Positions 1 to 64,000 of a stretch of DNA of 64,000 bases are shown piece after piece. Under the pieces are notes generated by a model, which had not been told where the DNA came from, did not search any database, and saw only the letters and a program-made list of their open reading frames with translations. The position numbers were made by a program, and so were the translations under genes. Numbering within the stretch: position 1 is the stretch's first letter; each line of letters opens with the position of its first letter. The stretch lies in NCBI GenBank assembly GCA_964653685.1, contig CAZZHA010000001.1:5794-69793 (forward strand). The letters are read 5' to 3'. This stretch comes from an uncultured Gammaproteobacteria bacterium. Its GTDB lineage: Bacteria > Patescibacteriota > Microgenomatia > PFEM01 > JAHIFH01.

Positions 1-979
1 GAATTTCGATAATTTTTCTAGCCAACGACAAACCTAGCCCAAAACCAAAAGCCTTACTTTTTGAACGGGATTGGTCCACTCGGTAAAACCGGTCAAAAAT
101 ATGAGGCAGGTCTTCTTTGGCAATCCCCAACCCCGTATCTTTTATTTTGATCAATAAGGATTTTTTATTTACCTTCGTTTCTATGGTTATCTTACCGTTT
201 TTAGGAGTATATTTAATGGCATTATCTAAAAAAATTAACATCATTTCTTCGAAACTTTCTTCATTGGCCCAAATTGTTTGTTTTCTGACATTCACTTCTA
301 TTTTGATCTTTTTCTTTTTAGCTAAGGGCAAAACCTTTCGACAGACTTTTTTAATCAGTTTAGTTGCATCGACCTTCTTGAAGCTAAGATTTTGACCATT
401 ATTTTGGTAATGAGCCAAACTCAAGAGGTTATTAGACAAAGATTGAAGGCCATCAATATCCTCCAAATTACTTTTTATCACCTTTTTGCTTTCCTTAAGA
501 GATAGCTTCTTATCCCTTAAAGCTACTTCCATTGAGGTTTTTAAAGCGGTTAAGGGAGTTAAAAGCTCATGGGAAGCATCAGCCACAAATCTTTTTTGTT
601 CTTCCATGGCCTTTTCGATCGGTCGAAGGGTTTTTCCGGCTAAAAAATAACCTGCCAAAGCAGAAACAACTAAAACCCCGCTATTTATCATTAATAGGTT
701 AAGTAATAATCTTTTTCTAGCTGCTTCTAGATCTTCAACAAGAAAAAAACGGGGAGCTATCTCTTTTAAGCGTAATGGTAAATCTTCTGGTTGTTCTGGA
801 AAAGTTTGAGGTAAAGGAACGTCAAACTCCTCGGCTCTAAACCTTAACTCTGCTCGACGAAAACCTCTTTCTAATTCCCCCACCATACCTCTATAAATCG
901 CAATACTGAAAGAAAGGCTAATGAACATAATGATAAAAAGATACCAGCCAGTTAATTTTAGTCTTGCTGATTTAAACAT
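1..979 (-). CDS. sensor histidine kinase (3' end runs off window start)
   Basis: Own minus-strand translation; not in ORF track because no stop lies within the window. N-terminal TM segments, H-box SHELLTPL, N-box DNAIKYT, G-box GLGLSLARK. ATG at 979-977 overlaps the stop of the upstream response regulator by 8 nt. Confidence 0.75.
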   Translation of the reverse strand, partial: MFKSARLKLTGWYLFIIMFISLSFSIAIYRGMVGELERGFRRAELRFRAEEFDVPLPQTFPEQPEDLPLRLKEIAPRFFLVEDLEAARKRLLLNLLMINSGVLVVSALAGYFLAGKTLRPIEKAMEEQKRFVADASHELLTPLTALKTSMEVALRDKKLSLKESKKVIKSNLEDIDGLQSLSNNLLSLAHYQNNGQNLSFKKVDATKLIKKVCRKVLPLAKKKKIKIEVNVRKQTIWANEESFEEMMLIFLDNAIKYTPKNGKITIETKVNKKSLLIKIKDTGLGIAKEDLPHIFDRFYRVDQSRSKSKAFGFGLGLSLARKIIEI

Positions 980-1661
980 GGCTTTTTTCTCCAATTTTAT
1001 AGCCAAAACCTCTGATAGTCTGAATTAGAGGAGCTTTATTTTTAAAAGGTTTATCAATCTTATTTCTTAAATAACCAATATAAACTTCAACTGTATTAGG
1101 TAAGATATCGGCGTCATAGTCCCAAACATGATTAATAATTTGTTCCTTAGTAAGGATTTCATTTTTGTGTCTTAAAAGATATTCCAAAAGAGCAAATTCT
1201 TTTCTCGACAACTTAGTCTTTTTCGTTCCCCGTTTGACTTCGTAAGTTAAGATATTAAGAGTCAGATCATTACAAGTCAGAATGTTATCTAAGGCTTGTT
1301 TTGGTCTCCGGCTTAAGGCTTTAAGCCGAGCCAAAAGCTCGGCAAAAGCGAACGGCTTAACTAAATAATCATCGGCCCCAGCGTTTAAGCCTTTAACTTT
1401 ATCTTCTAGTTGGCCTTTGGCGGTTAACATTAAAATGGGAGTATGAATCTTCTCTTCTTTCCGTAACTTCTGACAGAGCTCCAAACCGTCCATTTCAGGC
1501 AACATTAAGTCTAAAATAATAACATCATATTCTTCGGTGGCGGCTAAATCAAAACCCTGTTTGCCATCATAAGCAATGTCAACCGCATAAGATTCCTGCT
1601 CTAAGCCTTTTTTAATAGAATTAGCTATTTTATGTTCATCTTCAATAACAAGAATTCTCAT
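972..1661 (-). CDS. OmpR/PhoB-family response regulator (receiver + winged-helix)
   Basis: Receiver motifs: conserved Asp in ILDLMLPEMDG and K in LTAKG. C-terminal winged-helix trans_reg_C-like region (RGFGYKI). Confidence 0.85.
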   Translation of the reverse strand: MRILVIEDEHKIANSIKKGLEQESYAVDIAYDGKQGFDLAATEEYDVIILDLMLPEMDGLELCQKLRKEEKIHTPILMLTAKGQLEDKVKGLNAGADDYLVKPFAFAELLARLKALSRRPKQALDNILTCNDLTLNILTYEVKRGTKKTKLSRKEFALLEYLLRHKNEILTKEQIINHVWDYDADILPNTVEVYIGYLRNKIDKPFKNKAPLIQTIRGFGYKIGEKSHV

Positions 1662-1843
1662 TTTAATAAGAAGATATTAAACTTCACCTCCCAGCTTTTA
1701 TAATGCCGTATATTATACATCGAAACTGAAAAATAGCTGAGAGAATTAAAAATTTTAACTCTTGACTTTTTGGGAAAAAGATTTTACTGTTAATTTAATA
1801 TTCAATCTGCCCCCTAAAAGTTTAAGCCGATAAACTAAATAAG

Positions 1844-2734
1844 ATGCCAAGGTCAAGAGAAATTCCTCTATCTGAATCTTTAAAAACCCCTAAATCTGAA
1901 TTTGTTGCCAAACTAGAGAATCGTTGGCAACAAGGAAATTTTGTTTGCGTTGGTCTTGATTCAGACATCTCTAAAATTCCCCGTTATGGAGTTAACGGAT
2001 TAACCACTGCCTCTCCTGAAGATATAATAGCTGCATTTAATAGACAAATTGTTGAGGCAACTTATGATTTAGTTTGTGCTTACAAACCTAATAGTGCTTT
2101 TTATGAAGCTCAAGGTGTACCAGGACTAAAGGCTTTAGCCAGTACCGTAAAATTTATTAAACAACATTATCCAGACATTCCTGTTATCCTTGATGCCAAA
2201 AGAGCTGATATTGGTAACACCAACCTTGGTTATGTCCGAGCCGCTTTTGATGAATTAGGGGTAGACGCGATTACTGTTCATCCCTATCTTGGTAAAGAAG
2301 CCTTAAAACCATTCTTAGATCGTCAAGATAAAGGCATTATCGTTTTAGCCAGAACTTCTAATGCTGGTGCCGGAGAATTTCAAGACCTTCCGGTTGGCGA
2401 AAATCAAGAACCACTCTATCAAGTGGTGGCAAGAAATGTAGCTGAATCCTGGAATGAAAATGGTAATTGTGCCATCGTTGCTGGTGCTACTTATCCTCAA
2501 GAACTAGCTGGAATTAGAGCTGTTGTTGGCGATATGCCGATTCTTATTCCTGGTATTGGTGCTCAAAGCGGTGATGTTGAGGCCAGCGTCAAAGCAGGTA
2601 AAGATAGTCGCAATTGGGGAATGATTATCAATTCTTCACGAGGGATTATCTTTGCTTCAAGCGGAGCAGATTTTGCTTTGGCAGCGAGAAGAGAGACCGA
2701 AAAATTAAGAGAAGCAATTAATCTATATAGATAG
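1844..2734 (+). CDS. pyrF: orotidine 5'-phosphate decarboxylase (type 2 long form)
   Basis: VGLDS and DAKRADIGNT motifs; length about 296 aa typical of type-2 OMPdecase; followed by pyrE. Confidence 0.75.
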   Translation: MPRSREIPLSESLKTPKSEFVAKLENRWQQGNFVCVGLDSDISKIPRYGVNGLTTASPEDIIAAFNRQIVEATYDLVCAYKPNSAFYEAQGVPGLKALASTVKFIKQHYPDIPVILDAKRADIGNTNLGYVRAAFDELGVDAITVHPYLGKEALKPFLDRQDKGIIVLARTSNAGAGEFQDLPVGENQEPLYQVVARNVAESWNENGNCAIVAGATYPQELAGIRAVVGDMPILIPGIGAQSGDVEASVKAGKDSRNWGMIINSSRGIIFASSGADFALAARRETEKLREAINLYR

Positions 2735-2737
2735 ATA

Positions 2738-3424
2738 ATGACTGGCGAAAAAACCGGAAATCAACCCTTAAATCCAGAAAGCTTAACAGCAGAATCACAG
2801 TTATGTCTTCAATTATTTTATATTGGCGCAATTAAATTCGGCGATTTCAGATTAAAATTACATGATAAACACCCAGAAGCACCCCCATCGCCCGTTTACA
2901 TTGACCTCAGACTTCTTCGAAGAGAACCTGAAGCTAAAGCTGCGGCAGTTGATGTTTATCTAGAGCTACTCAAACCACTAGAATTTGACTTGTTAGCTGA
3001 CGTTCCTACAGCGGCAACACCACTAGTTTCTTCCCTTTCAGATAAACTAGGTATTGGGATGATTACGCCTCGAACTGATGTAAAAAATCACGGCACTGGT
3101 GTAAAGATAGACGGAATGAGGGCTCTTGATCAGGGTAAGACCGTAGTTTTAGTCGACGATCTAGTAACTCGAGCAGATTCTAAATTAGAAGCAGCCAGGA
3201 TTCTTAGAGACGAAGGGTTTAGAGTAAGAGATGTGGTTGTCTTAGTTGATAGAAAACAAGGAGGCGAAGAACAACTCGCTGCTGAAGAAATTAAACTTCA
3301 TGCTGCTTTAACAATGGATAAAATGTTGGCTTTCTATAATGGAATGGGAATGATTACTAATCCCGAATATGCAAGAATAAATCAAGGACTAATAAATTTG
3401 AATAATTTCCTAGCAAGCCTATAA
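2738..3424 (+). CDS. pyrE: orotate phosphoribosyltransferase-like type I PRTase
   Basis: PRPP-binding motif VVLVDDLVTRADS; adjacent to pyrF. Confidence 0.6.
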   Translation: MTGEKTGNQPLNPESLTAESQLCLQLFYIGAIKFGDFRLKLHDKHPEAPPSPVYIDLRLLRREPEAKAAAVDVYLELLKPLEFDLLADVPTAATPLVSSLSDKLGIGMITPRTDVKNHGTGVKIDGMRALDQGKTVVLVDDLVTRADSKLEAARILRDEGFRVRDVVVLVDRKQGGEEQLAAEEIKLHAALTMDKMLAFYNGMGMITNPEYARINQGLINLNNFLASL

Positions 3425-3452
3425 TCCCCTCTCTATAAAACTTTTTGAAAAA

Positions 3453-4673
3453 TTACTGTAAAGTAATGGCGTTTTCTTTACAAATTTTGGCGTAAGTATA
3501 AGCACTCTTTCTTATTTTTCTTTTTTGGGTTTTATAATTAACTTCAATTAAACCAAATCTGGGTTTAAAACCAAAAGACCACTCAAAATTATCTATTAAA
3601 GACCAATAAAGGTAACCGCGGACATTCACGCCCTCTTGGATTGCCTGGTGAACCCATTGAAGATGATTGATAATAAATTTTTCTCTGTATTTATCTTTGG
3701 CATCGGCCACACCATTTTCAGTAATATAAATTGGAAGATGATATTTCTTCAAACTCATCAAAGCTTCATAAATCCCTTGAGGATAAAATTGCCAACCTAA
3801 ATCTGAACTTTCAAGAAGAATAGTTTCTTCAAGTTTTCTTTTATTGACTTTCGTTTTTAAATCCTGAAAGCGAAGCTGATGAAAAAGGTAATAGTTTAAA
3901 CCTAAAAAATCATGGGTTTTTCCGGTCAAACGATAAAAAGAATGATTTAGAAGGATTTTGATGAATGAAGGTACTAACCGGCTTAAAAAATGATTACCAT
4001 AGTAATGCAAAGCCGGCATATTAATCACGGCTCCCACCTGAGCATTAGGGAATTCATTTTTTATGGCTTGGTAAACTTCTTTGTGGGCCAAAGCAAGATT
4101 GCGGTAAACTCGAAGAGCTAGTAACTTATTTTTCTTTTGGGGCGGCCAAAATCCTTGCAAATAACCAGCGGCCACAATGGTTTTAGGTTCATTAATGGTA
4201 ATCCAGAAGTCAACCTTGTCTGCCAAAGCATTGACCGCAAAGAGACAAAAGCGCTTAAAATATTCAATGTTCTCTTTTTTTTCAAAGCCACCTTTCTTGG
4301 CAAACCATAAAGGTAAAGTAACATGATATAAAGAAACAAAAGTCTTCATCTTTTTCTCTTTAAGAGTTTGAAGAACGTTTTGGTAGTGTTTGACCGCCTG
4401 ATTATTCCATTTACCTTCTTCTGGTTCAATTCTTGACCATTCGAGGGAAAAGCGATGGGCATTGTGATTGAGTTCTTTGGCTAAGTTAAAATCTTCTTTG
4501 AAGCGATGATAGTGATCACAGGCAATCCCCGAGTCTTTAACTCCTTTTCTTTTTTCCCATTCCCACCAATCATTATGAAGATTATTACCTTCAACCTGAT
4601 GAGCAGCTGTCGCCGCTCCCCAAAGAAAATCTTTGGGAAAAACTAACTTTTGGGGTTGATTACTCTTTCTCAT
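3453..4673 (-). CDS. glycoside hydrolase family 1 beta-glucosidase
   Basis: GH1 signatures FLWGAATAAHQVEG, ITINEP (acid/base Glu) and YITENG (nucleophile Glu). Confidence 0.85.
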   Translation of the reverse strand: MRKSNQPQKLVFPKDFLWGAATAAHQVEGNNLHNDWWEWEKRKGVKDSGIACDHYHRFKEDFNLAKELNHNAHRFSLEWSRIEPEEGKWNNQAVKHYQNVLQTLKEKKMKTFVSLYHVTLPLWFAKKGGFEKKENIEYFKRFCLFAVNALADKVDFWITINEPKTIVAAGYLQGFWPPQKKNKLLALRVYRNLALAHKEVYQAIKNEFPNAQVGAVINMPALHYYGNHFLSRLVPSFIKILLNHSFYRLTGKTHDFLGLNYYLFHQLRFQDLKTKVNKRKLEETILLESSDLGWQFYPQGIYEALMSLKKYHLPIYITENGVADAKDKYREKFIINHLQWVHQAIQEGVNVRGYLYWSLIDNFEWSFGFKPRFGLIEVNYKTQKRKIRKSAYTYAKICKENAITLQ

Positions 4674-5971
4674 ATCTTTTTTAATCTCTTAAACGTCTTT
4701 TCTCTTCCTAAAACCTCTATCGTTTCAAAGAGAGGCGGAGTAGCGGTTTTACCAGTAAGGGCAATTCTGGTTGCCATAAAATATTTGCCAGTATGCCAAT
4801 TATTCTTCTCTGCCAAATCTCTGAATAATTTTTCTAATCTCTTTGCCTCCCAAACCCTATTTTTTTCTAACTCCATGATTGATTTTTCGAACTGTTCTTT
4901 GAGTAATTTTTCTCCCTGACTTTTTTTAATGAGTAATTTTTTATCAACCTTTGGTTCTCTAATAAAAAAGTCAACTAAATCAGGATAATCAGAAAGTTTA
5001 ATCAATCTGTCTTTAATTAAAGGAATGGTTTGTTTAATTAAACTATCTGCCATTCCTTTAGGTATGTATGGTTTAATTAATTGAAGTAGTTCTTTATCTG
5101 TCTTTTCCCTAAGATAAACACCATTTAACCAATCTAATTTTCTTAAATCAAAAACAGGAGCCGAAGTTGAAATCCTTTTAAAAGAAAAATATTTAATAAA
5201 TTCATCTAAACTAAAAACCGTTTTGTCTTGGGGGTGTGACCAACCCATTAAACCAAAAAAGTTAACCATCGCTTCGGGTAAATAACCTTGTTCCTGATAC
5301 CAAGAAAGAGCGACCAGGTTTTTTCTTTTTGAAATTTTTGATTGGTCAGGATTTCTTAAAAGAGGCAAATGAGCAAATTCTGGTACCTTAGCCCCTAAGG
5401 CTTGATAAAGCATTATTTGCCGGGGAGTGTTAGAAATGTGGTCTTCACCTCGAATCACCTGGGAAATTTTCATTAACCAGTCATCGATGACCACAGCAAA
5501 ATTATAAACAGGATAGCCATTTGACCTTAAGATAACAAAATCTTCAATCTGTTGATTATCAAACTCTATTCTTCCACGAATAAGATCTTGCCAAGAAGTT
5601 TTTCCTTTTAAAACCTTAAATCGAATTGCCCCTTCATCTTGGTAAGCAAGTTTTTTTTCTAGCAATTCTTGAGCATATTTCTGATAAAGACTTATTCTTT
5701 CTGATTGACGATAAGGCCCAAACTTGCCCCTAACGTCCGGACCCTCATCGTAATTTAAACCTAGCCAGTGCAAGCCATCAAAAATTGCTTTTTCCGCTTT
5801 AGGTACATGGCGTTTTATGTCTGTATCTTCGATTCGAAGAATGAATTTGCCTTTGTTTTTTTTGGCAAAAGCATAATTAAAAAGAGAAATGTAGGCGGTA
5901 CCAACATGGGCAAAGCCGGTTGGCGAAGGCGAAATTCTGACTCGGATGCTCATTTGCCTTGATTTTAGCAT
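4670..5971 (-). CDS. gltX: glutamate--tRNA ligase (short form; true start may be M7 at 5953)
   Basis: Class I aaRS: RISPSPTGFAHVGTA (HIGH-type) and KISKRK (KMSKS-type) motifs; 433 aa. Confidence 0.7.
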   Translation of the reverse strand: MLKSRQMSIRVRISPSPTGFAHVGTAYISLFNYAFAKKNKGKFILRIEDTDIKRHVPKAEKAIFDGLHWLGLNYDEGPDVRGKFGPYRQSERISLYQKYAQELLEKKLAYQDEGAIRFKVLKGKTSWQDLIRGRIEFDNQQIEDFVILRSNGYPVYNFAVVIDDWLMKISQVIRGEDHISNTPRQIMLYQALGAKVPEFAHLPLLRNPDQSKISKRKNLVALSWYQEQGYLPEAMVNFFGLMGWSHPQDKTVFSLDEFIKYFSFKRISTSAPVFDLRKLDWLNGVYLREKTDKELLQLIKPYIPKGMADSLIKQTIPLIKDRLIKLSDYPDLVDFFIREPKVDKKLLIKKSQGEKLLKEQFEKSIMELEKNRVWEAKRLEKLFRDLAEKNNWHTGKYFMATRIALTGKTATPPLFETIEVLGREKTFKRLKKI

Positions 5972-6004
5972 AGCGTCACTTTATACTCAAAATAGATTTT
6001 CCAG

Positions 6005-7057
6005 ATGGCAACTCTAACTCAAACTGCCCAAACGACCCGGAAAGCGCTTAAATACGGCGTCATTGCCCTAGTCGTTATCTTTGTTCTGAAAATTGCCTGG
6101 GGAGTTGGGACTGATATCTGGAAAAAAATTCACCCACCCCCGCCACCACCACCAACTATGGCTTTTGGTCCTTTACCAAAATTAAAATTTCCAGAAAAAC
6201 AAACGCCTGAATTATCTTATCGCTTAGAAACTATCCAGGGAGCTCTGCCCCAATTTGACAATATTGATCGAGTTTACCTTTCACCTCAAAAACCGCCTAA
6301 TCTCTTGGCCTTGGATAGAGCCAAACAAAAAGTTCGTAAGATGGGCTTCACCGGCCAACCGGAAAAAGTTAATGAAAATACTTATCGCTGGACAACCGAG
6401 ATAACCCCAGCCACTACTTTAGAAATGAATATCAATACTGGTAATTTTCATCTTCGTTATCAATTTGAAAATGATCAAGAACTTTTAGTTCAAAAAAACC
6501 TGCCGACTAATGAACAAGCCGCCCAGGAAGCCAAAAGTTTCCTTCAAAACAATGGCCTGCTGACCGAAGATTTAGCCACTGGTAGTGCTGAGTTTGATTA
6601 TCTAAAATATATTTCCCCTAATTTGATTCCCGCCATTTCTCTTTCCGAGGCTGATTTTGTCCGGGTTAATTTCTTTAGAGCTGACCTTAATGACCTGAGA
6701 ATTTATCCACCTAACCCTAAAGAAGCCCTGGTTTCCTTTCTCTTTTCTGGCAGTCGACTCATGGGTAAACGGATTATCGAAATTAAATATACTTACCAAC
6801 CAATTGATCGCAATACCTCGGCAACTTATCCTCTTAAACCAATTAATAATGCCTGGCAAGAACTCCAATCAAAGCAAGGTTATATCGCCAATCTAGGTCA
6901 AAATGACGACAAACAGATTACCATCAGGAAAATTTACTTAGCCTATTATGATTCTGAAGAACCCCAAACTTTTATCCAGCCAATTTACATTTTCGAGGGT
7001 GACCATAATTTCTTTGCCTATGTTCCAGCCATTGACCCTACTTGGACGGAGAAATAG
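6005..7057 (+). CDS. hypothetical membrane-anchored protein with poly-Pro linker
   Basis: N-terminal TM helix, PPPPPPP linker, roughly 290-aa extracytoplasmic domain; no recognised family. Confidence 0.4.
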   Translation: MATLTQTAQTTRKALKYGVIALVVIFVLKIAWGVGTDIWKKIHPPPPPPPTMAFGPLPKLKFPEKQTPELSYRLETIQGALPQFDNIDRVYLSPQKPPNLLALDRAKQKVRKMGFTGQPEKVNENTYRWTTEITPATTLEMNINTGNFHLRYQFENDQELLVQKNLPTNEQAAQEAKSFLQNNGLLTEDLATGSAEFDYLKYISPNLIPAISLSEADFVRVNFFRADLNDLRIYPPNPKEALVSFLFSGSRLMGKRIIEIKYTYQPIDRNTSATYPLKPINNAWQELQSKQGYIANLGQNDDKQITIRKIYLAYYDSEEPQTFIQPIYIFEGDHNFFAYVPAIDPTWTEK

Positions 7058-8024
7058 TTGGGGTAATATTCTCCCAACGATGATTGCTAAAAGCCCAATC
7101 AACTAATCTAGCGGTTTCGCCAAAACGATCTTGACTACCTAAAACAACCGTAATTATTCCCCGACCATCTCGTTCAACATACCCTACTAAACATTCACCC
7201 GCTTCCTCAGTCCAACCAGTCTTCACCCCTTTCATCCCTGGTAGCCAAGAAAGTAATTCATTAATATTGTAAAGAACATGTTCAAATTGACCGGTCGTAT
7301 CAGTAACCACGATTTTGGGAGTGGCCACTATTTCACCCAAAAGTGGCTCTCTAATCACCAAGCTCGCTAATCTGGCTAAATCTAAAGCGGTTGAATAGGA
7401 ATAACCAATTATAAAATTACCTTCCTCATCAATATCCAAGCCCGTAGGGTTAACAAAATAAGTGTCGTTTAGGTTTAATTCCTTAGCTTTCTCATTCATC
7501 GCTTTAACAAACCCTTTTTCTCCACCTGGGTAGTTTTGGGCTAACAAAGTGGCCGCGTCATTGGCTGAAGCGACTAAGACACCATATAACAAATTCTTAA
7601 CCGTCATCACTTCTCCTTCTTTTAATCTCATGTCTTGACCTTGATTATTGATGCCAATAACTGTCAAAGTACTTTCCAAATCATAGTAGTCAAGGGTTAC
7701 TAAAGCCGTCATCAATTTCACGACCGAAGCCGGTAAAAGTTGAACTCTTTCATCCTTGGCAAACATAACAACAGCTGAATCACGATCAACAACAATGACT
7801 GACTTAGCCGTCAGAGATGGTGCCGTTATTCCCGCAAAATTAACTGGATAATCAGCCACTTTAGGCAACTCTAATTCAATTGGCTGAATTTTAGGTGGTT
7901 GGTAGGTAGCTTGAACAATTGAATACCAATTGTTGCTGGGAAAAAGAAAAAAAACTAGCCCAAATAAAAAAAGAAAAGCTCTTTTTATCTTAATAGTAGT
8001 CAAATCGGAATTTTTTGGATTCAC
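7038..8024 (-). CDS. D-alanyl-D-alanine carboxypeptidase (peptidase S11, PBP5/6-like)
   Basis: SxxK (ASVVK), SxN (SANDAA), KTG (KTGWT) motifs; signal/TM N-terminus. Confidence 0.8.
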   Translation of the reverse strand: MNPKNSDLTTIKIKRAFLFLFGLVFFLFPSNNWYSIVQATYQPPKIQPIELELPKVADYPVNFAGITAPSLTAKSVIVVDRDSAVVMFAKDERVQLLPASVVKLMTALVTLDYYDLESTLTVIGINNQGQDMRLKEGEVMTVKNLLYGVLVASANDAATLLAQNYPGGEKGFVKAMNEKAKELNLNDTYFVNPTGLDIDEEGNFIIGYSYSTALDLARLASLVIREPLLGEIVATPKIVVTDTTGQFEHVLYNINELLSWLPGMKGVKTGWTEEAGECLVGYVERDGRGIITVVLGSQDRFGETARLVDWAFSNHRWENITPTISPSK

Positions 8025-9385
8025 TTTTTCATTACTTTGATTTTGAGTTCTTTTAATTGAACTTCATCAACTTCACTGGGAGCCTCCATTACTGATGTCT
8101 GACCACCAGCCGTCATCGGAAAAGCAATTAGTTCTCGGACTGAACGTTCTCCCAAAGCGGCCTGTAAAAATCTATCAATTCCTGGGGCAATACCACCATG
8201 GGGCGGAACTCCATATTCAAATGCCCTTAAGAGATGACCGAATTTTTTCTCTATCTCTTTTTCCGAAAGGCCTAGAATTTTAAAAATTTTTCGCTGGATT
8301 TTGGGGTCAGTAATCCTAAGACTCCCTCCACCCACTTCCAAGCCGTTACAAACTAAGTCATGCTGCCAAGAGCGTGCTTTCATTGGGTCTTTATCTAACA
8401 AAGGCAGATCTTCATCCTTAGGAGCAGTAAAAGGATGGTGAGAAGGACTTAATTCTCTTTCTTTTGTCTTTTCAAACAAAGGAAAATCAATTACCCAAGC
8501 AAAAGCAACTACCTTAGGATCTTTTTTCTTACGCAGATCAAATTTATCACTGCCAAATTTTTTCATTGCTTCGGCATGACTAAAACGAGGAAAAGGCTTT
8601 TTAAAAACTCTCTTTTTTAAAACCTTCTCCGTTATCTCGGTAAAAAGAGTTTCAGTAAGATTAAGAATCTCTTCCTGGGTTGTAAAAGACATCTCCAAAT
8701 CAAGCTGAGTAAACTCTCCATAAGCCCGATCAATCCGAGGATCTTCATCACGAAAACAGCGGGCAATTTGGTAATACTTTTCAAATCCAGCTACCATTAA
8801 TAATTGTTTGTATTGCTGAGGAGCCTGGGGTAAGGCGTAAAACTTACCCGGCTGAAGTCGCGAGGGAACAATAAAATCACGAGCGCCTTCTGGTGTCGCC
8901 TTGGAAAGAATTGGTGTTTCGATTTCAATAAAACCTTTTTCATCAAGCCAATTACGAATGAATCTGATTACCTGATGTCGAATTTCAAGATTTCTGACTA
9001 ATCGGGGTCGGCGTAGATCAAGATAGCGATACTTTAACCGAGTCTCTTCACCAATTTGATAACCATCACCTCGAATATCAAAAGGTAAATCTTCTGATTG
9101 GGCTAAAATCTTGACCTTTTCTACCTCGACTTCAACTTCACCACTGGGAATCTTGGGGTTAATTAAATCTTTAGGTCTTTTTTTAACTTTACCTTCTACT
9201 TCAACAACGTCCGAAATCCTTAATTTCCCTAGTTTTTCTTTACCAACAATCTGAACCAAACCAGTTCTATCTTTCAAGTCAATAAAAACCAATTTACCAT
9301 GGTCGCGCCGCCGATCAATCCAACCATTAAGTCTAACTTTTTTACCTATCTTTTTAAGTATCTCTTTAATGAGAGTTCTTTCCAT
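8021..9385 (-). CDS. aspS: aspartate--tRNA ligase, short form lacking GAD insertion
   Basis: Class II motifs: FRDEDPRIDRAYGEFTQLDLEMSF, GGGSLR, GIAPGIDRF. N-terminal OB fold. 454 aa. Confidence 0.75.
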   Translation of the reverse strand: MERTLIKEILKKIGKKVRLNGWIDRRRDHGKLVFIDLKDRTGLVQIVGKEKLGKLRISDVVEVEGKVKKRPKDLINPKIPSGEVEVEVEKVKILAQSEDLPFDIRGDGYQIGEETRLKYRYLDLRRPRLVRNLEIRHQVIRFIRNWLDEKGFIEIETPILSKATPEGARDFIVPSRLQPGKFYALPQAPQQYKQLLMVAGFEKYYQIARCFRDEDPRIDRAYGEFTQLDLEMSFTTQEEILNLTETLFTEITEKVLKKRVFKKPFPRFSHAEAMKKFGSDKFDLRKKKDPKVVAFAWVIDFPLFEKTKERELSPSHHPFTAPKDEDLPLLDKDPMKARSWQHDLVCNGLEVGGGSLRITDPKIQRKIFKILGLSEKEIEKKFGHLLRAFEYGVPPHGGIAPGIDRFLQAALGERSVRELIAFPMTAGGQTSVMEAPSEVDEVQLKELKIKVMKK

Positions 9386-9423
9386 ATTTTAGATTCTATC
9401 CTCTAAAAGGATTTTTTGCAATT

Positions 9424-11067
9424 TTATTCTGGAATTTTAATGTCTTTGATTTTTAATTCCAACCGCTGAAGGCCATTCCATTGATTGAGAAAAAGATTAT
9501 AGGCAAGGTCAACTGGTTGTTTGGTTGAAAGCTGAGGTAATAATTCTCCTTGACCAAAAGCAATTACCTCAAAACCATTAACTCTAAATTTAAGATGTTG
9601 ATTATCAGCCCCAACTTTTTTAAGGTTAGCAATTCTTACTTGCCGACTGGAAAAGACCGGTTGAGGATTATTCATCCCAAAAGGGGCAAATTTATTAACT
9701 TCTTGATAAAGAGCTAAGTTTAAATCAATTAACTCAACCTCTATCTCAATTTCTATTCTCGGTCCTAATTTTTTCTTGCCTAAATCTTTTTCCGCCTTTT
9801 TTATTAATCTCTGTTTAGCTTCTTCTAATTTCTCCTGACTGACATCAAAACCAGCCGCCAAACGATGACCGCCATGATCACCAATAATATCTTTCAATTC
9901 CCGAATGGCTTCAATAATATTAAACTCTTCAATTGACCGGCCCGAACCTACCCACCGATCTTTTCTAGGCGCTAAAATAATGGCTGGTCGATAAAATTCG
10001 TCTTTTAATTTACTTGCCACCAAACCAACAACACCATGCTCATAAGACTGATGATAAATAAAAATTAAAGAACTCTCACCATCTTCTTTTAACCAAAGTT
10101 CTCGAGCGTGAAGAGTAGTTTGTTTCATTAATTCCTGACGCTCACGGTTTTTCTGATCAATTTTCTGGGCTAAACTGATAGCTCGATTTTCATCATTAGT
10201 ACAAATTAAGCGAAGAGCTTCCATCGGATCATCCATCCTGCCGCTGGCATTGATTCTTGGACCAATAATAAAACCGACTTCATAGGTATCAATCTTTTTT
10301 TTATCAAGACCAGCGAATTGATAAAGAGCTAACAAACCAGCTCGCTTAGTTTTGTTAACCTGACTCAATCCGAATTTAACAATCGAGCGGTTAGGACCAA
10401 TCAAGGGGACCATATCGGTTATTGTTCCAATGGTAACTAAATCTAAACCAAGGGGTTTGGCTTTAGATTTAATTTTTTCAACCAGCCACTTAGCCAAAAA
10501 CCAGGCTACACCACAACCAGCTAATTGGGTGGTGTGGATAATGGCTTTTGCCTTAGGTTTCTTTTTTCCAGGCTGATGGTGATCAGTAATAATCACATCA
10601 ATCCCTGTTTTTTTTGCCCGAGTTACTTGACGATAAGCAACGATCCCTTGGTCAACCGTAATAATCAATTTCACTCCCTCTTTAGCCATTTGATTAATGA
10701 TACTAGCTTTCAGACCATAGCCTTCTTCTCTGCGGGGGATAAAGGGCAGGACATCTAAACCTAATTTATTGAGGGTTTCCCACATGATGGCGGTCGCGCA
10801 AACACCATCGGTATCATAATCACCGTAAACAATCACTTTCTCTTTTTTCTTAATTGCCTGCCTAATTCTCTTAAGCGCTTTATTTAATTGAACCAAGGAA
10901 ATACCAACATCTTGAGGTGTCAATTGGTAGGGATCTTTGGGATTAAGAAATTCTTTTTGTTGTTTTTTTGTTTTCAAATTACGGTTCTTAAAAAGAGCTT
11001 TAACTATTTCTTCTCTTCTTTCTTGGAGTTTGGTAGATTTGATTCTTGCTAAAACTTTCCACCTCAT
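9424..11067 (-). CDS. recJ: single-stranded-DNA-specific exonuclease RecJ
   Basis: DHH motifs (GDYDTDGV, ITDHH) and DHHA1-like C-terminal region. Confidence 0.8.
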   Translation of the reverse strand: MRWKVLARIKSTKLQERREEIVKALFKNRNLKTKKQQKEFLNPKDPYQLTPQDVGISLVQLNKALKRIRQAIKKKEKVIVYGDYDTDGVCATAIMWETLNKLGLDVLPFIPRREEGYGLKASIINQMAKEGVKLIITVDQGIVAYRQVTRAKKTGIDVIITDHHQPGKKKPKAKAIIHTTQLAGCGVAWFLAKWLVEKIKSKAKPLGLDLVTIGTITDMVPLIGPNRSIVKFGLSQVNKTKRAGLLALYQFAGLDKKKIDTYEVGFIIGPRINASGRMDDPMEALRLICTNDENRAISLAQKIDQKNRERQELMKQTTLHARELWLKEDGESSLIFIYHQSYEHGVVGLVASKLKDEFYRPAIILAPRKDRWVGSGRSIEEFNIIEAIRELKDIIGDHGGHRLAAGFDVSQEKLEEAKQRLIKKAEKDLGKKKLGPRIEIEIEVELIDLNLALYQEVNKFAPFGMNNPQPVFSSRQVRIANLKKVGADNQHLKFRVNGFEVIAFGQGELLPQLSTKQPVDLAYNLFLNQWNGLQRLELKIKDIKIPE

Positions 11068-11090
11068 TGTGCTATCATAATAACATAGAA

Positions 11091-12500
11091 ATGAGCCAAA
11101 AACTCCCAGAAAAATTTAGTAAAAAAATTCCTAAAGAAATTTTAAATGTCTTTAAAAAATTTACAGACCAAGGTCATGAAATCTATTTGGTCGGGGCTGG
11201 CGTGAGAAGCCTACTTCAAAATAAAGTCCCAATTGACTGTGATTTCACAACCAAGGCTACCCCTAAAATCATTCAGGCTTTATTCGATGACTCTTTTTAC
11301 GATAATGCTTTTGGCACGGTTGGAATTCCTTTTAAAACAAAAAGAGGTGAAGAAGTTTATGAAATTACCACTTACCGAAAAGAATGGGGTTATTCTGATA
11401 AAAGAAGACCAGATGAAGTCAAGTGGGGTAAAAAATTAGAAGAAGACTTAGAAAGAAGAGATTTTACTTTTAATGCCATTGTCATTGGACCAATCTTAAA
11501 AAATGGCCAGTGGGATCAAAAATCTTTAGAGATGATTGACCTTTTTGACGGTCAAAAAGACTTTAAAAATAAAATTGTCAAGGCCGTAGGTAACCCGAAT
11601 AAAAGGTTTTCTGAAGACGCTCTAAGAATGATGAGGGCGATCCGTTTTGCTGCTCAACAAGGTTTTACCATTGAGAAAAAGACTTTTCAAGCGATCAAGA
11701 AAAACAATCAGCTAATCGATCAAATCAGTCAGGAAAGAGTTAGAGATGAACTGTTTAAGATTCTTACCAGCAATTATGCGGCTGATGGTTATTTAATCCT
11801 AAGAAACTCTGGCTTAGCCGAAAGAATTCTGCCTGAAGTCGAAAAAATGTTTGGGGTTAAACAAAAAAGCCCGGGTCGGCATCATATTGATGATGTTGGT
11901 ACCCATGCTATCAAATCTCTTAAGGCCAGTAAATCCAGAGACCCAGTTGTTAACCTGGCAATTCTTATTCATGATGTTGGCAAGCCATTAGTAGCTGACA
12001 AAGATAAAAAAGGAACTATTACTTTCTACAATCATGAAATGGTTGGCACTCATTTAGCCCGAAACATTGCCCGAAGACTAAGATTTTCTAAAAAGAATGA
12101 AAATAGGTTGATTACCCTAGTCCGTTGGCACCAATTTAGTGTTGATGAAAGACAAACCGATAAAGCGATCAGGCGTTTTATCAGGAATGTTGGCAAGGAA
12201 AATTTAACCGATATGCTTGAATTAAGACGAGCAGATCGAGTTGGCGGTGGCGCCAGAGAAACCTCTTGGCGCTTTGAAAGATTTAAGAAAAAATTAGTTG
12301 TGGTCCAAAAACAACCTTTCTCCATTACTGATCTCAAGGTCAATGGTCAAGACGTTATGAAAATTCTGGGAATTCGTCCTGGACCAGTTGTGGGCAGGAT
12401 TTTAAACCAATTATTTGAAGAGGTTGAAGAGGATAAAAGTAAAAACAAGCGAACTTATCTTCTCAAAAGAATCAAACAGCTTGGAAAAAAACTAGTTTGA
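11091..12500 (+). CDS. cca: CCA-adding tRNA nucleotidyltransferase with HD domain (start trimmed to MSQKL; ORF-track start 11046 overlaps recJ)
   Basis: PolyA-pol head domain GAGVRSLL...DCDFTT; HD domain motif (HDVGK). Confidence 0.7.
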   Translation: MSQKLPEKFSKKIPKEILNVFKKFTDQGHEIYLVGAGVRSLLQNKVPIDCDFTTKATPKIIQALFDDSFYDNAFGTVGIPFKTKRGEEVYEITTYRKEWGYSDKRRPDEVKWGKKLEEDLERRDFTFNAIVIGPILKNGQWDQKSLEMIDLFDGQKDFKNKIVKAVGNPNKRFSEDALRMMRAIRFAAQQGFTIEKKTFQAIKKNNQLIDQISQERVRDELFKILTSNYAADGYLILRNSGLAERILPEVEKMFGVKQKSPGRHHIDDVGTHAIKSLKASKSRDPVVNLAILIHDVGKPLVADKDKKGTITFYNHEMVGTHLARNIARRLRFSKKNENRLITLVRWHQFSVDERQTDKAIRRFIRNVGKENLTDMLELRRADRVGGGARETSWRFERFKKKLVVVQKQPFSITDLKVNGQDVMKILGIRPGPVVGRILNQLFEEVEEDKSKNKRTYLLKRIKQLGKKLV

Positions 12501-12511
12501 ACAACTCCAAA

Positions 12512-12826
12512 ATGCTCCCAACGAAAAAATTTATTAAAAAAACTGAAGATTTTATCTGTGATGTTTGTGGCTTTAAAATAAAAGGCACTGGTTACACTGA
12601 TCATTGTCCTAATTGTCTTTTCAGTAAACATGTTGATTTTAATCCTGGAGACAGGCAAGCAACTTGCCATGGTTTAATGAAACCAATTGGTATGACTCAA
12701 AAAAAAGGTAAACAGCAAATTCTCTATCGCTGTCAAAAGTGTGGTTATCAAAGGTTCAATAAGGTCTCACTAGAAGATAATCAAGAAAAGCTTCTTGAAA
12801 TTTCCTCGTTCCCTATTAAAGAATAA
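12512..12826 (+). CDS. RNHCP-domain zinc-ribbon protein
   Basis: CDVCG..., HCPNC, CQKCG motifs plus GDR, matching the RNHCP domain pattern. ORF-track start is a TTG; first ATG at 12512. Confidence 0.45.
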   Translation: MLPTKKFIKKTEDFICDVCGFKIKGTGYTDHCPNCLFSKHVDFNPGDRQATCHGLMKPIGMTQKKGKQQILYRCQKCGYQRFNKVSLEDNQEKLLEISSFPIKE

Positions 12827-12828
12827 AT

Positions 12829-13701
12829 TCACTTTCTTTTGGCAAATTTTTCCCAAATAATTAATAGTGGTGCGGCCGTAAAAGTGGAAGAATAAGTTCC
12901 AGAAATGGTGCCAATCAATAGAGCCGCCACAAACCACCTGATCGTCGTCCCGCCTAGCAAGAGCAAAGCAATTAACATAAAAATAATGGTCATCGAGTTA
13001 TTGACTGATCGACTCAGAGTTTCGGTCACTGCCTTATTAATTATTTCTCTAAAAGGCGTTCTTGGTAATAATTTTTGTGATTCTCTAATTCGATCATAAA
13101 CAACAATCGTATCGTGAACCGAAAAAGAAAGAATGGTTAACATGGCCGTCACAAATAAGGTGTCTATCTCAACTCCCAAGAAATGGCCTAATAAAGAAAA
13201 ACTGCCAAGGAGAATAAAAGTATCGTGGAACATCGCTAAAATGGCACAGACGCCAAATTTAAGATCCTTAAACCGCCAAGCCACATAAGTAAGAATAAAA
13301 CCAGCCGCTAAAATGATGGCCCAAATTGTTTTCCTAACTAATTCTTTGCCTAAAGTCGGTCCAACCGTTTCAAAGCGAATCTCTTCTGATTCTTGATTAA
13401 ATTTTTCATTGATAGCTGATTGAATTTCCTCGGCTTGGTTTTTTTCAATTGGCTGGAGACGGATTAAAATTTGATTTTCACCTGATTTTTGAACCGCCGA
13501 AACCTCAAAGTTCCTCTCAATCAGTAATTGATCAACCTCTTTAGGGTTTAATTCTTGCTGGGTCTTCAACTCCAATAAACTACCACCCGTAAAGTCAATC
13601 GCTGGTTTTAAGCCAAACAAAAACAGAGAAACAATCCCTGGGACTAAAATCAAGGCCGATAAGGCAAAGTAGAGCCATTTATATTTCATCCAATCAATCA
13701 T
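12829..13701 (-). CDS. secF: protein translocase subunit SecF
   Basis: SecF signature AIDFTGGS; 6 TM; 4-nt overlap with secD. Confidence 0.85.
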   Translation of the reverse strand: MIDWMKYKWLYFALSALILVPGIVSLFLFGLKPAIDFTGGSLLELKTQQELNPKEVDQLLIERNFEVSAVQKSGENQILIRLQPIEKNQAEEIQSAINEKFNQESEEIRFETVGPTLGKELVRKTIWAIILAAGFILTYVAWRFKDLKFGVCAILAMFHDTFILLGSFSLLGHFLGVEIDTLFVTAMLTILSFSVHDTIVVYDRIRESQKLLPRTPFREIINKAVTETLSRSVNNSMTIIFMLIALLLLGGTTIRWFVAALLIGTISGTYSSTFTAAPLLIIWEKFAKRK

Positions 13702-15044
13702 TGTGTCTCCTTCCCGGAAAAGGTCCTTAAAATTGTTCGGGTAACCACCACTCCGGTAAACAAACTTAATAAAACTCCCAGACCTAGAGTTAAAGCAAAA
13801 CCACGCACCATGCCCGAGGTATTAAGGAAAGACCAACTAAAAGGATTAAAAAGAATAAAGCAGGTGATTAAGGTAGCCACATTGGCATCCCGAATCGAAT
13901 CCCAAGCCCGGCCAAAACCTAATTCCATGGCCAATGATTTTGATTTACCGGTTCTAATCTCCTCTTTCATTCTCTCAAAAACCAAGATATTGGCATCAAC
14001 CGCCATCCCCACAGAAAGAATGAAACCCGCAATTCCTGGTAAAGTCAAAGTCACGGGAATTAATTTGTAAAACATTAAGGTAATCAAACCATAAATAATC
14101 AAACCAACATTAGCTAAGATGCCTAAGCGGCCATAATAGGCCGCCATAAACAAAATTACCATCAACAAGCCAATTAAGCCTGCCTGAACGCTCTTTTTGA
14201 CTGACTCGGCGCCCAAAGTTGCCCCGACATTTCTCTGCTCAACAATTTTAATGGGGATCGGTAAAGCCCCGGCGTTAAGTTGAGTTGCCAGTAATTTTGC
14301 CTCTTCAGTGGTAAATTCACCACTAATCACCGCTTTACCAGTGGTAATTTTTTCTCTGACCAAGGGAATGGTTACCGGGACCTCATCAAGAAAAATGGCC
14401 ACGGGTTTCCCCACATTCCTACTGGTTATCTCTCCGAACTTTCTTGCTCCCTCATCGCTAAACTCCAAACCAACCACGGGTTCACCCGTATTAGGATCAA
14501 ATTGAACTTGACTTTTATTCAAATCTGCTCCGGTTAAATCTGTTTCTTGATAATCATCAAGGGTAGCCGCGGCCGTGGCTTCAGGACTTAAATCCCGAAA
14601 ATCAAGTTGAGCTGTCTGGCCGATTAAATCAACGGCTTGGTTAACATCAGTCACCCCAGGTAGTTCAACAATTAAACGATAGTTATCCCCTAATTTTGAA
14701 GTCTGAACTAAAGCTTCAGCCAAGCCAAACAAATTAATTCTTCTTTCAATATTCTCTCTAGCCGCCGCCAAAGCGGTCTCTCGATTATCTTCGCCAATAT
14801 CACTCATCTCCGCTTGAAAAACTAAATGGCTACCACCAGCTAAATCAATTCCTTGTTTAATTTCTAAATCACGGAAAAATTTAAATTTACCAATCTGAAA
14901 ATTTAGGATTGGTCTGGTAAGTTCTTGATCTATTTTAAAACCATTAAAATTAAACTTTAAGGGAATTCTCGTGGGTAAATCAATAAAAATCGCTATCACG
15001 GTCAGCAGAATAATCAACCAGAGCAGATAACGGCGATCTTTCAT
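13698..15044 (-). CDS. secD: protein translocase subunit SecD
   Basis: SecD motifs LGLDLAGGSHLVFQA; C-terminal 6 TM. Confidence 0.85.
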   Translation of the reverse strand: MKDRRYLLWLIILLTVIAIFIDLPTRIPLKFNFNGFKIDQELTRPILNFQIGKFKFFRDLEIKQGIDLAGGSHLVFQAEMSDIGEDNRETALAAARENIERRINLFGLAEALVQTSKLGDNYRLIVELPGVTDVNQAVDLIGQTAQLDFRDLSPEATAAATLDDYQETDLTGADLNKSQVQFDPNTGEPVVGLEFSDEGARKFGEITSRNVGKPVAIFLDEVPVTIPLVREKITTGKAVISGEFTTEEAKLLATQLNAGALPIPIKIVEQRNVGATLGAESVKKSVQAGLIGLLMVILFMAAYYGRLGILANVGLIIYGLITLMFYKLIPVTLTLPGIAGFILSVGMAVDANILVFERMKEEIRTGKSKSLAMELGFGRAWDSIRDANVATLITCFILFNPFSWSFLNTSGMVRGFALTLGLGVLLSLFTGVVVTRTILRTFSGKETQ

Positions 15045-15244
15045 TTCTTAACTCTTCTCCTCTTAGTCAAAGAAACTAAAGGTAGTTGGCGAGTGCCACT
15101 AAAAGAATAAGTAACCTTGCCGGTTTCTGGTTCAACTTTAACCTGAACCGTCTGGCCAGCTTTAACCCCCACATTTCTAACAAAATCTGAGGGAATGGTC
15201 ACTGCCAAACTGTTACCGGTTTTAATAATTTTTTGTTTTCCCAC
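15041..15244 (-). CDS. AbrB/MazE (SpoVT-AbrB swapped-hairpin) domain protein
   Basis: KTGNSLAVTIPSDF motif typical of the AbrB/MazE fold; start/stop overlaps couple it to both neighbours. Confidence 0.5.
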   Translation of the reverse strand: MGKQKIIKTGNSLAVTIPSDFVRNVGVKAGQTVQVKVEPETGKVTYSFSGTRQLPLVSLTKRRRVKK

Positions 15245-15834
15245 TATTCTTCTCCGTATTTGGCCACTAAGTTTTCTTGGTCACCAATAATCATCACTCT
15301 TGAACCCAAAAGGATACTCTGTAGAAAGGGGTCTCGCCTTTTCTTGCGAAAATTAAATTCATCTTTAGTCATCACCGTGTAATTAATTTCTCTGTTTAAT
15401 TTCGCTTCTTCAACTCGAACTAATTTAACCAAAGTCTGCATATCAATTTCACCGACAATTAAGAGATCAACCCCACCTTCTTCGATAGGCAAACGACGGG
15501 CAAAACGACCGGAGAACATCACTAATTTAATTCTGCCCAACTTTGATTTATTCTTGATTATTTCTTTGCCTAAACCAGTGGTTTTGTTAACCATCGTTAG
15601 CAACTCCTCATAAAGAGGATATTCGCGGTTAAAAAAGTAATAAAGGCGGTTACCCCGAGATTCTTTCTTGGCCATACCGGCTTTTTCCATCCGGGCTAAT
15701 TCTCGCCGCACGGCATTAATCTCTTCATTAATCTTTCTCACTAATTGGCGGACGTAGAAAATCTCATCAGGCTGATAAAGAAAGGTCTGAAGAAGTTTGA
15801 CCCGGACTTTGGAAACCATTAAATCTTTAAGCAT
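15244..15834 (-). CDS. winged-HTH + minimal nucleotidyltransferase (MNT-like) fusion protein
   Basis: N-terminal wHTH-like region. C-terminal FSGRFARRLPIEEGGVDLLIVGEID matches the GS...Dh[DE]h nucleotidyltransferase motif. Confidence 0.4.
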   Translation of the reverse strand: MLKDLMVSKVRVKLLQTFLYQPDEIFYVRQLVRKINEEINAVRRELARMEKAGMAKKESRGNRLYYFFNREYPLYEELLTMVNKTTGLGKEIIKNKSKLGRIKLVMFSGRFARRLPIEEGGVDLLIVGEIDMQTLVKLVRVEEAKLNREINYTVMTKDEFNFRKKRRDPFLQSILLGSRVMIIGDQENLVAKYGEE

Positions 15835-15854
15835 GGTGCCTCCGGGCAGGTTTT

Positions 15855-17015
15855 TTAATAACTAACTTCGTTGCCAACTGGAAGAGTCTCAATCCAGATA
15901 GGACCACGATTGAATTTAATCTCTTCTCCTCGAGTATCTTTGAAAATCGTCCTTGCCTGGCGATTGGCTTTGTTCCAGGTCGCTTGGATGACCTGCCCAT
16001 CTTGAAAAACCAAGGCCTTGCCTGTACCAATGGTCGTATAGAGTAAATGCTTCAACTCATCAATCGGGCCTTTTTCAATCATAAACTGAACAACGACCAC
16101 TTTAGCGATTAACTGCTTATCATAATCCAAATCCTTATGTTCCTGACCGCCGTTAAAACGAAGATATTGATTATTCCCTTGATCATATTGCCAATTGACT
16201 CCATACTCTTGCTGACCACCCCAAAAACTAAACTCAATCTTATTAACATCGCCTTTATCCTGAGCGTCGTCTTTAAATTCCCAAGACTGCCAGTCCTTGT
16301 CCCATTGATTACCTTCATCATCTTTAGCATCAAGACCTCGATCATGAGCGATCGCATAAAGTTTGTCAGCGGTGGAATACATTGTGTGTTCGGTGGCCAC
16401 CGGTCGTCCTAGACGTTCATAATCACGCCAAAAAGTAGGAAAACCAAGAGAAAATTGATTCATGTCATTACCCTTAGCTAGCCAACCATAATCACCAATT
16501 TGGCCTAAAGCATTGGCCAGACCTGGTTTGTTAGCCCCACCAACATGAACATAAAGAGGATAGTCACCATATTCTGAAGCAAAATCCATAAAGTAAGTCC
16601 GAGCTGAACGAACTGGTCCAATGATAAAATCTTCAGCCACTGCCCCGCAATAGTAAACGGCTAAGAAGCGGGTAATCCCTCCCTCGGCTACGGCTTCGTA
16701 AACAACATCAGCTTTAGAAAGACCAGATTGAGGCCGAGAATCAGCATGATTCTCAATCATCACCGTTAAAGGTCGTCGACCTTCCCAAATTCCCTTTTCT
16801 CCTTTAGTGAATAGCTGACCATTAAGAGGACAAGCTTCTGTCTTGGGCGCGGTTAAGTCAACCCTTGATCTGGCTTCATCGACAGCCAAAGGTGAAATCA
16901 TACTAGGAGCAGGGCTGACAATAAAACGAAAGGCAGCGTAAGAAACTCCTGTTGAAGCTAAATATAAAAGAAGGCCACCAATGATTATTGTTAATTTCTT
17001 TTTATTTAAGCTCAT
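15855..17015 (-). CDS. secreted DUF3048-family protein
   Basis: Signal peptide; AEGGITRFLAVYY motif recalled from DUF3048 lipoproteins. Confidence 0.45.
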   Translation of the reverse strand: MSLNKKKLTIIIGGLLLYLASTGVSYAAFRFIVSPAPSMISPLAVDEARSRVDLTAPKTEACPLNGQLFTKGEKGIWEGRRPLTVMIENHADSRPQSGLSKADVVYEAVAEGGITRFLAVYYCGAVAEDFIIGPVRSARTYFMDFASEYGDYPLYVHVGGANKPGLANALGQIGDYGWLAKGNDMNQFSLGFPTFWRDYERLGRPVATEHTMYSTADKLYAIAHDRGLDAKDDEGNQWDKDWQSWEFKDDAQDKGDVNKIEFSFWGGQQEYGVNWQYDQGNNQYLRFNGGQEHKDLDYDKQLIAKVVVVQFMIEKGPIDELKHLLYTTIGTGKALVFQDGQVIQATWNKANRQARTIFKDTRGEEIKFNRGPIWIETLPVGNEVSY

Positions 17016-17485
17016 CTTATTCTCTTGGCTTTTTTAATTGCTTGTTTTTCCTCGGCCGATAAGTCATAACCAGCTGCCTTACTCTTTTTAACTGGCTTGG
17101 CATAAATTCTGGTAGTATCCCGACTGTGCAAACTTGAAATAACCAAGCCATTACCTCGGCCATCTAATAATGATAAACAAAAACTTTGGTCTCCGCCAGT
17201 CTCTGCAAAAGGATTATAGCGTACTAAACCAACTTTTTGAATATTATACAAGTTATTCTTTTCCAATTCTTCTGCCATTTTAACTAGTTTATCAATTTCT
17301 TTGGTTTGTTTGTCGAAATCTTTAAGTAATTTCTCTAAAACGCTCTTCAAATCTTTTTTAGTGATTCCTTTAGTCAACTTCCATAAAGGCGATAAAAACT
17401 TGTAAAAAAGAAAACTCAAGGCAATCAGCCAAACAAAAATGATACCTATTAAAACAATAAGGAGTTGATCAAAATTGAGTAACAT
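17012..17485 (-). CDS. DUF4446-like membrane-anchored protein
   Basis: N-terminal TM, coiled coil, C-terminal RYNPFAETGGDQSF...AKP region. Confidence 0.4.
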   Translation of the reverse strand: MLLNFDQLLIVLIGIIFVWLIALSFLFYKFLSPLWKLTKGITKKDLKSVLEKLLKDFDKQTKEIDKLVKMAEELEKNNLYNIQKVGLVRYNPFAETGGDQSFCLSLLDGRGNGLVISSLHSRDTTRIYAKPVKKSKAAGYDLSAEEKQAIKKAKRIR

Positions 17486-17541
17486 TCTTACCTTATCAAC
17501 TTGATTTTAAACAGGTTCAATGTTATTGTCAATCTAAGAAA

Positions 17542-17832
17542 ATGGCCAAAAAACGGAAAACCAGACAAGAAAAGATTATTCTCCAGTTAAAAAGAGAGCT
17601 AGCAAAAAAAAGTCAAGTCCCAGCTTCAAAAAACACAGAACCCGAACCTAGTCAAGAGGCAATTTCTCAACCCAAAAAAATCAAGGTTGAAAAAAAGCTT
17701 TCCCTGAAAAAGACCGATATTTCTATCCTTTCTTCTGAACCAAGCCTAATCAGGCACGACCTAGTTAAAACCCTGATTTTAAGCTTGGCTGTTATTAGCC
17801 TTGAATTCGTGTTATACTTAGCCTTAAGGTAG
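17542..17832 (+). CDS. hypothetical Lys-rich protein with C-terminal TM
   Basis: ORF only; no family recognised. Confidence 0.3.
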   Translation: MAKKRKTRQEKIILQLKRELAKKSQVPASKNTEPEPSQEAISQPKKIKVEKKLSLKKTDISILSSEPSLIRHDLVKTLILSLAVISLEFVLYLALR

Positions 17833-17901
17833 GCTTGAAAATTTCTCCTGCCCGAAAATAAAAAAATATTTAACTTAATTGAGAGGAGGTGAAAAGAATC
17901 T

Positions 17902-18042
17902 ATGGCAGACTTTTATTGTGTGAAGTGTCGCGCTAAAAGAAATGGCAAAGACGTTCAGAAAGTGACGATGAAGAACGGCAAACCAGCCCGAAAGGCAGTT
18001 TGTGAGGTATGCGGCACAACTATGTTCAGAATTGGAGGCTAA
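17902..18042 (+). CDS. DUF5679-like small zinc-ribbon protein (46 aa)
   Basis: Hand-found ORF below the track cutoff: MADFYCVKCRAKRNGKDVQKVTMKNGKPARKAVCEVCGTTMFRIGG. Strong SD GAGAGGAGGTG 8 nt upstream; two CxxC pairs. Confidence 0.6.
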   Translation: MADFYCVKCRAKRNGKDVQKVTMKNGKPARKAVCEVCGTTMFRIGG

Positions 18043-18070
18043 GCCTTCTCTCTGAAAAGTTGTAACTTTT

Positions 18071-18103
18071 AAAACCCAGCTCCTCTTGGGGTTGGGTTTT
18101 TTA
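18071..18103 (+). terminator. intrinsic terminator after the DUF5679 gene
   Basis: CCCAGC-loop-GUUGGG hairpin followed by UUUUUU. Confidence 0.5.
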
Positions 18104-18204
18104 GTTAAAAATTTTTTCTTGTTCTCTATAAACAATTCTGTTATGTTGTTTTAATAGCAGAAAATATTGAACCCGTTGGTCTTAACAATCTCAAGGGTTG
18201 TCCC

Positions 18205-18624
18205 CTAATCTTTCTGAAGTTTAGTTAATTCTTTCCTTAGTCTTGTCATTTCCTTGGCTAAATTTTTTTGGACTTGTTTAATTTCCGTTAATTGTCTATC
18301 AGCTTTCTCATTAAGTTTAATATCATGTTCTATTCTCTTTCTGTCCCGTTTTCTTTGTCTAGTTTCTTGCAAATCTCTTTTCATTTCCGCTTTATTAGCG
18401 GACATTAAAAGAAAGATGCCAATGAAAATTGCTTCCAAAGAAACACTAAAAGTTAATAGATTAACATCAAAATTAAGAATCAACCAAAGACTGAACCAAA
18501 GAGTATGAAAGATAACGGCCCACCAACTACCCAAAAACCAAGAAACAAAATCAGTAAATTTTTCCATTAAACTTTTAGTTTTTTTGGGAATTTTAGTAGT
18601 TTTAATTAAAGGTTCAACCGGCAT
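18205..18624 (-). CDS. DUF1003-like small membrane protein
   Basis: Two TM helices (SWWAVIFHTLWFSLWLIL) then charged coiled-coil tail. Confidence 0.35.
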   Translation of the reverse strand: MPVEPLIKTTKIPKKTKSLMEKFTDFVSWFLGSWWAVIFHTLWFSLWLILNFDVNLLTFSVSLEAIFIGIFLLMSANKAEMKRDLQETRQRKRDRKRIEHDIKLNEKADRQLTEIKQVQKNLAKEMTRLRKELTKLQKD

Positions 18625-18672
18625 GAGTCTACCCTATTATACTAAAGAAAAAAATAAGTGAATTCAACTTTT

Positions 18673-19200
18673 CTAACTAAGCTTACTAAGAACAAGTTCG
18701 ACTTCTTCTTCAGGTGTCATTTTGTCTGTTTCGACAATTAGATGAAAATAGTTTTTATCGAACTGATCTTTAATTTGGTAAAGCCGTTGGTGTTTTTCGA
18801 TGGTCGTTTTGTCACGAAAAATAACTTTTTCTCTTGCTTCTTTAAGAGAAACTTTTTCTCTTTGGGCAAATCTTTTAATCCGAACTTCTAAAGGAGCGAC
18901 ATAAAGAACCCGGAAAACATGAGGCATTTCTCTAGTCAACCAACCAGCTAACCAACCCTCATAAACAATCTTTTCTTCTTTTTCCATCATTTCTTTGGCT
19001 TTTTCATCAACTTCTTTATCAATCTCTTCAGGCACATCTTGGTAGCGTTCAATTGGCCAACCTTTTTCCTGACAGTACTGGCGAAAAATTTCTCCGGCCG
19101 TATGAAACCGCCAATCAAGTTTTTTAGCCAATTCCCAAGCTAAAGTAGTTGAACCCGAAGCAATGATTTTGCCAGTCACGGCAATGTTTTTATATTTCAT
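18673..19200 (-). CDS. cytidylate kinase family-2 (archaeal-type CMP kinase)-like protein with degenerate P-loop
   Basis: EGWLAGW and APLEVRIKRFAQRE blocks resemble archaeal-type Cmk; Walker A reads GKIASGST. Confidence 0.45.
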   Translation of the reverse strand: MKYKNIAVTGKIIASGSTTLAWELAKKLDWRFHTAGEIFRQYCQEKGWPIERYQDVPEEIDKEVDEKAKEMMEKEEKIVYEGWLAGWLTREMPHVFRVLYVAPLEVRIKRFAQREKVSLKEAREKVIFRDKTTIEKHQRLYQIKDQFDKNYFHLIVETDKMTPEEEVELVLSKLS

Positions 19201-19691
19201 CAGCGTTCAATTAACTTACTGGTTGCCTCATTCCAACACTCAGGAACCAGGTCAACTGGAAAATTATAAGGTTCAATCTCCTCGCACATCACCGTACCAT
19301 TACCATCAGCGACAATAATCCAGCCACTACTATCATTATAAGCTAACCACCAACCACCACCTGTTTCACCAGCAAAACTAACGCCACCTTTAGCATAAGT
19401 ACCGGTATTATCACTGATCGTAACATTAACATCACTAAGGGGTTTATTATATTTCTCGGCAAAAGCCTCTTTTATTTGTTCAAGGTCTGATTTAGTCTCT
19501 TTGATTGAAGCTGTTGGTGCTGGTGAGGCGACTGGTTCAAATGTTGCTTCAGGACTCATCAACGGTGTGGGTAAAGGACTAGATTCAGCTAAAGATGGGC
19601 CAGATTTCATCGACCAATACAGAGCACCGCCGCCAACAAGAAATATTAAAACTAAAATTACTCCTAGAAACAAAAAAATCTTTTTACTCAT
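19200..19691 (-). CDS. hypothetical secreted protein
   Basis: N-terminal signal/TM, Pro/Ser-rich linker, Gly/Trp-rich domain. Confidence 0.4.
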   Translation of the reverse strand: MSKKIFLFLGVILVLIFLVGGGALYWSMKSGPSLAESSPLPTPLMSPEATFEPVASPAPTASIKETKSDLEQIKEAFAEKYNKPLSDVNVTISDNTGTYAKGGVSFAGETGGGWWLAYNDSSGWIIVADGNGTVMCEEIEPYNFPVDLVPECWNEATSKLIER

Positions 19692-19709
19692 TCAAAAAAT
19701 CACCTCCTT

Positions 19710-20459
19710 TTAAAAACTAACTAAAAAAACAATCAAACCAATGGCCAGACAATAAAAACCAAAAAACCAAAATCTGGCACTCATCAAAACTCTTTCCAAA
19801 ATCTTTAAAGTAAGATAGCCAGTAATGCCGGCAATTATCATTCCCAAAATTCCCTGCTTCAAATAACTACAAGGTGAATAAACCAAATCAGGAATTTGTA
19901 AAACGAAAGCGCCTAGAATGGCAGGCACGGCTAAATAAAAAGAAAAACGAAAAGCCGTTTCCCTTTCTAGTTTACGTCCTAAAGCGGAAACAATCGTTGC
20001 CCCTGAACGAGAGATTCCAGGAATAATCGCTAAGGCTTGAAAAACACCAATCAAAAGAGCATCTCGCCAGTTCAATTTATCAAATTGGCGGTTTAATGAT
20101 TTAAACCGATAAGTAAAAAAAAGTAAAACACCGGTAAATAATAAAGCCAATCCGACTAATCTTAATGAATTGAAAATTTGAGTAATGTAATTTTGGAGAA
20201 AAAGACCAACGATAGCGGCGGGAATTGTGCCGATAATAATCAAGTAAATGGTTTTCTTAGAAATCTTTAACCACTCTTTTCTAAAATAAAGAATAATCGC
20301 GCCGAGAGTACCAAGATGAACTAAAATATCAAATAAAACCGGGGGTTCTGATAGAGCAAAGAGTTTTTGGAAGATAACCAAATGACCTGAAGAGGAAATC
20401 GGTAGGAATTCGGTTAAACCCTGGACAAAACCAAGAATGATTGCCTGAAGGTAACTCAT
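19710..20459 (-). CDS. uppP: undecaprenyl-diphosphate phosphatase
   Basis: BacA/UppP motifs GFVQGLTEFLPISSSGH and PGISRSG. Confidence 0.85.
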   Translation of the reverse strand: MSYLQAIILGFVQGLTEFLPISSSGHLVIFQKLFALSEPPVLFDILVHLGTLGAIILYFRKEWLKISKKTIYLIIIGTIPAAIVGLFLQNYITQIFNSLRLVGLALLFTGVLLFFTYRFKSLNRQFDKLNWRDALLIGVFQALAIIPGISRSGATIVSALGRKLERETAFRFSFYLAVPAILGAFVLQIPDLVYSPCSYLKQGILGMIIAGITGYLTLKILERVLMSARFWFFGFYCLAIGLIVFLVSF

Positions 20460-20485
20460 TAGCCCAATTCTATTAAATTTTCCTT

Positions 20486-20524
20486 CTTAAAACAAGAAAG
20501 CCACCTATTGGTGGTTTCCTTGTT
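20486..20524 (-). terminator. intrinsic terminator downstream of rnpB
   Basis: Minus-strand AACAAGGAAACCACC-AAUA-GGUGGCUUUCUUGUU hairpin followed by UUUAAG. Confidence 0.45.
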
Positions 20525-20822
20525 GTTCCTAAAAAACCCGTAAGCCGGATTCTGTTTTAGCAGCCATCTATCTAGGCCCTCGAACTTTGGTGCTTGGGAA
20601 GACACCTAATAACGCACCTTTCGGAGGTTGCAGCGGGGAGGGTTACCTCTTTTCACCCTCTATCTCAAACCAGTTAGGTTAAAGATGAGTTGTTGTCTCT
20701 GTGGCCCTATCTAGCTCCATACGACCAGGCGCATGGAGTGACGCCTTTCGGCGCCCACCCTGTCTTCGGCTGTCCGGACTTTCCTCCCGCTTAAAGCGGG
20801 TAGCTGCCAGTTTTTTAGGAAC
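20525..20822 (-). ncRNA. rnpB: RNase P RNA (bacterial type, reduced, about 300 nt)
   Basis: GC-rich island in AT-rich DNA. Minus strand reads GGGAGGAAAGUCCGGACAGCC (P4 5' strand) and GCCUAGAUAGAUGGCUGCUAAAACAGAAUCCGGCUUACGGG (3' core), near-identical to E. coli M1 RNA. P1 formed by GUUCCUAAAAAAC / GUUUUUUAGGAAC. Confidence 0.85.
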
Positions 20823-20865
20823 GGGGTTATTTTAGCATAAAAAAGCGAAAAAATCCAGTTTTAGG

Positions 20866-21855
20866 TTAAAGTTTTTTAAATCTTTCTGAAGAGAAAAATT
20901 CTGAAGCAATTACTTGAATCAATAAAACAGAAGGAACGGCTAAAACGGCCCCTAAAATACCACCAAGTTTGAAACCGATCGTTAAAGAAATGATTGTTAT
21001 TAAAGGATTAACACCCGCTTCTTTACCAACAATTTGAGGATAAATGAAATTAGCCTCAATCTGTTGAATCAAAAAATAGAGAGCCGCTACCGCCAAAGCC
21101 ATTAAGGGTGAAACCGTCAAACCCGCCAAAATGGCCGGTATTGAAGCCGCTACTGGTCCGATATTGGGAACAACTTCAAAAAGCCCGGCTAAAAGAGCCA
21201 AAGGCAAAGCAAACTCAATTCCCAATAAACGCAATCCCAAATAAGATACTAAGCCAATAATTACCATGGAAACCATTTGGGCTCTTATCCAACCACCAAT
21301 TTTCTCTTCCATGGCATCAATAAACTTTTCTGCTTTTTGTTCTCCGTCGCCACCAAAAAGAATATGAAGATAACGATTAAGATTCTTTCTTTCTAAAAGA
21401 AGATAGAAGGTAATTACCAAGAGAGCAGCAATCGCCACCACATTAGCTAAAATTCCCATGCTTATTTTAACCAGATTAGCGGGGACCGAACCTAGTTGTT
21501 GAATTTGGCTTTCTACAATGCGCTGGTCAATATTGGGAATACCCAAACCTTCAATGAATTCAGGTGCATTGGTAATTAAAGTTGAAGTCTGATCAACTAG
21601 GGGCGGAATGATACCAGCAATTACCAAACCAACAACCAGGAAAATCAGAATATAAACTAGAATAATTCCCAAAATCCTAGGAATTTTTATCTTCTCCAAG
21701 CGGTCAATCGTCGGATTAATGGCCGTCATTAAAATCAATGCAACAAATAAACCAATAATAATTTGTCTGATTTGCCAGAGTAAGCCGAGAAGAATCAAAA
21801 AAGCCACGGTGAAGATAATCGTTCGATGAGAAATCTCAATTTTCTTAGGCATCAC
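20866..21855 (-). CDS. AI-2E family transporter (PerM/UPF0118)
   Basis: 8-TM topology and typical N-terminus. Confidence 0.65.
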   Translation of the reverse strand: MMPKKIEISHRTIIFTVAFLILLGLLWQIRQIIIGLFVALILMTAINPTIDRLEKIKIPRILGIILVYILIFLVVGLVIAGIIPPLVDQTSTLITNAPEFIEGLGIPNIDQRIVESQIQQLGSVPANLVKISMGILANVVAIAALLVITFYLLLERKNLNRYLHILFGGDGEQKAEKFIDAMEEKIGGWIRAQMVSMVIIGLVSYLGLRLLGIEFALPLALLAGLFEVVPNIGPVAASIPAILAGLTVSPLMALAVAALYFLIQQIEANFIYPQIVGKEAGVNPLITIISLTIGFKLGGILGAVLAVPSVLLIQVIASEFFSSERFKKL

Positions 21856-22756
21856 TTTTAGAGTACCACTTTTTAACTAAATCTTCTACCCTATTCTCCC
21901 ATCCTTTTTGATTAATGTCAAACCAATCAATTCGCTTATCTTTTTTAAACCAAGTCATTTGTCGACGAGCAAAAGCATGCTCGGCCATCTGCCAACACTC
22001 AATCACGGTTTCTCGATCAACTTTTCCTTCAAAAAAAGGTTTCCATTGAAGATAACCCATGGCGTTCATCGCTGGTAAATCCCAAGAATAACCTTGATCA
22101 ATCAATTTTTTAACTTCTTTTTCCGCTCCCTTTTTAATTCGCTCCTCGACTCGTTTATCGATTCGCTGGTAGATTTTTTGGTAGTCAGTTTTTAACCCAA
22201 TGAATAAAACTGACGGCTGTTGATGTTTTTTGGGTTGCCACTCAGGGTTTTCCTTTTTCCAAGCAACAATCTCAATCGCCCGAATTAAACGTCGAGGGTT
22301 CCGACGATCAGATTGATTCAAAGAAGCGGTTTTAATTGGATCAAGCTCTTCTAAATATTGATAAAGCTTTTGGGAGGACCAATCCTTCATACCCTCACGA
22401 ATCCGAGGACTAGGGGGAATATCTTTGGTAGCTAAACCATCGATCACCGCTTTAATATAAAAACCAGTCCCTCCCACCAAAATTGGCAGTTTGTTTTTCT
22501 TCCAAATCTTTTTAATTGCCTGCCAAACTAAACGATAATATTGAGAAACACTAAATTCTTGGTTAGGTTTAATAATATTGATTAAGTGAATTTTGATTGC
22601 CTTAGGATGATCTTTACCAGTCCCAATATCTAAGCCCTGATAAATCTGACGAGAATCAGCCGAAATTAATTCAACTTTAAACTTTCTCGATAATCTAACC
22701 GCTAGAGCCGTTTTCCCGGTAGCCGTCAAGCCACAAATAATTAGAAGTTTTTTCAT
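21845..22756 (-). CDS. miaA: tRNA dimethylallyltransferase
   Basis: P-loop GLTATGKT, SADSRQIYQGLDIGTGK. Confidence 0.85.
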   Translation of the reverse strand: MKKLLIICGLTATGKTALAVRLSRKFKVELISADSRQIYQGLDIGTGKDHPKAIKIHLINIIKPNQEFSVSQYYRLVWQAIKKIWKKNKLPILVGGTGFYIKAVIDGLATKDIPPSPRIREGMKDWSSQKLYQYLEELDPIKTASLNQSDRRNPRRLIRAIEIVAWKKENPEWQPKKHQQPSVLFIGLKTDYQKIYQRIDKRVEERIKKGAEKEVKKLIDQGYSWDLPAMNAMGYLQWKPFFEGKVDRETVIECWQMAEHAFARRQMTWFKKDKRIDWFDINQKGWENRVEDLVKKWYSKSDA

Positions 22757-22781
22757 TTATGCTATATTTATATTTTAGCAG

Positions 22782-23474
22782 ATGAAGGACAGAGAAATTA
22801 TCAAAAAGTTAAAATCCCTTTCTAATCCCAAGAATATCGAGGGAATGATTCGTTTTGGGATTAACCCTAAAAATACCTATGGTGTCTCTCTTCCTGTTCT
22901 TAGAAAAATGGCTAAACAGATTGGTAAAAATCATCAATTAGCCCAACAACTCTGGGATTCAGGTATTCACGAAGCCCGAATCTTGGCGGGTTTGATTGGT
23001 GAACCAGAGAAGTTAACGGAAAAGCAAATGGAAAAATGGGTGAAAGATTTCGATTCCTGGGATATTTGTGATCAGGTTTGTAGTAATCTTTTTGATAAAA
23101 CTCAATTTGCCTATTCAAAAGCTTTTACCTGGACTAAAAGAAAAGAAGAGTTTGTTAAAAGAGCTGGTTTTGTGATGATGGCCTGTTTGTCAGTCTATGA
23201 TAAAGAAGCTAATAATAAAAAATTTGAGCAATTTTTTCCGATTATCAAAAGAGAAGCTGATGATCAAAGAAATTTTGTGAGAAAAGCCGTTAATTGGGCT
23301 TTAAGACAGATTGGTAAAAGAAATCTTGTTTTGAATAAGAAAGCCATTGCTGTGGCTAAGCAAATTCAAAAGATGGAATCTAAAAGCGCTCAATGGATTG
23401 CTAATAATGCTTTAAAGGAATTGACGAGTGAGGCAGTCCAAGAAAGACTGGTCGCGAAAAAAATGCTAAAATAG
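22782..23474 (+). CDS. DNA alkylation repair protein (AlkD/AlkC HEAT-like family)
   Basis: HEAT-like repeats with W...D.W..CD motif typical of PF08713. Confidence 0.5.
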   Translation: MKDREIIKKLKSLSNPKNIEGMIRFGINPKNTYGVSLPVLRKMAKQIGKNHQLAQQLWDSGIHEARILAGLIGEPEKLTEKQMEKWVKDFDSWDICDQVCSNLFDKTQFAYSKAFTWTKRKEEFVKRAGFVMMACLSVYDKEANNKKFEQFFPIIKREADDQRNFVRKAVNWALRQIGKRNLVLNKKAIAVAKQIQKMESKSAQWIANNALKELTSEAVQERLVAKKMLK

Positions 23475-23499
23475 CTTTAAGGAAAGGGGGTGAGAAATA

Positions 23500-23883
23500 A
23501 TGAAAGGTTATGTAGGAAAAATAGAAGAGCTTACTGAAAAAAATAGTAACTTTAGGCAAGTCCTTTTTACCGGTAAATACTGCCAGTTAGTGGTCATGAG
23601 TCTAAAACCAAAAGAGGAAATCGGCATGGAGGTTCACAATCAACTGGACCAATTTTTCCGGATTGAAGAGGGACAAGCCAAGGTAATAATTGATGGTGAG
23701 GAACATCTTGTCGGCGATGGGGATGCAATTATTGTTCCGGGTGGTAGTCAACACAATGTTATTAATAATTCAGAAACCGAAGACCTTAAGCTTTACACAA
23801 TCTATTCTCCGCCCAATCATCCTGAGGGAACGATTCATCAAACAAAAGAAGAAGCGATGGCGGCTGAACACGAGGAACACTAA
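23500..23883 (+). CDS. cupin-2 domain protein
   Basis: Cupin motifs G(X)5HXH (GMEVHNQLD) and GDAIIVPGGSQHNV. Confidence 0.6.
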   Translation: MKGYVGKIEELTEKNSNFRQVLFTGKYCQLVVMSLKPKEEIGMEVHNQLDQFFRIEEGQAKVIIDGEEHLVGDGDAIIVPGGSQHNVINNSETEDLKLYTIYSPPNHPEGTIHQTKEEAMAAEHEEH

Positions 23884-23885
23884 AA

Positions 23886-24920
23886 CTAAACCTTAGTTTT
23901 TTGGTTAATCAATTTCTCTAAAATTTGCCAACGTCGTTTTTTCTCTTCTGAAGAAACATTATCTTTTAATTTAAAAGCAGCCGTACCTGGTCTGGGTGAA
24001 TATTTGGCGATGTAGGCTTTAACAAAACCAACCTTTTGACAAAGTTTAACCGTATTTTTAAAAGCTTTTTTAGTTTCTCCCGGAAAACCAACAATAATAT
24101 CAGTACTAATCTGAATATTGGGTATCTTCTTTTTGATTTTTTCTACTAACTTCAGGTATTGAGAAACAGTATAAGGACGATTCATCTTCTTTAAAATCTG
24201 ATTATCACCGGATTGGACCGGTAAATGAAGTTCCCGACTAACTTTTGCTAAACTCATCGCCTCAATAATCTCATCAGTCAAATCCCAAGGATTAGAAGTA
24301 AGAAAAGAAATTTTTTTAATTCCTTTTGTTTCATGAAGACCTTTAAGCAGTTTAGCAAAATTAGGTTGGTAAGAATTAACATTTTGGCCTAATAAAATAA
24401 CTTCTTGATAACCTTGTTTAACTAGATTCTCTACCTCAGTAATAATTTCCTTAAAAGGCCGACTGATTTCCTTGCCTCGAGCATAAGGAACAACACAATA
24501 AGAACAGAAATGATCACAACCCTCCATAATTGAAATCAAAGCACTGTTTTTCTTTTTTCTCTTAGGTTCAACTTTTTCAGAAGCAATTAATTCTTCAATA
24601 GTTTTAAATTCGTTAACTTGAGGCAATTTCCTTTTCAATTGACGTAAAGTGTAACGTCGTCTTTCACCTAAAGCTGAACCTAACATGCAACCAGTCAGAA
24701 TAATTTTCTGGTTTTTTTTTCTCTGTTGATTAAGATTATTAATTAAACCAAAAACCCGGTTTTCCGCTGATTCTCGAACCGAACAAGTGTTAATCACAAT
24801 CACATTAGCCTCTTCAATTTTCTTAGCCAGTTGATAACCTTTTTTTTCAAAAACACCAGCCATTCTCTCCGAATCTGCCTCATTCATCTGACAACCAAAA
24901 GTCTGAATAAAATATTTCAT
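23886..24920 (-). CDS. MiaB-like radical-SAM methylthiotransferase (no TRAM domain)
   Basis: MTTase N-domain (FGCQMNEADSE), radical SAM CDHFCSYC; 344 aa. Confidence 0.7.
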   Translation of the reverse strand: MKYFIQTFGCQMNEADSERMAGVFEKKGYQLAKKIEEANVIVINTCSVRESAENRVFGLINNLNQQRKKNQKIILTGCMLGSALGERRRYTLRQLKRKLPQVNEFKTIEELIASEKVEPKRKKKNSALISIMEGCDHFCSYCVVPYARGKEISRPFKEIITEVENLVKQGYQEVILLGQNVNSYQPNFAKLLKGLHETKGIKKISFLTSNPWDLTDEIIEAMSLAKVSRELHLPVQSGDNQILKKMNRPYTVSQYLKLVEKIKKKIPNIQISTDIIVGFPGETKKAFKNTVKLCQKVGFVKAYIAKYSPRPGTAAFKLKDNVSSEEKKRRWQILEKLINQKTKV

Positions 24921-24977
24921 AGCCTATATTTTAACATTTCCAGTCTCTCAATTTTACTCTTGTGATAAAATCAGGCT

Positions 24978-25379
24978 ATGCATCAATTCAAAGTCGCCAA
25001 ATTAGTCCGAGACAAAATTGCCCAAAACATGATTGCTAATGAAAACGCTAGTTATCAAGTCTTAAACGATAAAAATTTTATTCACCAACTAAAAAAGAAA
25101 ATTCTCGAAGAAGCCAAAGAATTGGTTCCCGTTAAAGATAAGGAAAAGATGATTAAAGAAATCGCTGATCTTCAGGAAATTATTAATGCTTTAATCAAAG
25201 CTTTAAAATCTTCAAAAAAGGAAGTCAAAGCCAAACAAAGAGAAGAAAATAAAAAATCAGGCTCTTTTAAAAAAAGGCTTTATATTGAAAAGATTGAATT
25301 AGATAATAAGCACCCATGGCTTGATTACTATCTTTCTCACCCCAAAAAATATCCTAAAATCAAAGAAAAGAGTAATTAA
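24978..25379 (+). CDS. MazG-like all-alpha NTP pyrophosphohydrolase (COG4997-like)
   Basis: KLVRDKI... N-terminus and EIADLQEIINAL block resemble the KLVRDRIPEII / ELADVLEVIYAL family. Confidence 0.5.
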   Translation: MHQFKVAKLVRDKIAQNMIANENASYQVLNDKNFIHQLKKKILEEAKELVPVKDKEKMIKEIADLQEIINALIKALKSSKKEVKAKQREENKKSGSFKKRLYIEKIELDNKHPWLDYYLSHPKKYPKIKEKSN

Positions 25380-25391
25380 CGGAAAATAATT

Positions 25392-26177
25392 CTAACTACT
25401 GGCACTTGTATATTGAGTTAAAGCATAGCGCCAAAAACGAAGCGATCCCCATAAAAACAAACCATTAACTAAAAAAGCCGCCATTACCCAAGGCCAAGAA
25501 ATCAAGCCCATTAAAGCTTTAGTGGGCACTGTAAAAAGAAAAACCACGGGAATGGTAAAAGTTAAAATCCATCTAATGATTTCCCTATAAATATCGGTTG
25601 GAAAGCGAGCCATGCCGGTCATATCACGATAAATCCAAAGTAAATGGTCTATTTCCATGGTAATGATACCAACGCTGCAAGCAAAAAGATGAAAAGAAAA
25701 ACCCAAGATAAAACTATTAAACAAGAGAAGCATCGCTAAAAATAAGTGATCAAAACCAGCAAAAAGTTGTTGGGAAAAGATAAACCAAACAAAGAAAATT
25801 GAAAGAGGAATTAAAGTAATTAAATCCAAGATATCGGTATAGCCAAAGACTGGTCGGAAAAAAGAAGGTAAAGGTCTTAATAAATCTAAGTCAAAATTAC
25901 CAGAAGTGACCAAGGGTCGAAAATGATAAGCGCCTCGGAATAAAAACTGGGTAAAGATATCAACGATGTTAAAAATTAAAAAGAATAAAATTACTTGTTC
26001 GCGAGAATAACCGGCTAGAGTTTTTGTTTGAGACAAAACTACTAATAAAAAGATAATCATAAAAAGAAATCTCAAAATCTTGCCAATGATAAAGAAAAGA
26101 CCTGATAAGGAAGTCAGTAATTGTTCTTGAGCTGCGTTCTTAGCCATTAAAAACCAAATTTTAGTCAATCGTTTCAT
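25392..26177 (-). CDS. ABC-2 type transporter permease
   Basis: 6-TM ABC-2 permease-like; operon with next permease and ATPase. Confidence 0.6.
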   Translation of the reverse strand: MKRLTKIWFLMAKNAAQEQLLTSLSGLFFIIGKILRFLFMIIFLLVVLSQTKTLAGYSREQVILFFLIFNIVDIFTQFLFRGAYHFRPLVTSGNFDLDLLRPLPSFFRPVFGYTDILDLITLIPLSIFFVWFIFSQQLFAGFDHLFLAMLLLFNSFILGFSFHLFACSVGIITMEIDHLLWIYRDMTGMARFPTDIYREIIRWILTFTIPVVFLFTVPTKALMGLISWPWVMAAFLVNGLFLWGSLRFWRYALTQYTSASS

Positions 26178-26181
26178 TAAT

Positions 26182-27018
26182 TTAGCCTCCCCAGGCAGAG
26201 TAATGCCTTAAACCTTTTCGCCAAACTAACCGCGAAAGATAAAACATCATCACTAACCAAAAAATCATCACTCCTGTTACCTTGATTATTTCCATGATTG
26301 AAACCTGTTCTAGCCAAATTTTTAAAGGAAAATAGATTAAATAAGGAAAGGGAGTAGCGAGAATAAAGCGAGCTAACCAATGAGGAAGAATGTCGATCGG
26401 AAAAAAAGCACCTGACATAAATTCAACTACCACTAACATAATCAACCAGCGCGGTGCCCAATTAGATTCTGTCCAAAAAGATAAAGAACAAGCAATCAGA
26501 TTAATAAAAAAGAAAAGCAAAGCTGATAGGAAAATCAAGAGAATAAAAAAGAGGAGATTAAGCGGGTTTTGAGGAAACCAAAAAGGTGGTCTAAAAAGAT
26601 AAAGAACCAACCCAATCTCAACTAAAACAAAAGAAAGATTCAAGAGTTTGTCAGCCAAATCGCGAGTAAAGTAAAAGTTTCGGGGAGATAAGGGTTTGAC
26701 TAGAAAACTATTAATCTTACCACTATAAATATCGGCCTCAAGGTCGGTACTCCGATTAGACATTACCAATCCCCTTAAAAAGGCAATCCCAATCACATAA
26801 GTCAACATTTGGGCTTTTTGGTAGCCAAAAATTTCACCTCGCCCCTGGTAAATAGCGGCCCAAAAGAAAAAAAGAGTCAAAAAAAGAATAAAACTGCGAA
26901 ATCGCCAAAGAAGAAAGTTCAAACGGTAAACAAAATATTCTTCAAGCGTGTTTTTAATTAATTGAAGATACTTAGTCATACTTCTTACCGGTGAATAATT
27001 CTCGAATAATATCTTCAA
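26182..27018 (-). CDS. ABC-2 type transporter permease
   Basis: 6-TM permease; overlaps ATPase gene 3' end. Confidence 0.6.
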   Translation of the reverse strand: MKILFENYSPVRSMTKYLQLIKNTLEEYFVYRLNFLLWRFRSFILFLTLFFFWAAIYQGRGEIFGYQKAQMLTYVIGIAFLRGLVMSNRSTDLEADIYSGKINSFLVKPLSPRNFYFTRDLADKLLNLSFVLVEIGLVLYLFRPPFWFPQNPLNLLFFILLIFLSALLFFFINLIACSLSFWTESNWAPRWLIMLVVVEFMSGAFFPIDILPHWLARFILATPFPYLIYFPLKIWLEQVSIMEIIKVTGVMIFWLVMMFYLSRLVWRKGLRHYSAWGG

Positions 27019-27955
27019 TTGCCGGTTCTTCGATGTTTAGATCAGCCACTGGTAACTCATTCAAAGCTTTAGTCGCAAGCATTGAAACCTCGTTTCTTTT
27101 GGCCGAAAAAATTAATTCTGGATAATTAAATTCTTTGATTTTGCCAATCGTTTCTAACCTTTTAGGATCCACTTCTTTAGCCAAAATAATTGAAATTTGT
27201 TTATGGTCAGCATATTTTTTAGTAATTTCTCTGAGCTGACCGTCAAAAACAATTTTTCCATTATCAATAATAATGACTCGCTGGCAAAGTTCTTTAACAT
27301 CACTCATATAATGAGAGGTGAGGATAATGGTTGATTTGGAGCGCCGGTTGTATTCTTTAATAAAGTCACGCATCCTCTTTTGCATGACCACATCAAGACC
27401 AATCGTTGGCTCGTCAAGAAAAAGCACCTTGGGCGAATGAAGCAAAGCAGCCACTAATTCACATTTCATTCTCTGACCTAAGGAAAGTTTCCTCACTTGG
27501 ACTCTAAGGAGATCTTTAACCTCAAGTAACCGAGTCAGTTCGTCTAAGGTTTTTTTAAACTGCTTATCAGGAATTCCATAAATCTCCTTATTCAATAAAA
27601 AAGTTTCCATGGCTGGCAAATCCCACCAAAGCTGGTTTTTTTGCCCCATAACTAAAGCAATTTGTTTGAGAAATTCTGGTTTCCTCTTCCAAGGATCAAA
27701 ACCTAAAACCGAAATCTTACCTGAACTAGGATAGAGTAATCCCGAAAGACACTTTAAAGTGGTGGTTTTTCCAGCTCCATTAGGACCAATAAAACCAATT
27801 AACTCACCTTCGTTAATAGAAAAGGAAATATTATTAACCGCCTTAACCTCAACGTATTTTCTCTTAAAAAGAGATTTAACTGAACTAGTTAATCCCGGTT
27901 CTTTTTGATGAACTCGATAGAATTTTTTTAGACGAGAAACTTGAATTGCTGCCAC
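26972..27955 (-). CDS. ABC transporter ATP-binding protein (COG4586-like, C-terminal extension)
   Basis: Walker A GPNGAGKTT, signature LSLGQRMK, Walker B LFLDEPT. Confidence 0.8.
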   Translation of the reverse strand: MAAIQVSRLKKFYRVHQKEPGLTSSVKSLFKRKYVEVKAVNNISFSINEGELIGFIGPNGAGKTTTLKCLSGLLYPSSGKISVLGFDPWKRKPEFLKQIALVMGQKNQLWWDLPAMETFLLNKEIYGIPDKQFKKTLDELTRLLEVKDLLRVQVRKLSLGQRMKCELVAALLHSPKVLFLDEPTIGLDVVMQKRMRDFIKEYNRRSKSTIILTSHYMSDVKELCQRVIIIDNGKIVFDGQLREITKKYADHKQISIILAKEVDPKRLETIGKIKEFNYPELIFSAKRNEVSMLATKALNELPVADLNIEEPAIEDIIRELFTGKKYD

Positions 27956-27991
27956 TGCAGTTTAAAGTTTAACATATCTGAAGGAGAAAAA

Positions 27992-28264
27992 TTACCTGAC
28001 CGCCTTCTTTAATGGTTTGCCTGGAGAAAATCTAGGAGCCCGATGACTTTTAACCATTTTCTTTTCACCGCTTCCAGGAACAATAACTGGCTTTTCTTTA
28101 ACCTTAGCAACTCGAAAAGTACCAAAACCAGAAAGAACGACTTTATCACCTTTTTTTAAAGCATTAGCTATTTCAGTTAAAAAAGTGTCAATTGCCTCTC
28201 GAGAAGCCCTTTTAGTTAAATGGGCCTTAGCCGCTACCAAAGTCACAATTTGTTTTTTAGTCAT
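27992..28264 (-). CDS. hup: DNA-binding protein HU
   Basis: HU/IHF fold (GFGTFRV, arm region R..PRFSPGK). Confidence 0.85.
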   Translation of the reverse strand: MTKKQIVTLVAAKAHLTKRASREAIDTFLTEIANALKKGDKVVLSGFGTFRVAKVKEKPVIVPGSGEKKMVKSHRAPRFSPGKPLKKAVR

Positions 28265-28316
28265 AAATTCACCTCCTTTTTACCACTCTTAAATGGTGAG
28301 CAGGAGATTCCTTTAA

Positions 28317-28345
28317 AGGATAGCTTAAAAGGAGAAGATTGTCAA
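28317..28345 (-). promoter_or_regulatory. sigma70-type promoter for hup (TTGACA-17-TATCCT)
   Basis: Read on minus strand; followed by SD AAAAGGAGGTG before the hup ATG. Confidence 0.5.
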
Positions 28346-28379
28346 GCTAATTCGGCCTTTTCGTTTATTGATTAGCTAA

Positions 28380-29768
28380 TTATTTTGCTTTAGTCGTCTC
28401 GCTGGCGGAAGTCTCGCGGATACAAGTCACCTTAATCTGGCCAGCATAGGTGACTTTTTCTTCTAATTTTTGGGTAATTTTATTAGCCAAAACTACCAGT
28501 TCGTCATCATTAACTTCTTCTGGTTTAACCATGACCCGAACATCTCGACCGGCCTGATAAGCAAACGCCTCCTCCACTCCCTTGAATTTATTAGCAATTT
28601 CTTCAATTTCCTCCATTCGCTTCACGTACTCTTCATGAGCGGCGTATCTAGCGCCTGGTCGGGAGCCGGAAATAGCGTCAGCAACCCAAATAATCCGCGA
28701 TTCAGCTGACGAAAAAGGTTTATCTTCATGATGTTCGGCAATACAAGCAACCACTTCTTTGGGAATACCGTATTTCTTGGCTAATTCAACTCCTAACTGG
28801 ACATGGGTACCTTCTTCCTCAGTGACCACTTTGCCAATATCGTGAAGGAGACAACTCAAACGAACAATATTAACATCGGCCCCAACTTCATGAGCAATCT
28901 GAAGACCAATTTTGGTTTCTTCAAGAGTATGAGCGATCATGTTTTGACCATAAGAAAATCTGAATTTGAAACGGCCTAGAAGTTTAATTAAATCAGGATG
29001 AAGTTGATAAACATTAACCGCATGACAAAGCCTTTTACCTTCCTCGAACATAATCTTCTCAACTTCTTTTTTAGTTTGACTAACAACTTCTTTAATTCTG
29101 GCTGGCTGAATTCTTTGGTCTCTAATTAATTTTTGCAAAGCTCTTTTGGCAATTTCCCGACGAATTGAATCAAAAGAAGAAATAATAATGTCATTAGCAT
29201 CACCTAATTCAATCTCCACTCCTGTAGCCTGTTCAAAAGCCCGAATGTTTCTGCCCTCACGACCAATCACCCTACCTTTCAATTCCTCACTCGGCAGTTG
29301 AACCGAAGAAACCGTGTACTCGGCCACATAATCAGTGGCTCCATGCTGCATGGCTTCAACCAATAACTCTTTGGCTTTCTCTTCAACTGTCTCTTCAACT
29401 TCTTCTTCCGCTTCTTTAACTTTGCGAGCCATACTTTCAGCTAGACGTTTCTCCGTTGCTTCCAATAAAAGATTTTTGGCTTCCTCGCGAGTTAATTCAG
29501 CAATCTTTTCTAATTTAGCAATTACTTTTTTTCTTATCTCTTCAACTTCAGTTAATTTCTTATCCAAATCTTGTTGACGCTTATCAAGCTGGTTTTCTTT
29601 TTCCTCTAAAGCCCCTTCTCTTCTTTCAATTTCTGCAATTTTAGTTGCCAGCTCTTTAGCGATTTTTTTACTGTTCACTTTTTTTGTCGATTTTACTTCT
29701 TTCCCACCTTTTTGAGTTGCTTTTTCTTCGTCTAAAGCTTTGGTTAATAAATTATCTAATAATCCCAT
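28380..29768 (-). CDS. rny: ribonuclease Y (short N-terminus)
   Basis: Coiled-coil, KH domain (GREGRNIRAFEQATG), HD domain (LLHDIGK). Confidence 0.75.
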   Translation of the reverse strand: MGLLDNLLTKALDEEKATQKGGKEVKSTKKVNSKKIAKELATKIAEIERREGALEEKENQLDKRQQDLDKKLTEVEEIRKKVIAKLEKIAELTREEAKNLLLEATEKRLAESMARKVKEAEEEVEETVEEKAKELLVEAMQHGATDYVAEYTVSSVQLPSEELKGRVIGREGRNIRAFEQATGVEIELGDANDIIISSFDSIRREIAKRALQKLIRDQRIQPARIKEVVSQTKKEVEKIMFEEGKRLCHAVNVYQLHPDLIKLLGRFKFRFSYGQNMIAHTLEETKIGLQIAHEVGADVNIVRLSCLLHDIGKVVTEEEGTHVQLGVELAKKYGIPKEVVACIAEHHEDKPFSSAESRIIWVADAISGSRPGARYAAHEEYVKRMEEIEEIANKFKGVEEAFAYQAGRDVRVMVKPEEVNDDELVVLANKITQKLEEKVTYAGQIKVTCIRETSASETTKAK

Positions 29769-29942
29769 AAAACCTCCCTATTAATAATCTTTGGCGATTT
29801 GGCTTTTGGTAACGGAAAATGGTCGTTAGAAGATAACGGTTTATATCAAATCTAGATATAATCTACCTTTTTTAGAAGCCATGATTCGTAATACCAACTT
29901 CGCCAAAAAAACTAATAATAACTAAATTTCAACAGTTTTATT

Positions 29943-30560
29943 TTACCAATTTTCTAAGTATTTATCAATAACTGTTCTAATTACTTCCCAAGAAAAACCG
30001 CGCCGAGCCAAAAAAGCCGACATTTTTCGATAAAATTCATTTTTGGACAGATTTTTATAAGTCTTTAATTTCTTTTGGGCTAATTTTTCAGCCAAATGCA
30101 ACTCACTGACACTCTCAACCGTCTCTTTAATAACAGTCTTATCAATTCCTTTTTGACGTAATTCCATGGTCAAACCATACTTGCCTCGAGGCCGAAAGAT
30201 CGTTCTTTGGTCAACCCACCAACGGGCAAATTCCCGATCATCTATTTGTTTTAATTCTTTTAATTTAGCAATTACTTTTTCGGCTACTTTTGAAGATGAT
30301 CTCTTTTTCTTAAAATAATTGCGAATTTCTTTTTCAGATCGAGGTCGCCTGGAGATTAAACGAAAAGCCCTATCCAGTGATTTTTGAAATTCATTTTTAA
30401 AAATTAAATCATCTATTTGTTTTTGATTTAATTTCTGGCCAATTTTTAAACGAGCTTTTAAAAAATTATCAGCATCTAAACCAAAAGAGAATTTACCATC
30501 GAGATAAAGATTAACACGCTTTTTGTTTTTTTGGGCTTTGATTTTGGTTACTTGGGGCAC
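29943..30560 (-). CDS. recX: recombination regulator RecX
   Basis: RecX-like repeats; immediately downstream of recA. Confidence 0.7.
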   Translation of the reverse strand: MPQVTKIKAQKNKKRVNLYLDGKFSFGLDADNFLKARLKIGQKLNQKQIDDLIFKNEFQKSLDRAFRLISRRPRSEKEIRNYFKKKRSSSKVAEKVIAKLKELKQIDDREFARWWVDQRTIFRPRGKYGLTMELRQKGIDKTVIKETVESVSELHLAEKLAQKKLKTYKNLSKNEFYRKMSAFLARRGFSWEVIRTVIDKYLENW

Positions 30561-30572
30561 TAGATTAGGAAG

Positions 30573-31655
30573 CTACTCTTTCTTTTTTTCGCCAATTTCT
30601 CTAGACAAATCTAATTTACCAGCTTTAACTTTCCCCCAAATTTCTTTTTCAATTTTTTTCGCTATTTGAGGGTGTTCTTCTAGATAAGCCTTAGCTGCCT
30701 CTCTACCTTGACCGAGCATGATTTTGTCAAACTTAAAAAAAGCACCTGACTTCTCAATAATCTCTAGTTCAACCGCCACATCAATCAAATTACCTGACTG
30801 AGAAATACCACCAACATTCATAATATCAAATTCGGCCACCCGAAAAGGCGGCGCTACTTTGTTCTTAACTACTCTAGCTCGATGACGCGAACCAATCACA
30901 ATTTCACCATCTTTAATGGCCCCAATTTTTCGTAAATCAACTCTGACCGAAGAATAAAACTTTAAAGCTAAACCGCCAGGGGTGGTTTCCGGATTACCAA
31001 ACATCACGCCAATTTTATGACGGAGTTGATTAGTAAAGATAACAATTGTTTTTGACTTGGAAATAGCCGCGGTCAACTTTCTCAAAGCTTGAGACATTAA
31101 TCTGGCCTGAACACCAATCATCGCTTCGCCCATCTCGCCCTCAATCTCGGCCCGGGGTGTCAAAGCAGCCACAGAATCAATAGCAACAACATCAATCGCT
31201 CCAGACCGAACCAAAGTCTCGACAATTTCCAAAGCCTGTTCACCGGTGTCAGGTTGGGAAATTAACAATTCATCCAGATCAACCCCAATGGATTCGGCTC
31301 GAGCCGGATCCATGGCATGTTCCGCATCAACAAAAGCAGCTGAACCATCTCTTTTTTGGGCTTCAGCAATCACATGCAAAGCCAAAGTGGTCTTACCTGA
31401 AGCTTCAGGTCCGTAAATCTCGACCACTCGACCTCTGGGTAAACCACCCACACCAAGAGCGACGTCTAAAGCAATTGAACCAGTAGGGACAACATTAACT
31501 TTCTTGACTTCACCCTTGCTACCCATTCTCATAATCGCCCCTTTACCATATTGTTTTTCGATCTGTTCCATCGCCATTCTAACAGCTAGAGCTTTTTTAC
31601 TAGAAGTGTCTTTTTTAACAACAGGATTTTTAGGAGTTTTTTTCTTTCTTGCCAT
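30573..31655 (-). CDS. recA: recombinase RecA
   Basis: [33 protein letters not shown] and other RecA motifs. Confidence 0.95.
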
Positions 31656-31664
31656 CTTTTTAGA

Positions 31665-31692
31665 TTTTTACACAAAATGTGATAAAATTCAA
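31665..31692 (-). promoter_or_regulatory. putative recA promoter (TTGAAT-16-TGTGTAAAAAT extended -10), very short leader
   Basis: Hexamers read on minus strand; -10 ends 9 nt before the recA ATG. Confidence 0.35.
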
Positions 31693-31699
31693 GATGTAA

Positions 31700-31773
31700 C
31701 GGGGTGTGGCGCAGTTGGCTAGCGCGCACGCATGGGGTGCGTGAGGTCGCCGGTTCGAGCCCGGCCACCCCGA
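31700..31773 (+). tRNA. tRNA-Pro (anticodon GGG)
   Basis: Hand-folded cloverleaf: acceptor CGGGGUG/CACCCCG (C1-G72), D-stem GCGC/GCGC, anticodon stem CACGC/GCGUG, loop AUGGGGU, T-arm GCCGG-UUCGAGC-CCGGC, discriminator A. Confidence 0.9.
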
Positions 31774-31778
31774 CAAAA

Positions 31779-32129
31779 ATGAAAATTTTTCTTCGTAAAG
31801 ATAAAAAACTTCGTGACCCAGGTAATTTTTATTTTGGCGATTACGGTGAAATTCCTATTGGTATTTCTTTAACAACAATCAATGAAGACAATCTTGACGA
31901 AAGCAAAGACACGAAACATTATCATCAAAAAGGCTATGAATTTTATTTTACTATTAAAGGTAAAGCTATTATTGAAATTAAAGATAAAGAAGTCGTTTTA
32001 GATAAAAATCATCTGATTATGGTCGAACCAGGTGAAAAACATTACGTTAAAAAAATTCTTAAAACTCCTTTTTCTGTGTTATCAATTTCCACTTTAAAAG
32101 ATAAAACTGATAAAGTTGTTGCGAAATAA
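31779..32129 (+). CDS. small cupin-like protein (start moved to ATG after tRNA-Pro)
   Basis: ORF-track N-terminus overlaps the tRNA; first ATG after tRNA at 31779 (MKIFLRKD...); cupin-like G..H.H region. Confidence 0.45.
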   Translation: MKIFLRKDKKLRDPGNFYFGDYGEIPIGISLTTINEDNLDESKDTKHYHQKGYEFYFTIKGKAIIEIKDKEVVLDKNHLIMVEPGEKHYVKKILKTPFSVLSISTLKDKTDKVVAK

Positions 32130-32143
32130 TTAGTAGAAATTTT

Positions 32144-33265
32144 CTATTTCTTGAAAAGAATCCTACTGGCTAAAATCGTGGTAATTGGAACAGCCAGAAT
32201 AAGGCCAATACTCCCGACTAAAGTCCTGACAATTTCTTCAGCGATCATTTGGTAATTAATAATCTCTGAAAACGGTCGGGGATTATCAATAAAAAGAAGC
32301 ATCAAAGGTAAAGCGGCCCCAGTATAAACCAAAACTAAAGTGTTAATCATTGAAGCAATATGGTCTTGACCAACATTCATGGCTCTTTTAAACAATTCTT
32401 TGGTTTTCATCTTTGGATTAGCCTCTTTTAATTGCTGGACAATCGCCGCCTGGGAAACAGTGATGTCATCCAAGACACCTAAAGTACCAATAATAATCCC
32501 TGCTAATAAAATTCCTCTCATGTTAATTTGGCCTTGTTTAGCCAAATGAAGAAAAGCGGCTTCTTCTGAAGCATAACCAGTTAATTTGGTTAGCTCAATA
32601 AAAAATCTTGATAAAAGACCAACAATTAACAAAGCAATTAAGGTTCCGGCCATGGCTATCAAGGTCTTTCGATTCAAACCATGAGAAAGAAAAAAAGTGG
32701 CCGGAATAATAATCAATGAACCAATAATGGCAATGACAATCGGATCTTCGCCTTGATAAATCCGAGGTAGAATGAACAAGAAAATAACGGCCAAAGAGAT
32801 AATCAGGCCTAATAAAGACATCCCACCTCGCCATTGACCGACTATCAAAGCCAAAACAGCAAAGACCAAAAAAAGCCAAACTAATGGCTTTCGCCGAACA
32901 AAATCAGTGATAATAAAAATGTTCTTGCCTTCAAAATCCTGAGAATAACTAATCACTACTTCATCACCTACTTGATATTTAGGCTGGCCAACAACGGAAA
33001 TATCGCCTACTTCAACTCTGATTTCTTCACTGGCTAGAGAACCCTTGGAGACTCTAACCTGTAATTCTTGGTAAAGAAGTTTTTCACCATCTCTAATCAT
33101 AGATTTTTCGTCAAGAATCCCAATGACTTTGCCTTCAAGGAGTTCCTCTTGGAGGAGGCTTGTTTCCGTCTCTTCGGTTTCCTGCGACCAAACATAATTA
33201 ATCGGCAAATAAGAGAAGATTAAAATAAAAAAAAGAAAACAAACTAATAGTTTCTTCATAACCAT
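32144..33265 (-). CDS. YibE/F-like integral membrane protein
   Basis: Signal/TM, roughly 110-aa extracytoplasmic domain, then multi-TM domain; architecture resembles YibE/F. Confidence 0.35.
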   Translation of the reverse strand: MVMKKLLVCFLFFILIFSYLPINYVWSQETEETETSLLQEELLEGKVIGILDEKSMIRDGEKLLYQELQVRVSKGSLASEEIRVEVGDISVVGQPKYQVGDEVVISYSQDFEGKNIFIITDFVRRKPLVWLFLVFAVLALIVGQWRGGMSLLGLIISLAVIFLFILPRIYQGEDPIVIAIIGSLIIIPATFFLSHGLNRKTLIAMAGTLIALLIVGLLSRFFIELTKLTGYASEEAAFLHLAKQGQINMRGILLAGIIIGTLGVLDDITVSQAAIVQQLKEANPKMKTKELFKRAMNVGQDHIASMINTLVLVYTGAALPLMLLFIDNPRPFSEIINYQMIAEEIVRTLVGSIGLILAVPITTILASRILFKK

Positions 33266-34440
33266 CCTAAGACCATTGCCAAACCTAAGACTAGAATAAT
33301 GAGACCGGCAATTAAATGAAGATATTTAATATTTTTATCTTTCCAACCAGCCACATTCTCAACCGTGGTAAAGCCAATATAGCAAACGCCAGTAATCACC
33401 AACATCGGCAAAACAAAAATCAAATTATAAAGTAACAACCAGGGAATTACTTGAACTAAATCAAAGGTACATAAAATACCACCGCAAATCACATAAGGAC
33501 CGATCGTACAAGGGAGAAGAAAAAGGGTAACTAAAGCCCCAACAATAAAAGCACCTCTAGGGCTAGTAACTTTAAACATTAGACCTTGGACTTTGGGACG
33601 CAGAAACATCGGCATTTCGGTTAAAAAGCCGCCCGGTTTATAACGAATAAAATCTCTAAGATTTAGAATTCCTAAAATGATCGCTGCTAATCCTAAAATT
33701 CTATAAAGCCATAATTTAAGGTTTGTTAAAGCCTGAATTAATTGGAAAAACCTAATAATCACCAAACCATAGAAGAAATACATTACAAAAACGGCTGTGG
33801 TGAAAGCTAAGCCAGCTAAGAGGATATTATAACGCTTTTTCGGAGCAAAGGCTAAAATAGCAAAAAGCATCATCACTAAGACTGCCAGAGCACAAGGATT
33901 GATGGCATCAACCGCGGCCAAAGAAATAATCTTCGGTAAGGTCAATTCTGTTTGAATTGTCTCGCCCGAAGACACAGAGATACTGCCAGCTGACGCTGAT
34001 AAAATTTCTGGCTTGCCTGGCAAAGTTGAAATATCCAAATCTCCAAAGCTGGTCGAACTACCATCAACCAAAGGGCAGGCATTACCTTCTAATTGCTTAA
34101 GCTTGGTTTCAATGTTCTCTAAAATTGGCCTATCACCAATAAGGAAATTATCCTTACCAAAAACAATTAAAGGAATACTTAAACCCGAACCATAAATTTC
34201 ATTATATTTAGTCAATAAGGGTGCATTATTTCTTTGTTGATAAATTTCATATTCAATGATAACTAAATTGGGATACTTTTTAGGTAATTCTTTAAGGAGA
34301 ACTGGATCAACTTGGGCGCAATGAGGACAACCAACGCCAGTAAAGTAAATCAGGCAAGTTTTCTCTTCGGCCTGGAGAGACGATGAAAACAAGACTGTCA
34401 GTAATAAAATGGAAACAAAAAAAATGGCTAATTTCTTCAT
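33256..34440 (-). CDS. thioredoxin-fold (CPHC) domain fused to DsbD/CcdA-like transmembrane thiol-disulfide transporter domain
   Basis: Signal peptide; CxxC active site YFTGVGCPHCAQ; C-terminal multi-TM domain with paired Cys (AINPCALAV; LLPCTIGP) typical of CcdA/DsbD beta-domain. Confidence 0.55.
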   Translation of the reverse strand: MKKLAIFFVSILLLTVLFSSSLQAEEKTCLIYFTGVGCPHCAQVDPVLLKELPKKYPNLVIIEYEIYQQRNNAPLLTKYNEIYGSGLSIPLIVFGKDNFLIGDRPILENIETKLKQLEGNACPLVDGSSTSFGDLDISTLPGKPEILSASAGSISVSSGETIQTELTLPKIISLAAVDAINPCALAVLVMMLFAILAFAPKKRYNILLAGLAFTTAVFVMYFFYGLVIIRFFQLIQALTNLKLWLYRILGLAAIILGILNLRDFIRYKPGGFLTEMPMFLRPKVQGLMFKVTSPRGAFIVGALVTLFLLPCTIGPYVICGGILCTFDLVQVIPWLLLYNLIFVLPMLVITGVCYIGFTTVENVAGWKDKNIKYLHLIAGLIILVLGLAMVLGWL

Positions 34441-34478
34441 TCAGCTATTCTTTAGGATAAGTAATTTTAGCTTTTTTT

Positions 34479-34778
34479 TCAACCACGAATCATTTTCACT
34501 CGACCTCCCTCAATCCTAATAGCTTTACCTTCAACTAAACCTTCGCTTACTTTTTTTCTAGCGGAAGTGAGGATTCGTTGAAAAGTGGATTGAGAAACTT
34601 TCATCTTTTTGGCCGCTTTAATTTGTTCAACACCTTGATAATCAGCTGAACGAATGGCTTCTAATTCATCGACACTTAATTTAACCTCCCTTAAATAGCG
34701 CAAAGGTATTCCCCGGGGCTTGTAGTAAGTCACTCCTGGTTGAAATGATATCCACCGCCATCTTTTTGGTCTAGGCAT
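34479..34778 (-). CDS. DUF134 (UPF0251) putative DNA-binding protein
   Basis: MPRPKR...F.P...YKP N-terminus and sigma-70 region-4-like HTH characteristic of DUF134. Confidence 0.6.
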
Positions 34779-34785
34779 GGTTAAA

Positions 34786-35034
34786 TTACTTGCCTTGAGT
34801 TTCTTTTTCCTCTTTGGTAACGTCTTCCAATTCTTCTTGAAGGGCTTTTTTATATTCTTTCAGCGCTTCAACTTCTTCTTCTTTAGATTGAGGCCATGGC
34901 CAACCGAAGTAACGTCCCATTCCCCGACCGGGAGAAAAACGACGACGCCAACCCAGACCTAGTCCACAAGGACCAAAGCCGCGACCAGTTAAAGATCCCT
35001 GACCACTCGGTCCTGTCTGATCAAATCTTGGCAT
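34786..35034 (-). CDS. DUF5320 family protein
   Basis: [24 protein letters not shown] Gly-rich single-Cys N-terminus plus acidic coiled-coil tail, as recalled for DUF5320. Confidence 0.5.
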
Positions 35035-35075
35035 AAATATTCACCTCCTCTCTTTTTTATTATGAATATATACCC

Positions 35076-35103
35076 ATTATAACACGGATAGGCGAGTTGT
35101 CAA
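35076..35103 (-). promoter_or_regulatory. strong sigma70-type promoter (TTGACA-16-TATAAT) upstream of the DUF5320-DUF134 gene string
   Basis: Read on minus strand; followed by SD GAGAGGAGGTG. Confidence 0.55.
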
Positions 35104-35126
35104 GGGTTATCTTTTTTCTAAGAGAA

Positions 35127-35570
35127 TTATCTTTTCGGAGATTGTTTTTTAGCTCGGGCTGATTGGGCAAGGCCGGCTTTGCGGCGCTCTTTCATTCGCG
35201 GGTCACGAGTTAAAAGACCAGCTTTTTTTAAAGGCAGATGATACAGTTCAGAGTTTTCTTTAGCCAGAGCTCTGGCTAAGCCATGGACAACTGCTCCCAA
35301 TTGACCATTTTTACCTGATCCTCTAACCTTAACCGTCGCGTAATATTTCCCTTCAGTTTTGGTGACCTGAAACGGCTTCATGTAAACGAATTCATTAACC
35401 TCACCCGGAAACCATTCTTCAATTGGCCGATCATTAACCACCAAATCGCCTTTGCCTTTTAAGAGTCTTACCCGGGCCACAGCTTCTTTTCTTCGACCAA
35501 GAGCATAAGTATAGGCTTTTTTCCGACCCCGCTTGGTTTTTCTGACTTTAACTGTTTTTTTAGTCACCAT
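35127..35570 (-). CDS. rpsI: 30S ribosomal protein S9 (N-terminal extension)
   Basis: GRRKEAVARV motif, C-terminal ...KR. Confidence 0.9.
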   Translation of the reverse strand: MVTKKTVKVRKTKRGRKKAYTYALGRRKEAVARVRLLKGKGDLVVNDRPIEEWFPGEVNEFVYMKPFQVTKTEGKYYATVKVRGSGKNGQLGAVVHGLARALAKENSELYHLPLKKAGLLTRDPRMKERRKAGLAQSARAKKQSPKR

Positions 35571-35989
35571 TATTTTTTAAATTTATCCTGATAAAGATGT
35601 TGATCGTCGCTAAACACTTTTAATCTCCTTAGTCTTTGATCTCTTAATTTATTTTTAGGTAACATACCACTGACAGCGTAGTGAATTATTTTTCTCGGAT
35701 CACGCTTCATCAATTCCTCAAAAGTTCTTTCCTTAAAACCACCAGGATAACCAGAATGATGCTGGTAGAGTTTTTGTTTTCTTTTACGACCACTGACTTC
35801 AACTTCGGCCGCATTAATAACAACAACATAATCACCGCAATCTAAATTGGTCGAGTAATAAACCTTGGTTTTACCAATTAATAATCCCGCAATCTGACTT
35901 GCTACCCGACCCAGTCTCTTATCCTTAACATCAATCAAGTACCAGCCTCTTTTAATTTCACTTGCTTTGGTTGTCTTTGTTTTTTTCAT
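35570..35989 (-). CDS. rplM: 50S ribosomal protein L13
   Basis: IKRGWYLIDVKDKRLGRVAS N-terminus. Confidence 0.9.
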   Translation of the reverse strand: MKKTKTTKASEIKRGWYLIDVKDKRLGRVASQIAGLLIGKTKVYYSTNLDCGDYVVVINAAEVEVSGRKRKQKLYQHHSGYPGGFKERTFEELMKRDPRKIIHYAVSGMLPKNKLRDQRLRRLKVFSDDQHLYQDKFKK

Positions 35990-36422
35990 TTTTTCCTCGC
36001 ACTAAGTCTTTCTTTTTCTTGTTCGACTTTTTCGGTTTTTCTTTTCCTGACTTTTCTTCAGATTTAGGTTTAGCCACTAATTCTAACTTCACCATAGTGG
36101 CATCATCACCACGACGTTGACCCAGACGAATGATTCTAGTAAAACCGCTTGATCTATCTTTAAATTGAGGAGTAATATTATCGACCAACTTATTAACAAC
36201 TTTCCTGTTATTAAGAAAAGCCTCTATTGTTCTTCGAGTGTGGAGAGTATTCTTTTTGCCCTTGGTGACTAAGCGATCAAAAAGTCGACGGACTGCCTTA
36301 GCCTTACTCTCGGTTGTTTTGATTTCCCCATGCAAAATCAAAGCGCTGAGTAAATTTTTAAACAGCGCTCGGCGGTGACTTCTTTTTCGAGATAGTTTCT
36401 TTTTAGTCACTCTATGCTTCAT
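35958..36422 (-). CDS. rplQ: 50S ribosomal protein L17 (Lys-rich C-terminal extension overlapping rplM start)
   Basis: MKHRVTKKKLSRKRSHRRAL N-terminus. Confidence 0.9.
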   Translation of the reverse strand: MKHRVTKKKLSRKRSHRRALFKNLLSALILHGEIKTTESKAKAVRRLFDRLVTKGKKNTLHTRRTIEAFLNNRKVVNKLVDNITPQFKDRSSGFTRIIRLGQRRGDDATMVKLELVAKPKSEEKSGKEKPKKSNKKKKDLVRGKNEKNKDNQSK

Positions 36423-36469
36423 TTTACTCGATTCTCAGAGAAATAAGATTCTCGCCAAAGTAATCTCTC

Positions 36470-37393
36470 TTATTTTTTCTTTTTCTTGAGAGAAACTCCT
36501 TTTTGGGATAAGGCAGCTTCAACGATGTTGACCGACTTTTCACCCAAATTTTTGACTTTAGCCAAATCGGCTTCGGTTGCCTCAACTAGATTAGCTACCG
36601 TACCATAACCTCCTTTACGGAGAGCGTTGGCGATTCTGGTTGGTAAGTCAAGCTCCTCCACTGTCAATCTCAGATTCAAATTAGGCATTTCACCCTTGGC
36701 CTTTTCCTTTTTAGGCATCTTTTTAGGAGAAGCTATTTGTTGGAAATAGCTAACCAGAATCTCAGCTGACTGTTTTAAGGCCTGACTGGGTTTAAGACTA
36801 CCGTCAGTGGTAATCTCGAAAACCAACCGATTCAAGTCAGTTCTCCGACCAACTCGAGTAGATTCGATTCGATAATTAACCTGAAGAATAGGACTAAAGA
36901 TCGCGTCAATTGGAATCTCGCCCAATTTTTCTACTTCTCTCTCTTCGGCCGGTAGATAACCATAACCAGTCTCAACAATCATCTCTGCCTTGAATCGATT
37001 CTTCCGACTAGCTAAATTGCCAATAACCAAGTCTGGATTAGCAATGTTGACATTAGCCGGAGTTTTAATATCACTCGCCTTAATTTCACCAGGACCAGTT
37101 TTTTCTAAAGTCAATTTGACTGGTTTTTTTCCTTCATAACCAACCTTAACCTGTTTAAGACCAAGAATAAACTCAATGATATCTTCCTTTAATCCTTCAA
37201 GGGTAGAAAATTTATGCTTAACGCCCGCGATCTTTACTTGAGTAATGGCGGCGCCTGGCAAAGCCGAAAGCAAAACTCGCCGCAAAGCATTACCCAGAGT
37301 GTGTCCAAATCCAAGCTCCAGGGGTTCAATCACAAAATGACCAAAATCCTGGGTTTCCTTTTCTTTTTTAATTCGAAATAATGGTTCTATCAT
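36470..37393 (-). CDS. rpoA: DNA-directed RNA polymerase subunit alpha
   Basis: GHTLGNALRRVLLS motif; C-terminal domain. Confidence 0.9.
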   Translation of the reverse strand: MIEPLFRIKKEKETQDFGHFVIEPLELGFGHTLGNALRRVLLSALPGAAITQVKIAGVKHKFSTLEGLKEDIIEFILGLKQVKVGYEGKKPVKLTLEKTGPGEIKASDIKTPANVNIANPDLVIGNLASRKNRFKAEMIVETGYGYLPAEEREVEKLGEIPIDAIFSPILQVNYRIESTRVGRRTDLNRLVFEITTDGSLKPSQALKQSAEILVSYFQQIASPKKMPKKEKAKGEMPNLNLRLTVEELDLPTRIANALRKGGYGTVANLVEATEADLAKVKNLGEKSVNIVEAALSQKGVSLKKKKK

Positions 37394-37415
37394 TAACCTC
37401 CTTTTATTATTAAAA

Positions 37416-38039
37416 TTATCTTGAATAATATTCGATTATTAACTTATCGTCAATAGCAGCTTCAATCTCTTCTCTTTTTGGCAGACGCATCATTTTACCA
37501 ATTGGGCCCTTTCTTTGCAACCATTTAGGCATATTCCTAGTCCTATCAGCCCAATTTTTCTCCACCGCCGCTATTTTCATCGCCTTCTCACTAATTCGAA
37601 TAAGATCATTAGGCTTAACTTGATAAGAAGCAATGTTAACTCTTTTGTCGTTAACATAAACATGGTCATGACTCACTAACTGCCTGGCGATTGACCGGGA
37701 GGGTGCCAAACCTAAGCGATAGACCACGTTATCTAGCCTTGATTCTAAAAGTTGAAAAAGAACCTCACCAGTCACTTGAGGATTTTTAGCTGCCTTATTA
37801 ACATAACGACGAAACTGCTTCTCCAAAACCCCATAGAGTCTTTTCGCTTTTTGTTTTTCCCTTAACTGCTGACCATATTCGCTTAATCTTTTCCTTAACC
37901 TAGGACCATGTTGGCCTGGAGGTACTGCTCCTTTTCTCTCAATTGGGCATTTGGGCGAATAACAACGTTCACCCTTTAAAAAAAGTTTGATTCCTTCGCG
38001 TCGGCAGAGCCGACATTTAGCATCAGTGTATCTTGCCAT
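37416..38039 (-). CDS. rpsD: 30S ribosomal protein S4
   Basis: MARYTDAKCRLCRREG..., S4 domain. Confidence 0.9.
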   Translation of the reverse strand: MARYTDAKCRLCRREGIKLFLKGERCYSPKCPIERKGAVPPGQHGPRLRKRLSEYGQQLREKQKAKRLYGVLEKQFRRYVNKAAKNPQVTGEVLFQLLESRLDNVVYRLGLAPSRSIARQLVSHDHVYVNDKRVNIASYQVKPNDLIRISEKAMKIAAVEKNWADRTRNMPKWLQRKGPIGKMMRLPKREEIEAAIDDKLIIEYYSR

Positions 38040-38447
38040 TTAAACTCTCCTTTTCTTTTTTGGCCTTGGTCCATTATGAGGAATTGGGGTTACATCAGCG
38101 ATCAAATTCATTTTGATGCCAGCTGCCCTCAAAGCTCTTAAAGCTGAATCGCGGCCCGATCCTGGACCTTTAATATAAACTTCAACTTCCCTGAGACCGT
38201 GAGCTAAAGCTTTTTTAGCGGCTTTTTCAACGGTACTAATAGCCGCAAAAGGAGTTGATTTTCTTGCTCCCTTAAAACCGACTTCACCTGAACTTCCCCA
38301 ACAAACGGTATTACCTTTTAAATCAGTAAAGGTAATGATCGTATTGTTAAAAGTAGCCTGGATGTAAACTTTTCCTTTAGCCACAATCTTAGGCTCTTTC
38401 TTTTGGGGTTTGGTTTTAGTTTTTTCTTTTTTAGCTTTAACCATCAT
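38040..38447 (-). CDS. rpsK: 30S ribosomal protein S11
   Basis: Characteristic S11 core. Confidence 0.9.
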
Positions 38448-38887
38448 GCCTCCTTATTTTCTTTGGCTGCTTTCTCCTCTTCTGGATTCTTCTCGGCAAC
38501 ACCAAACTTAGTTAAATCCTTTTTGCGTAATGCTCCAATTGTCTTTCGCTTACCCCTTTTTGTCCGAGCATTCGATCGAGTTCTCTGGCCACGAGAAGGT
38601 AAACCCTGCAAATGCCTCGTTCCTCGATAACTTCCAGTCACTTTCAGTTGCTTAATATTCTCGTTCACGATCGTTCTTAACTCTCCCTCCGTAGGTATTT
38701 TTTCAACCGTCTTTTGTAAACGGGTAATTTCTTCGGCCGTCAAATCCTTAATTCTTTTATTAGCATCAACGGCCGCTGTTTCTAAAACCCCTTGAACATT
38801 TCTCCGACCAATACCATAAATGGCGGTTAAACCGCTATCAACTTTTTTCTCAACTGGTAAATCAACTCCGGCAATTCGAACAGCCAT
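38444..38887 (-). CDS. rpsM: 30S ribosomal protein S13 (C-terminal extension)
   Basis: [12 protein letters not shown]-terminus. Confidence 0.9.
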
Positions 38888-38889
38888 GA

Positions 38890-39003
38890 TTAACCCTGTC
38901 TTTGCTTATGACGAGGATTAGAACAAATAACGTAGACTCGCCCTCGCCGGCGAGCAATTTTACAATTTTTACAACGTTTTTTAACTGAAGCTTTAACTTC
39001 CAT
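38890..39003 (-). CDS. rpmJ: 50S ribosomal protein L36
   Basis: Hand-found 37-aa [40 protein letters not shown] between rpsM and infA. Confidence 0.85.
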
Positions 39004-39005
39004 AA

Positions 39006-39224
39006 TTATTTCTCCCGATAAACTATTCTTCCTTTCGTCTCATCATAAGGTGTCAATTCCACCCGAACCTTATCTCCAGGCATCACTCGAATGTAATGGA
39101 TTCTTATCTTGCCTGAAAGATGACATAAAAGCTTTCTACCATCTTCAAGCTCGACCCTAAACATTGTATTGGGCAAGGCTTCGGTGACTGTTCCGGTTGC
39201 TTCTTCTTTTTTCTCTTTAATCAT
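39006..39224 (-). CDS. infA: translation initiation factor IF-1
   Basis: S1-like OB fold, ...[16 protein letters not shown]... Confidence 0.9.
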
Positions 39225-39277
39225 CGATTGAATTTTAACAAAATTTACTTACTTTTTCAAGCGTAATTAGGCATAAA

Positions 39278-40036
39278 TCATTTTCGAGTCAAAACTAATG
39301 GCTCTCCTTGGGTCACCAGAATTGTGTCTTCAAAAAGAGCCGCTAAATGACCATCGACTGTTTCTACTGTCCAACCATCTTCTCCTACCATGACTTCCGA
39401 ATTTCCTTGGGTATAAATTACCTCAATGGCCAAAGTCATATCAGACTTCAATTTTTCAGTCTCCTCTATTCTTTTTTGCAAATAACAGGGTATTTGAGGT
39501 AGTTCGTGTAATTTTTTTCCCACCCCATGACCCGCTAAAGCCTGGACGGGTTGCCAGCCTTTGCTCTCAATTGTTGTTTGGATTGCCTGAGAGAGATGGC
39601 CAATCCGATTACCTAGTCTGACTGAATTAATAGCAACCTCTAAAGCCTCCTTACCAGCCGATAGAAATTCTTTTTCCTTAAGTCGTTGATCAGTGCCTAT
39701 GTCACCTACTAGCAAGCTATTAGCCTTATCAGTGTGATAGCCTTTGTAAAAGATACCAATATCGATACTAAGTAGGTCACCTATCTTTAATCGATAGTCA
39801 TTGGGAATTCCATGAACAACTCCCTGATTAACATTTAAACAAGTCGCCCAATGATAATCCTTAACCATTTTGAAAGAAGGTTTCCCATTTTGTTTTTTAA
39901 TGAGCTCTTCAGCTGAAATATCAATCTCTTTCAAACTCATTCCTGGCTTAATTTTGAGTTGTTCAAAAACCCAAGCTAATTTCCTACCCCCCTCCTGCAT
40001 TATCTTAATCTCTCTAGCGGTTTTTAAGGGAATCAT
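39278..40036 (-). CDS. map: methionine aminopeptidase type I
   Basis: MAP pita-bread fold; metal ligands in DIGI, HGVGK, EVIYTQG regions. Confidence 0.85.
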   Translation of the reverse strand: MIPLKTAREIKIMQEGGRKLAWVFEQLKIKPGMSLKEIDISAEELIKKQNGKPSFKMVKDYHWATCLNVNQGVVHGIPNDYRLKIGDLLSIDIGIFYKGYHTDKANSLLVGDIGTDQRLKEKEFLSAGKEALEVAINSVRLGNRIGHLSQAIQTTIESKGWQPVQALAGHGVGKKLHELPQIPCYLQKRIEETEKLKSDMTLAIEVIYTQGNSEVMVGEDGWTVETVDGHLAALFEDTILVTQGEPLVLTRK

Positions 40037-40608
40037 TGACTTAACCGTTCCATAATTTCTTGATGAATGACTTCAACTGGTCGTTCGCCATCAACTTCCA
40101 TTAAGATCCCTTTATCTCGAAAATAAGCGATAATCGGATCAACCGTTCGATGGTGGGAATTCAAACGTGCTTGGATTAATTCTTTAGTGTCATCCAACCG
40201 GGCTTTACCTTTAGTCTCACGGCTTTTCTCAGCTCGTAAAAGCAATCTTTCAACTGCCCCTTGATCAGAAATTAATAAAAGAATTGCCCAATTAATCTCT
40301 TCGCCCTCTTCTTTTAAATATTCCTCTAAAGGAGGAACTTGATCTATTCTCCGAGGATAACCATCTAAAACAAAACCTCGATAATGTTTATCCAAAGCTG
40401 GCTTCAAAACCTTAAAGGTTAATTTTCCTGGAACCCAATTTCCTTTCCCCCAATATGAATGAGCTTTTAACCCATCGGGTGTTTTTTGCTCATAGGCTTG
40501 ACGAAAAAGTGCTCCCATAGAAATAGTCGGAATTTCAAGTTTTTTGGCTAAAAGCTCTGCTTGGGTTCCTTTGCCTGAACCAGGAGCACCAAAAATAACA
40601 AAATTCAT
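40033..40608 (-). CDS. adk: adenylate kinase
   Basis: P-loop [10 protein letters not shown]. Confidence 0.85.
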
Positions 40609-41891
40609 TTTAGAAAACCCTCATAGCTTCTCATGGTCATCATCGCTTCTAATTGACGAGTTGTCTCCAAAATGACCGAAACGACAATCAAAATCCCGGT
40701 ACCGCCAATCGTCAGAGTGGCAATCCCAGTTAAGCCTTGGGCAATTGATGGTAAAATAGCAATCAAACCTAGGAAAATCGCTCCGGCTAAAGTAATTCTG
40801 TTTAAAATTCGATTAAGATAATCAGCCGTTGGTTGACCAGGACGAATTCCGGGAATGAAACCACCATACTTACGAATCTCCTCAGCAATTTTATCTGGAT
40901 TAAAAACCACTGCCGTGTAAAAATAGGTGAAACCAACCACTAATAAGAAATAGGTAAGATTATAGACAACACCGCCTGGTTGAAAGATGGTGGCCAAACT
41001 AACCGCTATTTTAGCAATCATTGGTTGAGGCACTCCCTGAAGAAAACTACCCAACATTGAAGGTAGAAGAATCAAGGAAACCGCAAAAATAATAGGAATC
41101 ACTCCGGCTTGATTAATTTTTAAAGGTAAATAAGTTGATTGACCGCCATAAATCTTTCTACCTCTCATCCGACGAGCATACTGAATCCTAATTTTTCGAC
41201 TCGCCTCGTCAACCACTATAATAGCCACAATGACCGCTAAGGCCATTGCTAGAAAAATGATGAGATTAAACAAATTACCTGGTTCGAAAATACTAAAAGT
41301 TTGACCGAGTTCGACCGGATAACGAGCAACAATCCCGGCAAAAATCAACATGGAAATTCCGTTGCCAATACCGTATTCACTGATCAATTCGCCTAACCAC
41401 ATCAAGAAAATCGTCCCAGCCACCATGGTGATAACTAAACTAATCAAACTCAGTGGTGAAAGACTGGTAATGATCTGTTGGTTTTTTAAAAGAGCATACA
41501 TACCCAAAGATTGAACCATAGCTAAAGGAACGGTTAAAATCCGAGTATACTGGTTAATTTTTTCTCGACCATATTCACCTTCTTTAGAAAGTTCTTCTAG
41601 TTGAGGAATCACCATCGTCAATAATTGAAAAATAATTGAGGCATTAATATAGGGATTAAGGCCAAGAGCCATAATCGAAAAATTGGCCAAAGTGCCACCC
41701 GAAAAAATATCCAATAAACCTAATAATTGGTTGCGGGCAAAGAGCTCTCGCAGAGCGGCAGTATTAACTCCACCGACGGGAACATGGGCAGCAAAGCGAA
41801 AAACAATAAAAATCCCAGCTGTAAAAAGGATTTTTTTTCTTAATTCGGCAATTTTCCAGGCATTAAGAAGAGTATTAAGAATTCTATTCAT
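40605..41891 (-). CDS. secY: preprotein translocase subunit SecY
   Basis: 10 TM, SecY signature regions. Confidence 0.9.
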
Positions 41892-42487
41892 CTTTTAACT
41901 TCTTTTTTATTAACTTTGGTTATTTCCTTTTTCTTCTTTGTTGCTTTCTTTTGGGTCTTAACGGTCTTAACCAGTCCTGACTTCTCTTTCTTGGTTGACT
42001 CAGGTTTTAATTGATTAATCTTGAGCTGTTTTTTAACCTTAATTACTTTGCCTCCGGCTTTTTCAATTTTTTTGGTCGCTCCCTTAGAGGCAGGTAGCTC
42101 AACAATTAGAGCCACATTCAAATCACCATCACCCAAAATTTTAACTCCTTGTTTTTCAGTTTCATCCCTCATTAAGATTCCCTTTTTGACTAGAGTGATT
42201 AAATTGACTTTTTCCCCTTTCTTAAAAAGATTGAGATATTTAAGGTTAACCACCAAAGGCTTAGGCTTTAATGACTTAAATCTTCCTTTACCTCGCTGAA
42301 GTGGCAGTCTTTTAAGAAAAGATTTCTTTGTTTTAGTTCCTTCGAAGGTTAAACCAACTTTATTTCGAGCTTTTAGTCCCTTTGCACCTCGACCAGCGGT
42401 ATGACCACCTTTACCTGAACCATAACCTCGACCGACTCTTTTCTTTTTCCTCCTAGTAGTTTTTGGTAATTTATCTAATTTTATCAT
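41888..42487 (-). CDS. rplO: 50S ribosomal protein L15 (long Lys-rich C-terminal extension)
   Basis: [16 protein letters not shown] motif. Confidence 0.9.
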
Positions 42488-42488
42488 T

Positions 42489-42974
42489 TTAATTTCCTTT
42501 TGAACGTTTAAGCTGCTTCAAAGCTTCAAGAGTCGCATAAACATTATTAATCTTATTATTACTCCCCAGGATTTTAGAAACAATATCCTTTATTCCCGCC
42601 GCTTCAACCACCACCCGAACCGCACCACCGGCTTTAACCCCTGTTCCTGGAGGAGCTGGTTTGATTAAGATTTTGGCGGCACCTCGTTTAATCCGTACCT
42701 CGTGAGGAATAGTAGTTCCTTTAATAGGGACCTCAATCATTTTCTTTTTAGCTTGTTTCATCCCTTTTTGGATTCCAGAAATCACGTCAGGCGCCCTACC
42801 CAAACCAATACCAACCCTTCCCTTTCTATCACCAACAACGGTCAGAACCGAAAAGCTAATCCGGTTACCTCCCTTTGTCTTTTTCGAAACTCGATTAACT
42901 TGAACCACTTTCTCCTCAAACTCTTTTTCTTCTTGATTTTCCTCTATCATTCTTCTTCTAGGTTGATTAAACAT
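42489..42974 (-). CDS. rpsE: 30S ribosomal protein S5
   Basis: S5 dsRBD and C-terminal domains; directly abuts rplO (no rpmD/L30 between). Confidence 0.9.
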
Positions 42975-43017
42975 TATTTTATTTTTCTTAATTTTAAATT
43001 AATTTTTTAAGCCTTAA

Positions 43018-43368
43018 TTAAAATTTAAGACCTCCTTCTCTAACACCTTCAGCCAGCGCCTTGACTCGTCCGTGATAGCGATAAGGGCCGCGATCAAAAA
43101 TAACCTTTTTAATTTTCTTTTTCAGCGCTTTTTTTGCTAAGGCTTCTCCAATCAACTTAGCCTTCTCGGTTTTGGTAACTGATTTAACTTCTTTGCTAAG
43201 ATCTTTCTCGCTCGCTCCCACTAAAGTCTGACCCTGTTCATCATTAATAAGTTGAGTGTAAATCTTTTTATTAGAACGAAAAACCGATAACCTTGGTCTT
43301 TCGTTTGTCCCTTTAATTTTTTGTCTGACTCTGTTTTTTCTTTTTAATTTTTGCTCTTTTTTAGTCAT
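43018..43368 (-). CDS. rplR: 50S ribosomal protein L18
   Basis: [20 protein letters not shown] motif. Confidence 0.9.
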
Positions 43369-43380
43369 CTTTCCTCCTGA

Positions 43381-43947
43381 TTAATTACTACCAGCAGAAC
43401 CCCCTTCGCCGACTTTACCAGCCTTACCTGGTTTTCGCCTCACTTCTTCATCTTGATAACGGACACCTTTGCCTTTATAAGGTTCGGGCGGTCTAATCTG
43501 ACGAATCTTAGCGGCCACTTGACCAACTAAGGCTTTATCAATTCCAGAGATTTTGATTGTTTCTTTATCCCCAACTTCAAATTGAATTCCTTTAATTGGT
43601 TCAACTACCACTGGATGAGAAAAACCTAAAGACAAAACCAAATTTTCCTCCTGCTTTTCTGCCCGATAACCTGTGCCGACTAATTTTAAGACTTTACTGT
43701 AACCTTGAGTGACACCAGTAATCATATTCGCCACTAAAGTTCTTATTAGGCCGTGCAAAGAACGACTAAATTTATCATTCTTTTTCCGAATGACTTTAAT
43801 TTCGTCTTGACCAATCTCTAATTTGATTTCCGACCGAATCTTTTGCTTCAACTCGCCTAGGGGGCCTTTTACTGTCAAAGTTAAACCATGATAATTAATT
43901 CCGACTCCCTCTGGTATTTTAACTGGTTGTTGACCTATTCTCGACAT
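43381..43947 (-). CDS. rplF: 50S ribosomal protein L6 (start trimmed to MSRIGQQP)
   Basis: L6 two-domain repeat; ORF-track N-terminus overlaps rpsH. Confidence 0.85.
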   Translation of the reverse strand: MSRIGQQPVKIPEGVGINYHGLTLTVKGPLGELKQKIRSEIKLEIGQDEIKVIRKKNDKFSRSLHGLIRTLVANMITGVTQGYSKVLKLVGTGYRAEKQEENLVLSLGFSHPVVVEPIKGIQFEVGDKETIKISGIDKALVGQVAAKIRQIRPPEPYKGKGVRYQDEEVRRKPGKAGKVGEGGSAGSN

Positions 43948-43954
43948 TTTTCCT

Positions 43955-44347
43955 TTACCATAATTGACAAATAACTTCGCCGCCAAGTTTTTTCTTTTTG
44001 GCTTGCTTATCGGTCATTAAGCCTTTAGAGGTAGAAAGAATTCTCATCCCAAAACCACTTCTAATCGGCTTTAGCTTTTTAGCTTGAAGATAAACCCTCA
44101 GGCTAGGCTTAGAAACGCGTTCTATATTTGTAATCGCCGGCTCTTGGTGTGGATATTTCAAACCAACAACTAGTTGTTTTTCTTGAGGTTTTTTACCTTC
44201 AACTGTTATCTCTTTAAGATAGCCTTCCTTAACCAAAATCTTGGCTAAATTTTCTTTAGTGGCCGAATAAGGCACTTTAAATTTCCTTTTCCGAACAGCA
44301 TAGCCATTTTTAATTCTAGTAATTAAATCACCAATTGGATCAGTCAT
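43955..44347 (-). CDS. rpsH: 30S ribosomal protein S8
   Basis: MTDPIGDLITRIKNG N-terminus. Confidence 0.9.
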   Translation of the reverse strand: MTDPIGDLITRIKNGYAVRKRKFKVPYSATKENLAKILVKEGYLKEITVEGKKPQEKQLVVGLKYPHQEPAITNIERVSKPSLRVYLQAKKLKPIRSGFGMRILSTSKGLMTDKQAKKKKLGGEVICQLW

Positions 44348-44348
44348 T

Positions 44349-44534
44349 CTACCAACTTGCCTTAGTTACCCCAGGCAACTCTCCTTTATGAGCTAATTCG
44401 CGAAAACAAAGCCGACAAAGACCAAAGAGGCGTAGATAGGCTCTTGGCCGACCGCAAAGTTGACAGCGATTATGCTGTCGAGTTGGATATTTTGGTTTTC
44501 GACCATCTTTAACAACTTTTGATTTTTTTGCCAT
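44349..44534 (-). CDS. rpsZ: 30S ribosomal protein S14 type Z (zinc-binding)
   Basis: 61 aa with CxxC...CxxC. Confidence 0.9.
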
Positions 44535-45097
44535 TATTTCTCTCCTTTTTCAAAAGGCATACCTAATAACTCTAACAATCTCTTGGCCTTTTCATTTGTT
44601 CGGGCATTGGTTACAATCGTCATCTCCAAACCTCTGACTTTGTCCACCTTAGAATGATCAATCTCTGAAAAAACAATCTGTTCTGGTATTCCAAGACTGT
44701 AATTACCTTGACCATCAAAGCTCTTCAAAGAAACCCCTTGAAAATCTCTTAACCGAGGCAAAACGACGCTTATCAGCTTTTCTAAAAAATCATACATCCG
44801 GCGGCCTCTTAAAGTAACCATCAGGCCAATTGACTGACCTTTGCGTAATTTAAAACCAGCAATTGATTGTCGAGCCCGAGTCGTCTTGGGTCGCTGGCCA
44901 GTGATCATCGCTAAATCTTCACTGGCTGCTTCTAAAGCTTTCTTGTTATCTAAAGCCTCACTTAAACCAATATTAACTACAATCTTCTTTAATTTTGGTG
45001 CCGCCAAAGAATTACCTAGACCAAATTCTTTGGTCAGTTGAGGGGCAATTTCCTTCTGATATTTTTCTTTTAAATTATTGTTTGACATTTCCGACAA
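44534..45097 (-). CDS. rplE: 50S ribosomal protein L5
   Basis: L5 core motifs. Confidence 0.9.
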
Positions 45098-45399
45098 ATT
45101 CTTGCTTTAACCACCTTATTACGAACCTTACCACTCTTTTGTTCAATCCGATAACCGACTCGGGTCGGCTTTTTGCATTTCGGACAGAAAAGGGCAACGT
45201 TAGCTATAGGTAAAGGCTTAACAATTTCAATAATCCCACCTGGTTTTTTATCGCTTTGCTTCCGGGCATGTTTTTTATAAACATTAATACCTGGAATAAG
45301 CGCCTTATTGATCTTAGGAAAAATCTTTTCAATCTTTCCTTTGCGACCCTTATCTTTACCCTTAAGGACGATAACTAAATCACCTTTCTTTAATTTCAT
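45070..45399 (-). CDS. rplX: 50S ribosomal protein L24 (C-terminal CxxC..CxxC extension overlapping rplE start)
   Basis: [22 protein letters not shown] motif. Confidence 0.85.
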
Positions 45400-45764
45400 A
45401 TGACCTCCGTAGCCAGAGAAGCAATCTTAGCATAACCCAAATCTTTAATTTCCCTAGCCACCGGACCTAAAATTCTGGTCCCTTTCGGATTACCATGCTT
45501 ATCAATAATCACCGCCGCGTTGTCATCAAAGCGAACAAAAGAACCATCGGTCCGACCCTGTTCTTTTTTGGTTCTAACAATGACGGCCCTAACTACCTCG
45601 GCATCTTCAACCACGCCACTAGGATCAGCCTGATCAACAATAGCCACAACAACGTCGCCAATTCTACCAAAGCGTCGCTTTGAACCACCTAAAACCAGAA
45701 TCACTTTTAATCTTTTCGCCCCAGTATTATCGGCTGGCTTTAGAATTGTTCTTAACTGAATCAT
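45396..45764 (-). CDS. rplN: 50S ribosomal protein L14
   Basis: [18 protein letters not shown]-terminus. Confidence 0.9.
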
Positions 45765-45991
45765 TTTTTAACCACCTTTAAAACCTTCCATTTCTTAGTT
45801 TTGCTGATTGGTTTTGTCTCCGTAATAATGACTTGATCACCAACTTTAACTCCCAATTCATCATGGGCATGAAATTTTTTCTTAACTTTCATTCTCTTTT
45901 TATAAATAGGATGAATCTTAAGTCTAACAACCTCAATAGTAGCCGTTTTATTCATTTTAGTCCTAATAACTTCACCTTTAAATTGTCTCAT
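45761..45991 (-). CDS. rpsQ: 30S ribosomal protein S17
   Basis: OB-fold S17. Confidence 0.9.
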
Positions 45992-46191
45992 TTAGTTAAC
46001 TCCTTTTCTCTTAGAATTGTTTTTAAAAACGCCAATTGATGACGCTGATTCATCAATTGATGAAAGTTCTTAAGCTTACCCGCTTTTAGCTCTAATCTCA
46101 ACTCAGCTAATTTTTCTTCTACCTTACCTATCTCTTTTTGCAATTGAACGATGGTTTTTTGATGTAATTCCTGCTTTTCTTTGTTTTTCAT
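45988..46191 (-). CDS. rpmC: 50S ribosomal protein L29 (start trimmed to MKNKEKQ)
   Basis: About 67-aa helical L29; ORF-track extension runs into rplP. Confidence 0.8.
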   Translation of the reverse strand: MKNKEKQELHQKTIVQLQKEIGKVEEKLAELRLELKAGKLKNFHQLMNQRHQLAFLKTILREKELTK

Positions 46192-46192
46192 T

Positions 46193-46600
46193 CTAATCCT
46201 TCTTAATGAACTTGGTTCTAAAAGGCAATTTTGCTCCGGCTCGCTTAATCGCTTCTTTAGCGATTTTTTCATCAACACCGGCCAGTTCAAAAATAATTCT
46301 GCCAGGTGTAACTACGGCAACATGATGATCAATCGCGCCTTTACCCGATCCCATCCTGACACCTGCTGGTTTCTTAGTAACTGGTTTATCGGGAAAAACT
46401 CGAATCCAAATTTTACCTTGTCTTTTGGTTTGATGGGTAATTGCTTTCCGAGCCGCTTCAATTTGCCGGGCCATCAGCCAACCACGACCAAGACTTTTTA
46501 AACCATAATCACCAAAAGTCAGAGTCGAACCCCTAATCGATTTACCTTTCATTCTACCCCGAAATTGTTTCCGGTATTTAGCTCTTTTTGGTTCTAGCAT
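46193..46600 (-). CDS. rplP: 50S ribosomal protein L16
   Basis: [20 protein letters not shown]-terminus. Confidence 0.9.
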
Positions 46601-46602
46601 GA

Positions 46603-47250
46603 TTATTCTTCTTTCTCGCCTTTATAAACCCAAACTTTCACCCCAACGTAACCAAATCTAGTGATGGCCGGAATTTGAGCATAGTCAATTTCCGCTCGCA
46701 AAGTCTGTAAAGGAACGGCTCCCTTTTTAAAAGTTTCGGTTCGACTAATTTCTGCCCCACCGACTCGACCTGAGAGAGCAATTTTAATCCCCTGAGCGCC
46801 GGCATCCATAGCTCGTTCAATCGTTTTATTGGCCACTCGACGATAAGGCATCCTTTTCTCTAATTGCTGAACGACTCGAACCGCTATCAATTGGGCTGAT
46901 AATTCTGGTTCTTTGACTTCTTCAACATCCAACTCCAAATTCTTTTCTGGTTCAGTTAGACTCACCATCTTCACTAAGTCTTTTTTTAAAAGTTCTAGGC
47001 CAGAACCGCCTCGACCAATGACCACTCCTGGCCGAGAGACTTTTAAGGTAATTTTCATTTTGTTAATTGATCGTTCAATCTGAGCTTCAACGATACCGGC
47101 TAAAGCTAATTTATCCATAAGATAACGACGGATTCGATGATCCTCTAAAATATTTTTTCGATATTGTTTGGAATCACGAGCAAACCAGCGTGATCGCCAC
47201 TGCTTAGAATTTGTTAATCTAAATCCAAATGGATTAATTTTTTGTCCCAT
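46603..47250 (-). CDS. rpsC: 30S ribosomal protein S3 (start trimmed to MGQKINP)
   Basis: KH domain + S3 C-domain; start overlaps rplV 3' end by about 17 nt. Confidence 0.85.
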
Positions 47251-47656
47251 GTTTTTTTCCTTTTTTAATTTTAGCCGAAACCGGTTTTTTCTCTTTCTTG
47301 ATTGATTTTTTAGCCTTTTTTTCTTCCTCACCTTCAAGAATAATTTTGATATGAGCCATCTTCTTCAAAATCTGATGAACTCTGCCTTTAGCAACAAAAC
47401 GATAACGTTTCATTTGAGGGCCTTTACTAATTTCTAATCTTTTAATTTTCAAATTATCTTTTTCAAGATGAAAATTATTTTCGGCATTGGCAATCCCTTG
47501 TCTTAAAGTTTTTAACAATAATCTGGCAGCCTTTTTATTGAAACTTTTCAAGATTATCTCTGCTTCTAGAGCCTTTAGGCCGCGAATCTCAGCCGCTACT
47601 AAACGTAACTTCCTTGGTGTTTGGCGAACAAATTTGGTTTGAGCAATAACTTCCAT
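47234..47656 (-). CDS. rplV: 50S ribosomal protein L22 (C-terminal extension)
   Basis: L22 core. Confidence 0.9.
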   Translation of the reverse strand: MEVIAQTKFVRQTPRKLRLVAAEIRGLKALEAEIILKSFNKKAARLLLKTLRQGIANAENNFHLEKDNLKIKRLEISKGPQMKRYRFVAKGRVHQILKKMAHIKIILEGEEEKKAKKSIKKEKKPVSAKIKKGKKHGTKN

Positions 47657-47662
47657 TTTTCT

Positions 47663-47947
47663 TTAAGTTTTAGTAACAAGTCGCTTAACCACTCGACCAT
47701 GACCCCGAAAAGTCCGAGTCGGCGCAAATTCACCTAACCGTTGACCAACCATGGCCTCGGTGACAAAGACATCAATAAAATTTCGACCATTATGGACCTG
47801 AAAAGTGTGGCCCACAAATTCTGGCGGAATTTGACTAGCTCGAGCCCAAGTTTTAATTGGCTCTTTTTTACCCGTTTCTTTTTGAGCCATAACCTTTTTT
47901 AACAATTTTTGGTCGATATATGGTCCTTTTTTACTAGATCTACTCAT
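47663..47947 (-). CDS. rpsS: 30S ribosomal protein S19
   Basis: [13 protein letters not shown]-terminus. Confidence 0.9.
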
Positions 47948-48704
47948 AGCGCCTCTTTCTACCTTTAATGATTAATTTATCACTATATTTCTTTGATTTT
48001 CGCGTCTTTTTCCCTAAGGTCTTTTTTCCCCAAGGTGACTTAGGGCTAGGCATACCAATCCCGGAACGACCTTCACCGCCACCGTGCGGATGAGAACTGG
48101 GATTTTGAGCCACTCCTCGAACCGAGGGGCGAATCCCCATATGCCTTTTTCTGCCCGCTTTACCTAGTTTTCTGGTTTTCAATTCTGGCTTACCAACCTG
48201 ACCAACAGTGGCGTAACAATCTTCCTTAATTAACCTTTGCTCGCCTGATGGTAATTTGACAATAACATAACCTTTTTCCTTACTGGCAATCGTTGCCCCA
48301 GTGCCTGCGCCACGAACAATTTGACCACCCTTACCTGGCGTTAATTCGATATTATGGATAACTGTTCCCATTCTAATTATCTTTAAGGGTAAGGCATTAC
48401 CAGGTTTAATTTCCGCTTTTTCACCAGCCATAACCAAATCACCAACTTTTAAACCAACTGGGGTAAGAATGTACCTTTTTGCCCCATCCGAATAGTGCAA
48501 AAGAGAGATATCGGCTCCACGATTAGGCGAGTATTCAATCGAAACGACTTTAGCTTCGATATCTCGTTTATCTCTCCTAAAATCAATTTCTCTTAAAAAC
48601 CTTTTTTGTCGACCACCCTGGTGGCGGGTTGTTACCCTGCCAAGAGCATTTCTACCCGAATGTTTCTTTAAGATTTTCTTTAATTTTTTCTGTTTTCTCG
48701 CCAT
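47940..48704 (-). CDS. rplB: 50S ribosomal protein L2 (start trimmed to MARKQKK)
   Basis: L2 motifs incl. GGGEGRSG-like region. Confidence 0.9.
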
Positions 48705-48708
48705 TTTT

Positions 48709-49002
48709 TTATTCTCCAGTTTCAAAAATATCAATTTTTTCGCCTTCAGCTAATTCAACTACGGCTTTTTTCCAATCTGGCTGCTTCACCGGCTGACGAT
48801 TACGGCCACTCCGCTTAGTTTTTCCTCGAAAATTCACCGTTCTCACCTTGATAACCTTAACACCAAATGTCTTCTCAATTGCTTGGGCAACCTCTAACTT
48901 ACTAGCTCTTTGATCAACCTCAAAAACATAACGCCCCCAGGCTGATTCTTGAGTTCCTTTTTCAGTAACAATTGGTCTTTTTAAAATATCTTTAGCTTTC
49001 AT
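48709..49002 (-). CDS. rplW: 50S ribosomal protein L23
   Basis: L23 fold. Confidence 0.9.
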
Positions 49003-49649
49003 TATTTCAGAAAAGTTTCTTTTAATTTTTTAATACTTTCTTCCATTAAGACAACCTGCTTTTGACTCAGAACCTGGTAAGGGTTAAGCTGATTAGCCTG
49101 AACCAATTGAACCCCAGCCAGATTCCTTGAGGCCCGAATAACATTCTCTAAAACCTCTGGCAAAACCAAAAGAATCTTCACTTCCTTTTTCTTTTTTTCC
49201 TTTAAGGGCAGCTTAGTAAGAATCGTAGCCATGGTTTTAGTTTTTGGTTCCACTTTCCCCAGTCCCTTAACCGCAATGATTTCTTCTTCCTTAAATTTAC
49301 TTGTTAGAGCGGAGAATAAGGCTTGGCGCTTCATTTTCTTGCTCATTTTCAACTTATAATTTTCCTTGCCCGTTGGGCTGTGAGCCCGGCCACCACCAAC
49401 GAAAATCGGAGCATAACGATCACTATGACGGGCCCGACCTGTACCTTTTTGACGCCAAATTTTTCTTCCGGAACCTGCCACTTCGGCCCGAGTTTTGGTT
49501 TTAGCGCCGGCTTTTCTTTGATTTGAAAGATAAACTTTAACAGCCTGAGCCATTAAAAGTTTATTAATCTTCGCCTCAAAAATCTCCTTAGGCAGACTAA
49601 TTTGACCTGCTTTTCTACCAGTAATTGTATAGAGATCAACTTTAGCCAT
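49002..49649 (-). CDS. rplD: 50S ribosomal protein L4 (start trimmed to MAKVDLY)
   Basis: L4 core. Confidence 0.9.
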   Translation of the reverse strand: MAKVDLYTITGRKAGQISLPKEIFEAKINKLLMAQAVKVYLSNQRKAGAKTKTRAEVAGSGRKIWRQKGTGRARHSDRYAPIFVGGGRAHSPTGKENYKLKMSKKMKRQALFSALTSKFKEEEIIAVKGLGKVEPKTKTMATILTKLPLKEKKKKEVKILLVLPEVLENVIRASRNLAGVQLVQANQLNPYQVLSQKQVVLMEESIKKLKETFLK

Positions 49650-50505
49650 TGTCTTTTGCCTCCTCAACTGGTTCTTCTTTTGTTTTTTTCTCTTTTTCCT
49701 CCACTGATTTTTCCTCCTGACCTGATTGTGGTTTGGCTTCAGTTTCTCCAGCAGCTACCAAAGCTTCTTTGGCTTCTTCTTCTCGCCGCAAACGTTCAGT
49801 TCGCTGCTCCTCGGTTTCTTCAATCTCCTTTTTACCTACCTCCATTAAAGGCACAAAACGCTTGGTCTTGCCCGTTTTGGTAATAATCAAAAGCCCGTTT
49901 TGGGCGCCTGGCACCAATCCTTTGATTAATAATTCTTCATTTTCCTTATCAATTGCCTGAATTGTCAATCCCTTGACGGCTATTCGAGCATTACCGGCCC
50001 TCCCGGGCATTTTCTTACCTTTATGAACTCTACCAGGAGTGGTGCCTTGACCAATTGAACCTGGTGCTCTTTCTCGATCAGATTGACCATGGGTTCGCGG
50101 TCCACCTTTAAAACCCCAACGCTTCACAACACCGGTAAAACCCTTACCCTTTGACCAACCAGTCACTTTTATCTGGTCGCCTGGCTGAAAAATATCAGCG
50201 ACTTTAAGCCGCTCACCCACTTTAATTTCATCCCCAAGAGGCTTCTCTAATCTAATTTCCCGCAAAAAACGAGGAGCCTTTTCTAATTTAGCTCCTCTTA
50301 AATGTCCTTTTAATGGTTTCTTAATCTTAGTCATCTTTTTTTCTCCCCAGCCGACCTGAACTGCATGATAGCCATCTTTTTTTTCATCTCGAATCTGAAC
50401 CACATAACAAGGTCCAGCCTTAATTCTGGTTACTGGTATCCTGGTGCCATCTTGAGTAAATCTCTGATTGACTTCTTTTTTTATGCCTAAGATTGTGTTT
50501 AACAT
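49642..50505 (-). CDS. rplC: 50S ribosomal protein L3 with roughly 75-aa acidic C-terminal tail (start trimmed to MLNTILG)
   Basis: L3 core FQPGDQIKVTGWSKGKGFTG...; Glu/Lys-rich tail. Confidence 0.9.
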   Translation of the reverse strand: MLNTILGIKKEVNQRFTQDGTRIPVTRIKAGPCYVVQIRDEKKDGYHAVQVGWGEKKMTKIKKPLKGHLRGAKLEKAPRFLREIRLEKPLGDEIKVGERLKVADIFQPGDQIKVTGWSKGKGFTGVVKRWGFKGGPRTHGQSDRERAPGSIGQGTTPGRVHKGKKMPGRAGNARIAVKGLTIQAIDKENEELLIKGLVPGAQNGLLIITKTGKTKRFVPLMEVGKKEIEETEEQRTERLRREEEAKEALVAAGETEAKPQSGQEEKSVEEKEKKTKEEPVEEAKDNG

Positions 50506-50510
50506 TTTGA

Positions 50511-50537
50511 CCACCAAAAAGAGTGCCGGAGGCACTC
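50511..50537 (-). promoter_or_regulatory. leader hairpin + U-run immediately upstream of the rplC RBS (possible attenuator/autoregulatory site)
   Basis: Minus strand GAGUGCC-UCCG-GCACUC followed by UUUUUGGUGG then ATG. Confidence 0.4.
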
Positions 50538-50605
50538 TTAGGGTTACTCCATTAACTAAATTAGTTTACTTTCAATAGGTGTTTAACCTCACCTCCATTA
50601 GCAAA

Positions 50606-50634
50606 TATTATAGAAAAATTCAGGATAAAAAGCA
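50606..50634 (-). promoter_or_regulatory. sigma70-type promoter for rplC-led operon (TTGCTT-17-TATAAT)
   Basis: Perfect -10 and 17-nt spacer read on minus strand, roughly 100 nt upstream of rplC start. Confidence 0.6.
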
Positions 50635-50668
50635 AGCTGATTTTATTGTGAGTAAAATTAGAGCTAAT

Positions 50669-50962
50669 TTAATCAATTCCCCAGAATTTCTTCTCGCCCT
50701 CTTCATCTGGACCAATGAATTTCAGTTGTAAAAAATCCTTTAAGTCACTAATAAAATGGCCAATGCCAAAAGAAAAAGATAATTGTCCTAAAAGATGCTG
50801 ATAAAAAAATAAACCAAGCAGCATTAACATCACCCCATAAATCCAATGATGAGGAGCCCAAGTGGGATTATTAAGTTTCATATTAAGATAATAATGGCTC
50901 CATCTTCCAAGTAGATATCCTATTAAAGCAGCAATGACGAAAAAGAGGATTTTCCAGATCAT
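50669..50962 (-). CDS. hypothetical small membrane protein
   Basis: 3 predicted TM segments; no family recognised. Confidence 0.4.
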   Translation of the reverse strand: MIWKILFFVIAALIGYLLGRWSHYYLNMKLNNPTWAPHHWIYGVMLMLLGLFFYQHLLGQLSFSFGIGHFISDLKDFLQLKFIGPDEEGEKKFWGID

Positions 50963-50990
50963 TTTCTTAATTCTACCAAACCAAACGATA

Positions 50991-51017
50991 TTGACCTTTT
51001 AATTTTTCTGCTATAAT
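50991..51017 (+). promoter_or_regulatory. promoter for 51030 gene (TTGACC-15-TGCTATAAT), 12-nt leader
   Basis: Hexamers by eye; no SD before ATG. Confidence 0.4.
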
Positions 51018-51029
51018 TATTTACATTAT

Positions 51030-51590
51030 ATGCTGGTTAAAAAAATTATTCTCATTATCCTTGCTTTAGGAGCAGTTGGTACCTTAAGTTTTTTTCTTCT
51101 TAATAAAAATAGTTTGCCAGAGGTTACTCAGCAGGTTGGGATGGAAAAAGAAAATCTCGATGACCAATGGTTAACCTATACCAATGATTCTTATCAATAC
51201 GAAATTAAGTATCACCGTGACTGGCACAAGCAGGAAGAAAATGAACCACCCTACCCTCCGCCACCTGCGGGAATGAACTTCAGCCGGCGTTGGCTTGAAC
51301 CACTAGAGGTTTGTGATTTTCAGATTTCATCAAGCGATATCGTTGATAATTTTGAAGGGGAAATTGAGAGTCTCTCCCAAGACACTAATAAGCAAATGTC
51401 TCAAGCAGTAATCGCTGGCCAAAAGGCAACCAAGTTCGTTAGTTCAACCGAAAACCAATTAGTTGAGAGCTATTACCTAACTTATAAAAGAAATTCATTT
51501 AATTTGGGATTTAATATTCTCCGAGGGGAACACTTTAATACCTGTCAACAGGTCTTTAACCAAATGATTGCTTCTTTTAAGCTTTTATAG
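51030..51590 (+). CDS. hypothetical membrane-anchored secreted protein
   Basis: N-terminal TM; PPYPPPP stretch; no family recognised. Confidence 0.4.
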   Translation: MLVKKIILIILALGAVGTLSFFLLNKNSLPEVTQQVGMEKENLDDQWLTYTNDSYQYEIKYHRDWHKQEENEPPYPPPPAGMNFSRRWLEPLEVCDFQISSSDIVDNFEGEIESLSQDTNKQMSQAVIAGQKATKFVSSTENQLVESYYLTYKRNSFNLGFNILRGEHFNTCQQVFNQMIASFKLL

Positions 51591-52272
51591 CTTTTATTAA
51601 TAATCTTGTTGGCATTGAAGAATATTTCTTATAGTCTTTTTTATTCTTTTTAGCCTTTTTACCCACAGGGGTGGGTTCTTCAACACTTAACAGTTCAAAA
51701 CCAAAACTCATAATCGTGTTTATATAGTCAGAAAACTTTTTCGGGTGATATTTAATTTCTGTTCCCCAAGGTGTTTTCTCTATCTTTGCTTTATTACTAA
51801 AGTATTCTGAATGATTACTAACAAACCGAAGTGGATGAATAGTAATAAAAAATAGATATCCTCCTTTTGCTAACCATCTAGAAATACTCTCCATTGTTTT
51901 CTTAAAATCCTTTTGACTTAAATAATTAAAAGTCATATTACTTACGACAAGGTCTAAGCTTTCATTCCGTAGTTTTAAATTAGACAAGTTTGCCTGTATA
52001 AACCTTATATTGGGAAAAGAATTTCGGGCGATATTTAGCATATCAGGACTTATGTCAGTTCCGATAAGATTTTTTTCCCTCACTCCCAAATCAAGAAGTA
52101 GTTTTATTGTTCTTCCAGTTCCACACCCAGCATCAAGAACTCGCATCTTACTTTCCAATATTGGTTTTAAATGCCTTTCCATTGCTGGTTTTTCTACAAA
52201 TTTCCAACTAAATGATTTCTCTGAAAACTGAATATATTTAGCAGCTTGCACACCTGAGTATTTTACTTTCAT
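51577..52272 (-). CDS. class I SAM-dependent methyltransferase
   Basis: Motif I VLDAGCGTGRT; motif post-I DISPDML. Confidence 0.8.
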   Translation of the reverse strand: MKVKYSGVQAAKYIQFSEKSFSWKFVEKPAMERHLKPILESKMRVLDAGCGTGRTIKLLLDLGVREKNLIGTDISPDMLNIARNSFPNIRFIQANLSNLKLRNESLDLVVSNMTFNYLSQKDFKKTMESISRWLAKGGYLFFITIHPLRFVSNHSEYFSNKAKIEKTPWGTEIKYHPKKFSDYINTIMSFGFELLSVEEPTPVGKKAKKNKKDYKKYSSMPTRLLIKAIKA

Positions 52273-52339
52273 GGGGAGTCAATTATATCACTAGCTATGT
52301 AAATACAAAAACCCAGTAAATCGGGCTTTTCTATCCCTG

Positions 52340-52367
52340 ACTCCCTATCGTGGACGAAGTTAGAACT
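52340..52367. repeat. conserved 28-bp upstream motif, copy 1 (ACTCCCTATCGTGGACGAAGTTAGAACT)
   Basis: 22/28 identical to copy at 54027-54054; lies 50 nt from TGATATAAT -10 of the methyltransferase gene. Confidence 0.7.
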
Positions 52368-52377
52368 GGTTTGAGCT

Positions 52378-52800
52378 TTAAATGCTAAGAATATAAATAC
52401 TTAATATTGCTAAAACAAGCCCTGTTATTTTTATTAATGTCAGTCTTTCGCCAAAAAATAGCAGACCAATGATCGCCGAAAAAATAATTGTAGAAATTGA
52501 CAAAAGAGGTAATCCAAGGCTAATAGGAGCCTTCTTTTGATACATCAAAAAATAAAGAAGGCTGCCAAAAGCACTAAAAATTCCTGCTAAACAAGCCAGT
52601 TTTACTCCTTTTGAGGTAATGGTTATTTCTTGACCAGTTGTTTTGAAAATAAAAATTAACCCCAAAGTAATTATTGCTGAGGCGACTGAGAGAGAAATTG
52701 ACCCAACAAGAGCATGTAGATGATTGCTGCTCAATTTAAGAAAAGCGTTGTAGATGGCAAAGAAAAAACCAGCGGCTATGCCAAAAATTACCCAATTCAT
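52378..52800 (-). CDS. EamA/SMR-like 4-TM small membrane protein (DMT superfamily half-unit)
   Basis: 140 aa, four TM helices, EamA-like spacing. Confidence 0.5.
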   Translation of the reverse strand: MNWVIFGIAAGFFFAIYNAFLKLSSNHLHALVGSISLSVASAIITLGLIFIFKTTGQEITITSKGVKLACLAGIFSAFGSLLYFLMYQKKAPISLGLPLLSISTIIFSAIIGLLFFGERLTLIKITGLVLAILSIYILSI

Positions 52801-52810
52801 GTTTTCATTA

Positions 52811-52845
52811 TACCAAACAAAAAAAGCCCATTAGCTTGGGCTTTC
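52811..52845 (-). terminator. intrinsic terminator (AAAGCCCA-AGCUAA-UGGGCUUU + U7)
   Basis: Perfect 8-bp stem then UUUUUUUGUUUGG on minus strand; immediately followed by TGGTATAAT and the EamA-like ATG. Confidence 0.7.
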
Positions 52846-52934
52846 TGAAATTAGTTCGGCCAATAAAGCCATTTACAAACTCCAAATGTAAATTGGTCCA
52901 ACCAAAAACCTTTTGCTGGGAAACCAATTTTAAA

Positions 52935-53426
52935 TCACGATCCGGCTATTTTTGTCAATTTGATAACCGTAACGACTCCATTCTTTTCATTTCCCTGAAC
53001 CCTGGCCATAGAACCAAGCTCTAATTTGCTTTTATCACAAACTTCTTCCCCACTACCCAAATCACATTTACTTGAGGCATTAAAGGCGAGATTAGCTGTG
53101 TTAGCTGGCCGACCGGGTGATTCGTAAAGCAAAACCCAATTACCAGTTTGCCTTTCGGCATTAGCATCCCAATCAGTTAAATTGCCTGTCTTATCAAAAT
53201 TCTCGACCAAAACCGGCTGGCTATCTGATTCGTCAAGGTCTTGTTCAGCCTCTTCTATTGGAGCACTTGTCTCTTCGGAACTACTACCAGTGGGTAATTG
53301 AATTCCTGGCAAATTTATTGGTTTCTTGATTATTTTTGCCCCACCATAAACGACTATGGCTCCTACCACCAAAAGAATAATCAAAATTAACAAAGCCGCT
53401 CCTTGTTCGTTTTTTGATTTTCTCAT
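52935..53426 (-). CDS. hypothetical secreted protein
   Basis: N-terminal TM/signal; SD AGGGGGTGAGG; acidic linker. Confidence 0.45.
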   Translation of the reverse strand: MRKSKNEQGAALLILIILLVVGAIVVYGGAKIIKKPINLPGIQLPTGSSSEETSAPIEEAEQDLDESDSQPVLVENFDKTGNLTDWDANAERQTGNWVLLYESPGRPANTANLAFNASSKCDLGSGEEVCDKSKLELGSMARVQGNEKNGVVTVIKLTKIAGS

Positions 53427-53469
53427 CTTTCCTCACCCCCTTTCTTTTTCCTTTAAAAGGTTCCTAATT

Positions 53470-53494
53470 CTCTCCTGTGGATAAAGTTAGAACT
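53470..53494. repeat. upstream motif, degenerate copy 2 (CTCTCCTGTGGATAAAGTTAGAACT)
   Basis: 3' half GTGGA..AAGTTAGAACT matches copy 1 at 16/18. Confidence 0.5.
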
Positions 53495-53961
53495 TACTCA
53501 CTAATTTTCTTTTCTAGACAAATATCTATCTCTAAGTACCCATTACTACGATAAAAATCCAAGGCTTCTCTATTTTCCACATAGCAATTAAGATATATTT
53601 TCTGGAAACCTTCTCGCTTTGCCCAATCTGTTATGGTGTCTAATATTTTTTTACCGATTCCTTGTTTCTTTTTTTCAGGTATTACTCCTAGATTATCAAT
53701 TTCAAAATACCTACTTTTACGATATGATACTTCTTTTTCTTCGCCATTCGCGTATCCAATCATCTGTCCATCCTCTTCAGCGATCAAAAAACACCCCTTT
53801 CTACTTCTAATTGCTTCTTTGAAATATTTCTCTCCCTGAGGGGTATAGGCAAAGTCCTCAACAGCATCTTCGTCATATTCAGAATTATTCATGAAGATTT
53901 GCTTATTCAATTTTTTTACGGCTGGTAAATCGCGGATCGTTGCTTTCCGGATAGTTATCAC
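53494..53961 (-). CDS. GNAT family N-acetyltransferase (GTG start)
   Basis: Acetyl-CoA motif A: VIPEKKKQGIGKKIL; GNAT beta strands. Confidence 0.8.
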   Translation of the reverse strand: MITIRKATIRDLPAVKKLNKQIFMNNSEYDEDAVEDFAYTPQGEKYFKEAIRSRKGCFLIAEEDGQMIGYANGEEKEVSYRKSRYFEIDNLGVIPEKKKQGIGKKILDTITDWAKREGFQKIYLNCYVENREALDFYRSNGYLEIDICLEKKISE

Positions 53962-54026
53962 AATTGAATTATATCAAAAGTGGTTCAACAATTTTTATCT
54001 GAAGTAGAACATCTATCTTCAAACTT

Positions 54027-54054
54027 ACTCCCTATCGTGGGCGATGTTCAGACT
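54027..54054. repeat. conserved 28-bp upstream motif, copy 3 (ACTCCCTATCGTGGGCGATGTTCAGACT)
   Basis: 51 nt from TGATATAAT -10 of the GNAT gene. Confidence 0.7.
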
Positions 54055-54252
54055 AGTTGGGAACAAATTTAAGCAAGAAAAATCTAATAAATGAAACCAA
54101 AGATACTTGTTCGCAGAATCACTCGGGAAGAGAGTGATTAGAGCTGGATAAATGACCGGACAAAAATTTATCATATGTTGATATAGTTATAAATAGTCTC
54201 CGCAGGAAGTCTCACTTCAGGTTTAGGAGTTTGATAGTAAGTGGTTTGTTAT

Positions 54253-55827
54253 TTATTTAAATATTTCTCTAAGAAAGCTAAGGATTTTTTGCCAAAAGGT
54301 TAGTTTTGTTTCAGACAAAGGAGTAATTATTGGTTCTGGATTTGAAGTAATTTGTGGTGTGGGACTTGGTTGTTGTTCTATTTTTTCTTTAATCAGTTCT
54401 GTTGTCTGACCCAAGACTTCATTTTCCGAGGTTGTCTTTTTAGCTACAGCCAATTTTTCAGTTTTGGCAGAAATGTAATTAGACCACCTTCCCGGAGCGC
54501 AGCCGTTGCCGGCTCTGATTGTAAAATAATAGGTAGTGCTTGGGGCAAGAGCTTTTATAGTGTAGTTGACTACTCCAATCTTTTGAGCGGAATTAAATTG
54601 GGTGCCAAAACGCCAGTCGCCTTCCTTATAACCATAGGCAATAAAATAATAGGAAACATAATCGGTAACCGGCATAAAATATAAAGTGGCGGAATTTTCA
54701 GTGGTATCAATTTGAAATAATTTTGGCGCAGTTAAAGGCGGCCAATCTCCACAACCAAGGGCAGAAGTAGAACTTGTAGAAGTAGAACCGGTATCTTCTG
54801 CTACCGTAAAAGTAGTGAAATGGGCAGCCGTAAAAGTAACTAAATGAGTCGTTCGGTTATAACTTAATCCGGACACAATGCCACCAGTATCAGTTTGTCC
54901 ATCAACTAATATTTTTGGGCTGTTTAGGGTAATACTATACATCGTTAAAGAAGCTTGGGTATCGGTTAAATCTTTAATGAGGTCAGCGTCAAGGCTGATT
55001 ACTCCCTGGGAAATGCTTAATTTGCTGTCTAATGATTGCATCCAGGTCAAAGCATCGCGATCAGTGAAATTCATCTCCGCCAAAAAAGTTATTTTGCCAA
55101 TGTTTTCTCCACCTTCACTTTTCAGGAAATATAATCCGGAGATACGGGAAAAGTCGCCTTGATCGCCTAAGTTTGTGGCTACACCTTCATTGGTCATTTG
55201 TGTAGTAATAGTACTGATTGTTGGACATTCACCAGAACCTGGGTTGCACCATCCGCGAGTAGGAGAAGCGGCCGAATTCCAGGTTTGTTCATCTAAGTTG
55301 TAATAGGCAGATTTGCCTTGTTCTATGGTAACGCCAGTGGCGTCACTCGGATCAGCACCAGGATCACAAGTTTCGCTACCGTACTTTACGGCATAAACAC
55401 TATTGCTCTCATCTCTGAAAATTACCAAACAGGCGCCATCATCAGGGATACGAGTGTCATTATCGGTCGCGAAAGTCAAAAAACCGCCGCGGGGGACGCT
55501 CCCACTTAAATCTTGTGAATAGAAATAAGTGTAGTTTGGTTCTGTACCCTGATAAATTACCAATCTCCACCCGGAAAGACTAAGAGCTGTGTCCTGATCA
55601 GGATTTAGCAGCTCAATCCATTCTTCGCCGCCAGCACTAGGCTGCGCTACAAACTCGTCAATCATTACCACAGGATCACCATTTGCCCTTACCGGAGAAA
55701 TTCTTACGACAACGGCAAAAAAAGAGAAACAAAGAAGAAGCAGAAAAACAAAAACTAGTTTTTTCATCACTAAAAACATTTTTACCTTTTTTGATAAAAA
55801 TGTCAACATCTTATCCATCCACCACAT
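54253..55827 (-). CDS. secreted lamin-tail-domain (LTD) + fibronectin type III surface protein (likely true start M21, about 55767)
   Basis: LTD signature EFVAQPSAGGEEWIELLNP...LSLSGWRL; C-terminal FN3-like region. Confidence 0.55.
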   Translation of the reverse strand: MWWMDKMLTFLSKKVKMFLVMKKLVFVFLLLLCFSFFAVVVRISPVRANGDPVVMIDEFVAQPSAGGEEWIELLNPDQDTALSLSGWRLVIYQGTEPNYTYFYSQDLSGSVPRGGFLTFATDNDTRIPDDGACLVIFRDESNSVYAVKYGSETCDPGADPSDATGVTIEQGKSAYYNLDEQTWNSAASPTRGWCNPGSGECPTISTITTQMTNEGVATNLGDQGDFSRISGLYFLKSEGGENIGKITFLAEMNFTDRDALTWMQSLDSKLSISQGVISLDADLIKDLTDTQASLTMYSITLNSPKILVDGQTDTGGIVSGLSYNRTTHLVTFTAAHFTTFTVAEDTGSTSTSSTSALGCGDWPPLTAPKLFQIDTTENSATLYFMPVTDYVSYYFIAYGYKEGDWRFGTQFNSAQKIGVVNYTIKALAPSTTYYFTIRAGNGCAPGRWSNYISAKTEKLAVAKKTTSENEVLGQTTELIKEKIEQQPSPTPQITSNPEPIITPLSETKLTFWQKILSFLREIFK

Positions 55828-56105
55828 ATTGGAATTATTAGGGTAATCAGTTTACCAAAGTCATAAAGGAACCCAGAACCACTGTCTGTCTGGGTCGCTT
55901 TGATCTGAAAGGGAGTGATTTTAATAAGCTTGTCTAAGAAATCAGCCAACGTTCTTGAAAAATGACTCTTGTAGATGTAGGAGAAAGTAAATTCAGAAAT
56001 GATATCAATGTCAGTAAGAATATACCTCTTGATTCCATGTTCGAATCTAACATTTGAAGTTGCGAAGAATATTTAAATTTGCTTAACTTATATTAGAGTT
56101 AGAAA

Positions 56106-57272
56106 ATGATGAAAATAATTACAGATAAATTAACCGCCCTGAAGAAAATAAAGCTATCCAAACTCCATTTAATACTCATAGCTTTGGGCTTATTGGTTTT
56201 ACTAGGTACAATCTCTGCTATTTATTTACAGAAAAGGCAACAAGGTTTCTTAAGAGAGGGGTCTGGACAACCACAGGGTTGGGGACAAAGACCGGGAGGA
56301 GCTCAGGATCTCGGCGAACCGCCATCGACCTCTCTCAAACCGCGTTGGAGTGGTTCTATTCCCAAACCCCCCAAAGAAAAGATTACCTACTACAAAGGCA
56401 TTTGGGGTGCGACATGGATTTATCCGGAAGAACATTCCAATCTTAAACCTGAACCTGAAAAATACCGCGGTTGGGGAGTGAATATTATTAATATCTCCCC
56501 AGGTTTTGAAATTAACAAAAACGGCGAGGTGCGCTACCCTTTGGACTTCCCTACTTATGAAGATATGGATGCCAGGATTGGCGAAATTGCCGAAATGTTT
56601 TACAAAGAAGATATTTATTTGGCCATGACGATTCAGGTTCATTATAAAGAAGAGTTTGTCCGCGGGGCCGAATGGGGCGGAGAAACGGCTTATATACCCA
56701 AGGAAAAGACACAAATTCCTGGATATTTCAAAAATTTTGACAATATTGTTGTTGATATGGCCAAAATCGCCCAAAAATATCACTTGGAATTGTTTTCGCC
56801 GTTAGGTGAACCGGAGAATGTATTTTACGATCCTAAATTAGCTTCCGATTGGAGTCAACAGGTTCTGCCCAAGGTTAAGAAATACTACAAAGGTAAAGTT
56901 TATTACAAGGGTGATTTACACAAAGGAGAGGGGGACAATATGAACTTCAGAGGCTATGATGTTTTAGGAATTATGCCTCACCCGGCTGAGTTAGCGTATA
57001 ATTTTAAGGCTCTCCGAGAAAAAGTGGTTATCAATATGGACAAAGGTCTGGCTTGGGCCAAAAGAGATGGAGTAAATGAGGTAGTCGTAGCCGAACATGG
57101 ATATGAAGGAGGGGGCAAGATGTGGCCTGCAGAAAACTTCGATATCCTCTTGGAAGAAAGCAGTAAAAGATTAAACGGGATTTTTTTAAGCGATCCATTT
57201 CCAACAGTTCTAAAAACAAAACAAGGTGAGCAAATTATCTCTGTGATGAAAAGGTGGTTTTCCTCCAAGTAA
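56106..57272 (+). CDS. hypothetical membrane-anchored secreted protein, possibly glycoside-hydrolase-like
   Basis: N-terminal TM; large extracytoplasmic domain; weak GEP/EHG motifs only. Confidence 0.35.
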   Translation: MMKIITDKLTALKKIKLSKLHLILIALGLLVLLGTISAIYLQKRQQGFLREGSGQPQGWGQRPGGAQDLGEPPSTSLKPRWSGSIPKPPKEKITYYKGIWGATWIYPEEHSNLKPEPEKYRGWGVNIINISPGFEINKNGEVRYPLDFPTYEDMDARIGEIAEMFYKEDIYLAMTIQVHYKEEFVRGAEWGGETAYIPKEKTQIPGYFKNFDNIVVDMAKIAQKYHLELFSPLGEPENVFYDPKLASDWSQQVLPKVKKYYKGKVYYKGDLHKGEGDNMNFRGYDVLGIMPHPAELAYNFKALREKVVINMDKGLAWAKRDGVNEVVVAEHGYEGGGKMWPAENFDILLEESSKRLNGIFLSDPFPTVLKTKQGEQIISVMKRWFSSK

Positions 57273-57312
57273 CCAGTCTGCTCCGCGGGCAAGACTCGAA
57301 CTAACATTAAAC

Positions 57313-57621
57313 TTACATCTTGATTTCAATATCAACGCCTGCGGGCATTTCGAGGTGCATTAAGGAGTCAATTGTTTTACTAGTTGGTTCAAGAATATCA
57401 ATTAATCTTTTATGAGTAAGAATTTGGAATTGTTCTCTGGCGTCTTTGTCAGTGTGGGGACTGGTGGTAACCGTAATCAGTTTTCGGTGGGTTGGTAAAG
57501 GCACAGGACCCACTACCTTGGCACCACTAGCTAAGGCTGTTTCTAAGATTTTTTCGCAACTTTCATCGATGACTCGATGATCATACGCTTTTAAACGTAC
57601 CCTTATTCTGCCTTTTGGCAT
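57313..57621 (-). CDS. rpsJ: 30S ribosomal protein S10
   Basis: [15 protein letters not shown] motif. Confidence 0.9.
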
Positions 57622-57627
57622 TTTTTC

Positions 57628-58818
57628 TTAGGCAATAATTTTACTAATTACTCCCGCTCCGACAGTGTGGCCACCTTCGCGAATAGCAAAACGGAAGCCT
57701 TCCTCCATGGCAACCGGCTGAATAAGTTTGACTGTCATCTTGGCATTATCACCAGGCATGACCATTTCCACTCCTTTAGCGAGAGTGACTTCACCGGTTA
57801 CGTCTGTAGTTCGAACATAAAATTGAGGTTTGTAACCGCTAAAGAAAGGAGTGTGACGACCACCTTCTTCTTTGGTTAAGATATAAACTTCTGCCTCAAA
57901 TTCTTGATGAGGCTTGATGGTACCGGGCTTGGCTAAAACTTGGCCTCGCTCAACGTCTTTCTTTTCAATTCCTCGAAGGAGGATGCCGACGTTATCGCCA
58001 GCCTCACCTTCATCAAGAGTCTTGCGGAACATTTCAACACCAGTGACCGTGGTTTTTTGGGTATCGCGTAGACCGACAATTTCGATTTCATCACCAACTT
58101 TAATTTTACCTCGTTCGATTCTCCCGGTAACAACCGTCCCTCGACCTTTAATAGAGAAAACATCCTCAAGAGGCATCAAGAAAGGTTTATCTAAAGGCCG
58201 TTTAGGTGTCGGAATATTTTCATCAACCGCCTTCATCAGCTCAAGAACGGTTTTTTCTGCTTCAGCATCGCCCTCAATGGCCTTAGCGGCGGAACCTCGG
58301 ATAATCGCAATTTTGTCACCAGGGAATTTATATTTAGTTAAAAGTTCCCTGATTTCCATTTCAACCAGATCAAGCATCTCTTTGTCCTTAACCAAATCAA
58401 CTTTATTTAAGAAAACGACCATGGATGGCACATCAACTTGACGAGCTAAGAGAATGTGCTCTCGAGTTTGAGGCATTGGACCATCATCGGCGGCAACAAC
58501 AAGAATGGCACCATCCATTTGGGCAGCCCCAGTAATCATGTTTTTGATAAAGTCTTTGTGTCCGGGACAGTCAATGTGAGCATAGTGACGCTTTTCCGTC
58601 TCATACTCAATGTGGGAAATAGAAATTGTCAAACCTCGTTCTTTTTCTTCAGGAGCGTTATCAATCTGATCAAAGGGGATATATTTTGTCCCCGTATTGG
58701 CTTTCTCCAAAACCTTGGTAATGGCCGCGGTTAAAGTCGTCTTGCCATGGTCAACGTGACCAATGGTCCCAATATTAACGTGAGGTTTTTCTCTTTTAAA
58801 TTTTGTTTTTTCAGCCAT
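57628..58818 (-). CDS. tuf: elongation factor Tu
   Basis: [19 protein letters not shown] motifs. Confidence 0.95.
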
Positions 58819-58854
58819 TTTTTTCCTTAATATTATTTTAGCTAATTCTCGAGT

Positions 58855-58883
58855 ATTTTACAAGACTGTTTTTCCTTTTGCAA
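58855..58883 (-). promoter_or_regulatory. putative internal promoter for tuf (TTGCAA-17-TAAAAT)
   Basis: In the 72-nt fusA-tuf spacer, read on minus strand. Confidence 0.4.
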
Positions 58884-58890
58884 GCCCTAT

Positions 58891-61017
58891 TTATTTTTCT
58901 CTGCCAGAAGTAGCTCCAGCTTTAGTGGAAACAATTTTTTCCGTAATATTAGCCGGCACTTCTTGATAATGAGAAAATTCCATATAGGGATTGGCCCTAC
59001 CCTGAGTAATACTCCTCAAAGTGGTGGCATAACCTGAAACTTCGGCCAAAGGAATGAGAACCGTAATTACCCGAATATTGCCCCGTGCCTCTGTTTCCTG
59101 AATTTGAGCCCGCTTACTAGACAAATCGCCAATAACATCACCCATAAACTCATCAGGCGTAGTCACTTCTAATTTCATAATCGGTTCTAAGAGAACCAAA
59201 TTGGCTTGCTTGGCCGCCGCTTGAAAACCCATTGAACCAGCAATCTTAAAAGCAATATCTGAAGAATCAACTTCATGATAACTGCCGTCATAGACCGCCA
59301 CAGACACATCAGTCACCGGATAACCTACTAAAATTCCTTTATCCATCGCCTCCTTAACACCCTTTTCAATCGCCGGAATGTAAACAGAAGGAATGGCTGT
59401 TCCTCGAATTTCATTGGTGAACTTAAAGCCCTCACCTCGACCTAAAGGCTCCAGTCTAAGAAAACAATGACCATATTGACCTCGGCCACCTGATTGACGA
59501 ATATATTTACCTTCGCCTCTAGCCATCTGGGTAATTGTTTCCTTGTAGGCGACTTGGGGCTGTCCAGTCCTGGCTTCGACCCCAAACTCCCGCTTCATTC
59601 GGTCAACAATAATTTCCAGATGCAACTCACCCATACCAGAAATAATTGTCTGGCCAGTCTCCCGATCAGACTTAATTTGAAAAGTCGGATCTTCTTCAGA
59701 AAGACGATTAAGAGCATAACCAAGTTTTCCTTGGTCAGCCCGGGTTTTAGGTTCAATCGCAAGAGAAATGACCGGCTCAGGAAAAGTAATCGATTCTAAA
59801 ACAATCGGCTTGGCTTTATCACAAAGAGTATCACCCGTCGCCGCTTCTTTCAAACCAACAATGGCAATAATTTCTCCGGCTTCAGCCGTTTCAATTTGCT
59901 CTCGATTGTTGGCATGCATCAGCAGTAAACGCCCCACTCTTTCAGACCGTTTTTTGGTACTATTGTAAACTTCTTTACCGGCTTTTAATGTTCCCGAATA
60001 AATCCGAATATAAGTTAGTCTACCCACATGGGGGTCAGATTGAATTTTAAAGGCTAGAGCCGCAAAAGGGCCCTTAGGATCACAAGTTCTTTTTTCTTCC
60101 TCACCCGTTTCAGGGTTAGTCCCTTTAATGGCCGGAACATCAAGCGGATTGGGTAAAAAATCAACCACTCCATCTAAAATAGGTTGAACACCTTTATTAC
60201 GCAAGGAGGCTCCGGTATAAACCGGGACAAGTTGATTAGCGATGGTTGCCTGACGAATGCCTGTTTTTAATTCTTCAAGGCTAATTTCTTCACTCCGTAA
60301 AAATTTTTCTGTAAGATCTTCATTGGTTTCGGCCACTAATTCAACCAATTCTTCTCGATACTTTTTCGCTTGCTCAACTAGATTGGCGGGAATTTCTTTG
60401 GTTTCAAATTTCTCTCCGGTTTTATCCTTTTCTTCCCAAATCAGGGCTTTTTGATTGAGAACATCAATTACACCAACAAAATCTTTTTCACTACCAATCG
60501 GCATTGTAAGAACAATCGGCTTAGCTCCTAAACGATCTTTAATCATCCCCACTGTCCGTTCAAAGTTTGCTCCCAATTTATCCATCTTGTTAATGAAGCA
60601 AAGGCGGGGAACATGATAACCGTCAGCTTGGTGCCAAACTTTTTCTGACTGAGATTGAACCCCTTCCTCAGCATCAAAAACAACAATCCCGCCGTCTAAA
60701 ACTCTTAAAGAGCGTTCTACTTCAGCCGTAAAATCAATATGGCCGGGAGTATCAATAATATTAACTCGATAGTCACGCCAAAAAGCGGTTGTCGCTGCTG
60801 ACACAATCGTAATCCCCCGTTCCTTTTCTTGCTCCATCCAATCCATCTGGGTAGTACCTTCATCGATATCGCCGATTTTATAGCTCTTGCCAGTATAATA
60901 AAGGACCCGCTCAGTTGTGGTCGTTTTACCAGCATCAATATGGGCAATAATACCAATGTTCCGAACTTTTTCAATCGGGACTTTTCTTATGGTAACTGTT
61001 TCGTTTTTTTCGGCCAT
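58891..61017 (-). CDS. fusA: elongation factor G
   Basis: [21 protein letters not shown] motifs; domains II-V. Confidence 0.95.
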
Positions 61018-61132
61018 CTTTCTGTCTTTATTTTATCAATTTTTAGGCAAATAAAAAACCGCCTCTGTCAAGAAGTAGGTTTGCTTCGAGTTTATTCTAA
61101 CAAAATCCTATTGATTACTCAAACGTAATGTC

Positions 61133-61489
61133 CTAATAACCTCGTTCCTTCCCTGAACTCCTTGTTTTCTCAAACAACTCTTGTTGAATCTCATCATCTT
61201 CTGTTTCGAAATGATGGTCGCTTGCAAAATCTCTTACTTCCATCATTCCAAACATGCCTGAACCATCAAAAACAACAAAAGTGCCATGTTGAGGTAATCT
61301 ACAATTACCTACGACCCTATTAGTTTGGTGGTGTTCAATGCAAAGCTCGGTTAAATCACCTTCAGCTCTGATAACCAGTCTATCCTTCATCCAAGCAACC
61401 ATCTCACTCCTTCTAAGGGAAAATGAACCTTCTATTTCGTCCCAACAATCCCGACAGATTGCCTTTGCTGTGGGTTTTCTAATCGACAT
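61133..61489 (-). CDS. hypothetical Cys-containing protein (118 aa)
   Basis: CRDCW...C...C; acidic tail; no family recognised. Confidence 0.35.
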   Translation of the reverse strand: MSIRKPTAKAICRDCWDEIEGSFSLRRSEMVAWMKDRLVIRAEGDLTELCIEHHQTNRVVGNCRLPQHGTFVVFDGSGMFGMMEVRDFASDHHFETEDDEIQQELFEKTRSSGKERGY

Positions 61490-61550
61490 AAACTAAAAAA
61501 TTGCTTTTGGGCAGGTAATAAAATAAAAATAATAGAATCCTGACTTCTAT

Positions 61551-62126
61551 TCAAAAACCTCTTTGTCGGTAAAGCTTAGGATCAATCACCTTTACCATAG
61601 CTTGAGTATCAAGAGTTTCATCTAAAAATTGGTTAATCTTTTTTACTTGACTCGCTGGCTTTTTCAAAACTTGATTATAGTTAATATAGATGACTTCAAT
61701 ATTGGGTTGCTTGCCCAACCATAATTTAACCTCTTTTAAATGCTTTTTGAATAAGGTAGCCATCTTTTTATCACTGGCTTTATTCACTGGTTTGCCTCTT
61801 CTTTTAAGCATTTGTCTTTGGGAAGCAAGAATCTCTTCCATCTTCCGTTGCATAAAAATTACTTTGTAATTGTAGTCTTTGGGTAAATATTTTAAGAATT
61901 CAGACACCATCTTAACGGTCTTACCTTGAACCTGTTTAAGCCAAGTTTTATCCCGCCTAATCTGTTTAACTTTTTCAAATTCATAATAACCTTTAGGGTT
62001 ATCCTCATCGGCCTTTCTCAGATTATCTGTCAAAACAGACATCCCACCGGCTTTCATCATCTTCATCATCATTGAGGTACCAGAACGAGGTAAACCAGAA
62101 ACAATCGTAACCGTTTTTTGTTTCAT
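61551..62126 (-). CDS. sulfotransferase-family protein
   Basis: 5'-PSB loop IVSGLPRSGTSMM resembles PRSGTT of PAPS-dependent sulfotransferases; roughly 190 aa. Confidence 0.45.
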   Translation of the reverse strand: MKQKTVTIVSGLPRSGTSMMMKMMKAGGMSVLTDNLRKADEDNPKGYYEFEKVKQIRRDKTWLKQVQGKTVKMVSEFLKYLPKDYNYKVIFMQRKMEEILASQRQMLKRRGKPVNKASDKKMATLFKKHLKEVKLWLGKQPNIEVIYINYNQVLKKPASQVKKINQFLDETLDTQAMVKVIDPKLYRQRGF

Positions 62127-62162
62127 TAAGTCAATTTTAGCAAACGTCGTGAATAAAAAAAG

Positions 62163-62639
62163 CTACCACCTGAAGTGAGCAAAGGCTTTATTAGCTTCAG
62201 CAATCTTATTAATTTCTTCTTTCTTAGCGACCGCGCCGCCTTCTTTTTCAGCCGCCTCGATTAACTCAACCGCTAACTTCTCATAAAAGTGATGGTATTC
62301 CTTACTAGGTCTTGCTTGGGCGGCCTGAATAAGCCAACGAATAGCCAATGATTCTCGCCGGTCACCTTTAACCGGTATTGGTACTTGGTAAGCAGCACCG
62401 CCAACCCGACGAGGTCGAACCTCCATTTGAGGTTTAACATTTTCCAAAGCTTGATGAAAAACTTCCAAAGGATTACTCTTGGTTTTTTCTTCAATAAGTT
62501 TAAAAGCCTGATAAACGTGTTTTTGAGCAACTGATTTCTTTCCCTGACGCATCGTCCGATTGATCAATTTGGTTACTAACCGGCTTTTGTAGATCTCATC
62601 AGGAATGACCGTCCTTTTTGGTGCTTTTTTACCTCTCAT
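62163..62639 (-). CDS. rpsG: 30S ribosomal protein S7 (start trimmed to MRGKKAP)
   Basis: S7 core. Confidence 0.9.
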
Positions 62640-63123
62640 TGTTTTCTCCTTTCTCTTCTTCTTTTTTCTCAGTTCTTTCTTCACTCTTTCCGCCACCAGC
62701 CGCTGGTGTAGCGGCGGCGCCCTTACGGGTACCATATTTGGATCGAGCCTTTTTTCTGTCCTCTACGCCAGCCGTATCAAATTTACCTCTAACCACATGA
62801 TATTTTACTCCTGGTAAATCTTTAACTCGACCACCTCTAACTAAAACAACCGCATGCTCAGCCAAATTATGGCCTTCACCAGCAATATAGGCGGTCACTT
62901 CTTTTTTATTAGAGAGCCTAACTCGAGCCACTTTTCTTAAAGCCGAGTTAGGTTTCTTAGGAGGCATTGTTTTGACATAAAGAACTACTCCTCGTTTAAA
63001 GGGATTGGTCACTTCTGTCATTCGCCTGTCTTTGGTATTAAAAGTTTTTCGCAAGGCAGCCGCTTTGACCTTTTTTCTTGTTTTCTTTCTGCCTTTACGA
63101 ATTAATTGACTGATTCTTGGCAT
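62629..63123 (-). CDS. rpsL: 30S ribosomal protein S12 (roughly 35-aa Gly/Glu-rich C-terminal extension overlapping rpsG start)
   Basis: [28 protein letters not shown] motifs. Confidence 0.9.
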
Positions 63124-63167
63124 ATTTTTATTTTATCACGAATTTAGGTTCAAATAAAGGAGTTTTT

Positions 63168-64000
63168 TCACTCTTCAATCTTGGCTCGCTCCGGAGTCAC
63201 CGGAATTAAACGACCAATGATTACATTTTCTTTAAGCCCGAGCAACTTATCTTCTTTCCCTTCAACTGCGGCATCGGTCAAAACAATGGTGGTTCTTTCA
63301 AAAGAGGCAGCCGAAAGCCAGGATTCGGTGTAAATTGAAGAACGACTTATTCCCAGGATTACCACTTGAGCTGAGGCCGGCTCACCACCCTCAGCCAGTA
63401 CTTTTTCATTCTCTTCTTCAAAAGTAGTCCGATTAACAAACTGACCAGGCAATAAAGAAGTATCGCCTGAAGTTTCTATCCGAACTTTATCGCTCATTTT
63501 CTTCACAATCACCTCAAAATGCTTATCTTGAATCTGAATTCCTTGTGATTCATAAACCATCTGTAGCTCCTCAATCAAATAGGCCTGAGCAGCTTTTAGA
63601 CCTCTAACTTCTAACACTTCTCTTGTATCAAGCGATCCAGTCGCTAATTGAGTCCCCGCATCAACCAAGTCTTTATCATTAACATTAATTTCACTAACTG
63701 CTGGGATAAGATATTCTTTTTCTTCAGGAGGTTTAACACCAACTGTCTTAATTTTTATTCTATAACCTTCTTCTGTTTCCAAAACTTCAACCTTCCCAGC
63801 AATTTCGGCTAGGGGTGCCAAAATTTTGGGTTTTCTAGCTTCAAATAGCTCTTCAACTCTCGGCAAACCCTGAGTCACGTCAGAAACAGCAATCCCACCA
63901 AAATGATGAGTTCTTAAAGTCAGCTGAGTACCTGGTTCGCCAATTGATTGAGCTCCGATTACCCCTACTGGTGTCCCTATTTCTACCATAGTTTTAGTGG
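63168..64000 (-). CDS. rpoC: DNA-directed RNA polymerase subunit beta' (C-terminal part; continues beyond window)
   Basis: [18 protein letters not shown] motif. Confidence 0.9.

Follow-up and report, generated by a model that had tools for sequence, protein, structure and literature searches.

The 196-aa protein encoded upstream of secDF in the 64-kb window (the whole stretch of DNA that was analysed), hereafter X196, may be explained as a nucleic-acid-binding regulator of antitoxin type that has been domesticated, is catalytically dead and is co-transcribed with secDF, a reading to which we assign about even confidence. X196 joins a winged helix-turn-helix (wHTH) to a degenerate minimal-nucleotidyltransferase (MNT) fold, and members of its family carry no annotation beyond ‘hypothetical’ or ‘HTH domain’ protein. 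As an eroded relative of toxin–antitoxin (TA) and candidate phage-defence proteins, it would be a clear example of a part of a conflict system domesticated for housekeeping.

Organisation of the secDF gene cluster

Six genes on the minus strand, in the order DUF4446–DUF3048–X196–AbrB–secD–secF, form a cluster in which the reading frames overlap or nearly abut. The first gene encodes a DUF4446 protein of 157 aa (positions 17012–17485; Pfam PF14584, E = 5e-38) and overlaps by 4 nt with the gene of a 386-aa DUF3048 protein (15855–17015; PF11258 and PF17479). X196 (15244–15834) follows after a spacer of 20 nt, and its stop codon (TAG, 15246–15244) has one base in common with the GTG start of a 67-aa ORF for an AbrB/MazE/SpoVT-type protein (15041–15244; TAGTG), with GGAG located 7 nt 5' of this start. 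The stop of the 67-aa ORF in turn overlaps the ATG of secD (ATGA, 15044–15041), and secD (448 aa; 13698–15044) overlaps by 4 nt with secF (290 aa; 12829–13701), the last gene of the cluster. SecD scored 365.7 bits against TIGR01129 (cut-off 244.4) and SecF 289.1 bits against TIGR00966 (cut-off 160). Direct reading confirmed the gene overlaps described in an earlier sequence-only reading, with all genes on the minus strand. Its statement that no toxin is present also held for the cluster, the remaining members of which are the DUF3048 and DUF4446 genes. By eye, the DUF4446 protein has a hydrophobic N-terminal stretch and the DUF3048 protein a signal/anchor-like N-terminus. An RNHCP-domain gene on the plus strand converges with secF.

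The best promoter-like site of the region, a sigma-70-like TTGACA-17-TAAAAT with 11 of 12 matches (17504–17532, minus strand), lies directly 5' of the DUF4446 gene, inside the only sizeable upstream spacer. It is a consensus match only, and the region contained just as many promoter-like sites as expected from shuffles; nevertheless, this site is likely to be the main promoter of the six-gene cluster. Terminator-like matches within the cluster were weak and showed no significant excess (9 vs. 5.5 ± 2.5 in shuffles), and nothing in Rfam matched positions 12400–18300 at E ≤ 1.

Fold and ancestry of X196

The AF2 model of X196 (pLDDT 89) comprised an ArsR/MarR-like winged helix at about residues 1–72 (15619–15834, minus strand) and a C-terminal domain with a pol-beta nucleotidyltransferase (NTase) fold at about residues 96–190 (15265–15549, minus strand). 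Because wHTH matches dominated the structure searches with the full-length protein, the NTase fold was tested using a separate model of the C-terminal domain, in which it was retained. Thus, both folds that had been proposed from the sequence alone were confirmed by model, structure and profile searches. X196 had no match to Pfam NTP_transf_2 (PF01909) or PF18765 even at E = 1, and all of its Pfam HTH matches fell below the cut-offs. It scored far below the family cut-offs of ArsR/SmtB and MarR regulators (e.g., 18.9 bits vs. a cut-off of 55 for the ArsR-type model NF033788) and differs from them in construction: ArsR proteins have alpha5 and MarR proteins a helical dimer interface, whereas the dimerisation/sensing part of X196 would be the NTase-fold domain. 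The protein is basic (pI 9.8), with invariant Arg/Lys residues within the wHTH and a near-invariant recognition helix (EEINAVRREL). A phmmer likeness of residues 98–150 to the RNA polymerase omega subunit (RpoZ; E = 0.02) was gone when the family profile was used and was regarded as a chance match.

X196 is a homologue of PADLOC PDC-M05A. The PADLOC model PDLC04368 matched it with E = 4.4e-39 (residues 2–189 against 6–195 of 201), and the hhalign comparison with canonical wHTH-MNT relatives gave a probability of 100% (E = 8.5e-59 over 196 columns). The profile of these canonical relatives matched solved MNT chains (8xeh, E = 2e-6), and among 62 relatives of X196, 20 had a match to PF01909 and 19 to PF18765. 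PDC-M05, consisting of a wHTH-nucleotidyltransferase (A) and a HEPN protein (B), is a candidate defence system that has not been validated experimentally (PMC12988326). In the canonical relatives, the overlapping downstream gene encoded PDC-M05B (E = 1.8e-56 and 4.8e-17) or HEPN (PF05168), which supports the toxin–antitoxin ancestry suggested earlier. X196 shares with the canonical members the wHTH and MNT architecture, the length and the C-terminal motifs REINY and EF..R....D.F, but lacks the GS and first Asp of their catalytic motif as well as a PDC-M05B/HEPN gene; moreover, PDC-M05 is a two-gene module, whereas the X196 gene has a fixed place within a housekeeping operon. PADLOC-type scans can consequently score core genes of the X196 type as PDC-M05A, which calls for caution.

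The suggestion to look for a displaced HEPN partner was followed within the window and 85 related loci, where phmmer with two PDC-M05B queries found no PDC-M05B-like ORF. Some of the window ORFs were also scanned against PADLOC and Pfam, with no HEPN match, and no HEPN partner was found at the sampled loci with an [EQ]INAVRREL-type helix. A weak PDC-M05B match in one locus (L066; E = 0.0013) was discarded; it runs antisense to X196, within the gene. The X196 family, which is distributed across Patescibacteria, probably descends from, or is sister to, the wHTH-fused MNT antitoxins of HEPN/MNT modules, with the HEPN partner presumably lost in its lineage.

Linkage to secDF and distribution across Patescibacteria

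The search with X196 yielded 7428 matches. With canonical relatives included, the superfamily comprised 2355 clusters (50% identity) below E = 1e-10, and at least 590 GTDB species loci were found. The best 80 matches, which define the 80 loci discussed below, all belong to one class, Microgenomatia. Here, 73 of 76 loci had secD 3' of X196, the reading frames overlapping or lying 2–30 nt apart, and secDF was absent downstream of the homologue in L014, L046 and L055. DUF3048 was directly 5' of X196 in all 76 evaluable Microgenomatia loci, and also in Dojkabacteria; DUF4446 preceded DUF3048 in 68 of the 80 loci. The window and every sampled locus contained a single copy of X196, and no other protein of the cluster was as well conserved: its median identity was 59% (SecD, 56%; SecF, 52%; DUF3048, 51%). 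Given that Patescibacteria genomes are very small, the retention of approximately 60% identity across the class, above that of SecD, suggests that X196 is likely to matter to these bacteria.

In other classes, the homologue occurred in unrelated contexts: next to tsaB (L083, L090 and L094), or between miaA–murT–gatD and a gene for an AI-2E transporter or MBL-fold (metallo-beta-lactamase) protein (L085, L092 and L095). In Dojkabacteria, the order was DUF3048–X196 homologue–unknown membrane protein, and a 173-aa neighbour showed no similarity to SecF. The linkage to secDF claimed from the single locus stood within Microgenomatia; because the family is Patescibacteria-wide and its contexts elsewhere are unrelated, it is not a dedicated secDF module.

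This distribution raises the possibility that X196 is a general factor, such as a global regulator or a protein that is nucleoid-associated or binds RNA, acting on one conserved target, and that its position at secDF is an inherited order without meaning for Sec. The helix [EQ]INAVRREL is common to Microgenomatia, Dojkabacteria, ABY1-like lineages and others, and its near-invariance despite differing neighbours (tsaB, the AI-2E transporter and murT/gatD) argues for a target common to all classes rather than a secDF-specific operator. A basic patch in the C-terminal domain, FRKKRRDPF, is likewise specific to the Patescibacteria-type clade, and three Microgenomatia loci carry X196 without secDF downstream, as noted above. 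Since the wider region, including a convergent gene for the CCA-adding enzyme, is syntenic across Microgenomatia, the adjacency of X196 and secDF could partly reflect inherited gene order. However, the very tight spacing or overlap of X196 and secD persists at a SecD identity of about 55%, and in an independent lineage (L091), the X196 homologue is again found on the same strand 1.8 kb upstream of secDF. The membrane protein following the homologue in Dojkabacteria (407 aa) matched SecD in BLASTP with E = 5e-4, but with a probability of only 15% in the profile comparison. We therefore consider a general factor possible but not probable.

Under the preferred explanation of a regulator co-transcribed with secDF, X196 would most likely act as a nucleic-acid-binding, probably DNA-binding, regulator that is produced along with SecDF and probably exerts feedback on the envelope/secretion operon. 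If so, it would be among the few candidate regulators of protein export in uncultivated Patescibacteria.

A candidate element for such regulation is the hexamer CTGCCC (15844–15849, minus strand), which lies inside the DUF3048–X196 spacer (AAAACCTGCCCGGAGGCACC-ATG). It was present in 45 of 80 upstream 60-nt segments of X196 loci, compared with 1.4% of background segments, and within −45 to −1 of 780 gene starts, it occurred 46 times in the sense and 4 times in the antisense orientation. CTGCCC was also found 5' of a few other genes (DUF5679 and pyrF). When the regions 5' of X196 and of DUF5679 were compared, 16 loci had it at both, 24 at X196 only, 4 at DUF5679 only and 9 at neither, and it was absent upstream of X196 homologues in other Patescibacteria classes. 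The absence in other classes and the lack of clean co-variation between X196 and DUF5679 make CTGCCC doubtful as an X196 operator; no inverted-repeat operator for X196 was found, and the element is a candidate only. A hairpin sequestering the Shine–Dalgarno sequence was rejected as a role common to all loci; CCC–GGG pairing with that sequence is seen at certain loci, but a Shine–Dalgarno sequence is lacking there in many others. A more inclusive model, in which X196 is a Patescibacteria-wide core pseudo-enzyme regulator derived from a HEPN/MNT antitoxin, reads one conserved target with its winged helix, senses a nucleotide or binds nucleic acid with its dead pocket and in Microgenomatia is wired to the SecDF/envelope operon via CTGCCC, is speculative and, in our judgement, rather unlikely.

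The AbrB-type protein and comparison with YajC

The 67-aa protein (pI 11.2) exceeded the cut-off of Pfam PF04014 (30.6 bits vs. 24.7, E = 3.4e-7), in agreement with the AbrB/MazE fold assigned to it earlier. It remained below the cut-offs of TIGR02609 (‘doc_partner’; 33 vs. 55.9) and NF047400 (18.9 vs. 50), and matched PDB chains named ‘addiction module antidote’ with E = 0.009. An AbrB gene occupied the position between X196 and secD in 38 of the 80 loci (best 80 matches); elsewhere, X196 abutted secD directly. The proteins form a narrow, Microgenomatia-only orthologous group that was found at this position alone. The idea of a conserved trio with secDF was thus not sustained, as about half of the loci lack the AbrB gene, and the neighbour that is always present is instead DUF3048, on the upstream side. 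Unlike AbrB/MazE/SpoVT antitoxin genes, the gene is not followed by a toxin gene and overlaps secD, to which it appears translationally coupled. The protein could represent a second DNA-binding partner, specific to the lineage and dispensable, whose gene was inserted ahead of secD, after that of X196, and would not be half of a live toxin–antitoxin pair.

In E. coli, the operon layout is yajC–secD–secF, and YajC is a single-pass membrane protein of about 100 aa. The cluster resembles this layout in having small genes directly 5' of secDF that are predicted to be co-transcribed with them. X196 and the 67-aa protein, however, are basic and of the DNA-binding type; neither had a Pfam match to YajC (PF02699) or, by eye, an obvious hydrophobic segment, so that the notion of the pair occupying a ‘yajC slot’ was not supported. 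No yajC was found adjoining secD or within the 64-kb window, although the phmmer search used for this, with YajC queries from E. coli and B. subtilis, is a weak test of limited sensitivity. Its sole weak candidate, an ORF at 27992–28264, was HU according to Pfam.

Both folds are typical of antitoxins, and X196 and/or the AbrB-type protein might in principle neutralise a toxin (HEPN, Doc or MazF) encoded elsewhere, as the homology of X196 to PDC-M05A and the weak ‘doc_partner’ and antidote matches would allow. No toxin was found in the cluster or the 85 related loci, however, and the fixed chromosomal position, single copy and housekeeping-level conservation are unlike those of mobile TA genes. 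Furthermore, X196 lacks the catalytic residues needed by MntA-type antitoxins for neutralisation, and half of the lineages do without the AbrB gene. A live toxin–antitoxin remnant is therefore very improbable.

Loss of the catalytic motif

MntA poly-AMPylates HepT, for which its catalytic motif GS-X10-DXD is required, and even the conservative changes G27S/S28T or D39E/D41E weaken HepT neutralisation (PMC7641770). A motif of the form ‘GS(x)nDhDh’ had been reported for X196. However, profile alignment, conservation and a motif census showed that the aligned stretch (15466–15510, minus strand) reads G109-R110-X10-G121-V122-D123, with R110 occupying the position of the Ser of GS and G121 that of the first Asp of DXD; the X10 spacing between the two halves is the same as in the canonical motif. 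X196 also differs from MntA of the HepT/MntA system (type VII TA), which has no wHTH and is always paired with HepT, whereas X196 has GR-X10-GXD and no partner. Among 124 full-length representatives of 50%-identity clusters, 80 had the Patescibacteria-type helix, and GS was lost in 78 of these (GS kept in two, both motifs in one); both GS and DXD were kept in 36 of the remaining 44. The position of the first Asp was variable across the helix-type clade (D, E, N, Q, A, P, K, V or G). This pattern is consistent with decay of the active site from GS-X10-DXD to GR-X10-GXD in the X196 lineage.

That X196 is nevertheless an active enzyme, AMPylating or otherwise nucleotidylating a component of Sec or some other target in the way that MntA modifies HepT, has a very slight chance of being correct: the retained NTase fold, the conserved pocket residues and the predicted co-transcription with secDF are compatible with it, but both the Ser and the first metal-binding Asp are replaced, these losses characterise the clade, PF01909 does not match, and the conservative MntA changes already cut neutralisation (PMC7641770). 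Modification of the Sec machinery, one of the functions suggested from the sequence, is for these reasons unlikely. In the regulator that we favour, the dead NTase-fold domain could serve as a platform for oligomerisation and/or ligand binding rather than as a transferase. G109, E119 and D123 are conserved together with other residues of the NTase pocket. Given that D123 and several charged pocket residues are invariant, X196 may still bind nucleotides to a residual extent or even carry out some unusual chemistry.

Gene cluster and its conservation in Microgenomatia

X196, the 196-aa protein encoded before secDF, is a domesticated dead-enzyme relative of antitoxins that combine a winged helix-turn-helix (wHTH) with a minimal nucleotidyltransferase (MNT) domain (PDC-M05A). 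Its gene (15244–15834) lies on the minus strand in an operon-like arrangement with secDF. A predicted sigma-70-type promoter on the same strand (near-consensus TTGACA-17-TAAAAT, 17532–17504) is located just 5′ of the DUF4446 gene (17012–17485, minus; 157 aa), whose reading frame overlaps that of the DUF3048 gene (15855–17015, minus; 386 aa) by 4 nt, and a 20-nt spacer separates the latter from X196. The X196 stop shares one base with the GTG start of a 67-aa AbrB/MazE-type ORF (TAGTG; 15041–15244, minus), which is preceded by GGAG 7 nt 5′ of the GTG. The stop of this ORF overlaps the ATG of secD (ATGA; 13698–15044, minus; 448 aa), and secD overlaps secF (12829–13701, minus; 290 aa) by 4 nt. 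The products of these last three genes passed the curated thresholds of PF04014, TIGR01129 and TIGR00966, respectively. Terminator-like matches within the cluster were weak and showed no significant excess over shuffled sequences (9 vs. 5.5 ± 2.5). For X196 and the 67-aa protein alike, database entries of 100% identity exist on an 82.7-kb contig of the MAG Microgenomates group bacterium RBG_19FT_COMBO_39_10, the probable source of the window.

With each GTDB species represented by a single genome, a scan identified at least 590 X196 loci, and the gene context was counted in the best 80 of these, all belonging to Microgenomatia (Shapiro-, Beckwith-, Gottesman-, Woese-, Ames- and Chisholmbacteria). 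Among these 80, DUF3048 was immediately 5′ of X196 in all 76 evaluable loci, and in 73 of the 76 a co-oriented secD lay 3′ of it within a distance of 1.6 kb (exceptions: L014, L046 and L055). The X196 gene noticed before secDF in the sequence-only reading is real, and its linkage with secDF is a conserved trait of one class. Conservation of X196 was at a housekeeping level; its median identity across the best 80 loci (59%) was the highest in the cluster, followed by SecD (56%), SecF (52%), DUF3048 (51%) and DUF4446 (42%).

The same reading had placed the X196 and AbrB-type genes in the yajC slot, as a trio with secD. This trio did not hold as a conserved unit: only 38 of the best 80 loci had an AbrB-type ORF, of either of two sequence types, separating X196 from secD. 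Where it was missing, X196 abutted secD with a 2–30 nt gap or an overlap; the ATGA overlap of the AbrB stop with the secD start was found in at least 12 loci by our reading of the coordinates. Since it is missing from half of the lineages, the AbrB-type gene is an accessory insertion outside the conserved core. The 67-aa protein itself is a genuine member of the PF04014 domain family and very basic (pI 11.2), with "addiction module antidote" chains as its closest solved relatives and orthologues (64–73 aa) forming a narrow group confined to Microgenomatia. A toxin gene never adjoined the AbrB-type gene.

On the opposite strand, a gene for an RNHCP-domain zinc-binding protein (PF12647, E 5e-28; 12497–12826, plus) converges with secF. 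It lies 3′ of a CCA-adding enzyme gene (11046–12500, plus), whose opposite-strand position 3′ of secF is kept in most Microgenomatia loci. Divergent from the DUF4446 promoter region, a 96-aa lysine-rich ORF (17542–17832, plus) with an apparent hydrophobic C-terminal segment, as we read its sequence, precedes a 46-aa DUF5679 zinc-ribbon gene (PF18930, E 3e-15; 17902–18042, plus); this pair is syntenic in many related loci.

Fold, catalytic motif and ancestry of X196

X196 alone reached no Pfam or NCBIfam threshold. Given weak ArsR/HTH matches of its N-terminus in both databases and a confident AlphaFold2 model built from 30 homologues (pLDDT 89), the fold first assigned to it is correct. The catalytic motif, on the other hand, had been misread. 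A profile search over 1.8 billion cluster representatives recovered 5819 clusters with E values of at most 1e-3 (2355 below 1e-10), which split into two groups by recognition helix and motif. In the canonical group, the recognition helix is variable, the motif reads FIYGS.AKG......SDIDL, and the proteins match PF01909/PF18765 and solved MNT chains; in the group of X196, the recognition helix reads [EQ]INAVRREL and the motif has decayed. Profile–profile alignment of the two groups (100% probability, E 8.5e-59, 196 columns) placed X196 G109 and R110 on the Gly and Ser of GS, and G121 and D123 on the first and second Asp of DXD, with identical X10 spacing. Thus, R110 and G121 replace the Ser of GS and the first Asp of DXD. 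Among 124 full-length representatives, both GS and DXD were kept in 36 of 44 canonical-helix proteins and in one of 80 INAVRREL-type proteins, two of which kept GS. In MntA, the GS/DXD residues bind ATP and two Mg2+ ions, and the variants G27S/S28T and D39E/D41E neutralise HepT less well (PMC7641770). Because of these replacements and the role of the residues in MntA, X196 is very probably no working MntA-like transferase.

X196 matched the PADLOC model PDC-M05A over its full length (E 4.4e-39). PDC-M05 is described as a nucleotidyltransferase plus HEPN candidate defence or toxin–antitoxin module that is still unvalidated (PMC12988326). Canonical relatives have an overlapping 3′ gene matching PDC-M05B (E 1.8e-56 and 4.8e-17) and Pfam HEPN, whereas the window and 85 related loci yielded no PDC-M05B-like ORF, and scanning some of the window ORFs against PADLOC and Pfam produced no HEPN match. 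The model match and this loss of the HEPN partner point to the X196 clade as a solo, catalytically eroded branch of the PDC-M05A family. No publications on a solo Patescibacteria form of this family were found in the literature. Elsewhere in the window, a 231-aa protein (51577–52272, minus) matched the PADLOC model mad2 (mads_2; E 2.8e-23, residues 13–154), a match that may stem from a methyltransferase-like domain and not from a defence system.

Homologues in other classes and possible function

Neighbours of X196 homologues (X) differed in other Patescibacteria lineages. In an ABY1-like lineage (L083, L090 and L094; positions about 5001–6000), tsaB, a 141–143-aa TsaD-family (TsaB-like) gene, comes directly after X, either overlapping it or separated from it by a few nt. 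In another lineage, X stands between miaA-murT-gatD on its 5′ side and an AI-2E transporter or MBL-fold (metallo-beta-lactamase) gene on its 3′ side. One further lineage (L091:5001–9937) carries X-rluA-like-tsaB-86 aa-secD-secF, with a Cys-rich 86-aa protein and a 551-aa SecD containing a PPIase/rotamase insertion; this order is a second, looser association of the family with secDF. Association with secDF is therefore strong in Microgenomatia, reappears a single time outside this class in a loose form, and does not hold throughout. The order in Dojkabacteria is DUF3048-X-404/407-aa membrane protein-173-aa membrane protein-miaA. The 404/407-aa protein (L084:6582–7805, L093:5579–6793) matched no Pfam family. 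Its resemblance to SecD is collinear and weak (E 5e-4 by BLASTP, a probability of only 15% by hhalign); it could be SecD-like but very far diverged.

The wHTH of X196 carries nine invariant basic residues (R11, K13, R29, R33, R43, R44, K57, R60 and R63), through which it could bind nucleic acid, while the NTase-fold domain might serve oligomerisation, ligand binding or both. X196 would be co-expressed with the envelope/secretion cluster and perhaps feed back on it, with the AbrB-type protein as an optional co-regulator. As the main alternative, X196 would be a general factor of Patescibacteria with the same target in all classes, its adjacency to secDF having no specific regulatory meaning; the invariant recognition helix favours this reading. 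An active Sec-modifying enzyme, also proposed from the sequence alone, and a live toxin–antitoxin remnant are both unlikely.

CTGCCC element upstream of X196

A YCTGCCC element is present in the short DUF3048–X196 spacer of about 48 of the best 80 loci. In the window, it occurs in this spacer (15844–15849, minus; within AAAACCTGCCCGGAGGCACC-ATG) and 5′ of the DUF5679 gene (17848–17853, plus), pyrF (1807–1812, plus) and a 118-aa gene of unknown function (61509–61514, minus), always oriented toward the 3′ gene and 10–55 nt upstream. Upstream of X196 across Microgenomatia, it was enriched 41-fold over background. The element is strongly strand-specific. Paired copies exactly 10 nt apart occur in the X196 spacers of L015, L046 and L077 and upstream of DUF5679 in L019. 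Homologues of X196 in other classes lack the element in their upstream sequence and carry TATAAT-type promoters. No Rfam family matched the region of the element, which could act as an operator, as part of an internal promoter or as a signal at the RNA level.

Woesebacteria-like loci (L018, L037, L064, L067, L068 and L079) have no CTGCCC upstream of X196 and carry a TGTACAAT/TATAAT-like −10 box only 1–25 nt 5′ of its start, which suggests a separate promoter with a very short or absent leader. By sequence, the second AbrB type (ITKIGNSKGIIIP) occurs in six Woesebacteria-like loci, L037 excepted, and tblastn typing assigned it to seven loci overall.

What the first reader, a model, noticed from the sequence alone, without database searches (positions are those of the whole stretch)
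32144..35103. DUF5320 - DUF134 - thioredoxin::CcdA fusion - YibE/F-like membrane protein string behind a consensus promoter
A strong TTGACA-16-TATAAT promoter with SD (35076-35103) drives four same-strand, closely spaced genes. The first is a Gly-rich single-Cys DUF5320 protein with an acidic coiled coil. The second is a DUF134 HTH protein. The third is a secreted CPHC thioredoxin domain fused to a DsbD/CcdA-type membrane electron-transfer domain. The fourth is a large polytopic YibE/F-like protein. DUF134/DUF5320 pairs are poorly characterised putative regulators common in anaerobes. Their linkage to an extracytoplasmic thiol-disulfide relay suggests a redox- or metal-responsive envelope system in this organism.
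Basis: inference. Interest (0 to 1): 0.5.

Follow-up and report, generated by a model that had tools for sequence, protein, structure and literature searches.

The report
Self-regulated metal/thiol envelope operon
A four-gene operon in a candidate-phyla (Patescibacteria) bacterium pairs two uncharacterised regulator proteins with a membrane thiol-reductase fusion and a YibE/F membrane protein, and comparing relatives reveals the DNA operator the regulator reads, which makes an uncharacterised regulator family (DUF134) found in both bacteria and archaea directly testable.

Summary
Four minus-strand genes sit behind a 12/12 sigma-70 promoter: DUF5320, DUF134, a thioredoxin::6-TM fusion and YibE/F.

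New here: a 16-bp palindrome (ATGRRTATATAYYCAT, window 35062-35077) overlaps the -10 box and the start region. It is the only such site in the 64 kb. The same palindrome heads DUF5320/DUF134 operons in about 56 of 80 metagenome loci, in CPR bacteria and DPANN archaea.

DUF134's recognition-helix residue (window Q63) covaries with operator base 6/11: Gln with T/A and Arg with C/G in 87 of 88 pairs. DUF134 therefore most likely reads this operator and autoregulates, probably as a repressor.

DUF134 also occurs fused to the DUF5320 motif, to NifX-like domains and to YibE/F.

Regulon cargo elsewhere is ORP-like NifX/MinD-ferredoxin genes and CDF, ZIP and Znu transporters, which points to metal or Fe-S/thiol homeostasis. 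The signal and the substrates are inferred, not shown.

The parts
35098..35103 (-). -35 hexamer TTGACA
   Evidence: Part of the 12/12 promoter match. Conserved in relatives while the spacer between the hexamers diverges.
35076..35081 (-). -10 hexamer TATAAT with an upstream TG
35062..35077 (.). 16-bp operator palindrome. It reads ATGGGTATATATTCAT on the gene strand and belongs to the family ATGRRTATATAYYCAT. It overlaps the last 2 nt of the -10 box and the expected transcription start.
   Evidence: It is the only site in the 64 kb at up to 2 mismatches, with 0.19 expected. The same motif sits at the head of DUF5320/DUF134 operons in other loci. It covaries with DUF134 residue Q63.
35042..35048 (-). 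Shine-Dalgarno GGAGGTG, 7 nt upstream of the DUF5320 ATG
   Evidence: Read directly from the sequence. Conserved in relatives.
34786..35034 (-). DUF5320 protein (82 aa). It has the N-terminal motif MPRxDxTGPxGxGxxTGRGxGxC with a single Cys (C22), a Gly/Arg-rich middle and an acidic C-terminal coiled coil. It is the proposed co-sensor of DUF134.
   Evidence: Pfam 5.8e-16. Alignment. Every family member examined has at least one Cys. Its N-terminal motif occurs fused to DUF134 in L131.
34479..34778 (-). DUF134 helix-turn-helix protein (99 aa, short form, no Cys and no His). It is the proposed operator-binding autoregulator. The specificity residue is Q63.
   Evidence: Pfam 3.2e-25. The HTH matches the DeoR DNA-binding domain 7bhy at 5.3e-6. 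Helix/operator covariation holds in 87 of 88 pairs.
33256..34440 (-). Signal peptide + thioredoxin-fold domain (C38-P-H-C41, cis-Pro candidate P90) + linker + 6-TM CcdA-like domain (P182-C183 in TM1, P310-C311 in TM4).
32144..33265 (-). YibE/F-family membrane protein. It has an N-terminal TM anchor, an extracytoplasmic beta-domain (about residues 41-122) and a polytopic helical domain with invariant E234/E235, D266/D267 and D301/H302. Its start overlaps the preceding stop by 10 nt.
   Evidence: Pfam 3.6e-82. Invariant columns. Model. DUF134::YibE_F fusion proteins exist.

Best explanation
This is a self-regulated operon of a Patescibacteria (CPR) bacterium, and it belongs to a DUF134 regulon found in both CPR bacteria and DPANN archaea.

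Regulation. DUF134 is a small DeoR/sigma-region-4-type helix-turn-helix protein. It binds, presumably as a dimer, the 16-bp palindrome that overlaps the -10 box and the transcription start. It thereby most likely represses its own promoter. Residue Q63 at the start of the recognition helix reads the T/A pair at operator positions 6 and 11.

Sensing. The short DUF134 in this window has no Cys or His, so the signal is probably sensed in trans. One candidate is the co-transcribed DUF5320, which has a single conserved Cys, a Gly/Arg-rich arm and a coiled coil for oligomerisation. The other is YibE/F. In other genomes these same modules, or a NifX-like cluster-binding domain, are fused directly to DUF134.

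Cargo, gene 3. It is a signal-peptide-led, membrane-tethered thioredoxin-fold domain (CPHC) joined to a CcdA-like 6-TM domain. The two Pro-Cys cysteines in the membrane would pass reducing equivalents from cytoplasmic thiols to the outer CPHC. That would keep extracytoplasmic cysteines reduced, in the manner of CcdA-ResA or ScsB-ScsC.

Cargo, gene 4. It is a YibE/F membrane protein with invariant acidic and His residues in its helices, proposed to be a divalent-cation transporter or sensor.

What is shown and what is inferred. Shown by computation: the gene string, the family and fold assignments, the conserved operator and its covariation with DUF134, the domain fusions, and the neighbourhoods. 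Inferred: repression rather than activation, the sensing role of DUF5320, the direction of electron flow, metal or Fe-S status as the signal, and the YibE/F substrate.
For: Operator evidence:
- It is the unique site in the window (0.19 expected).
- Exact matches in 14 loci all lie 2-66 nt upstream of a DUF5320 or DUF134 start.
- In loci anchored on the fusion gene there are 35 sites at up to 2 mismatches in 1.23 Mb. Of these, 31 sit at the head of such operons, against 7-21 randomly placed sites in shuffles.
- In loci anchored on DUF134 there are 67 sites in 555 kb. Of these, 65 lie within -60 to +250 nt of the start of an annotated cluster gene, nearly always the DUF5320/DUF134 head, in 56 of 80 loci.
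- The footprint is a conserved -35, a variable spacer, then the -10 fused to the operator. In archaeal-type loci a TTTAAATA box takes the place of the -35 and -10 hexamers.

DUF134 as the binder:
- Its HTH matches the DeoR DNA-binding domain at 5.3e-6.
- Helix residue Gln goes with operator T6/A11 (44 pairs) and Arg with C6/G11 (43 pairs), with 1 exception in 88 pairs. There are 52 distinct helix/operator pairs.
- Both classes occur within Aenigmatarchaeota, so the pattern is not just base composition.

Sensor modules. Pfam-confirmed fusions are DUF134::DUF5320 motif (L131), DUF134::Nitro_FeMo-Co (L149, L166, L053) and DUF134::YibE_F (P0185 and three further 90%-identity clusters).

The fusion protein. 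In L012 it is followed by a small thioredoxin and NifU.

Metal context. Neighbours include CDF, ZIP, TRASH, ZnuABC and ORP-like NifX/MinD-ferredoxin genes. The ORP proteins bind Fe-S clusters (PMC6345978).
Against: There are no transcript, binding or redox data.

- No terminator separates rpsI (which ends at 35127) from the promoter, so read-through from the ribosomal operon is possible.
- The membrane domain reaches no curated DsbD/CcdA model.
- Foldseek against the PDB did not list CcdA in its top 50.
- The internal TM1-3/TM4-6 repeat is not detectable by sequence.
- About half of the fusion genes have no DUF134 nearby, and YibE/F accompanies the fusion in only 4 of 79 loci.
- The Gln/Arg covariation counts sequences, not independent evolutionary events.
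- This window lacks every ORP-like and metal-transporter gene, so the metal link is by association only.
Confidence: 0.6

Rival explanations
1. The thioredoxin::6-TM protein is a thiol-relay transporter for soft metals rather than an electron transporter. The outer CPHC would capture a metal ion and hand it to the two membrane cysteines for translocation. This would resemble MerP/MerT, or CadD-type members of the LysE/DsbD superfamily.
For: - The nearest Pfam neighbours are LysE-clan transporter-like families (SfLAP in 22 of 28 members) rather than PF02683.
- The genomic company is CDF, ZIP, TRASH and Znu metal-transport genes.
- The N-domain profile's best solved relatives are copper-resistance ScsC proteins.
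Against: - A two-gene split into a Trx-like protein plus a 232-aa membrane protein mirrors the organisation of CcdA with an extracytoplasmic thioredoxin-like partner.
- A small cytoplasmic-type thioredoxin is a neighbour in 12 of 79 loci.
- The MerT/MerP comparison rests on memory and was not tested here.
Confidence: 0.2
2. The four genes are not one functional unit. DUF5320 and DUF134 regulate only themselves or distant targets. The fusion gene and YibE/F are independent housekeeping membrane proteins that happen to lie downstream and may be transcribed by read-through from the ribosomal operon.
For: - Cargo downstream of DUF134 varies widely between genomes, and many fusion genes and some YibE/F genes lack DUF134 nearby.
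- There is no terminator upstream of the promoter.
Against: - The gaps are 7 and 38 nt and the last junction overlaps by 10 nt, with no internal promoter or operator.
- The same order recurs in diverged relatives located in different genomic surroundings (L054, L100, L017, L018).
- DUF134 is fused in frame to YibE/F in four protein clusters.
- The operator also heads clusters ending in the fusion gene where no DUF134 is nearby (L040, L065).
Confidence: 0.1
3. DUF134 is an activator, or a dual regulator, rather than a repressor. Alternatively the palindrome is read by another factor, with DUF134 merely co-inherited.
For: The direction of regulation was not tested. Some loci carry two tandem operator copies (L079, L080, L082, L128), an arrangement also seen with activators.
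Against: - The operator overlaps the -10 box and the start in bacterial loci. It lies just downstream of the TATA-like box in archaeal loci. These are the classic repressor positions (established knowledge of promoter occlusion).
- The 87-of-88 match between the DUF134 helix residue and the operator base is hard to explain if another protein reads the site.
Confidence: 0.1

Closest known systems
CcdA / DsbD-beta membrane thiol-disulfide transporters with extracytoplasmic thioredoxin-like partners (solved CcdA, PDB 5vkv)
   Same: - Six TM helices.
- One conserved Cys preceded by Pro at a helix break in TM1 and one in TM4.
- The N-terminus is outside and carries, or neighbours, a thioredoxin-fold CxxC domain.
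- The stand-alone membrane gene is 232-234 aa.
   Different: - It reaches no curated DsbD/DsbD_2 threshold. Its nearest Pfam neighbours are sub-threshold SfLAP and DsbD_2.
- The thioredoxin domain is fused N-terminally behind a signal peptide.
- By record title, the 80 retrieved loci are mostly CPR bacteria and DPANN archaea. From background knowledge not tested here, these lineages generally lack c-type cytochromes, so the classical CcdA client is probably absent.
- It is embedded in a DUF134 regulon.
ScsB-ScsC copper-tolerance reductase system (ScsC structures 4xvw, 6nen, 6mhh, 4gxz)
   Same: The N-domain profile's best solved relatives are ScsC proteins (1.2e-4 to 7e-4). Both have a CPxC active site on an extracytoplasmic Trx-fold protein that is kept reduced by a DsbD-type membrane protein, and both are linked to metal stress.
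   Different: - The window domain is a minimal Trx fold without the DsbA-type helical insertion.
- The membrane partner is CcdA-sized, not ScsB.
- A copper connection is not shown.
Desulfovibrio vulgaris ORP (orange protein) complex and its regulator OrpR (PMC6345978, PMC8359166)
   Same: The commonest cargo of the DUF134/DUF5320 operator in other genomes is NifX-like (Nitro_FeMo-Co) proteins plus MinD-type ATPases with ferredoxin domains. That is the ORP composition. By its title, OrpR senses redox through an Fe-S cluster.
   Different: - This window has no ORP-like gene.
- In Desulfovibrio, regulation uses a sigma-54 enhancer-binding protein. Here it uses a small HTH protein with a sigma-70 or archaeal promoter and an overlapping palindrome.
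DeoR/SorC-type N-terminal helix-turn-helix DNA-binding domain (B. subtilis DeoR, PDB 7bhy)
   Same: DUF134 residues 39-76 align to the DeoR DNA-binding domain at 5.3e-6, including the 'IS(R/Q)PT..R.L' recognition helix. The target is a palindromic operator.
   Different: DUF134 has a distinctive basic N-terminal arm (MPRPRxxR...YFKPxG) and no sugar-phosphate sensor domain. Its sensor modules are the DUF5320 motif, a Cys-rich ribbon, a NifX-like domain or YibE/F.
Membrane-bound one-component regulators such as BcrR or ToxR/CadC (from memory, not tested)
   Same: The DUF134::YibE_F fusions place a DNA-binding domain on the cytoplasmic end of a membrane protein.
   Different: In this window the two are separate polypeptides, and YibE/F is a large polytopic domain of unknown activity.

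Membership tests
Pfam DUF5320 (PF17253) | Profile match above the gathering score | tested here: met
   59.9 bits against a cut-off of 27, residues 1-75.
Pfam DUF134 / UPF0251 (PF02001) | Profile match above the gathering score; helix-turn-helix core | tested here: met
   89 bits against a cut-off of 27. The HTH aligns to the DeoR DNA-binding domain 7bhy at 5.3e-6.
Pfam YibE_F (PF07907) | Full-length profile match above the gathering score | tested here: met
   276 bits, profile positions 1-240 of 241.
Thioredoxin fold oxidoreductase | Beta-alpha-beta-alpha-beta-beta-alpha fold with CxxC at the start of helix 1 | tested here: met
Thioredoxin fold oxidoreductase | Pfam Thioredoxin match at the curated threshold | tested here: not met
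   18.4 bits against a cut-off of 23.5. 11 of 28 relatives match at E up to 1.
Thioredoxin fold oxidoreductase | Conserved cis-proline loop before strand 3 | tested here: inconclusive
   P90 is invariant and precedes strand E91-95. The cis conformation cannot be verified.
CcdA / DsbD membrane electron transporters | Match to curated models PF02683 (DsbD) or PF13386 (DsbD_2) | tested here: not met
   There is no PF02683 hit for any of 28 members. DsbD_2 hits 11 of 28 at E up to 1, the best being 2.1e-5. The one stand-alone 6-TM gene that hit DsbD_2 scored 23.1 bits, below the 24.9 cut-off. The window protein has no hit.
CcdA / DsbD membrane electron transporters | Two essential cysteines, one in TM1 and one in TM4, each preceded by Pro | tested here: met
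   N181-P182-C183 and L309-P310-C311 are invariant. All other Cys are variable. Both motifs coincide with helix breaks in the model.
CcdA / DsbD membrane electron transporters | Six-TM fold superposable on solved CcdA | tested here: met
CcdA / DsbD membrane electron transporters | Internal inverted repeat TM1-3 / TM4-6 | tested here: inconclusive
   hhalign of the two halves gives E 0.29, aligning only a TM3/TM6 stretch.
CcdA / DsbD membrane electron transporters | Transfers electrons from cytoplasmic thioredoxin to an extracytoplasmic partner | not testable with these tools
   This needs thiol-trapping or complementation experiments.
SfLAP / GAP family (PF11139) | Profile match above the gathering score | tested here: not met
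   The window protein has no hit. 22 of 28 relatives match at E up to 1. The two stand-alone 6-TM genes that hit SfLAP scored 30-32 bits, below the 35 cut-off.
ORP (orange protein) complex cluster | Presence of a Nitro_FeMo-Co protein and MinD-type ATPases with ferredoxin domains | tested here: not met
   None is present in the 64-kb window. They are present in many related loci.
ScsB/ScsC system | DsbA-like ScsC with a helical insertion plus an ScsB-type membrane protein | tested here: not met
   There is sequence similarity of the N-domain to ScsC (1e-4). However, the model is a minimal Trx fold with no insertion, and the membrane part is CcdA-sized.

The most novel reading that the evidence does not exclude
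DUF134 is the DNA-binding output module of an ancient repressor system shared by Bacteria and Archaea. It uses one operator grammar, ATG-NNN-ATAT-NNN-CAT, in which Gln or Arg at the start of the recognition helix reads position 6/11.

The module is wired to interchangeable metal-cluster or thiol sensor modules: the DUF5320 Gly-rich single-Cys motif, a Cys-rich ribbon, a NifX-like domain, or the YibE/F membrane domain acting as a transceptor.

In CPR and DPANN organisms this regulon has recruited a lineage-specific thioredoxin::CcdA-like family that supplies reducing power to the cell surface. That surface may be the interface through which these organisms, thought to live attached to host cells, make contact.
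Probability: 0.35. Interest if true: 0.75.

Novelty: new variant of a known kind. Interest (0 to 1): 0.6.

Why it matters
DUF134 (UPF0251/COG1342) and DUF5320 recur in uncultured CPR bacteria and DPANN archaea. A whole-word search of the held literature for these names returned five papers, none about their function.

They sit next to the equally enigmatic ORP-like NifX/MinD-ferredoxin clusters and next to metal transporters. A defined operator, a predicted specificity residue (Q63) and a set of natural sensor fusions turn 'unknown function' into a few simple experiments. They also allow the regulon to be predicted in any genome by motif search.

The thioredoxin::CcdA-like family has relatives in 401 species-level genomes. 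Among the 28 diverse members aligned it is 57-77% identical to the window protein, in both CPR bacteria and DPANN archaea. It is a candidate for how these small cells, which from background knowledge largely lack respiratory chains, keep surface thiols reduced.

Tried and rejected
- Literature. Whole-word searches for DUF134, DUF5320, UPF0251, COG1342, PF02001 and PF17253 gave 5 irrelevant papers. A word-start search was swamped by DUF134x names. The YibE/F search was swamped by unrelated 'Yibe...' words and gave nothing useful on the family. No paper holds the full 16-bp operator strings; the only hits were two unrelated papers containing a 12-base substring.
- Solved structures. There is no sequence relative in the PDB for YibE/F or DUF5320.
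- Foldseek of the fusion model against the PDB found only thioredoxins.
- hhalign for an internal repeat in the 6-TM domain gave E 0.29.
- NCBIfam gave nothing above its cut-offs.
- I considered DsbA/DsbB-type oxidation because of the CPHC motif. I rejected it as the primary reading because the membrane partner is CcdA-like. CPxC proteins such as ScsC, DsbC and DsbG are kept reduced by DsbD-type partners (established knowledge).
- I considered that the operator is merely AT-rich promoter sequence. I rejected this because a GC-containing variant (ATGAGCATATGCTCAT) occupies the same position, and because of the helix-base covariation.
- Not done: an Rfam scan of the short leader, and co-folding of DUF134 with DUF5320 (the tool folds single chains only).
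Full report
**What is there.** On the minus strand of the window, four ORFs follow one another:
- 35034-34786 (82 aa)
- 34778-34479 (99 aa)
- 34440-33256 (394 aa)
- 33265-32144 (373 aa)

They are separated by 7 nt, by 38 nt and by a 10-nt overlap. Upstream lies TTGACA-16-TATAAT (35103-35076), a 12/12 match with a TG extension. It is the only perfect match in 29000-38500, although the overall count of promoter-like sites in that region equals the shuffle expectation. A GGAGGTG Shine-Dalgarno sits 7 nt before the first ATG.

The string lies 23 nt downstream of rpsI, at the end of a ribosomal-protein/rpoA cluster, with no terminator-like site between them. It converges on a cupin gene, which is preceded by tRNA-Pro; recA, recX and rny lie beyond on the minus strand. 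The closest relative of gene 3 (97% identity) is labelled 'Patescibacteria group bacterium' and lies in the same arrangement on a 234-kb contig.

**Family checks.** Pfam confirms DUF5320 (59.9 bits), DUF134 (89 bits) and YibE_F (276 bits) above their gathering scores. NCBIfam adds nothing above its cut-offs.

The third protein is not captured by any curated model. Its Thioredoxin match is sub-threshold, and there is no DsbD match. Its relatives carry weak SfLAP/'GAP family' and DsbD_2 matches. Where the membrane half occurs as a stand-alone gene, the matches found stay below the cut-offs: two of six genes hit SfLAP, at 30-32 bits against 35, and one hits DsbD_2, at 23.1 bits against 24.9.

**The thioredoxin::6-TM protein.** An alignment of 28 diverse homologues is 57-77% identical to the window protein, across CPR bacteria and DPANN archaea. 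Exactly four cysteines are invariant:
- C38 and C41, in CPHC
- C183, in N-P-C
- C311, in L-P-C-T-I-G-P-Y

The AlphaFold model (pLDDT 76) shows these features:
- a signal peptide
- a minimal thioredoxin fold, with the CxxC at the start of helix 1 and an invariant Pro90 before strand 3
- a linker
- six TM helices, in which TM1 and TM4 are each broken exactly at the Pro-Cys motif

A profile of the family finds the copper-resistance proteins ScsC as the nearest solved relatives of the N-domain (1e-4). In 10 loci the two modules are separate adjacent genes with real stop codons: a 210-286-aa Trx protein and a 232-234-aa membrane protein. That is the classical organisation of CcdA with an extracytoplasmic Trx-like partner.

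I conclude that the protein works like CcdA with a tethered partner, but that it is a new, unmodelled family of the DsbD/LysE superfamily. A genome scan found relatives in 401 species-level genomes. The titles of the 80 loci retrieved are dominated by CPR and DPANN lineages.

**Neighbourhoods.** I called ORFs in the 80 loci anchored on the fusion gene and searched them with profiles built in-session. Counts within about 10 kb, out of 79 anchored loci:

| Neighbour | Loci |
|---|---|
| MinD-type ATPase with ferredoxin domains | 37 |
| DUF134 (28 of these within 5 kb) | 35 |
| Nitro_FeMo-Co (NifX-like) | 28 |
| DUF5320 | 27 |
| CDF | 17 |
| ZIP | 15 |
| small thioredoxin | 12 |
| split ArsP-like permease | about 10 |
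| YibE/F | 4 |

Precomputed Pfam labels in individual contigs agree.

A second census was anchored on DUF134 in metagenomes. Out of 80 loci, many of them short:

| Neighbour | Loci |
|---|---|
| DUF5320 | 45 |
| NifX-like | 37 |
| MinD-ferredoxin | 29 |
| CDF | 12 |
| the fusion | 11 |
| YibE/F | 4 |

Among the 23 loci with at least 3 kb on both sides of DUF134, the fusion is present in 8.

I then spot-checked three YibE/F relatives of the window protein. Two have DUF134 immediately upstream. One follows DUF5320-NifX-NifX-MinD/Fer4-CDF, with Rrf2-NifS-NifU nearby. The other follows ZnuA-ABC-ABC3-ZIP-DUF5320.

The NifX-like plus MinD-ferredoxin pair is the composition of the Desulfovibrio ORP complex, whose components bind Fe-S clusters (PMC6345978). 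The 64-kb window itself contains none of these extra genes. It holds a minimal version of the regulon.

**The operator.** Upstream regions of DUF5320 in relatives share a palindrome, TTATGAATATATATTCATAA. Its 16-bp core, ATGRRTATATAYYCAT, occurs once in the window, at 35062-35077, even when 2 mismatches are allowed (0.19 expected). It overlaps the last two bases of the -10 box and the expected start site.

- Exact matches in 14 loci all lie 2-66 nt upstream of a DUF5320 or DUF134 start.
- At up to 2 mismatches there are 35 sites in 1.23 Mb of fusion-anchored loci, against 7-21 in shuffles. Of these, 31 are at the head of DUF5320/DUF134- or NifX-led clusters. That count includes two clusters ending in the fusion gene with no DUF134 nearby.
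- In the DUF134-anchored loci there are 67 sites in 555 kb. Of these, 65 lie within -60 to +250 nt of the start of an annotated cluster gene, nearly always the DUF5320/DUF134 head, in 56 of 80 loci.
- A GC-containing flavour, ATGAGCATATGCTCAT, occupies the same position.

An alignment of ten upstream regions shows a footprint: conserved TTGACA, a divergent 17-nt spacer, (T/C)ATAAT fused to the operator, then the SD. In archaeal loci a TTTAAATA box lies a few bases upstream of the operator. These positions are those of a repressor.

**DUF134 reads the operator.** The DUF134 profile aligns its residues 39-76 to the DNA-binding domain of B. subtilis DeoR (7bhy, 5.3e-6) and to sigma region 4. The recognition helix begins with S-[Q/R]-x-T-F. 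In the window the variable residue is Q63.

Across 88 DUF134/operator pairs, Gln goes with T6/A11 (44 pairs) and Arg goes with C6/G11 (43 pairs). There is one exception, probably a spurious site. Among the 52 distinct helix/operator combinations the split is 27/24/1. Both classes occur within Aenigmatarchaeota (L080 against L034 and L063), so the pattern is not just base composition. Arg-guanine and Gln-adenine are the textbook contacts (established knowledge). The counts are of sequences, not of independent events.

**Sensor modules.** The window's DUF134 has no Cys or His. The window's DUF5320 has exactly one Cys, and every family member examined has at least one. Pfam confirms natural fusions:
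- DUF134 with the DUF5320 N-terminal motif plus a Cys-rich ribbon (L131)
- DUF134 with Nitro_FeMo-Co (L149, L166, L053)
- DUF134 with YibE/F (P0185, P0187, P0191, P0216). In these, DUF134 residues 1-88 run straight into the YibE/F membrane anchor.

The loci carrying the YibE/F fusion keep the same promoter/operator design. They also carry two DUF5320 paralogues, each with its own operator. This is the pattern expected if DUF134 is an output domain and the others are input modules.

**YibE/F.** The model (pLDDT 74, pTM 0.71) has an N-terminal anchor, an extracytoplasmic beta domain and a helical bundle. The bundle carries invariant E234/E235, D266/D267 and D301/H302. No solved relative exists by sequence, and none is specific by fold. 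A cation transporter or sensor role is inferred only from these residues and from the Znu, ZIP and CDF company.

**Verdict.** The most likely mechanism has three parts:
- DUF134 autorepresses the operon through the palindrome.
- DUF5320 and/or YibE/F convey a metal, Fe-S or thiol signal.
- The cargo is a CcdA-like reductant exporter with a tethered CPHC domain, plus a YibE/F membrane protein.

The signal, the direction of regulation, the electron flow and the substrates are all inferred. I found no description of the operator or of DUF134 function in the held literature. Subscription journals and regulon databases could not be searched.

Noticed in passing
window 31700-31774 (+) and 31704-32129 (+): tRNA-Pro(GGG) lies just after recA's upstream region. 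The mechanically listed cupin ORF (GTG at 31704) starts inside the tRNA. The real cupin start is probably the downstream Met at about 31776 (MKIFLRK...). The cupin converges on the YibE/F stop with a 14-nt gap.
   Followed up: partly
window 35104-35127: Only 23 nt separate the rpsI stop from the -35 box, and no terminator-like site is present. Read-through from the rplM-rpsI ribosomal operon into the DUF5320 operon is therefore possible.
   Followed up: no
L035, L051, L053, L057, L067, L071, L082, L083, L089, L091: The thioredoxin part and the 6-TM part of the fusion occur as two adjacent genes, with TAA/TAG stops and an SD between them. In L053, L067 and L071 they are followed by a DUF134::Nitro_FeMo-Co fusion gene; in L057 a short DUF134 follows.
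   Followed up: yes
A1 columns about 230-380 (for example P0074, P0083, P0095, P0120): Longer family members (about 470-530 aa) carry an extra 80-130-aa domain between the thioredoxin fold and TM1. Some versions have a Cys-rich segment (C-P-x-C-P-x-P-S-E-W-S-x-C-x-N-G-T...Y-K-C). Its function is unknown.
   Followed up: no
L094 1960-2294 and 5680-5985: One genome has two DUF5320 paralogues. Each has its own TTGAC(A/G)-17-CATAAT promoter fused to an operator copy. The second paralogue precedes the DUF134::YibE_F fusion gene.
   Followed up: partly
L003 3939-5183; L099-L102: A cation-diffusion-facilitator protein carries a C-terminal Nitro_FeMo-Co domain (CDF::NifX-like fusion). It recurs in many DUF134 clusters, which suggests that a metal-cluster-binding domain gates a metal exporter.
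   Followed up: no
L008 3818-5035; L021, L077, L081, L084: A split ArsP_1-like permease (about 140 aa plus about 170 aa) and a small NifX-like gene are often divergent from, or adjacent to, the DUF5320/DUF134 pair.
   Followed up: no
L014, L016, L018, L019, L054, L067, L071 (record titles): Several contigs with CPR-like gene content are titled 'uncultured Gammaproteobacteria', 'Devosiaceae' or 'Candidatus Saccharibacteria'. The taxonomic labels of these MAG records look unreliable.
   Followed up: no
L012 7412-8074; L177 6788-8762: In L012 a small thioredoxin and NifU follow the fusion gene. In L177 an Rrf2-NifS-NifU cluster lies 1.7 kb from the DUF134-YibE/F pair. Fe-S biogenesis genes recur near the system.
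   Followed up: no

Follow-up and report, generated by a model that had tools for sequence, protein, structure and literature searches.

The window analysed here, a 64,000-nt stretch of DNA from a Microgenomates (candidate-phyla) bacterium, carries on its minus strand rpoC-rpsL-rpsG, a sulfotransferase gene with a 118-aa ORF, fusA-tuf-rpsJ, a gap of 6,807 bp, and then rplC, rplD and the remaining ribosomal cluster. rpsJ (57313-57621, minus strand; Pfam Ribosomal_S10, E 4e-33), encoding S10, is the last gene of the rpoC-rpsL-rpsG-fusA-tuf-rpsJ unit and starts 6 nt after the tuf stop codon. rplC (49642-50505, minus strand, ATG at 50505; Pfam Ribosomal_L3) heads the rplC-rplD-rplW-rplB cluster and encodes an L3 protein with an acidic C-terminal extension of ~80 aa; its homologues are 260-300 aa long. 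ORF listing and Pfam searches place eight ORFs in the gap, in a minus-strand context, bearing out an earlier note on this DNA in which rpsJ and rplC were said to be split by 6.8 kb holding genes of these kinds. Its premise that the two genes usually adjoin holds as well, with a median spacer of 48 bp and a spacer of at most 60 bp in 41 of 75 non-CPR-like loci.

The gene nearest rpsJ (56106-57272, plus strand) converges on it, as the note had also said, with a 40-nt spacer between them, and encodes a 388-aa protein with an N-terminal transmembrane helix. This protein scores 21.4 against Pfam GH113, under the cut-off of 27. The top 15 Foldseek matches to its AlphaFold model (pLDDT 85) are all GH113 enzymes (beta-mannanases; E 2e-12, TM 0.5-0.65), and residues E235 and E330 are invariant across 35 homologues. 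We read it as a putative membrane-anchored, GH113-like glycoside hydrolase of clan GH-A. Next comes a gene for a secreted surface protein with LTD and fibronectin-III domains (54253-55827, minus strand; Pfam LTD 3e-9, fn3 2e-6), in a stretch whose GC skew is opposite to that of the other minus-strand genes. Its true start probably lies some tens of nucleotides downstream of 55827; in locus L002 the protein is called as 508 aa, 16 codons shorter.

The remaining genes are smaller. A GNAT N-acetyltransferase (53494-53961, minus strand) matches Pfam Acetyltransf_1 at 2e-19, with every NCBIfam match below cut-off, and is followed by a 163-aa hypothetical protein, transmembrane-anchored or secreted (52935-53426, minus strand; ORF listing and Pfam search), with a strong predicted intrinsic terminator on its 3' side (52821-52846). 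A 140-aa, four-helix membrane protein with a single EamA domain (52378-52800, minus strand; Pfam EamA 3e-9) is ArnF/SMR-like, its ArnF match being weak. Pfam searches further identify a class I SAM methyltransferase (51577-52272, minus strand) and a 186-aa ORF with a transmembrane anchor and a weak PsbP_2 match (51030-51590, plus strand); the ORF listing adds a 97-aa membrane protein (50669-50962, minus strand). Four genes (EamA, methyltransferase, GNAT and 97-aa) have a hexamer of the -10 type 6-9 nt ahead of the start codon (6 nt ahead of the ATG in the EamA gene), which suggests that several cargo genes may be expressed as independent, largely leaderless units. Taken together, the GH113-like hydrolase, the LTD/fibronectin-III, EamA/ArnF-like, GNAT and methyltransferase proteins and the three small membrane or secreted proteins most plausibly modify or decorate the cell envelope.

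Occupants of the rpsJ-rplC site

Within the species the islet is stable. Seven independent assemblies (ENA, NCBI, Logan), made from separate samples with more than one assembler, are co-linear across it at 99.7-99.9% identity, each contig spanning one or both junctions, and nucleotide diversity among conspecific assemblies is the same in the islet and its flanks. None of the seven shows presence/absence variation, so the term 'accessory' applies between species and not between the strains sampled. The GC-skew and k-mer comparison that the earlier note had proposed as a check gave a divided answer. The tetranucleotide distance of the islet from the rest of the window, 0.0168, exceeds the maximum of 0.0141 among 88 equal-sized segments, and GC skew is reversed locally; GC content, by contrast, is essentially equal (0.376 in the islet, 0.384 in the rest of the window).

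Relatives compared for synteny hold another gene set, a single gene or none at this site, and the earlier note was therefore right to call the islet accessory and not ancestral core. Sister species B, whose flanks are 92-94% identical, carries a 10.5-kb island of ~15 genes between the same two break points (locus rebuilt from two overlapping loci, 0 mismatches over 5,280 nt). Its homology with the window runs up to 57279, returns at 52276-51583, and resumes for good from 50649. The middle block is the methyltransferase gene (85% nucleotide, 80% amino-acid identity), the only islet gene common to both species; in species B it sits directly upstream of the rplC promoter, and it would represent the islet's oldest layer. 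A 0.93-kb segment (50650-51582) containing the 186-aa (plus-strand) and 97-aa (minus-strand) ORFs is species-specific; in species B nothing like it separates the methyltransferase gene from the rplC promoter. In a third lineage, L093, the site holds at least 5.7 kb with HD, cupin, glyoxalase, HhH-GPD, ASCH and other genes; L089 has a single 140-aa gene between rpsJ and rplC; and L090, L091 and L092 have no insert, their spacer being about 110-130 nt. Intact spacers in several relatives measure 110-140 bp.

More broadly, 19 of 68 Microgenomates-like loci have insertions of more than 350 bp at this junction, the typical Microgenomates spacer being about 150 bp. Saccharimonadia usually have 3-9 kb between rpsJ and rplC, and in Amesbacteria-like loci a 1-kb insertion is bordered by a second, 30-nt copy of the end of rpsJ (3' side). 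Insertions here thus recur within Patescibacteria. The surprise implied by the earlier description of the junction as one of the most conserved syntenic positions known is not borne out in Microgenomates, where insertions are this frequent and the spacer, in the clade with this leader type, contains a promoter-like motif and a leader for rplC. Two collection scans covering 160 loci found no homologue of an islet protein within 10 kb of rpsJ. Orthologues of the 388-aa hydrolase (65-81% identity) do occur at non-ribosomal loci in other Microgenomates, that is, at ordinary chromosomal positions, which argues that this gene moved to the rpsJ-rplC site. Its nearest homologues are all from Patescibacteria; given also the native-like GC content, any transfer would have drawn on the gene pool of the lineage itself, and some of the islet may reflect relocation within the genome.

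Traces of mobility and the D1 repeat

The rpsJ-side border of the islet is marked by a 23-nt fragment (57279-57301, minus strand) whose pattern is that of the 3' end of tRNA-Asn(GTT) genes, comprising the T-loop, T-stem and acceptor 3' strand; homology with species B stops at its end, 57279. Species B and L093 have this fragment after rpsJ as well, the DNA beyond ...GCGGAGC being unrelated, and it is therefore common to three lineages with different cargo. The fragment pattern matches 13 viral contigs and in five of these coincides precisely with a tRNA-Asn gene 3' end. We read this element as a putative att-site remnant. No complete tRNA was found at the rpsJ-side border, and no second copy of the fragment or direct repeat at the rplC-side border, so there is no attL/attR pair; Pfam analysis of the ORFs found no intact recombinase, integrase or excisionase within the islet of the window. 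The mechanism of integration is for these reasons inferred from remnants and from relatives. One such relative is L093, whose island encodes a large serine recombinase (Recombinase and Zn_ribbon_recom domains); C-terminal relics of such an enzyme occur in L093 and species B.

A second trace lies in the divergent spacer between the hydrolase and LTD genes (55830-56066, minus strand), where about 75 codons of a DDE transposase of the HTH+rve+rve_3 type survive. The relic matches Pfam rve at E 0.002, and a phmmer search of 1.8 billion representatives gave 145 matches (best E 2e-21, 63-64% identity). It aligns to residues about 190-260 of ~350-aa proteins, and the full-length homologues carry HTH_32, rve and rve_3 domains, an architecture that we take to be that of IS481-like (IS481-family) transposases. 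Although up to 64% identical to the catalytic-core region of these enzymes, it retains only ~75 of their ~350 codons and lacks the HTH, the rve_3 part and identified inverted repeats. We accordingly rejected it as an insertion sequence, there being a 75-residue core fragment and no full-length transposase with inverted repeats. The relic and the att-like tRNA-Asn fragment nevertheless overturn the earlier statement that no integrase or transposase is visible here.

A repeat of about 26-35 nt, D1, lies 3' of three same-strand islet genes: LTD (54028-54053), GNAT (53468-53493, a degenerate copy) and EamA (52341-52366, just outside the block common with species B), all on the minus strand. In 2.4 Mb of fetched sequence its only other occurrence is at the 3' end of the single inserted gene of L089, abutting the rplC -35 element; the species B island has none. 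D1 regions contain no attC-like or other significant fold (z -1.2 to +0.6 relative to shuffles). The locus had been described as variable or cassette-type. Variable it is, as the differing occupants in species B, L093, L089 and L090-L092 attest; for a cassette-type locus there are three D1 repeats, without an integron integrase or an attC-like fold.

Promoter and leader of rplC

Upstream of rplC, and just downstream of the point at which species B homology resumes (50649), lies a putative sigma70-like promoter, TTGCTT-17 nt-TATAAT (50607-50635, minus strand). Counted by eye, the motif TTGC[AT]T-17/18-TA[TC]AAT occupies the same place in 11 of 12 distinct leader-bearing relatives, including those with intact junctions. 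It is followed by a leader of ~87 nt (50514-50600, minus strand), which opens with an invariant SD-like AUGGAGGUGA that begins a mini-ORF (50572-50598; MEVRLNTY*) and further contains a hairpin, P1 (50578-50593), and a predicted terminator-like hairpin with U-tract (50516-50539), 10 nt ahead of the rplC AUG. A simple promoter/terminator scan called neither the promoter nor the leader terminator, and both are consensus-level predictions.

The leader is a recurrent feature of this clade. A search of about 2.1 Mb with a covariance model, R1, recovers it at 25 of the loci covered (E <= 0.007) and in the window, each time as a single copy ahead of rplC. A mini-ORF of 6-8 codons from an invariant AUG is present in all 12 seed sequences and in eight of nine R1 matches outside the seed alignment (one match being weak, E 0.047). 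The terminator among members is a 9-bp G+C-rich hairpin with U5-7, located 6-47 nt before rplC, with two compensatory pairs. The 5' GGAGGUG of the leader is complementary to GCCUCC of the terminator arm and loop, some members having an upstream UGGCAC instead; no covariation is shown for this candidate antiterminator pairing. The leader has no Rfam match. It does have two features of a transcription attenuator, a short conserved ORF and a predicted intrinsic terminator between promoter and rplC.

The promoter-like site and leader are kept ahead of rplC in relatives with an uninterrupted rpsJ-rplC junction, and on sequence grounds rplC seems, in this clade, to be served by a promoter and leader of its own. 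This autonomy is probably why the islet is tolerated here, and the rpsJ-rplC site is probably permissive. In the arrangement we envisage, rpsJ would be the final gene of the tuf transcript and rplC would start a separate regulated unit, so that DNA could enter between the two while ribosomal-protein synthesis stayed coupled.

Origin of the islet and comparison with known systems

We consider it likely that the 6.8 kb is a species-specific islet that grew stepwise, through several insertions into the short spacer separating the rpsJ stop codon from the rplC promoter, and that is now fixed and immobile. The cargo would have been brought by integrative elements whose att arms resemble tRNA-Asn, with one or more insertion sequences contributing, and later deletions would have removed the recombination genes. 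The methyltransferase layer would have been in place before the two sister species diverged; the 0.93-kb rplC-side segment and the GH/LTD/GNAT/EamA part would have arrived or been exchanged later.

Two other histories can be set against this one. The eight genes might have stood at the site in the clade ancestor, as lineage core, and been lost or replaced in the relatives sampled. The methyltransferase at the same place in species B, the full gene set in all seven conspecific assemblies and the native-like GC content would all fit, but species B, despite 92-94% identical flanks, lacks counterparts of seven of the eight at its site, and an uninterrupted junction, with this promoter and leader in place, is what Microgenomates commonly show. 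Hydrolase orthologues elsewhere in related genomes and mobility relics at the islet itself also count against an ancestral arrangement; it is largely refuted by species B, and we regard it as improbable. Slightly less so, though still unlikely, is an integron-like or other cassette array, in which a gene and its 3' D1 would form a cassette moved by a site-specific recombinase encoded elsewhere. The placement of D1 after three same-strand genes, and otherwise only at the L089 insert in the same junction, invites this reading, as do the short promoters of several genes. However, no ORF of the region has an IntI (integron integrase) or other tyrosine recombinase domain, the D1 regions fold no better than shuffles and form no attC, two genes lie on the opposite strand, only three of eight genes have D1, and the species B island has none.

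That the islet is a currently mobile element (ICE, IME or prophage remnant) still able to excise is very unlikely. The att-like fragment at one border and the serine recombinase at the same site in L093 point in that direction, against which stand the missing recombinase, excisionase and second att copy, the lack of an empty-site variant among seven assemblies, and an islet diversity equal to that of the flanks. A chimera produced during assembly or binning, with two contigs wrongly joined at 50.5 or 57.3 kb, has only the oddity of the location in its favor; seven contigs cross one junction or both, at 99.7-99.9% identity to either side, and species B has the same split, which for practical purposes refutes it.

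The successive-insertion islet that we favor resembles integrative elements and genomic islands that occupy the 3' ends of tRNA genes or of conserved housekeeping genes; in Klebsiella pneumoniae, Asn-tDNA loci are said to be hot spots for such islands. The likeness lies in a single site whose occupancy and gene content change from one close relative to the next, a tRNA-Asn-like 3' fragment at one border, a recombinase in a related occupant (L093), a tetranucleotide signature that is atypical at equal GC content, and decay to an immobile islet. In contrast to those islands, the present site lacks a tRNA gene, the fragment standing alone after a ribosomal-protein gene, and has no integrase or flanking repeat; the islet is also small (6.8 kb) and layered, with cargo drawn from the gene pool of its own lineage. 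In streptococci and other Firmicutes, ICEs and IMEs integrate at the 3' ends of rplL, rpsI and rpmG. They share the use of a ribosomal-protein gene 3' end as target and the duplication of that target, as with the rpsJ 3'-end duplicate in Amesbacteria-like relatives, but are large and self-transmissible with intact integrases, whereas only remnants are found here, inside an operon that is single elsewhere.

The canonical S10 operon is led by rpsJ with rplC immediately after; here 6.8 kb intervenes, rpsJ lies 6 nt after tuf, and a separate promoter-like site and leader precede rplC. In Escherichia coli an L4-controlled leader with an attenuator lies upstream of rpsJ, and this leader was reportedly described by Fu et al. 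in 2013 as narrow in distribution. Both leaders combine a promoter of their own, putative in the present case, with a terminator-like hairpin shortly upstream of the first gene of the ribosomal cluster. Unlike the E. coli leader, the one described here precedes rplC, rpsJ being part of the tuf unit, and carries an SD-like AUGGAGGUGA with a 6-8-codon mini-ORF; the two share no sequence or Rfam similarity. The islet itself is a new example of a type already known, genomic islets at integration hot spots; of the two, the rplC leader offers the greater novelty.

An eight-gene islet between rpsJ and rplC

On the minus strand of the window, whose source genome is a low-GC (38%) member of the Patescibacteria, rpoC, rpsL, rpsG, a sulfotransferase gene with a 118-aa ORF, fusA, tuf and rpsJ (57313-57621) follow one another, with 6 nt between the tuf stop and the rpsJ start. 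A gap of 6,807 bp then precedes rplC (49642-50505; ATG at 50505), behind which lie rplD and the remaining cluster. The earlier note had placed eight small genes in this gap, and we recover the same eight ORFs, with Pfam support for a methyltransferase, a single-EamA protein, a GNAT protein and an LTD+fn3 protein. The 388-aa ORF that converges on rpsJ (56106-57272, plus strand) has an N-terminal transmembrane helix and an AlphaFold model with a pLDDT of 85; its best structural matches in Foldseek are all GH113 beta-mannanases (E 2e-12), and two glutamates are invariant among 35 homologues. This GH gene, a transposase relic and an LTD-GNAT-163aa-EamA run make up the rpsJ-side part of the islet, and a 0.93-kb segment with 186-aa and 97-aa ORFs is found between the methyltransferase gene and the rplC promoter only in the window's species. 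Beyond the islet, the L3 protein encoded by rplC (287 aa) ends in a Glu/Lys-rich extension of ~80 residues (49642-49880, minus strand), and its homologues in the same clade likewise measure 260-300 aa; S12 (164 aa) has a basic/acidic C-terminal tail as well.

The predicted products include a membrane-anchored glycoside hydrolase, a surface LTD/FN3 protein, a small ArnF/EamA-like membrane protein, acetyl- and methyltransferases and small membrane or secreted proteins, a cargo that seems to point to envelope or surface functions. No islet protein scored above any curated NCBIfam cut-off. A defence island was considered and rejected, as PADLOC returned only a generic methyltransferase-domain match (mad2) and a marginal GNAT match. 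In the EamA, methyltransferase, GNAT and 97-aa genes, a TATAAT-like -10 hexamer precedes the start codon by 6-9 nt, and a Shine-Dalgarno sequence is lacking (50960-50985, 52272-52300, 52800-52815 and 53961-53985, minus strand). Together with a strong terminator 3' of the 163-aa ORF, these close hexamers suggest that several islet genes are independent, largely leaderless units; the hexamers also suggest that leaderless mRNAs may be widespread in this organism.

Assembly error does not explain the arrangement. Seven contigs from different samples and assemblers, all encoding an S10 protein identical to that of the window, are co-linear with it, with nucleotide differences of 0.07-0.24% in the islet and 0-0.36% in its flanks. 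All seven span the rpsJ-side junction, two of them (L001 and L002) also reach rplC, and the chimerism that the earlier note wished to see excluded at the junctions is thereby excluded. The islet is fixed within the species and evolves like its surroundings. Its tetranucleotide profile lies farther from the remaining window than that of any of 88 equal-sized segments, whereas GC is unchanged. This distance and a reversal of GC skew in the LTD stretch are in keeping with an acquired islet. By tetranucleotide profile, 24001-30800 ranks second among the atypical segments of the window, with a strong positive AT skew of 0.28-0.34 at 25-27 kb.

Turnover among relatives and probable traces of integration

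Relatives were gathered via L3 homologues, their contigs and two S10-based scans, and their loci are given here as L-numbers. Two loci that agree over a 5,280-nt overlap (0 mismatches) were joined to reconstruct the sister species, species B, whose str operon is 94% and whose rplC-side cluster is 91.6% identical to the window. Its rpsJ-rplC gap measures 10.5 kb and contains about 15 genes, including those for HAD-like, 2'-5' RNA ligase, peptidase M10, Amidase_3, alpha/beta hydrolase and DEAD helicase proteins. Homology to the window ends at 57279 and restarts at 50649, also spanning the methyltransferase gene, which in species B lies directly upstream of the rplC promoter. This is the sole gene common to both islets (80% aa, 85% nt identity), and because it is shared, the methyltransferase adjoining rplC appears to be the oldest layer of the islet. 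Other relatives hold different contents at the same place. At locus L093 (S10 96% identical), at least 5.7 kb of other genes (HD, cupin, glyoxalase, HhH-GPD, ASCH and others) ends in a large serine recombinase (Recombinase + Zn_ribbon_recom); L089 (L3 74%, S10 97%) has one 140-aa gene; and in L090, L091 and L092 (L3 75%, S10 97-98%) the spacer is uninterrupted, at about 110-130 nt. No homologue of an islet protein was found within 10 kb of rpsJ (160 loci, two collection scans). Close relatives with this gene set, which the earlier note would have taken as a refutation, were not seen across species; between species, then, the block is accessory. The rpsG-fusA junction, normally tight, is also interrupted in the window, by the sulfotransferase (191 aa) and 118-aa ORFs (61133-62126, minus strand); both are common to species B (at least 90% aa identity), L089 has only one 116-aa ORF there (49% identical), and L090 has three other genes (a GT2/polysaccharide-deacetylase fusion and two hypotheticals).

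The same note had seen neither integrase nor transposase here; relics of mobility are nevertheless visible. The GH and LTD genes diverge, and in the spacer that separates them 55830-56066 (minus strand) encodes a relic, about 75 residues long, of the core of a DDE transposase. It has 145 phmmer matches among 1.8 billion representatives (best E 2e-21, 63-64% identity) and aligns to residues about 190-260 of ~350-aa proteins with HTH_32, rve and rve_3 domains. A link to an intact transposase 4 kb from a GH orthologue in L197 was rejected, as that protein and the relic share only 35% identity. In other Microgenomates the GH gene has orthologues (65-81% identical) at ordinary loci, beside WD40 and PsbP-like genes, and the GH gene of the window has therefore moved to the rpsJ-rplC site.

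A second trace marks the border itself. Within the 40 nt that separate rpsJ from the convergent GH gene lies the fragment GTTCGAGTCTTGCCCGCGGAGCA (57279-57301, minus strand), which also stands 3' of rpsJ in species B and L093; all three loci diverge immediately past ...GCGGAGC. A degenerate pattern of the fragment matches 13 viral contigs, as the exact 3' end of a tRNA-Asn(GTT) gene in five and as a lone fragment in the others. Site-specific integration typically leaves such a scar, a displaced tRNA 3' end where an island meets its flank. The fragment is missing from relatives whose junction is empty and therefore arrived with the inserted DNA; the tRNA-Asn gene of the window's organism is absent from all fetched loci. 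A third trace is seen in the relatives: L093 has the serine recombinase gene and a 47-codon relic of its C-terminus, and species B has a 42-codon relic of the same C-terminus. The L093 relic terminates at ...GGGGAGC, adjoining a repeated ~150-nt 'terminator+promoter' module that also occurs in species B, and copies of the module are joined to differing left arms at ...GG(A/G)GC, which suggests, at the level of sequence, repeated site-specific recombination (recombinase gene, relics and modules: L093 1401-1590, 4976-5268 and 5832-7076; L088 663-834 and 1585-1731). Neither a serine-recombinase relic nor this module occurs in the window.

These traces bear on how the islet genes came together and whether they can still move. 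A still-active mobile element would account for the att-like fragment, but the islet contains no recombinase, and its border fragment is not repeated at the rplC side; indeed, no second copy and no border direct repeat of any kind was found in the islet of the window or that of species B. A cassette mechanism is possible but unsupported. In its favor, a short repeat of 26-35 nt, D1, (A/T)AGTTCTAACTTCGTCCACGA(TA)GGGAG, lies directly 3' of three islet genes (52341-52366, 53468-53493 and 54028-54053, minus strand), and its only other occurrence in 2.4 Mb of fetched loci (L089 9873-9898) is 3' of the lone gene that interrupts this junction in L089, abutting the rplC -35 element. D1, however, folds into no significant structure and has no integrase partner, and its seven matches in viral contigs, none near a tRNA gene, do not exceed a roughly estimated chance expectation. 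We favor an islet that has decayed since its integration.

A putative promoter and leader upstream of rplC

Directly upstream of rplC, 50514-50635 (minus strand) comprises a promoter-like motif, TTGCTT-17-TATAAT (50607-50635), and a leader of about 87 nt. Eight nucleotides past TATAAT stands AUGGAGGUGA, a Shine-Dalgarno mimic that opens a mini-ORF; a small hairpin comes next, and AAGAGUGCC-UCC-GGCACUCUU with a U-rich stretch (50516-50539) ends 10 nt short of the rplC AUG. Where a relative has kept the junction intact (L090, L092, L008, L010/L103, L108, L098 and others), the same motif and leader fill the entire rpsJ-rplC spacer. A covariance model seeded with 12 such sequences and run against about 2.1 Mb gave exactly one match per positive locus at E <= 0.007, in 25 loci and the window; all matches, eight of them from outside the seed, fall within the rpsJ-rplC interval and on the coding strand. 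An invariant AUG opens a 6-8 codon ORF in the seed (MEVRLNTY, MEVRLDTY, MEVRFNTY, MGVRLTPN, MEVRNF, MEVIFLN, MEVISPD, MEVKLRT, MELKFVY and MEVKLF) and in eight of nine matches outside it (MEVKLFLS in four loci, MEVRLF in two, MERNIF, and MEENIRHI in a weak match, E 0.047). The terminator hairpin shows two compensatory pairs and is the only element of the consensus fold; the middle hairpins vary by subgroup and fail to align. GGAGGUGA, which we take, judging against the 16S rRNA 3' end, to be a perfect Shine-Dalgarno mimic, is complementary to GCCUCC of the terminator arm and loop. A strict hairpin-plus-T criterion was satisfied by 22 of 57 distinct rplC upstream regions in the Microgenomates-like group versus 3 of 71 in the other group.

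A permissive Rfam scan of 40000-64000 (E <= 1) gave no match for the leader, D1 or the border fragment. A simple promoter and terminator scan found sites no more numerous than in shuffles, and missed both the rplC promoter, whose -35 matches at only 3/6 positions, and the leader hairpin. In the literature we found no description of either a split S10 operon or a leader ahead of rplC for Patescibacteria. The element looks like a candidate new ribosomal-protein leader or attenuator. We infer that rpsJ shares the transcript of tuf and that a separate, probably attenuated unit begins at rplC, so that DNA inserted past the rpsJ stop but ahead of the -35 element would break nothing.

The junction across Patescibacteria

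Ribosomal-protein gene order is widely regarded as near-invariant, and the earlier note had called this one of the most conserved syntenic positions. For the phylum that description fails. When loci were grouped by S10 identity to the window, the median rpsJ-rplC spacer among 68 Microgenomates-like loci (>= 69%) is about 150 bp and 19 loci have insertions of more than 350 bp; among 75 lower-identity loci (60-69%), mostly of Chloroflexota type with Saccharimonadia and CPR2, the median is 48 bp and ten exceed 350 bp, nearly all in Saccharimonadia or CPR2. These frequencies are consistent with a separate rplC unit. In the sampled Saccharimonadia, rpsJ and rplC are usually 3-9 kb apart; a small, ~85-aa membrane protein recurs there in seven loci (L036, L043, L046, L070, L039, L042 and L079), accompanied in the first four by a ~400-aa ATPase, confirmed as MgsA/RarA-like in L036, and the split looks old in this class. 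In Amesbacteria-like loci, a 1-kb insertion lies between 30-nt direct duplicates of the rpsJ 3' end that are identical at 29/30 positions (L014 3296-3325 and 4314-4343; L117 283-312 and 1301-1330). Such target duplication is typical of integration into the 3' end of a gene, and the duplicate is, to judge by its sequence, another integration signature at the same target.

These observations could be joined in a single reading, which we offer tentatively and consider rather unlikely as a whole: that the S10 operon has been functionally re-cut in Microgenomates. In this model, rpsJ would ride on the tuf transcript, and the rplC-led cluster would be driven by its own promoter through an undescribed leader. 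There, an essentially leaderless mini-ORF of 6-8 codons (ME[VRE][KRI]..) would overlap the perfect Shine-Dalgarno mimic, with which the arm and loop (GCCUCC) of the downstream intrinsic terminator could pair. Speculatively, the leader might respond to free ribosomes or 30S subunits, or to L3 or L4, and so attenuate ribosomal-protein synthesis. Meanwhile, integrative elements with tRNA-Asn-like att arms would have come to use the promoter-bearing spacer as a phylum-wide landing pad. If true, this model would explain the repeated breaking of a highly conserved junction in the candidate phyla radiation.

More broadly, at the rpsJ-rplC junction of candidate phyla, as at rpsG-fusA, genes are repeatedly gained and turned over, which bears on judgments of chimerism for contigs with these marker genes and hints at where small-genome episymbionts keep fast-evolving surface genes. 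The conserved, unannotated rplC leader could be a first handle on ribosomal-protein regulation in the phylum. We know of no cultivated genetics in this phylum, and the candidate att sites and serine recombinase might serve as tools for integration in these organisms. As originally read, the block is accessory and variable; what changes is that it bears the relics of mobility and occupies a landing pad used repeatedly in the phylum. In these respects the islet belongs to a known kind, the decayed genomic islet at an integration hot spot.
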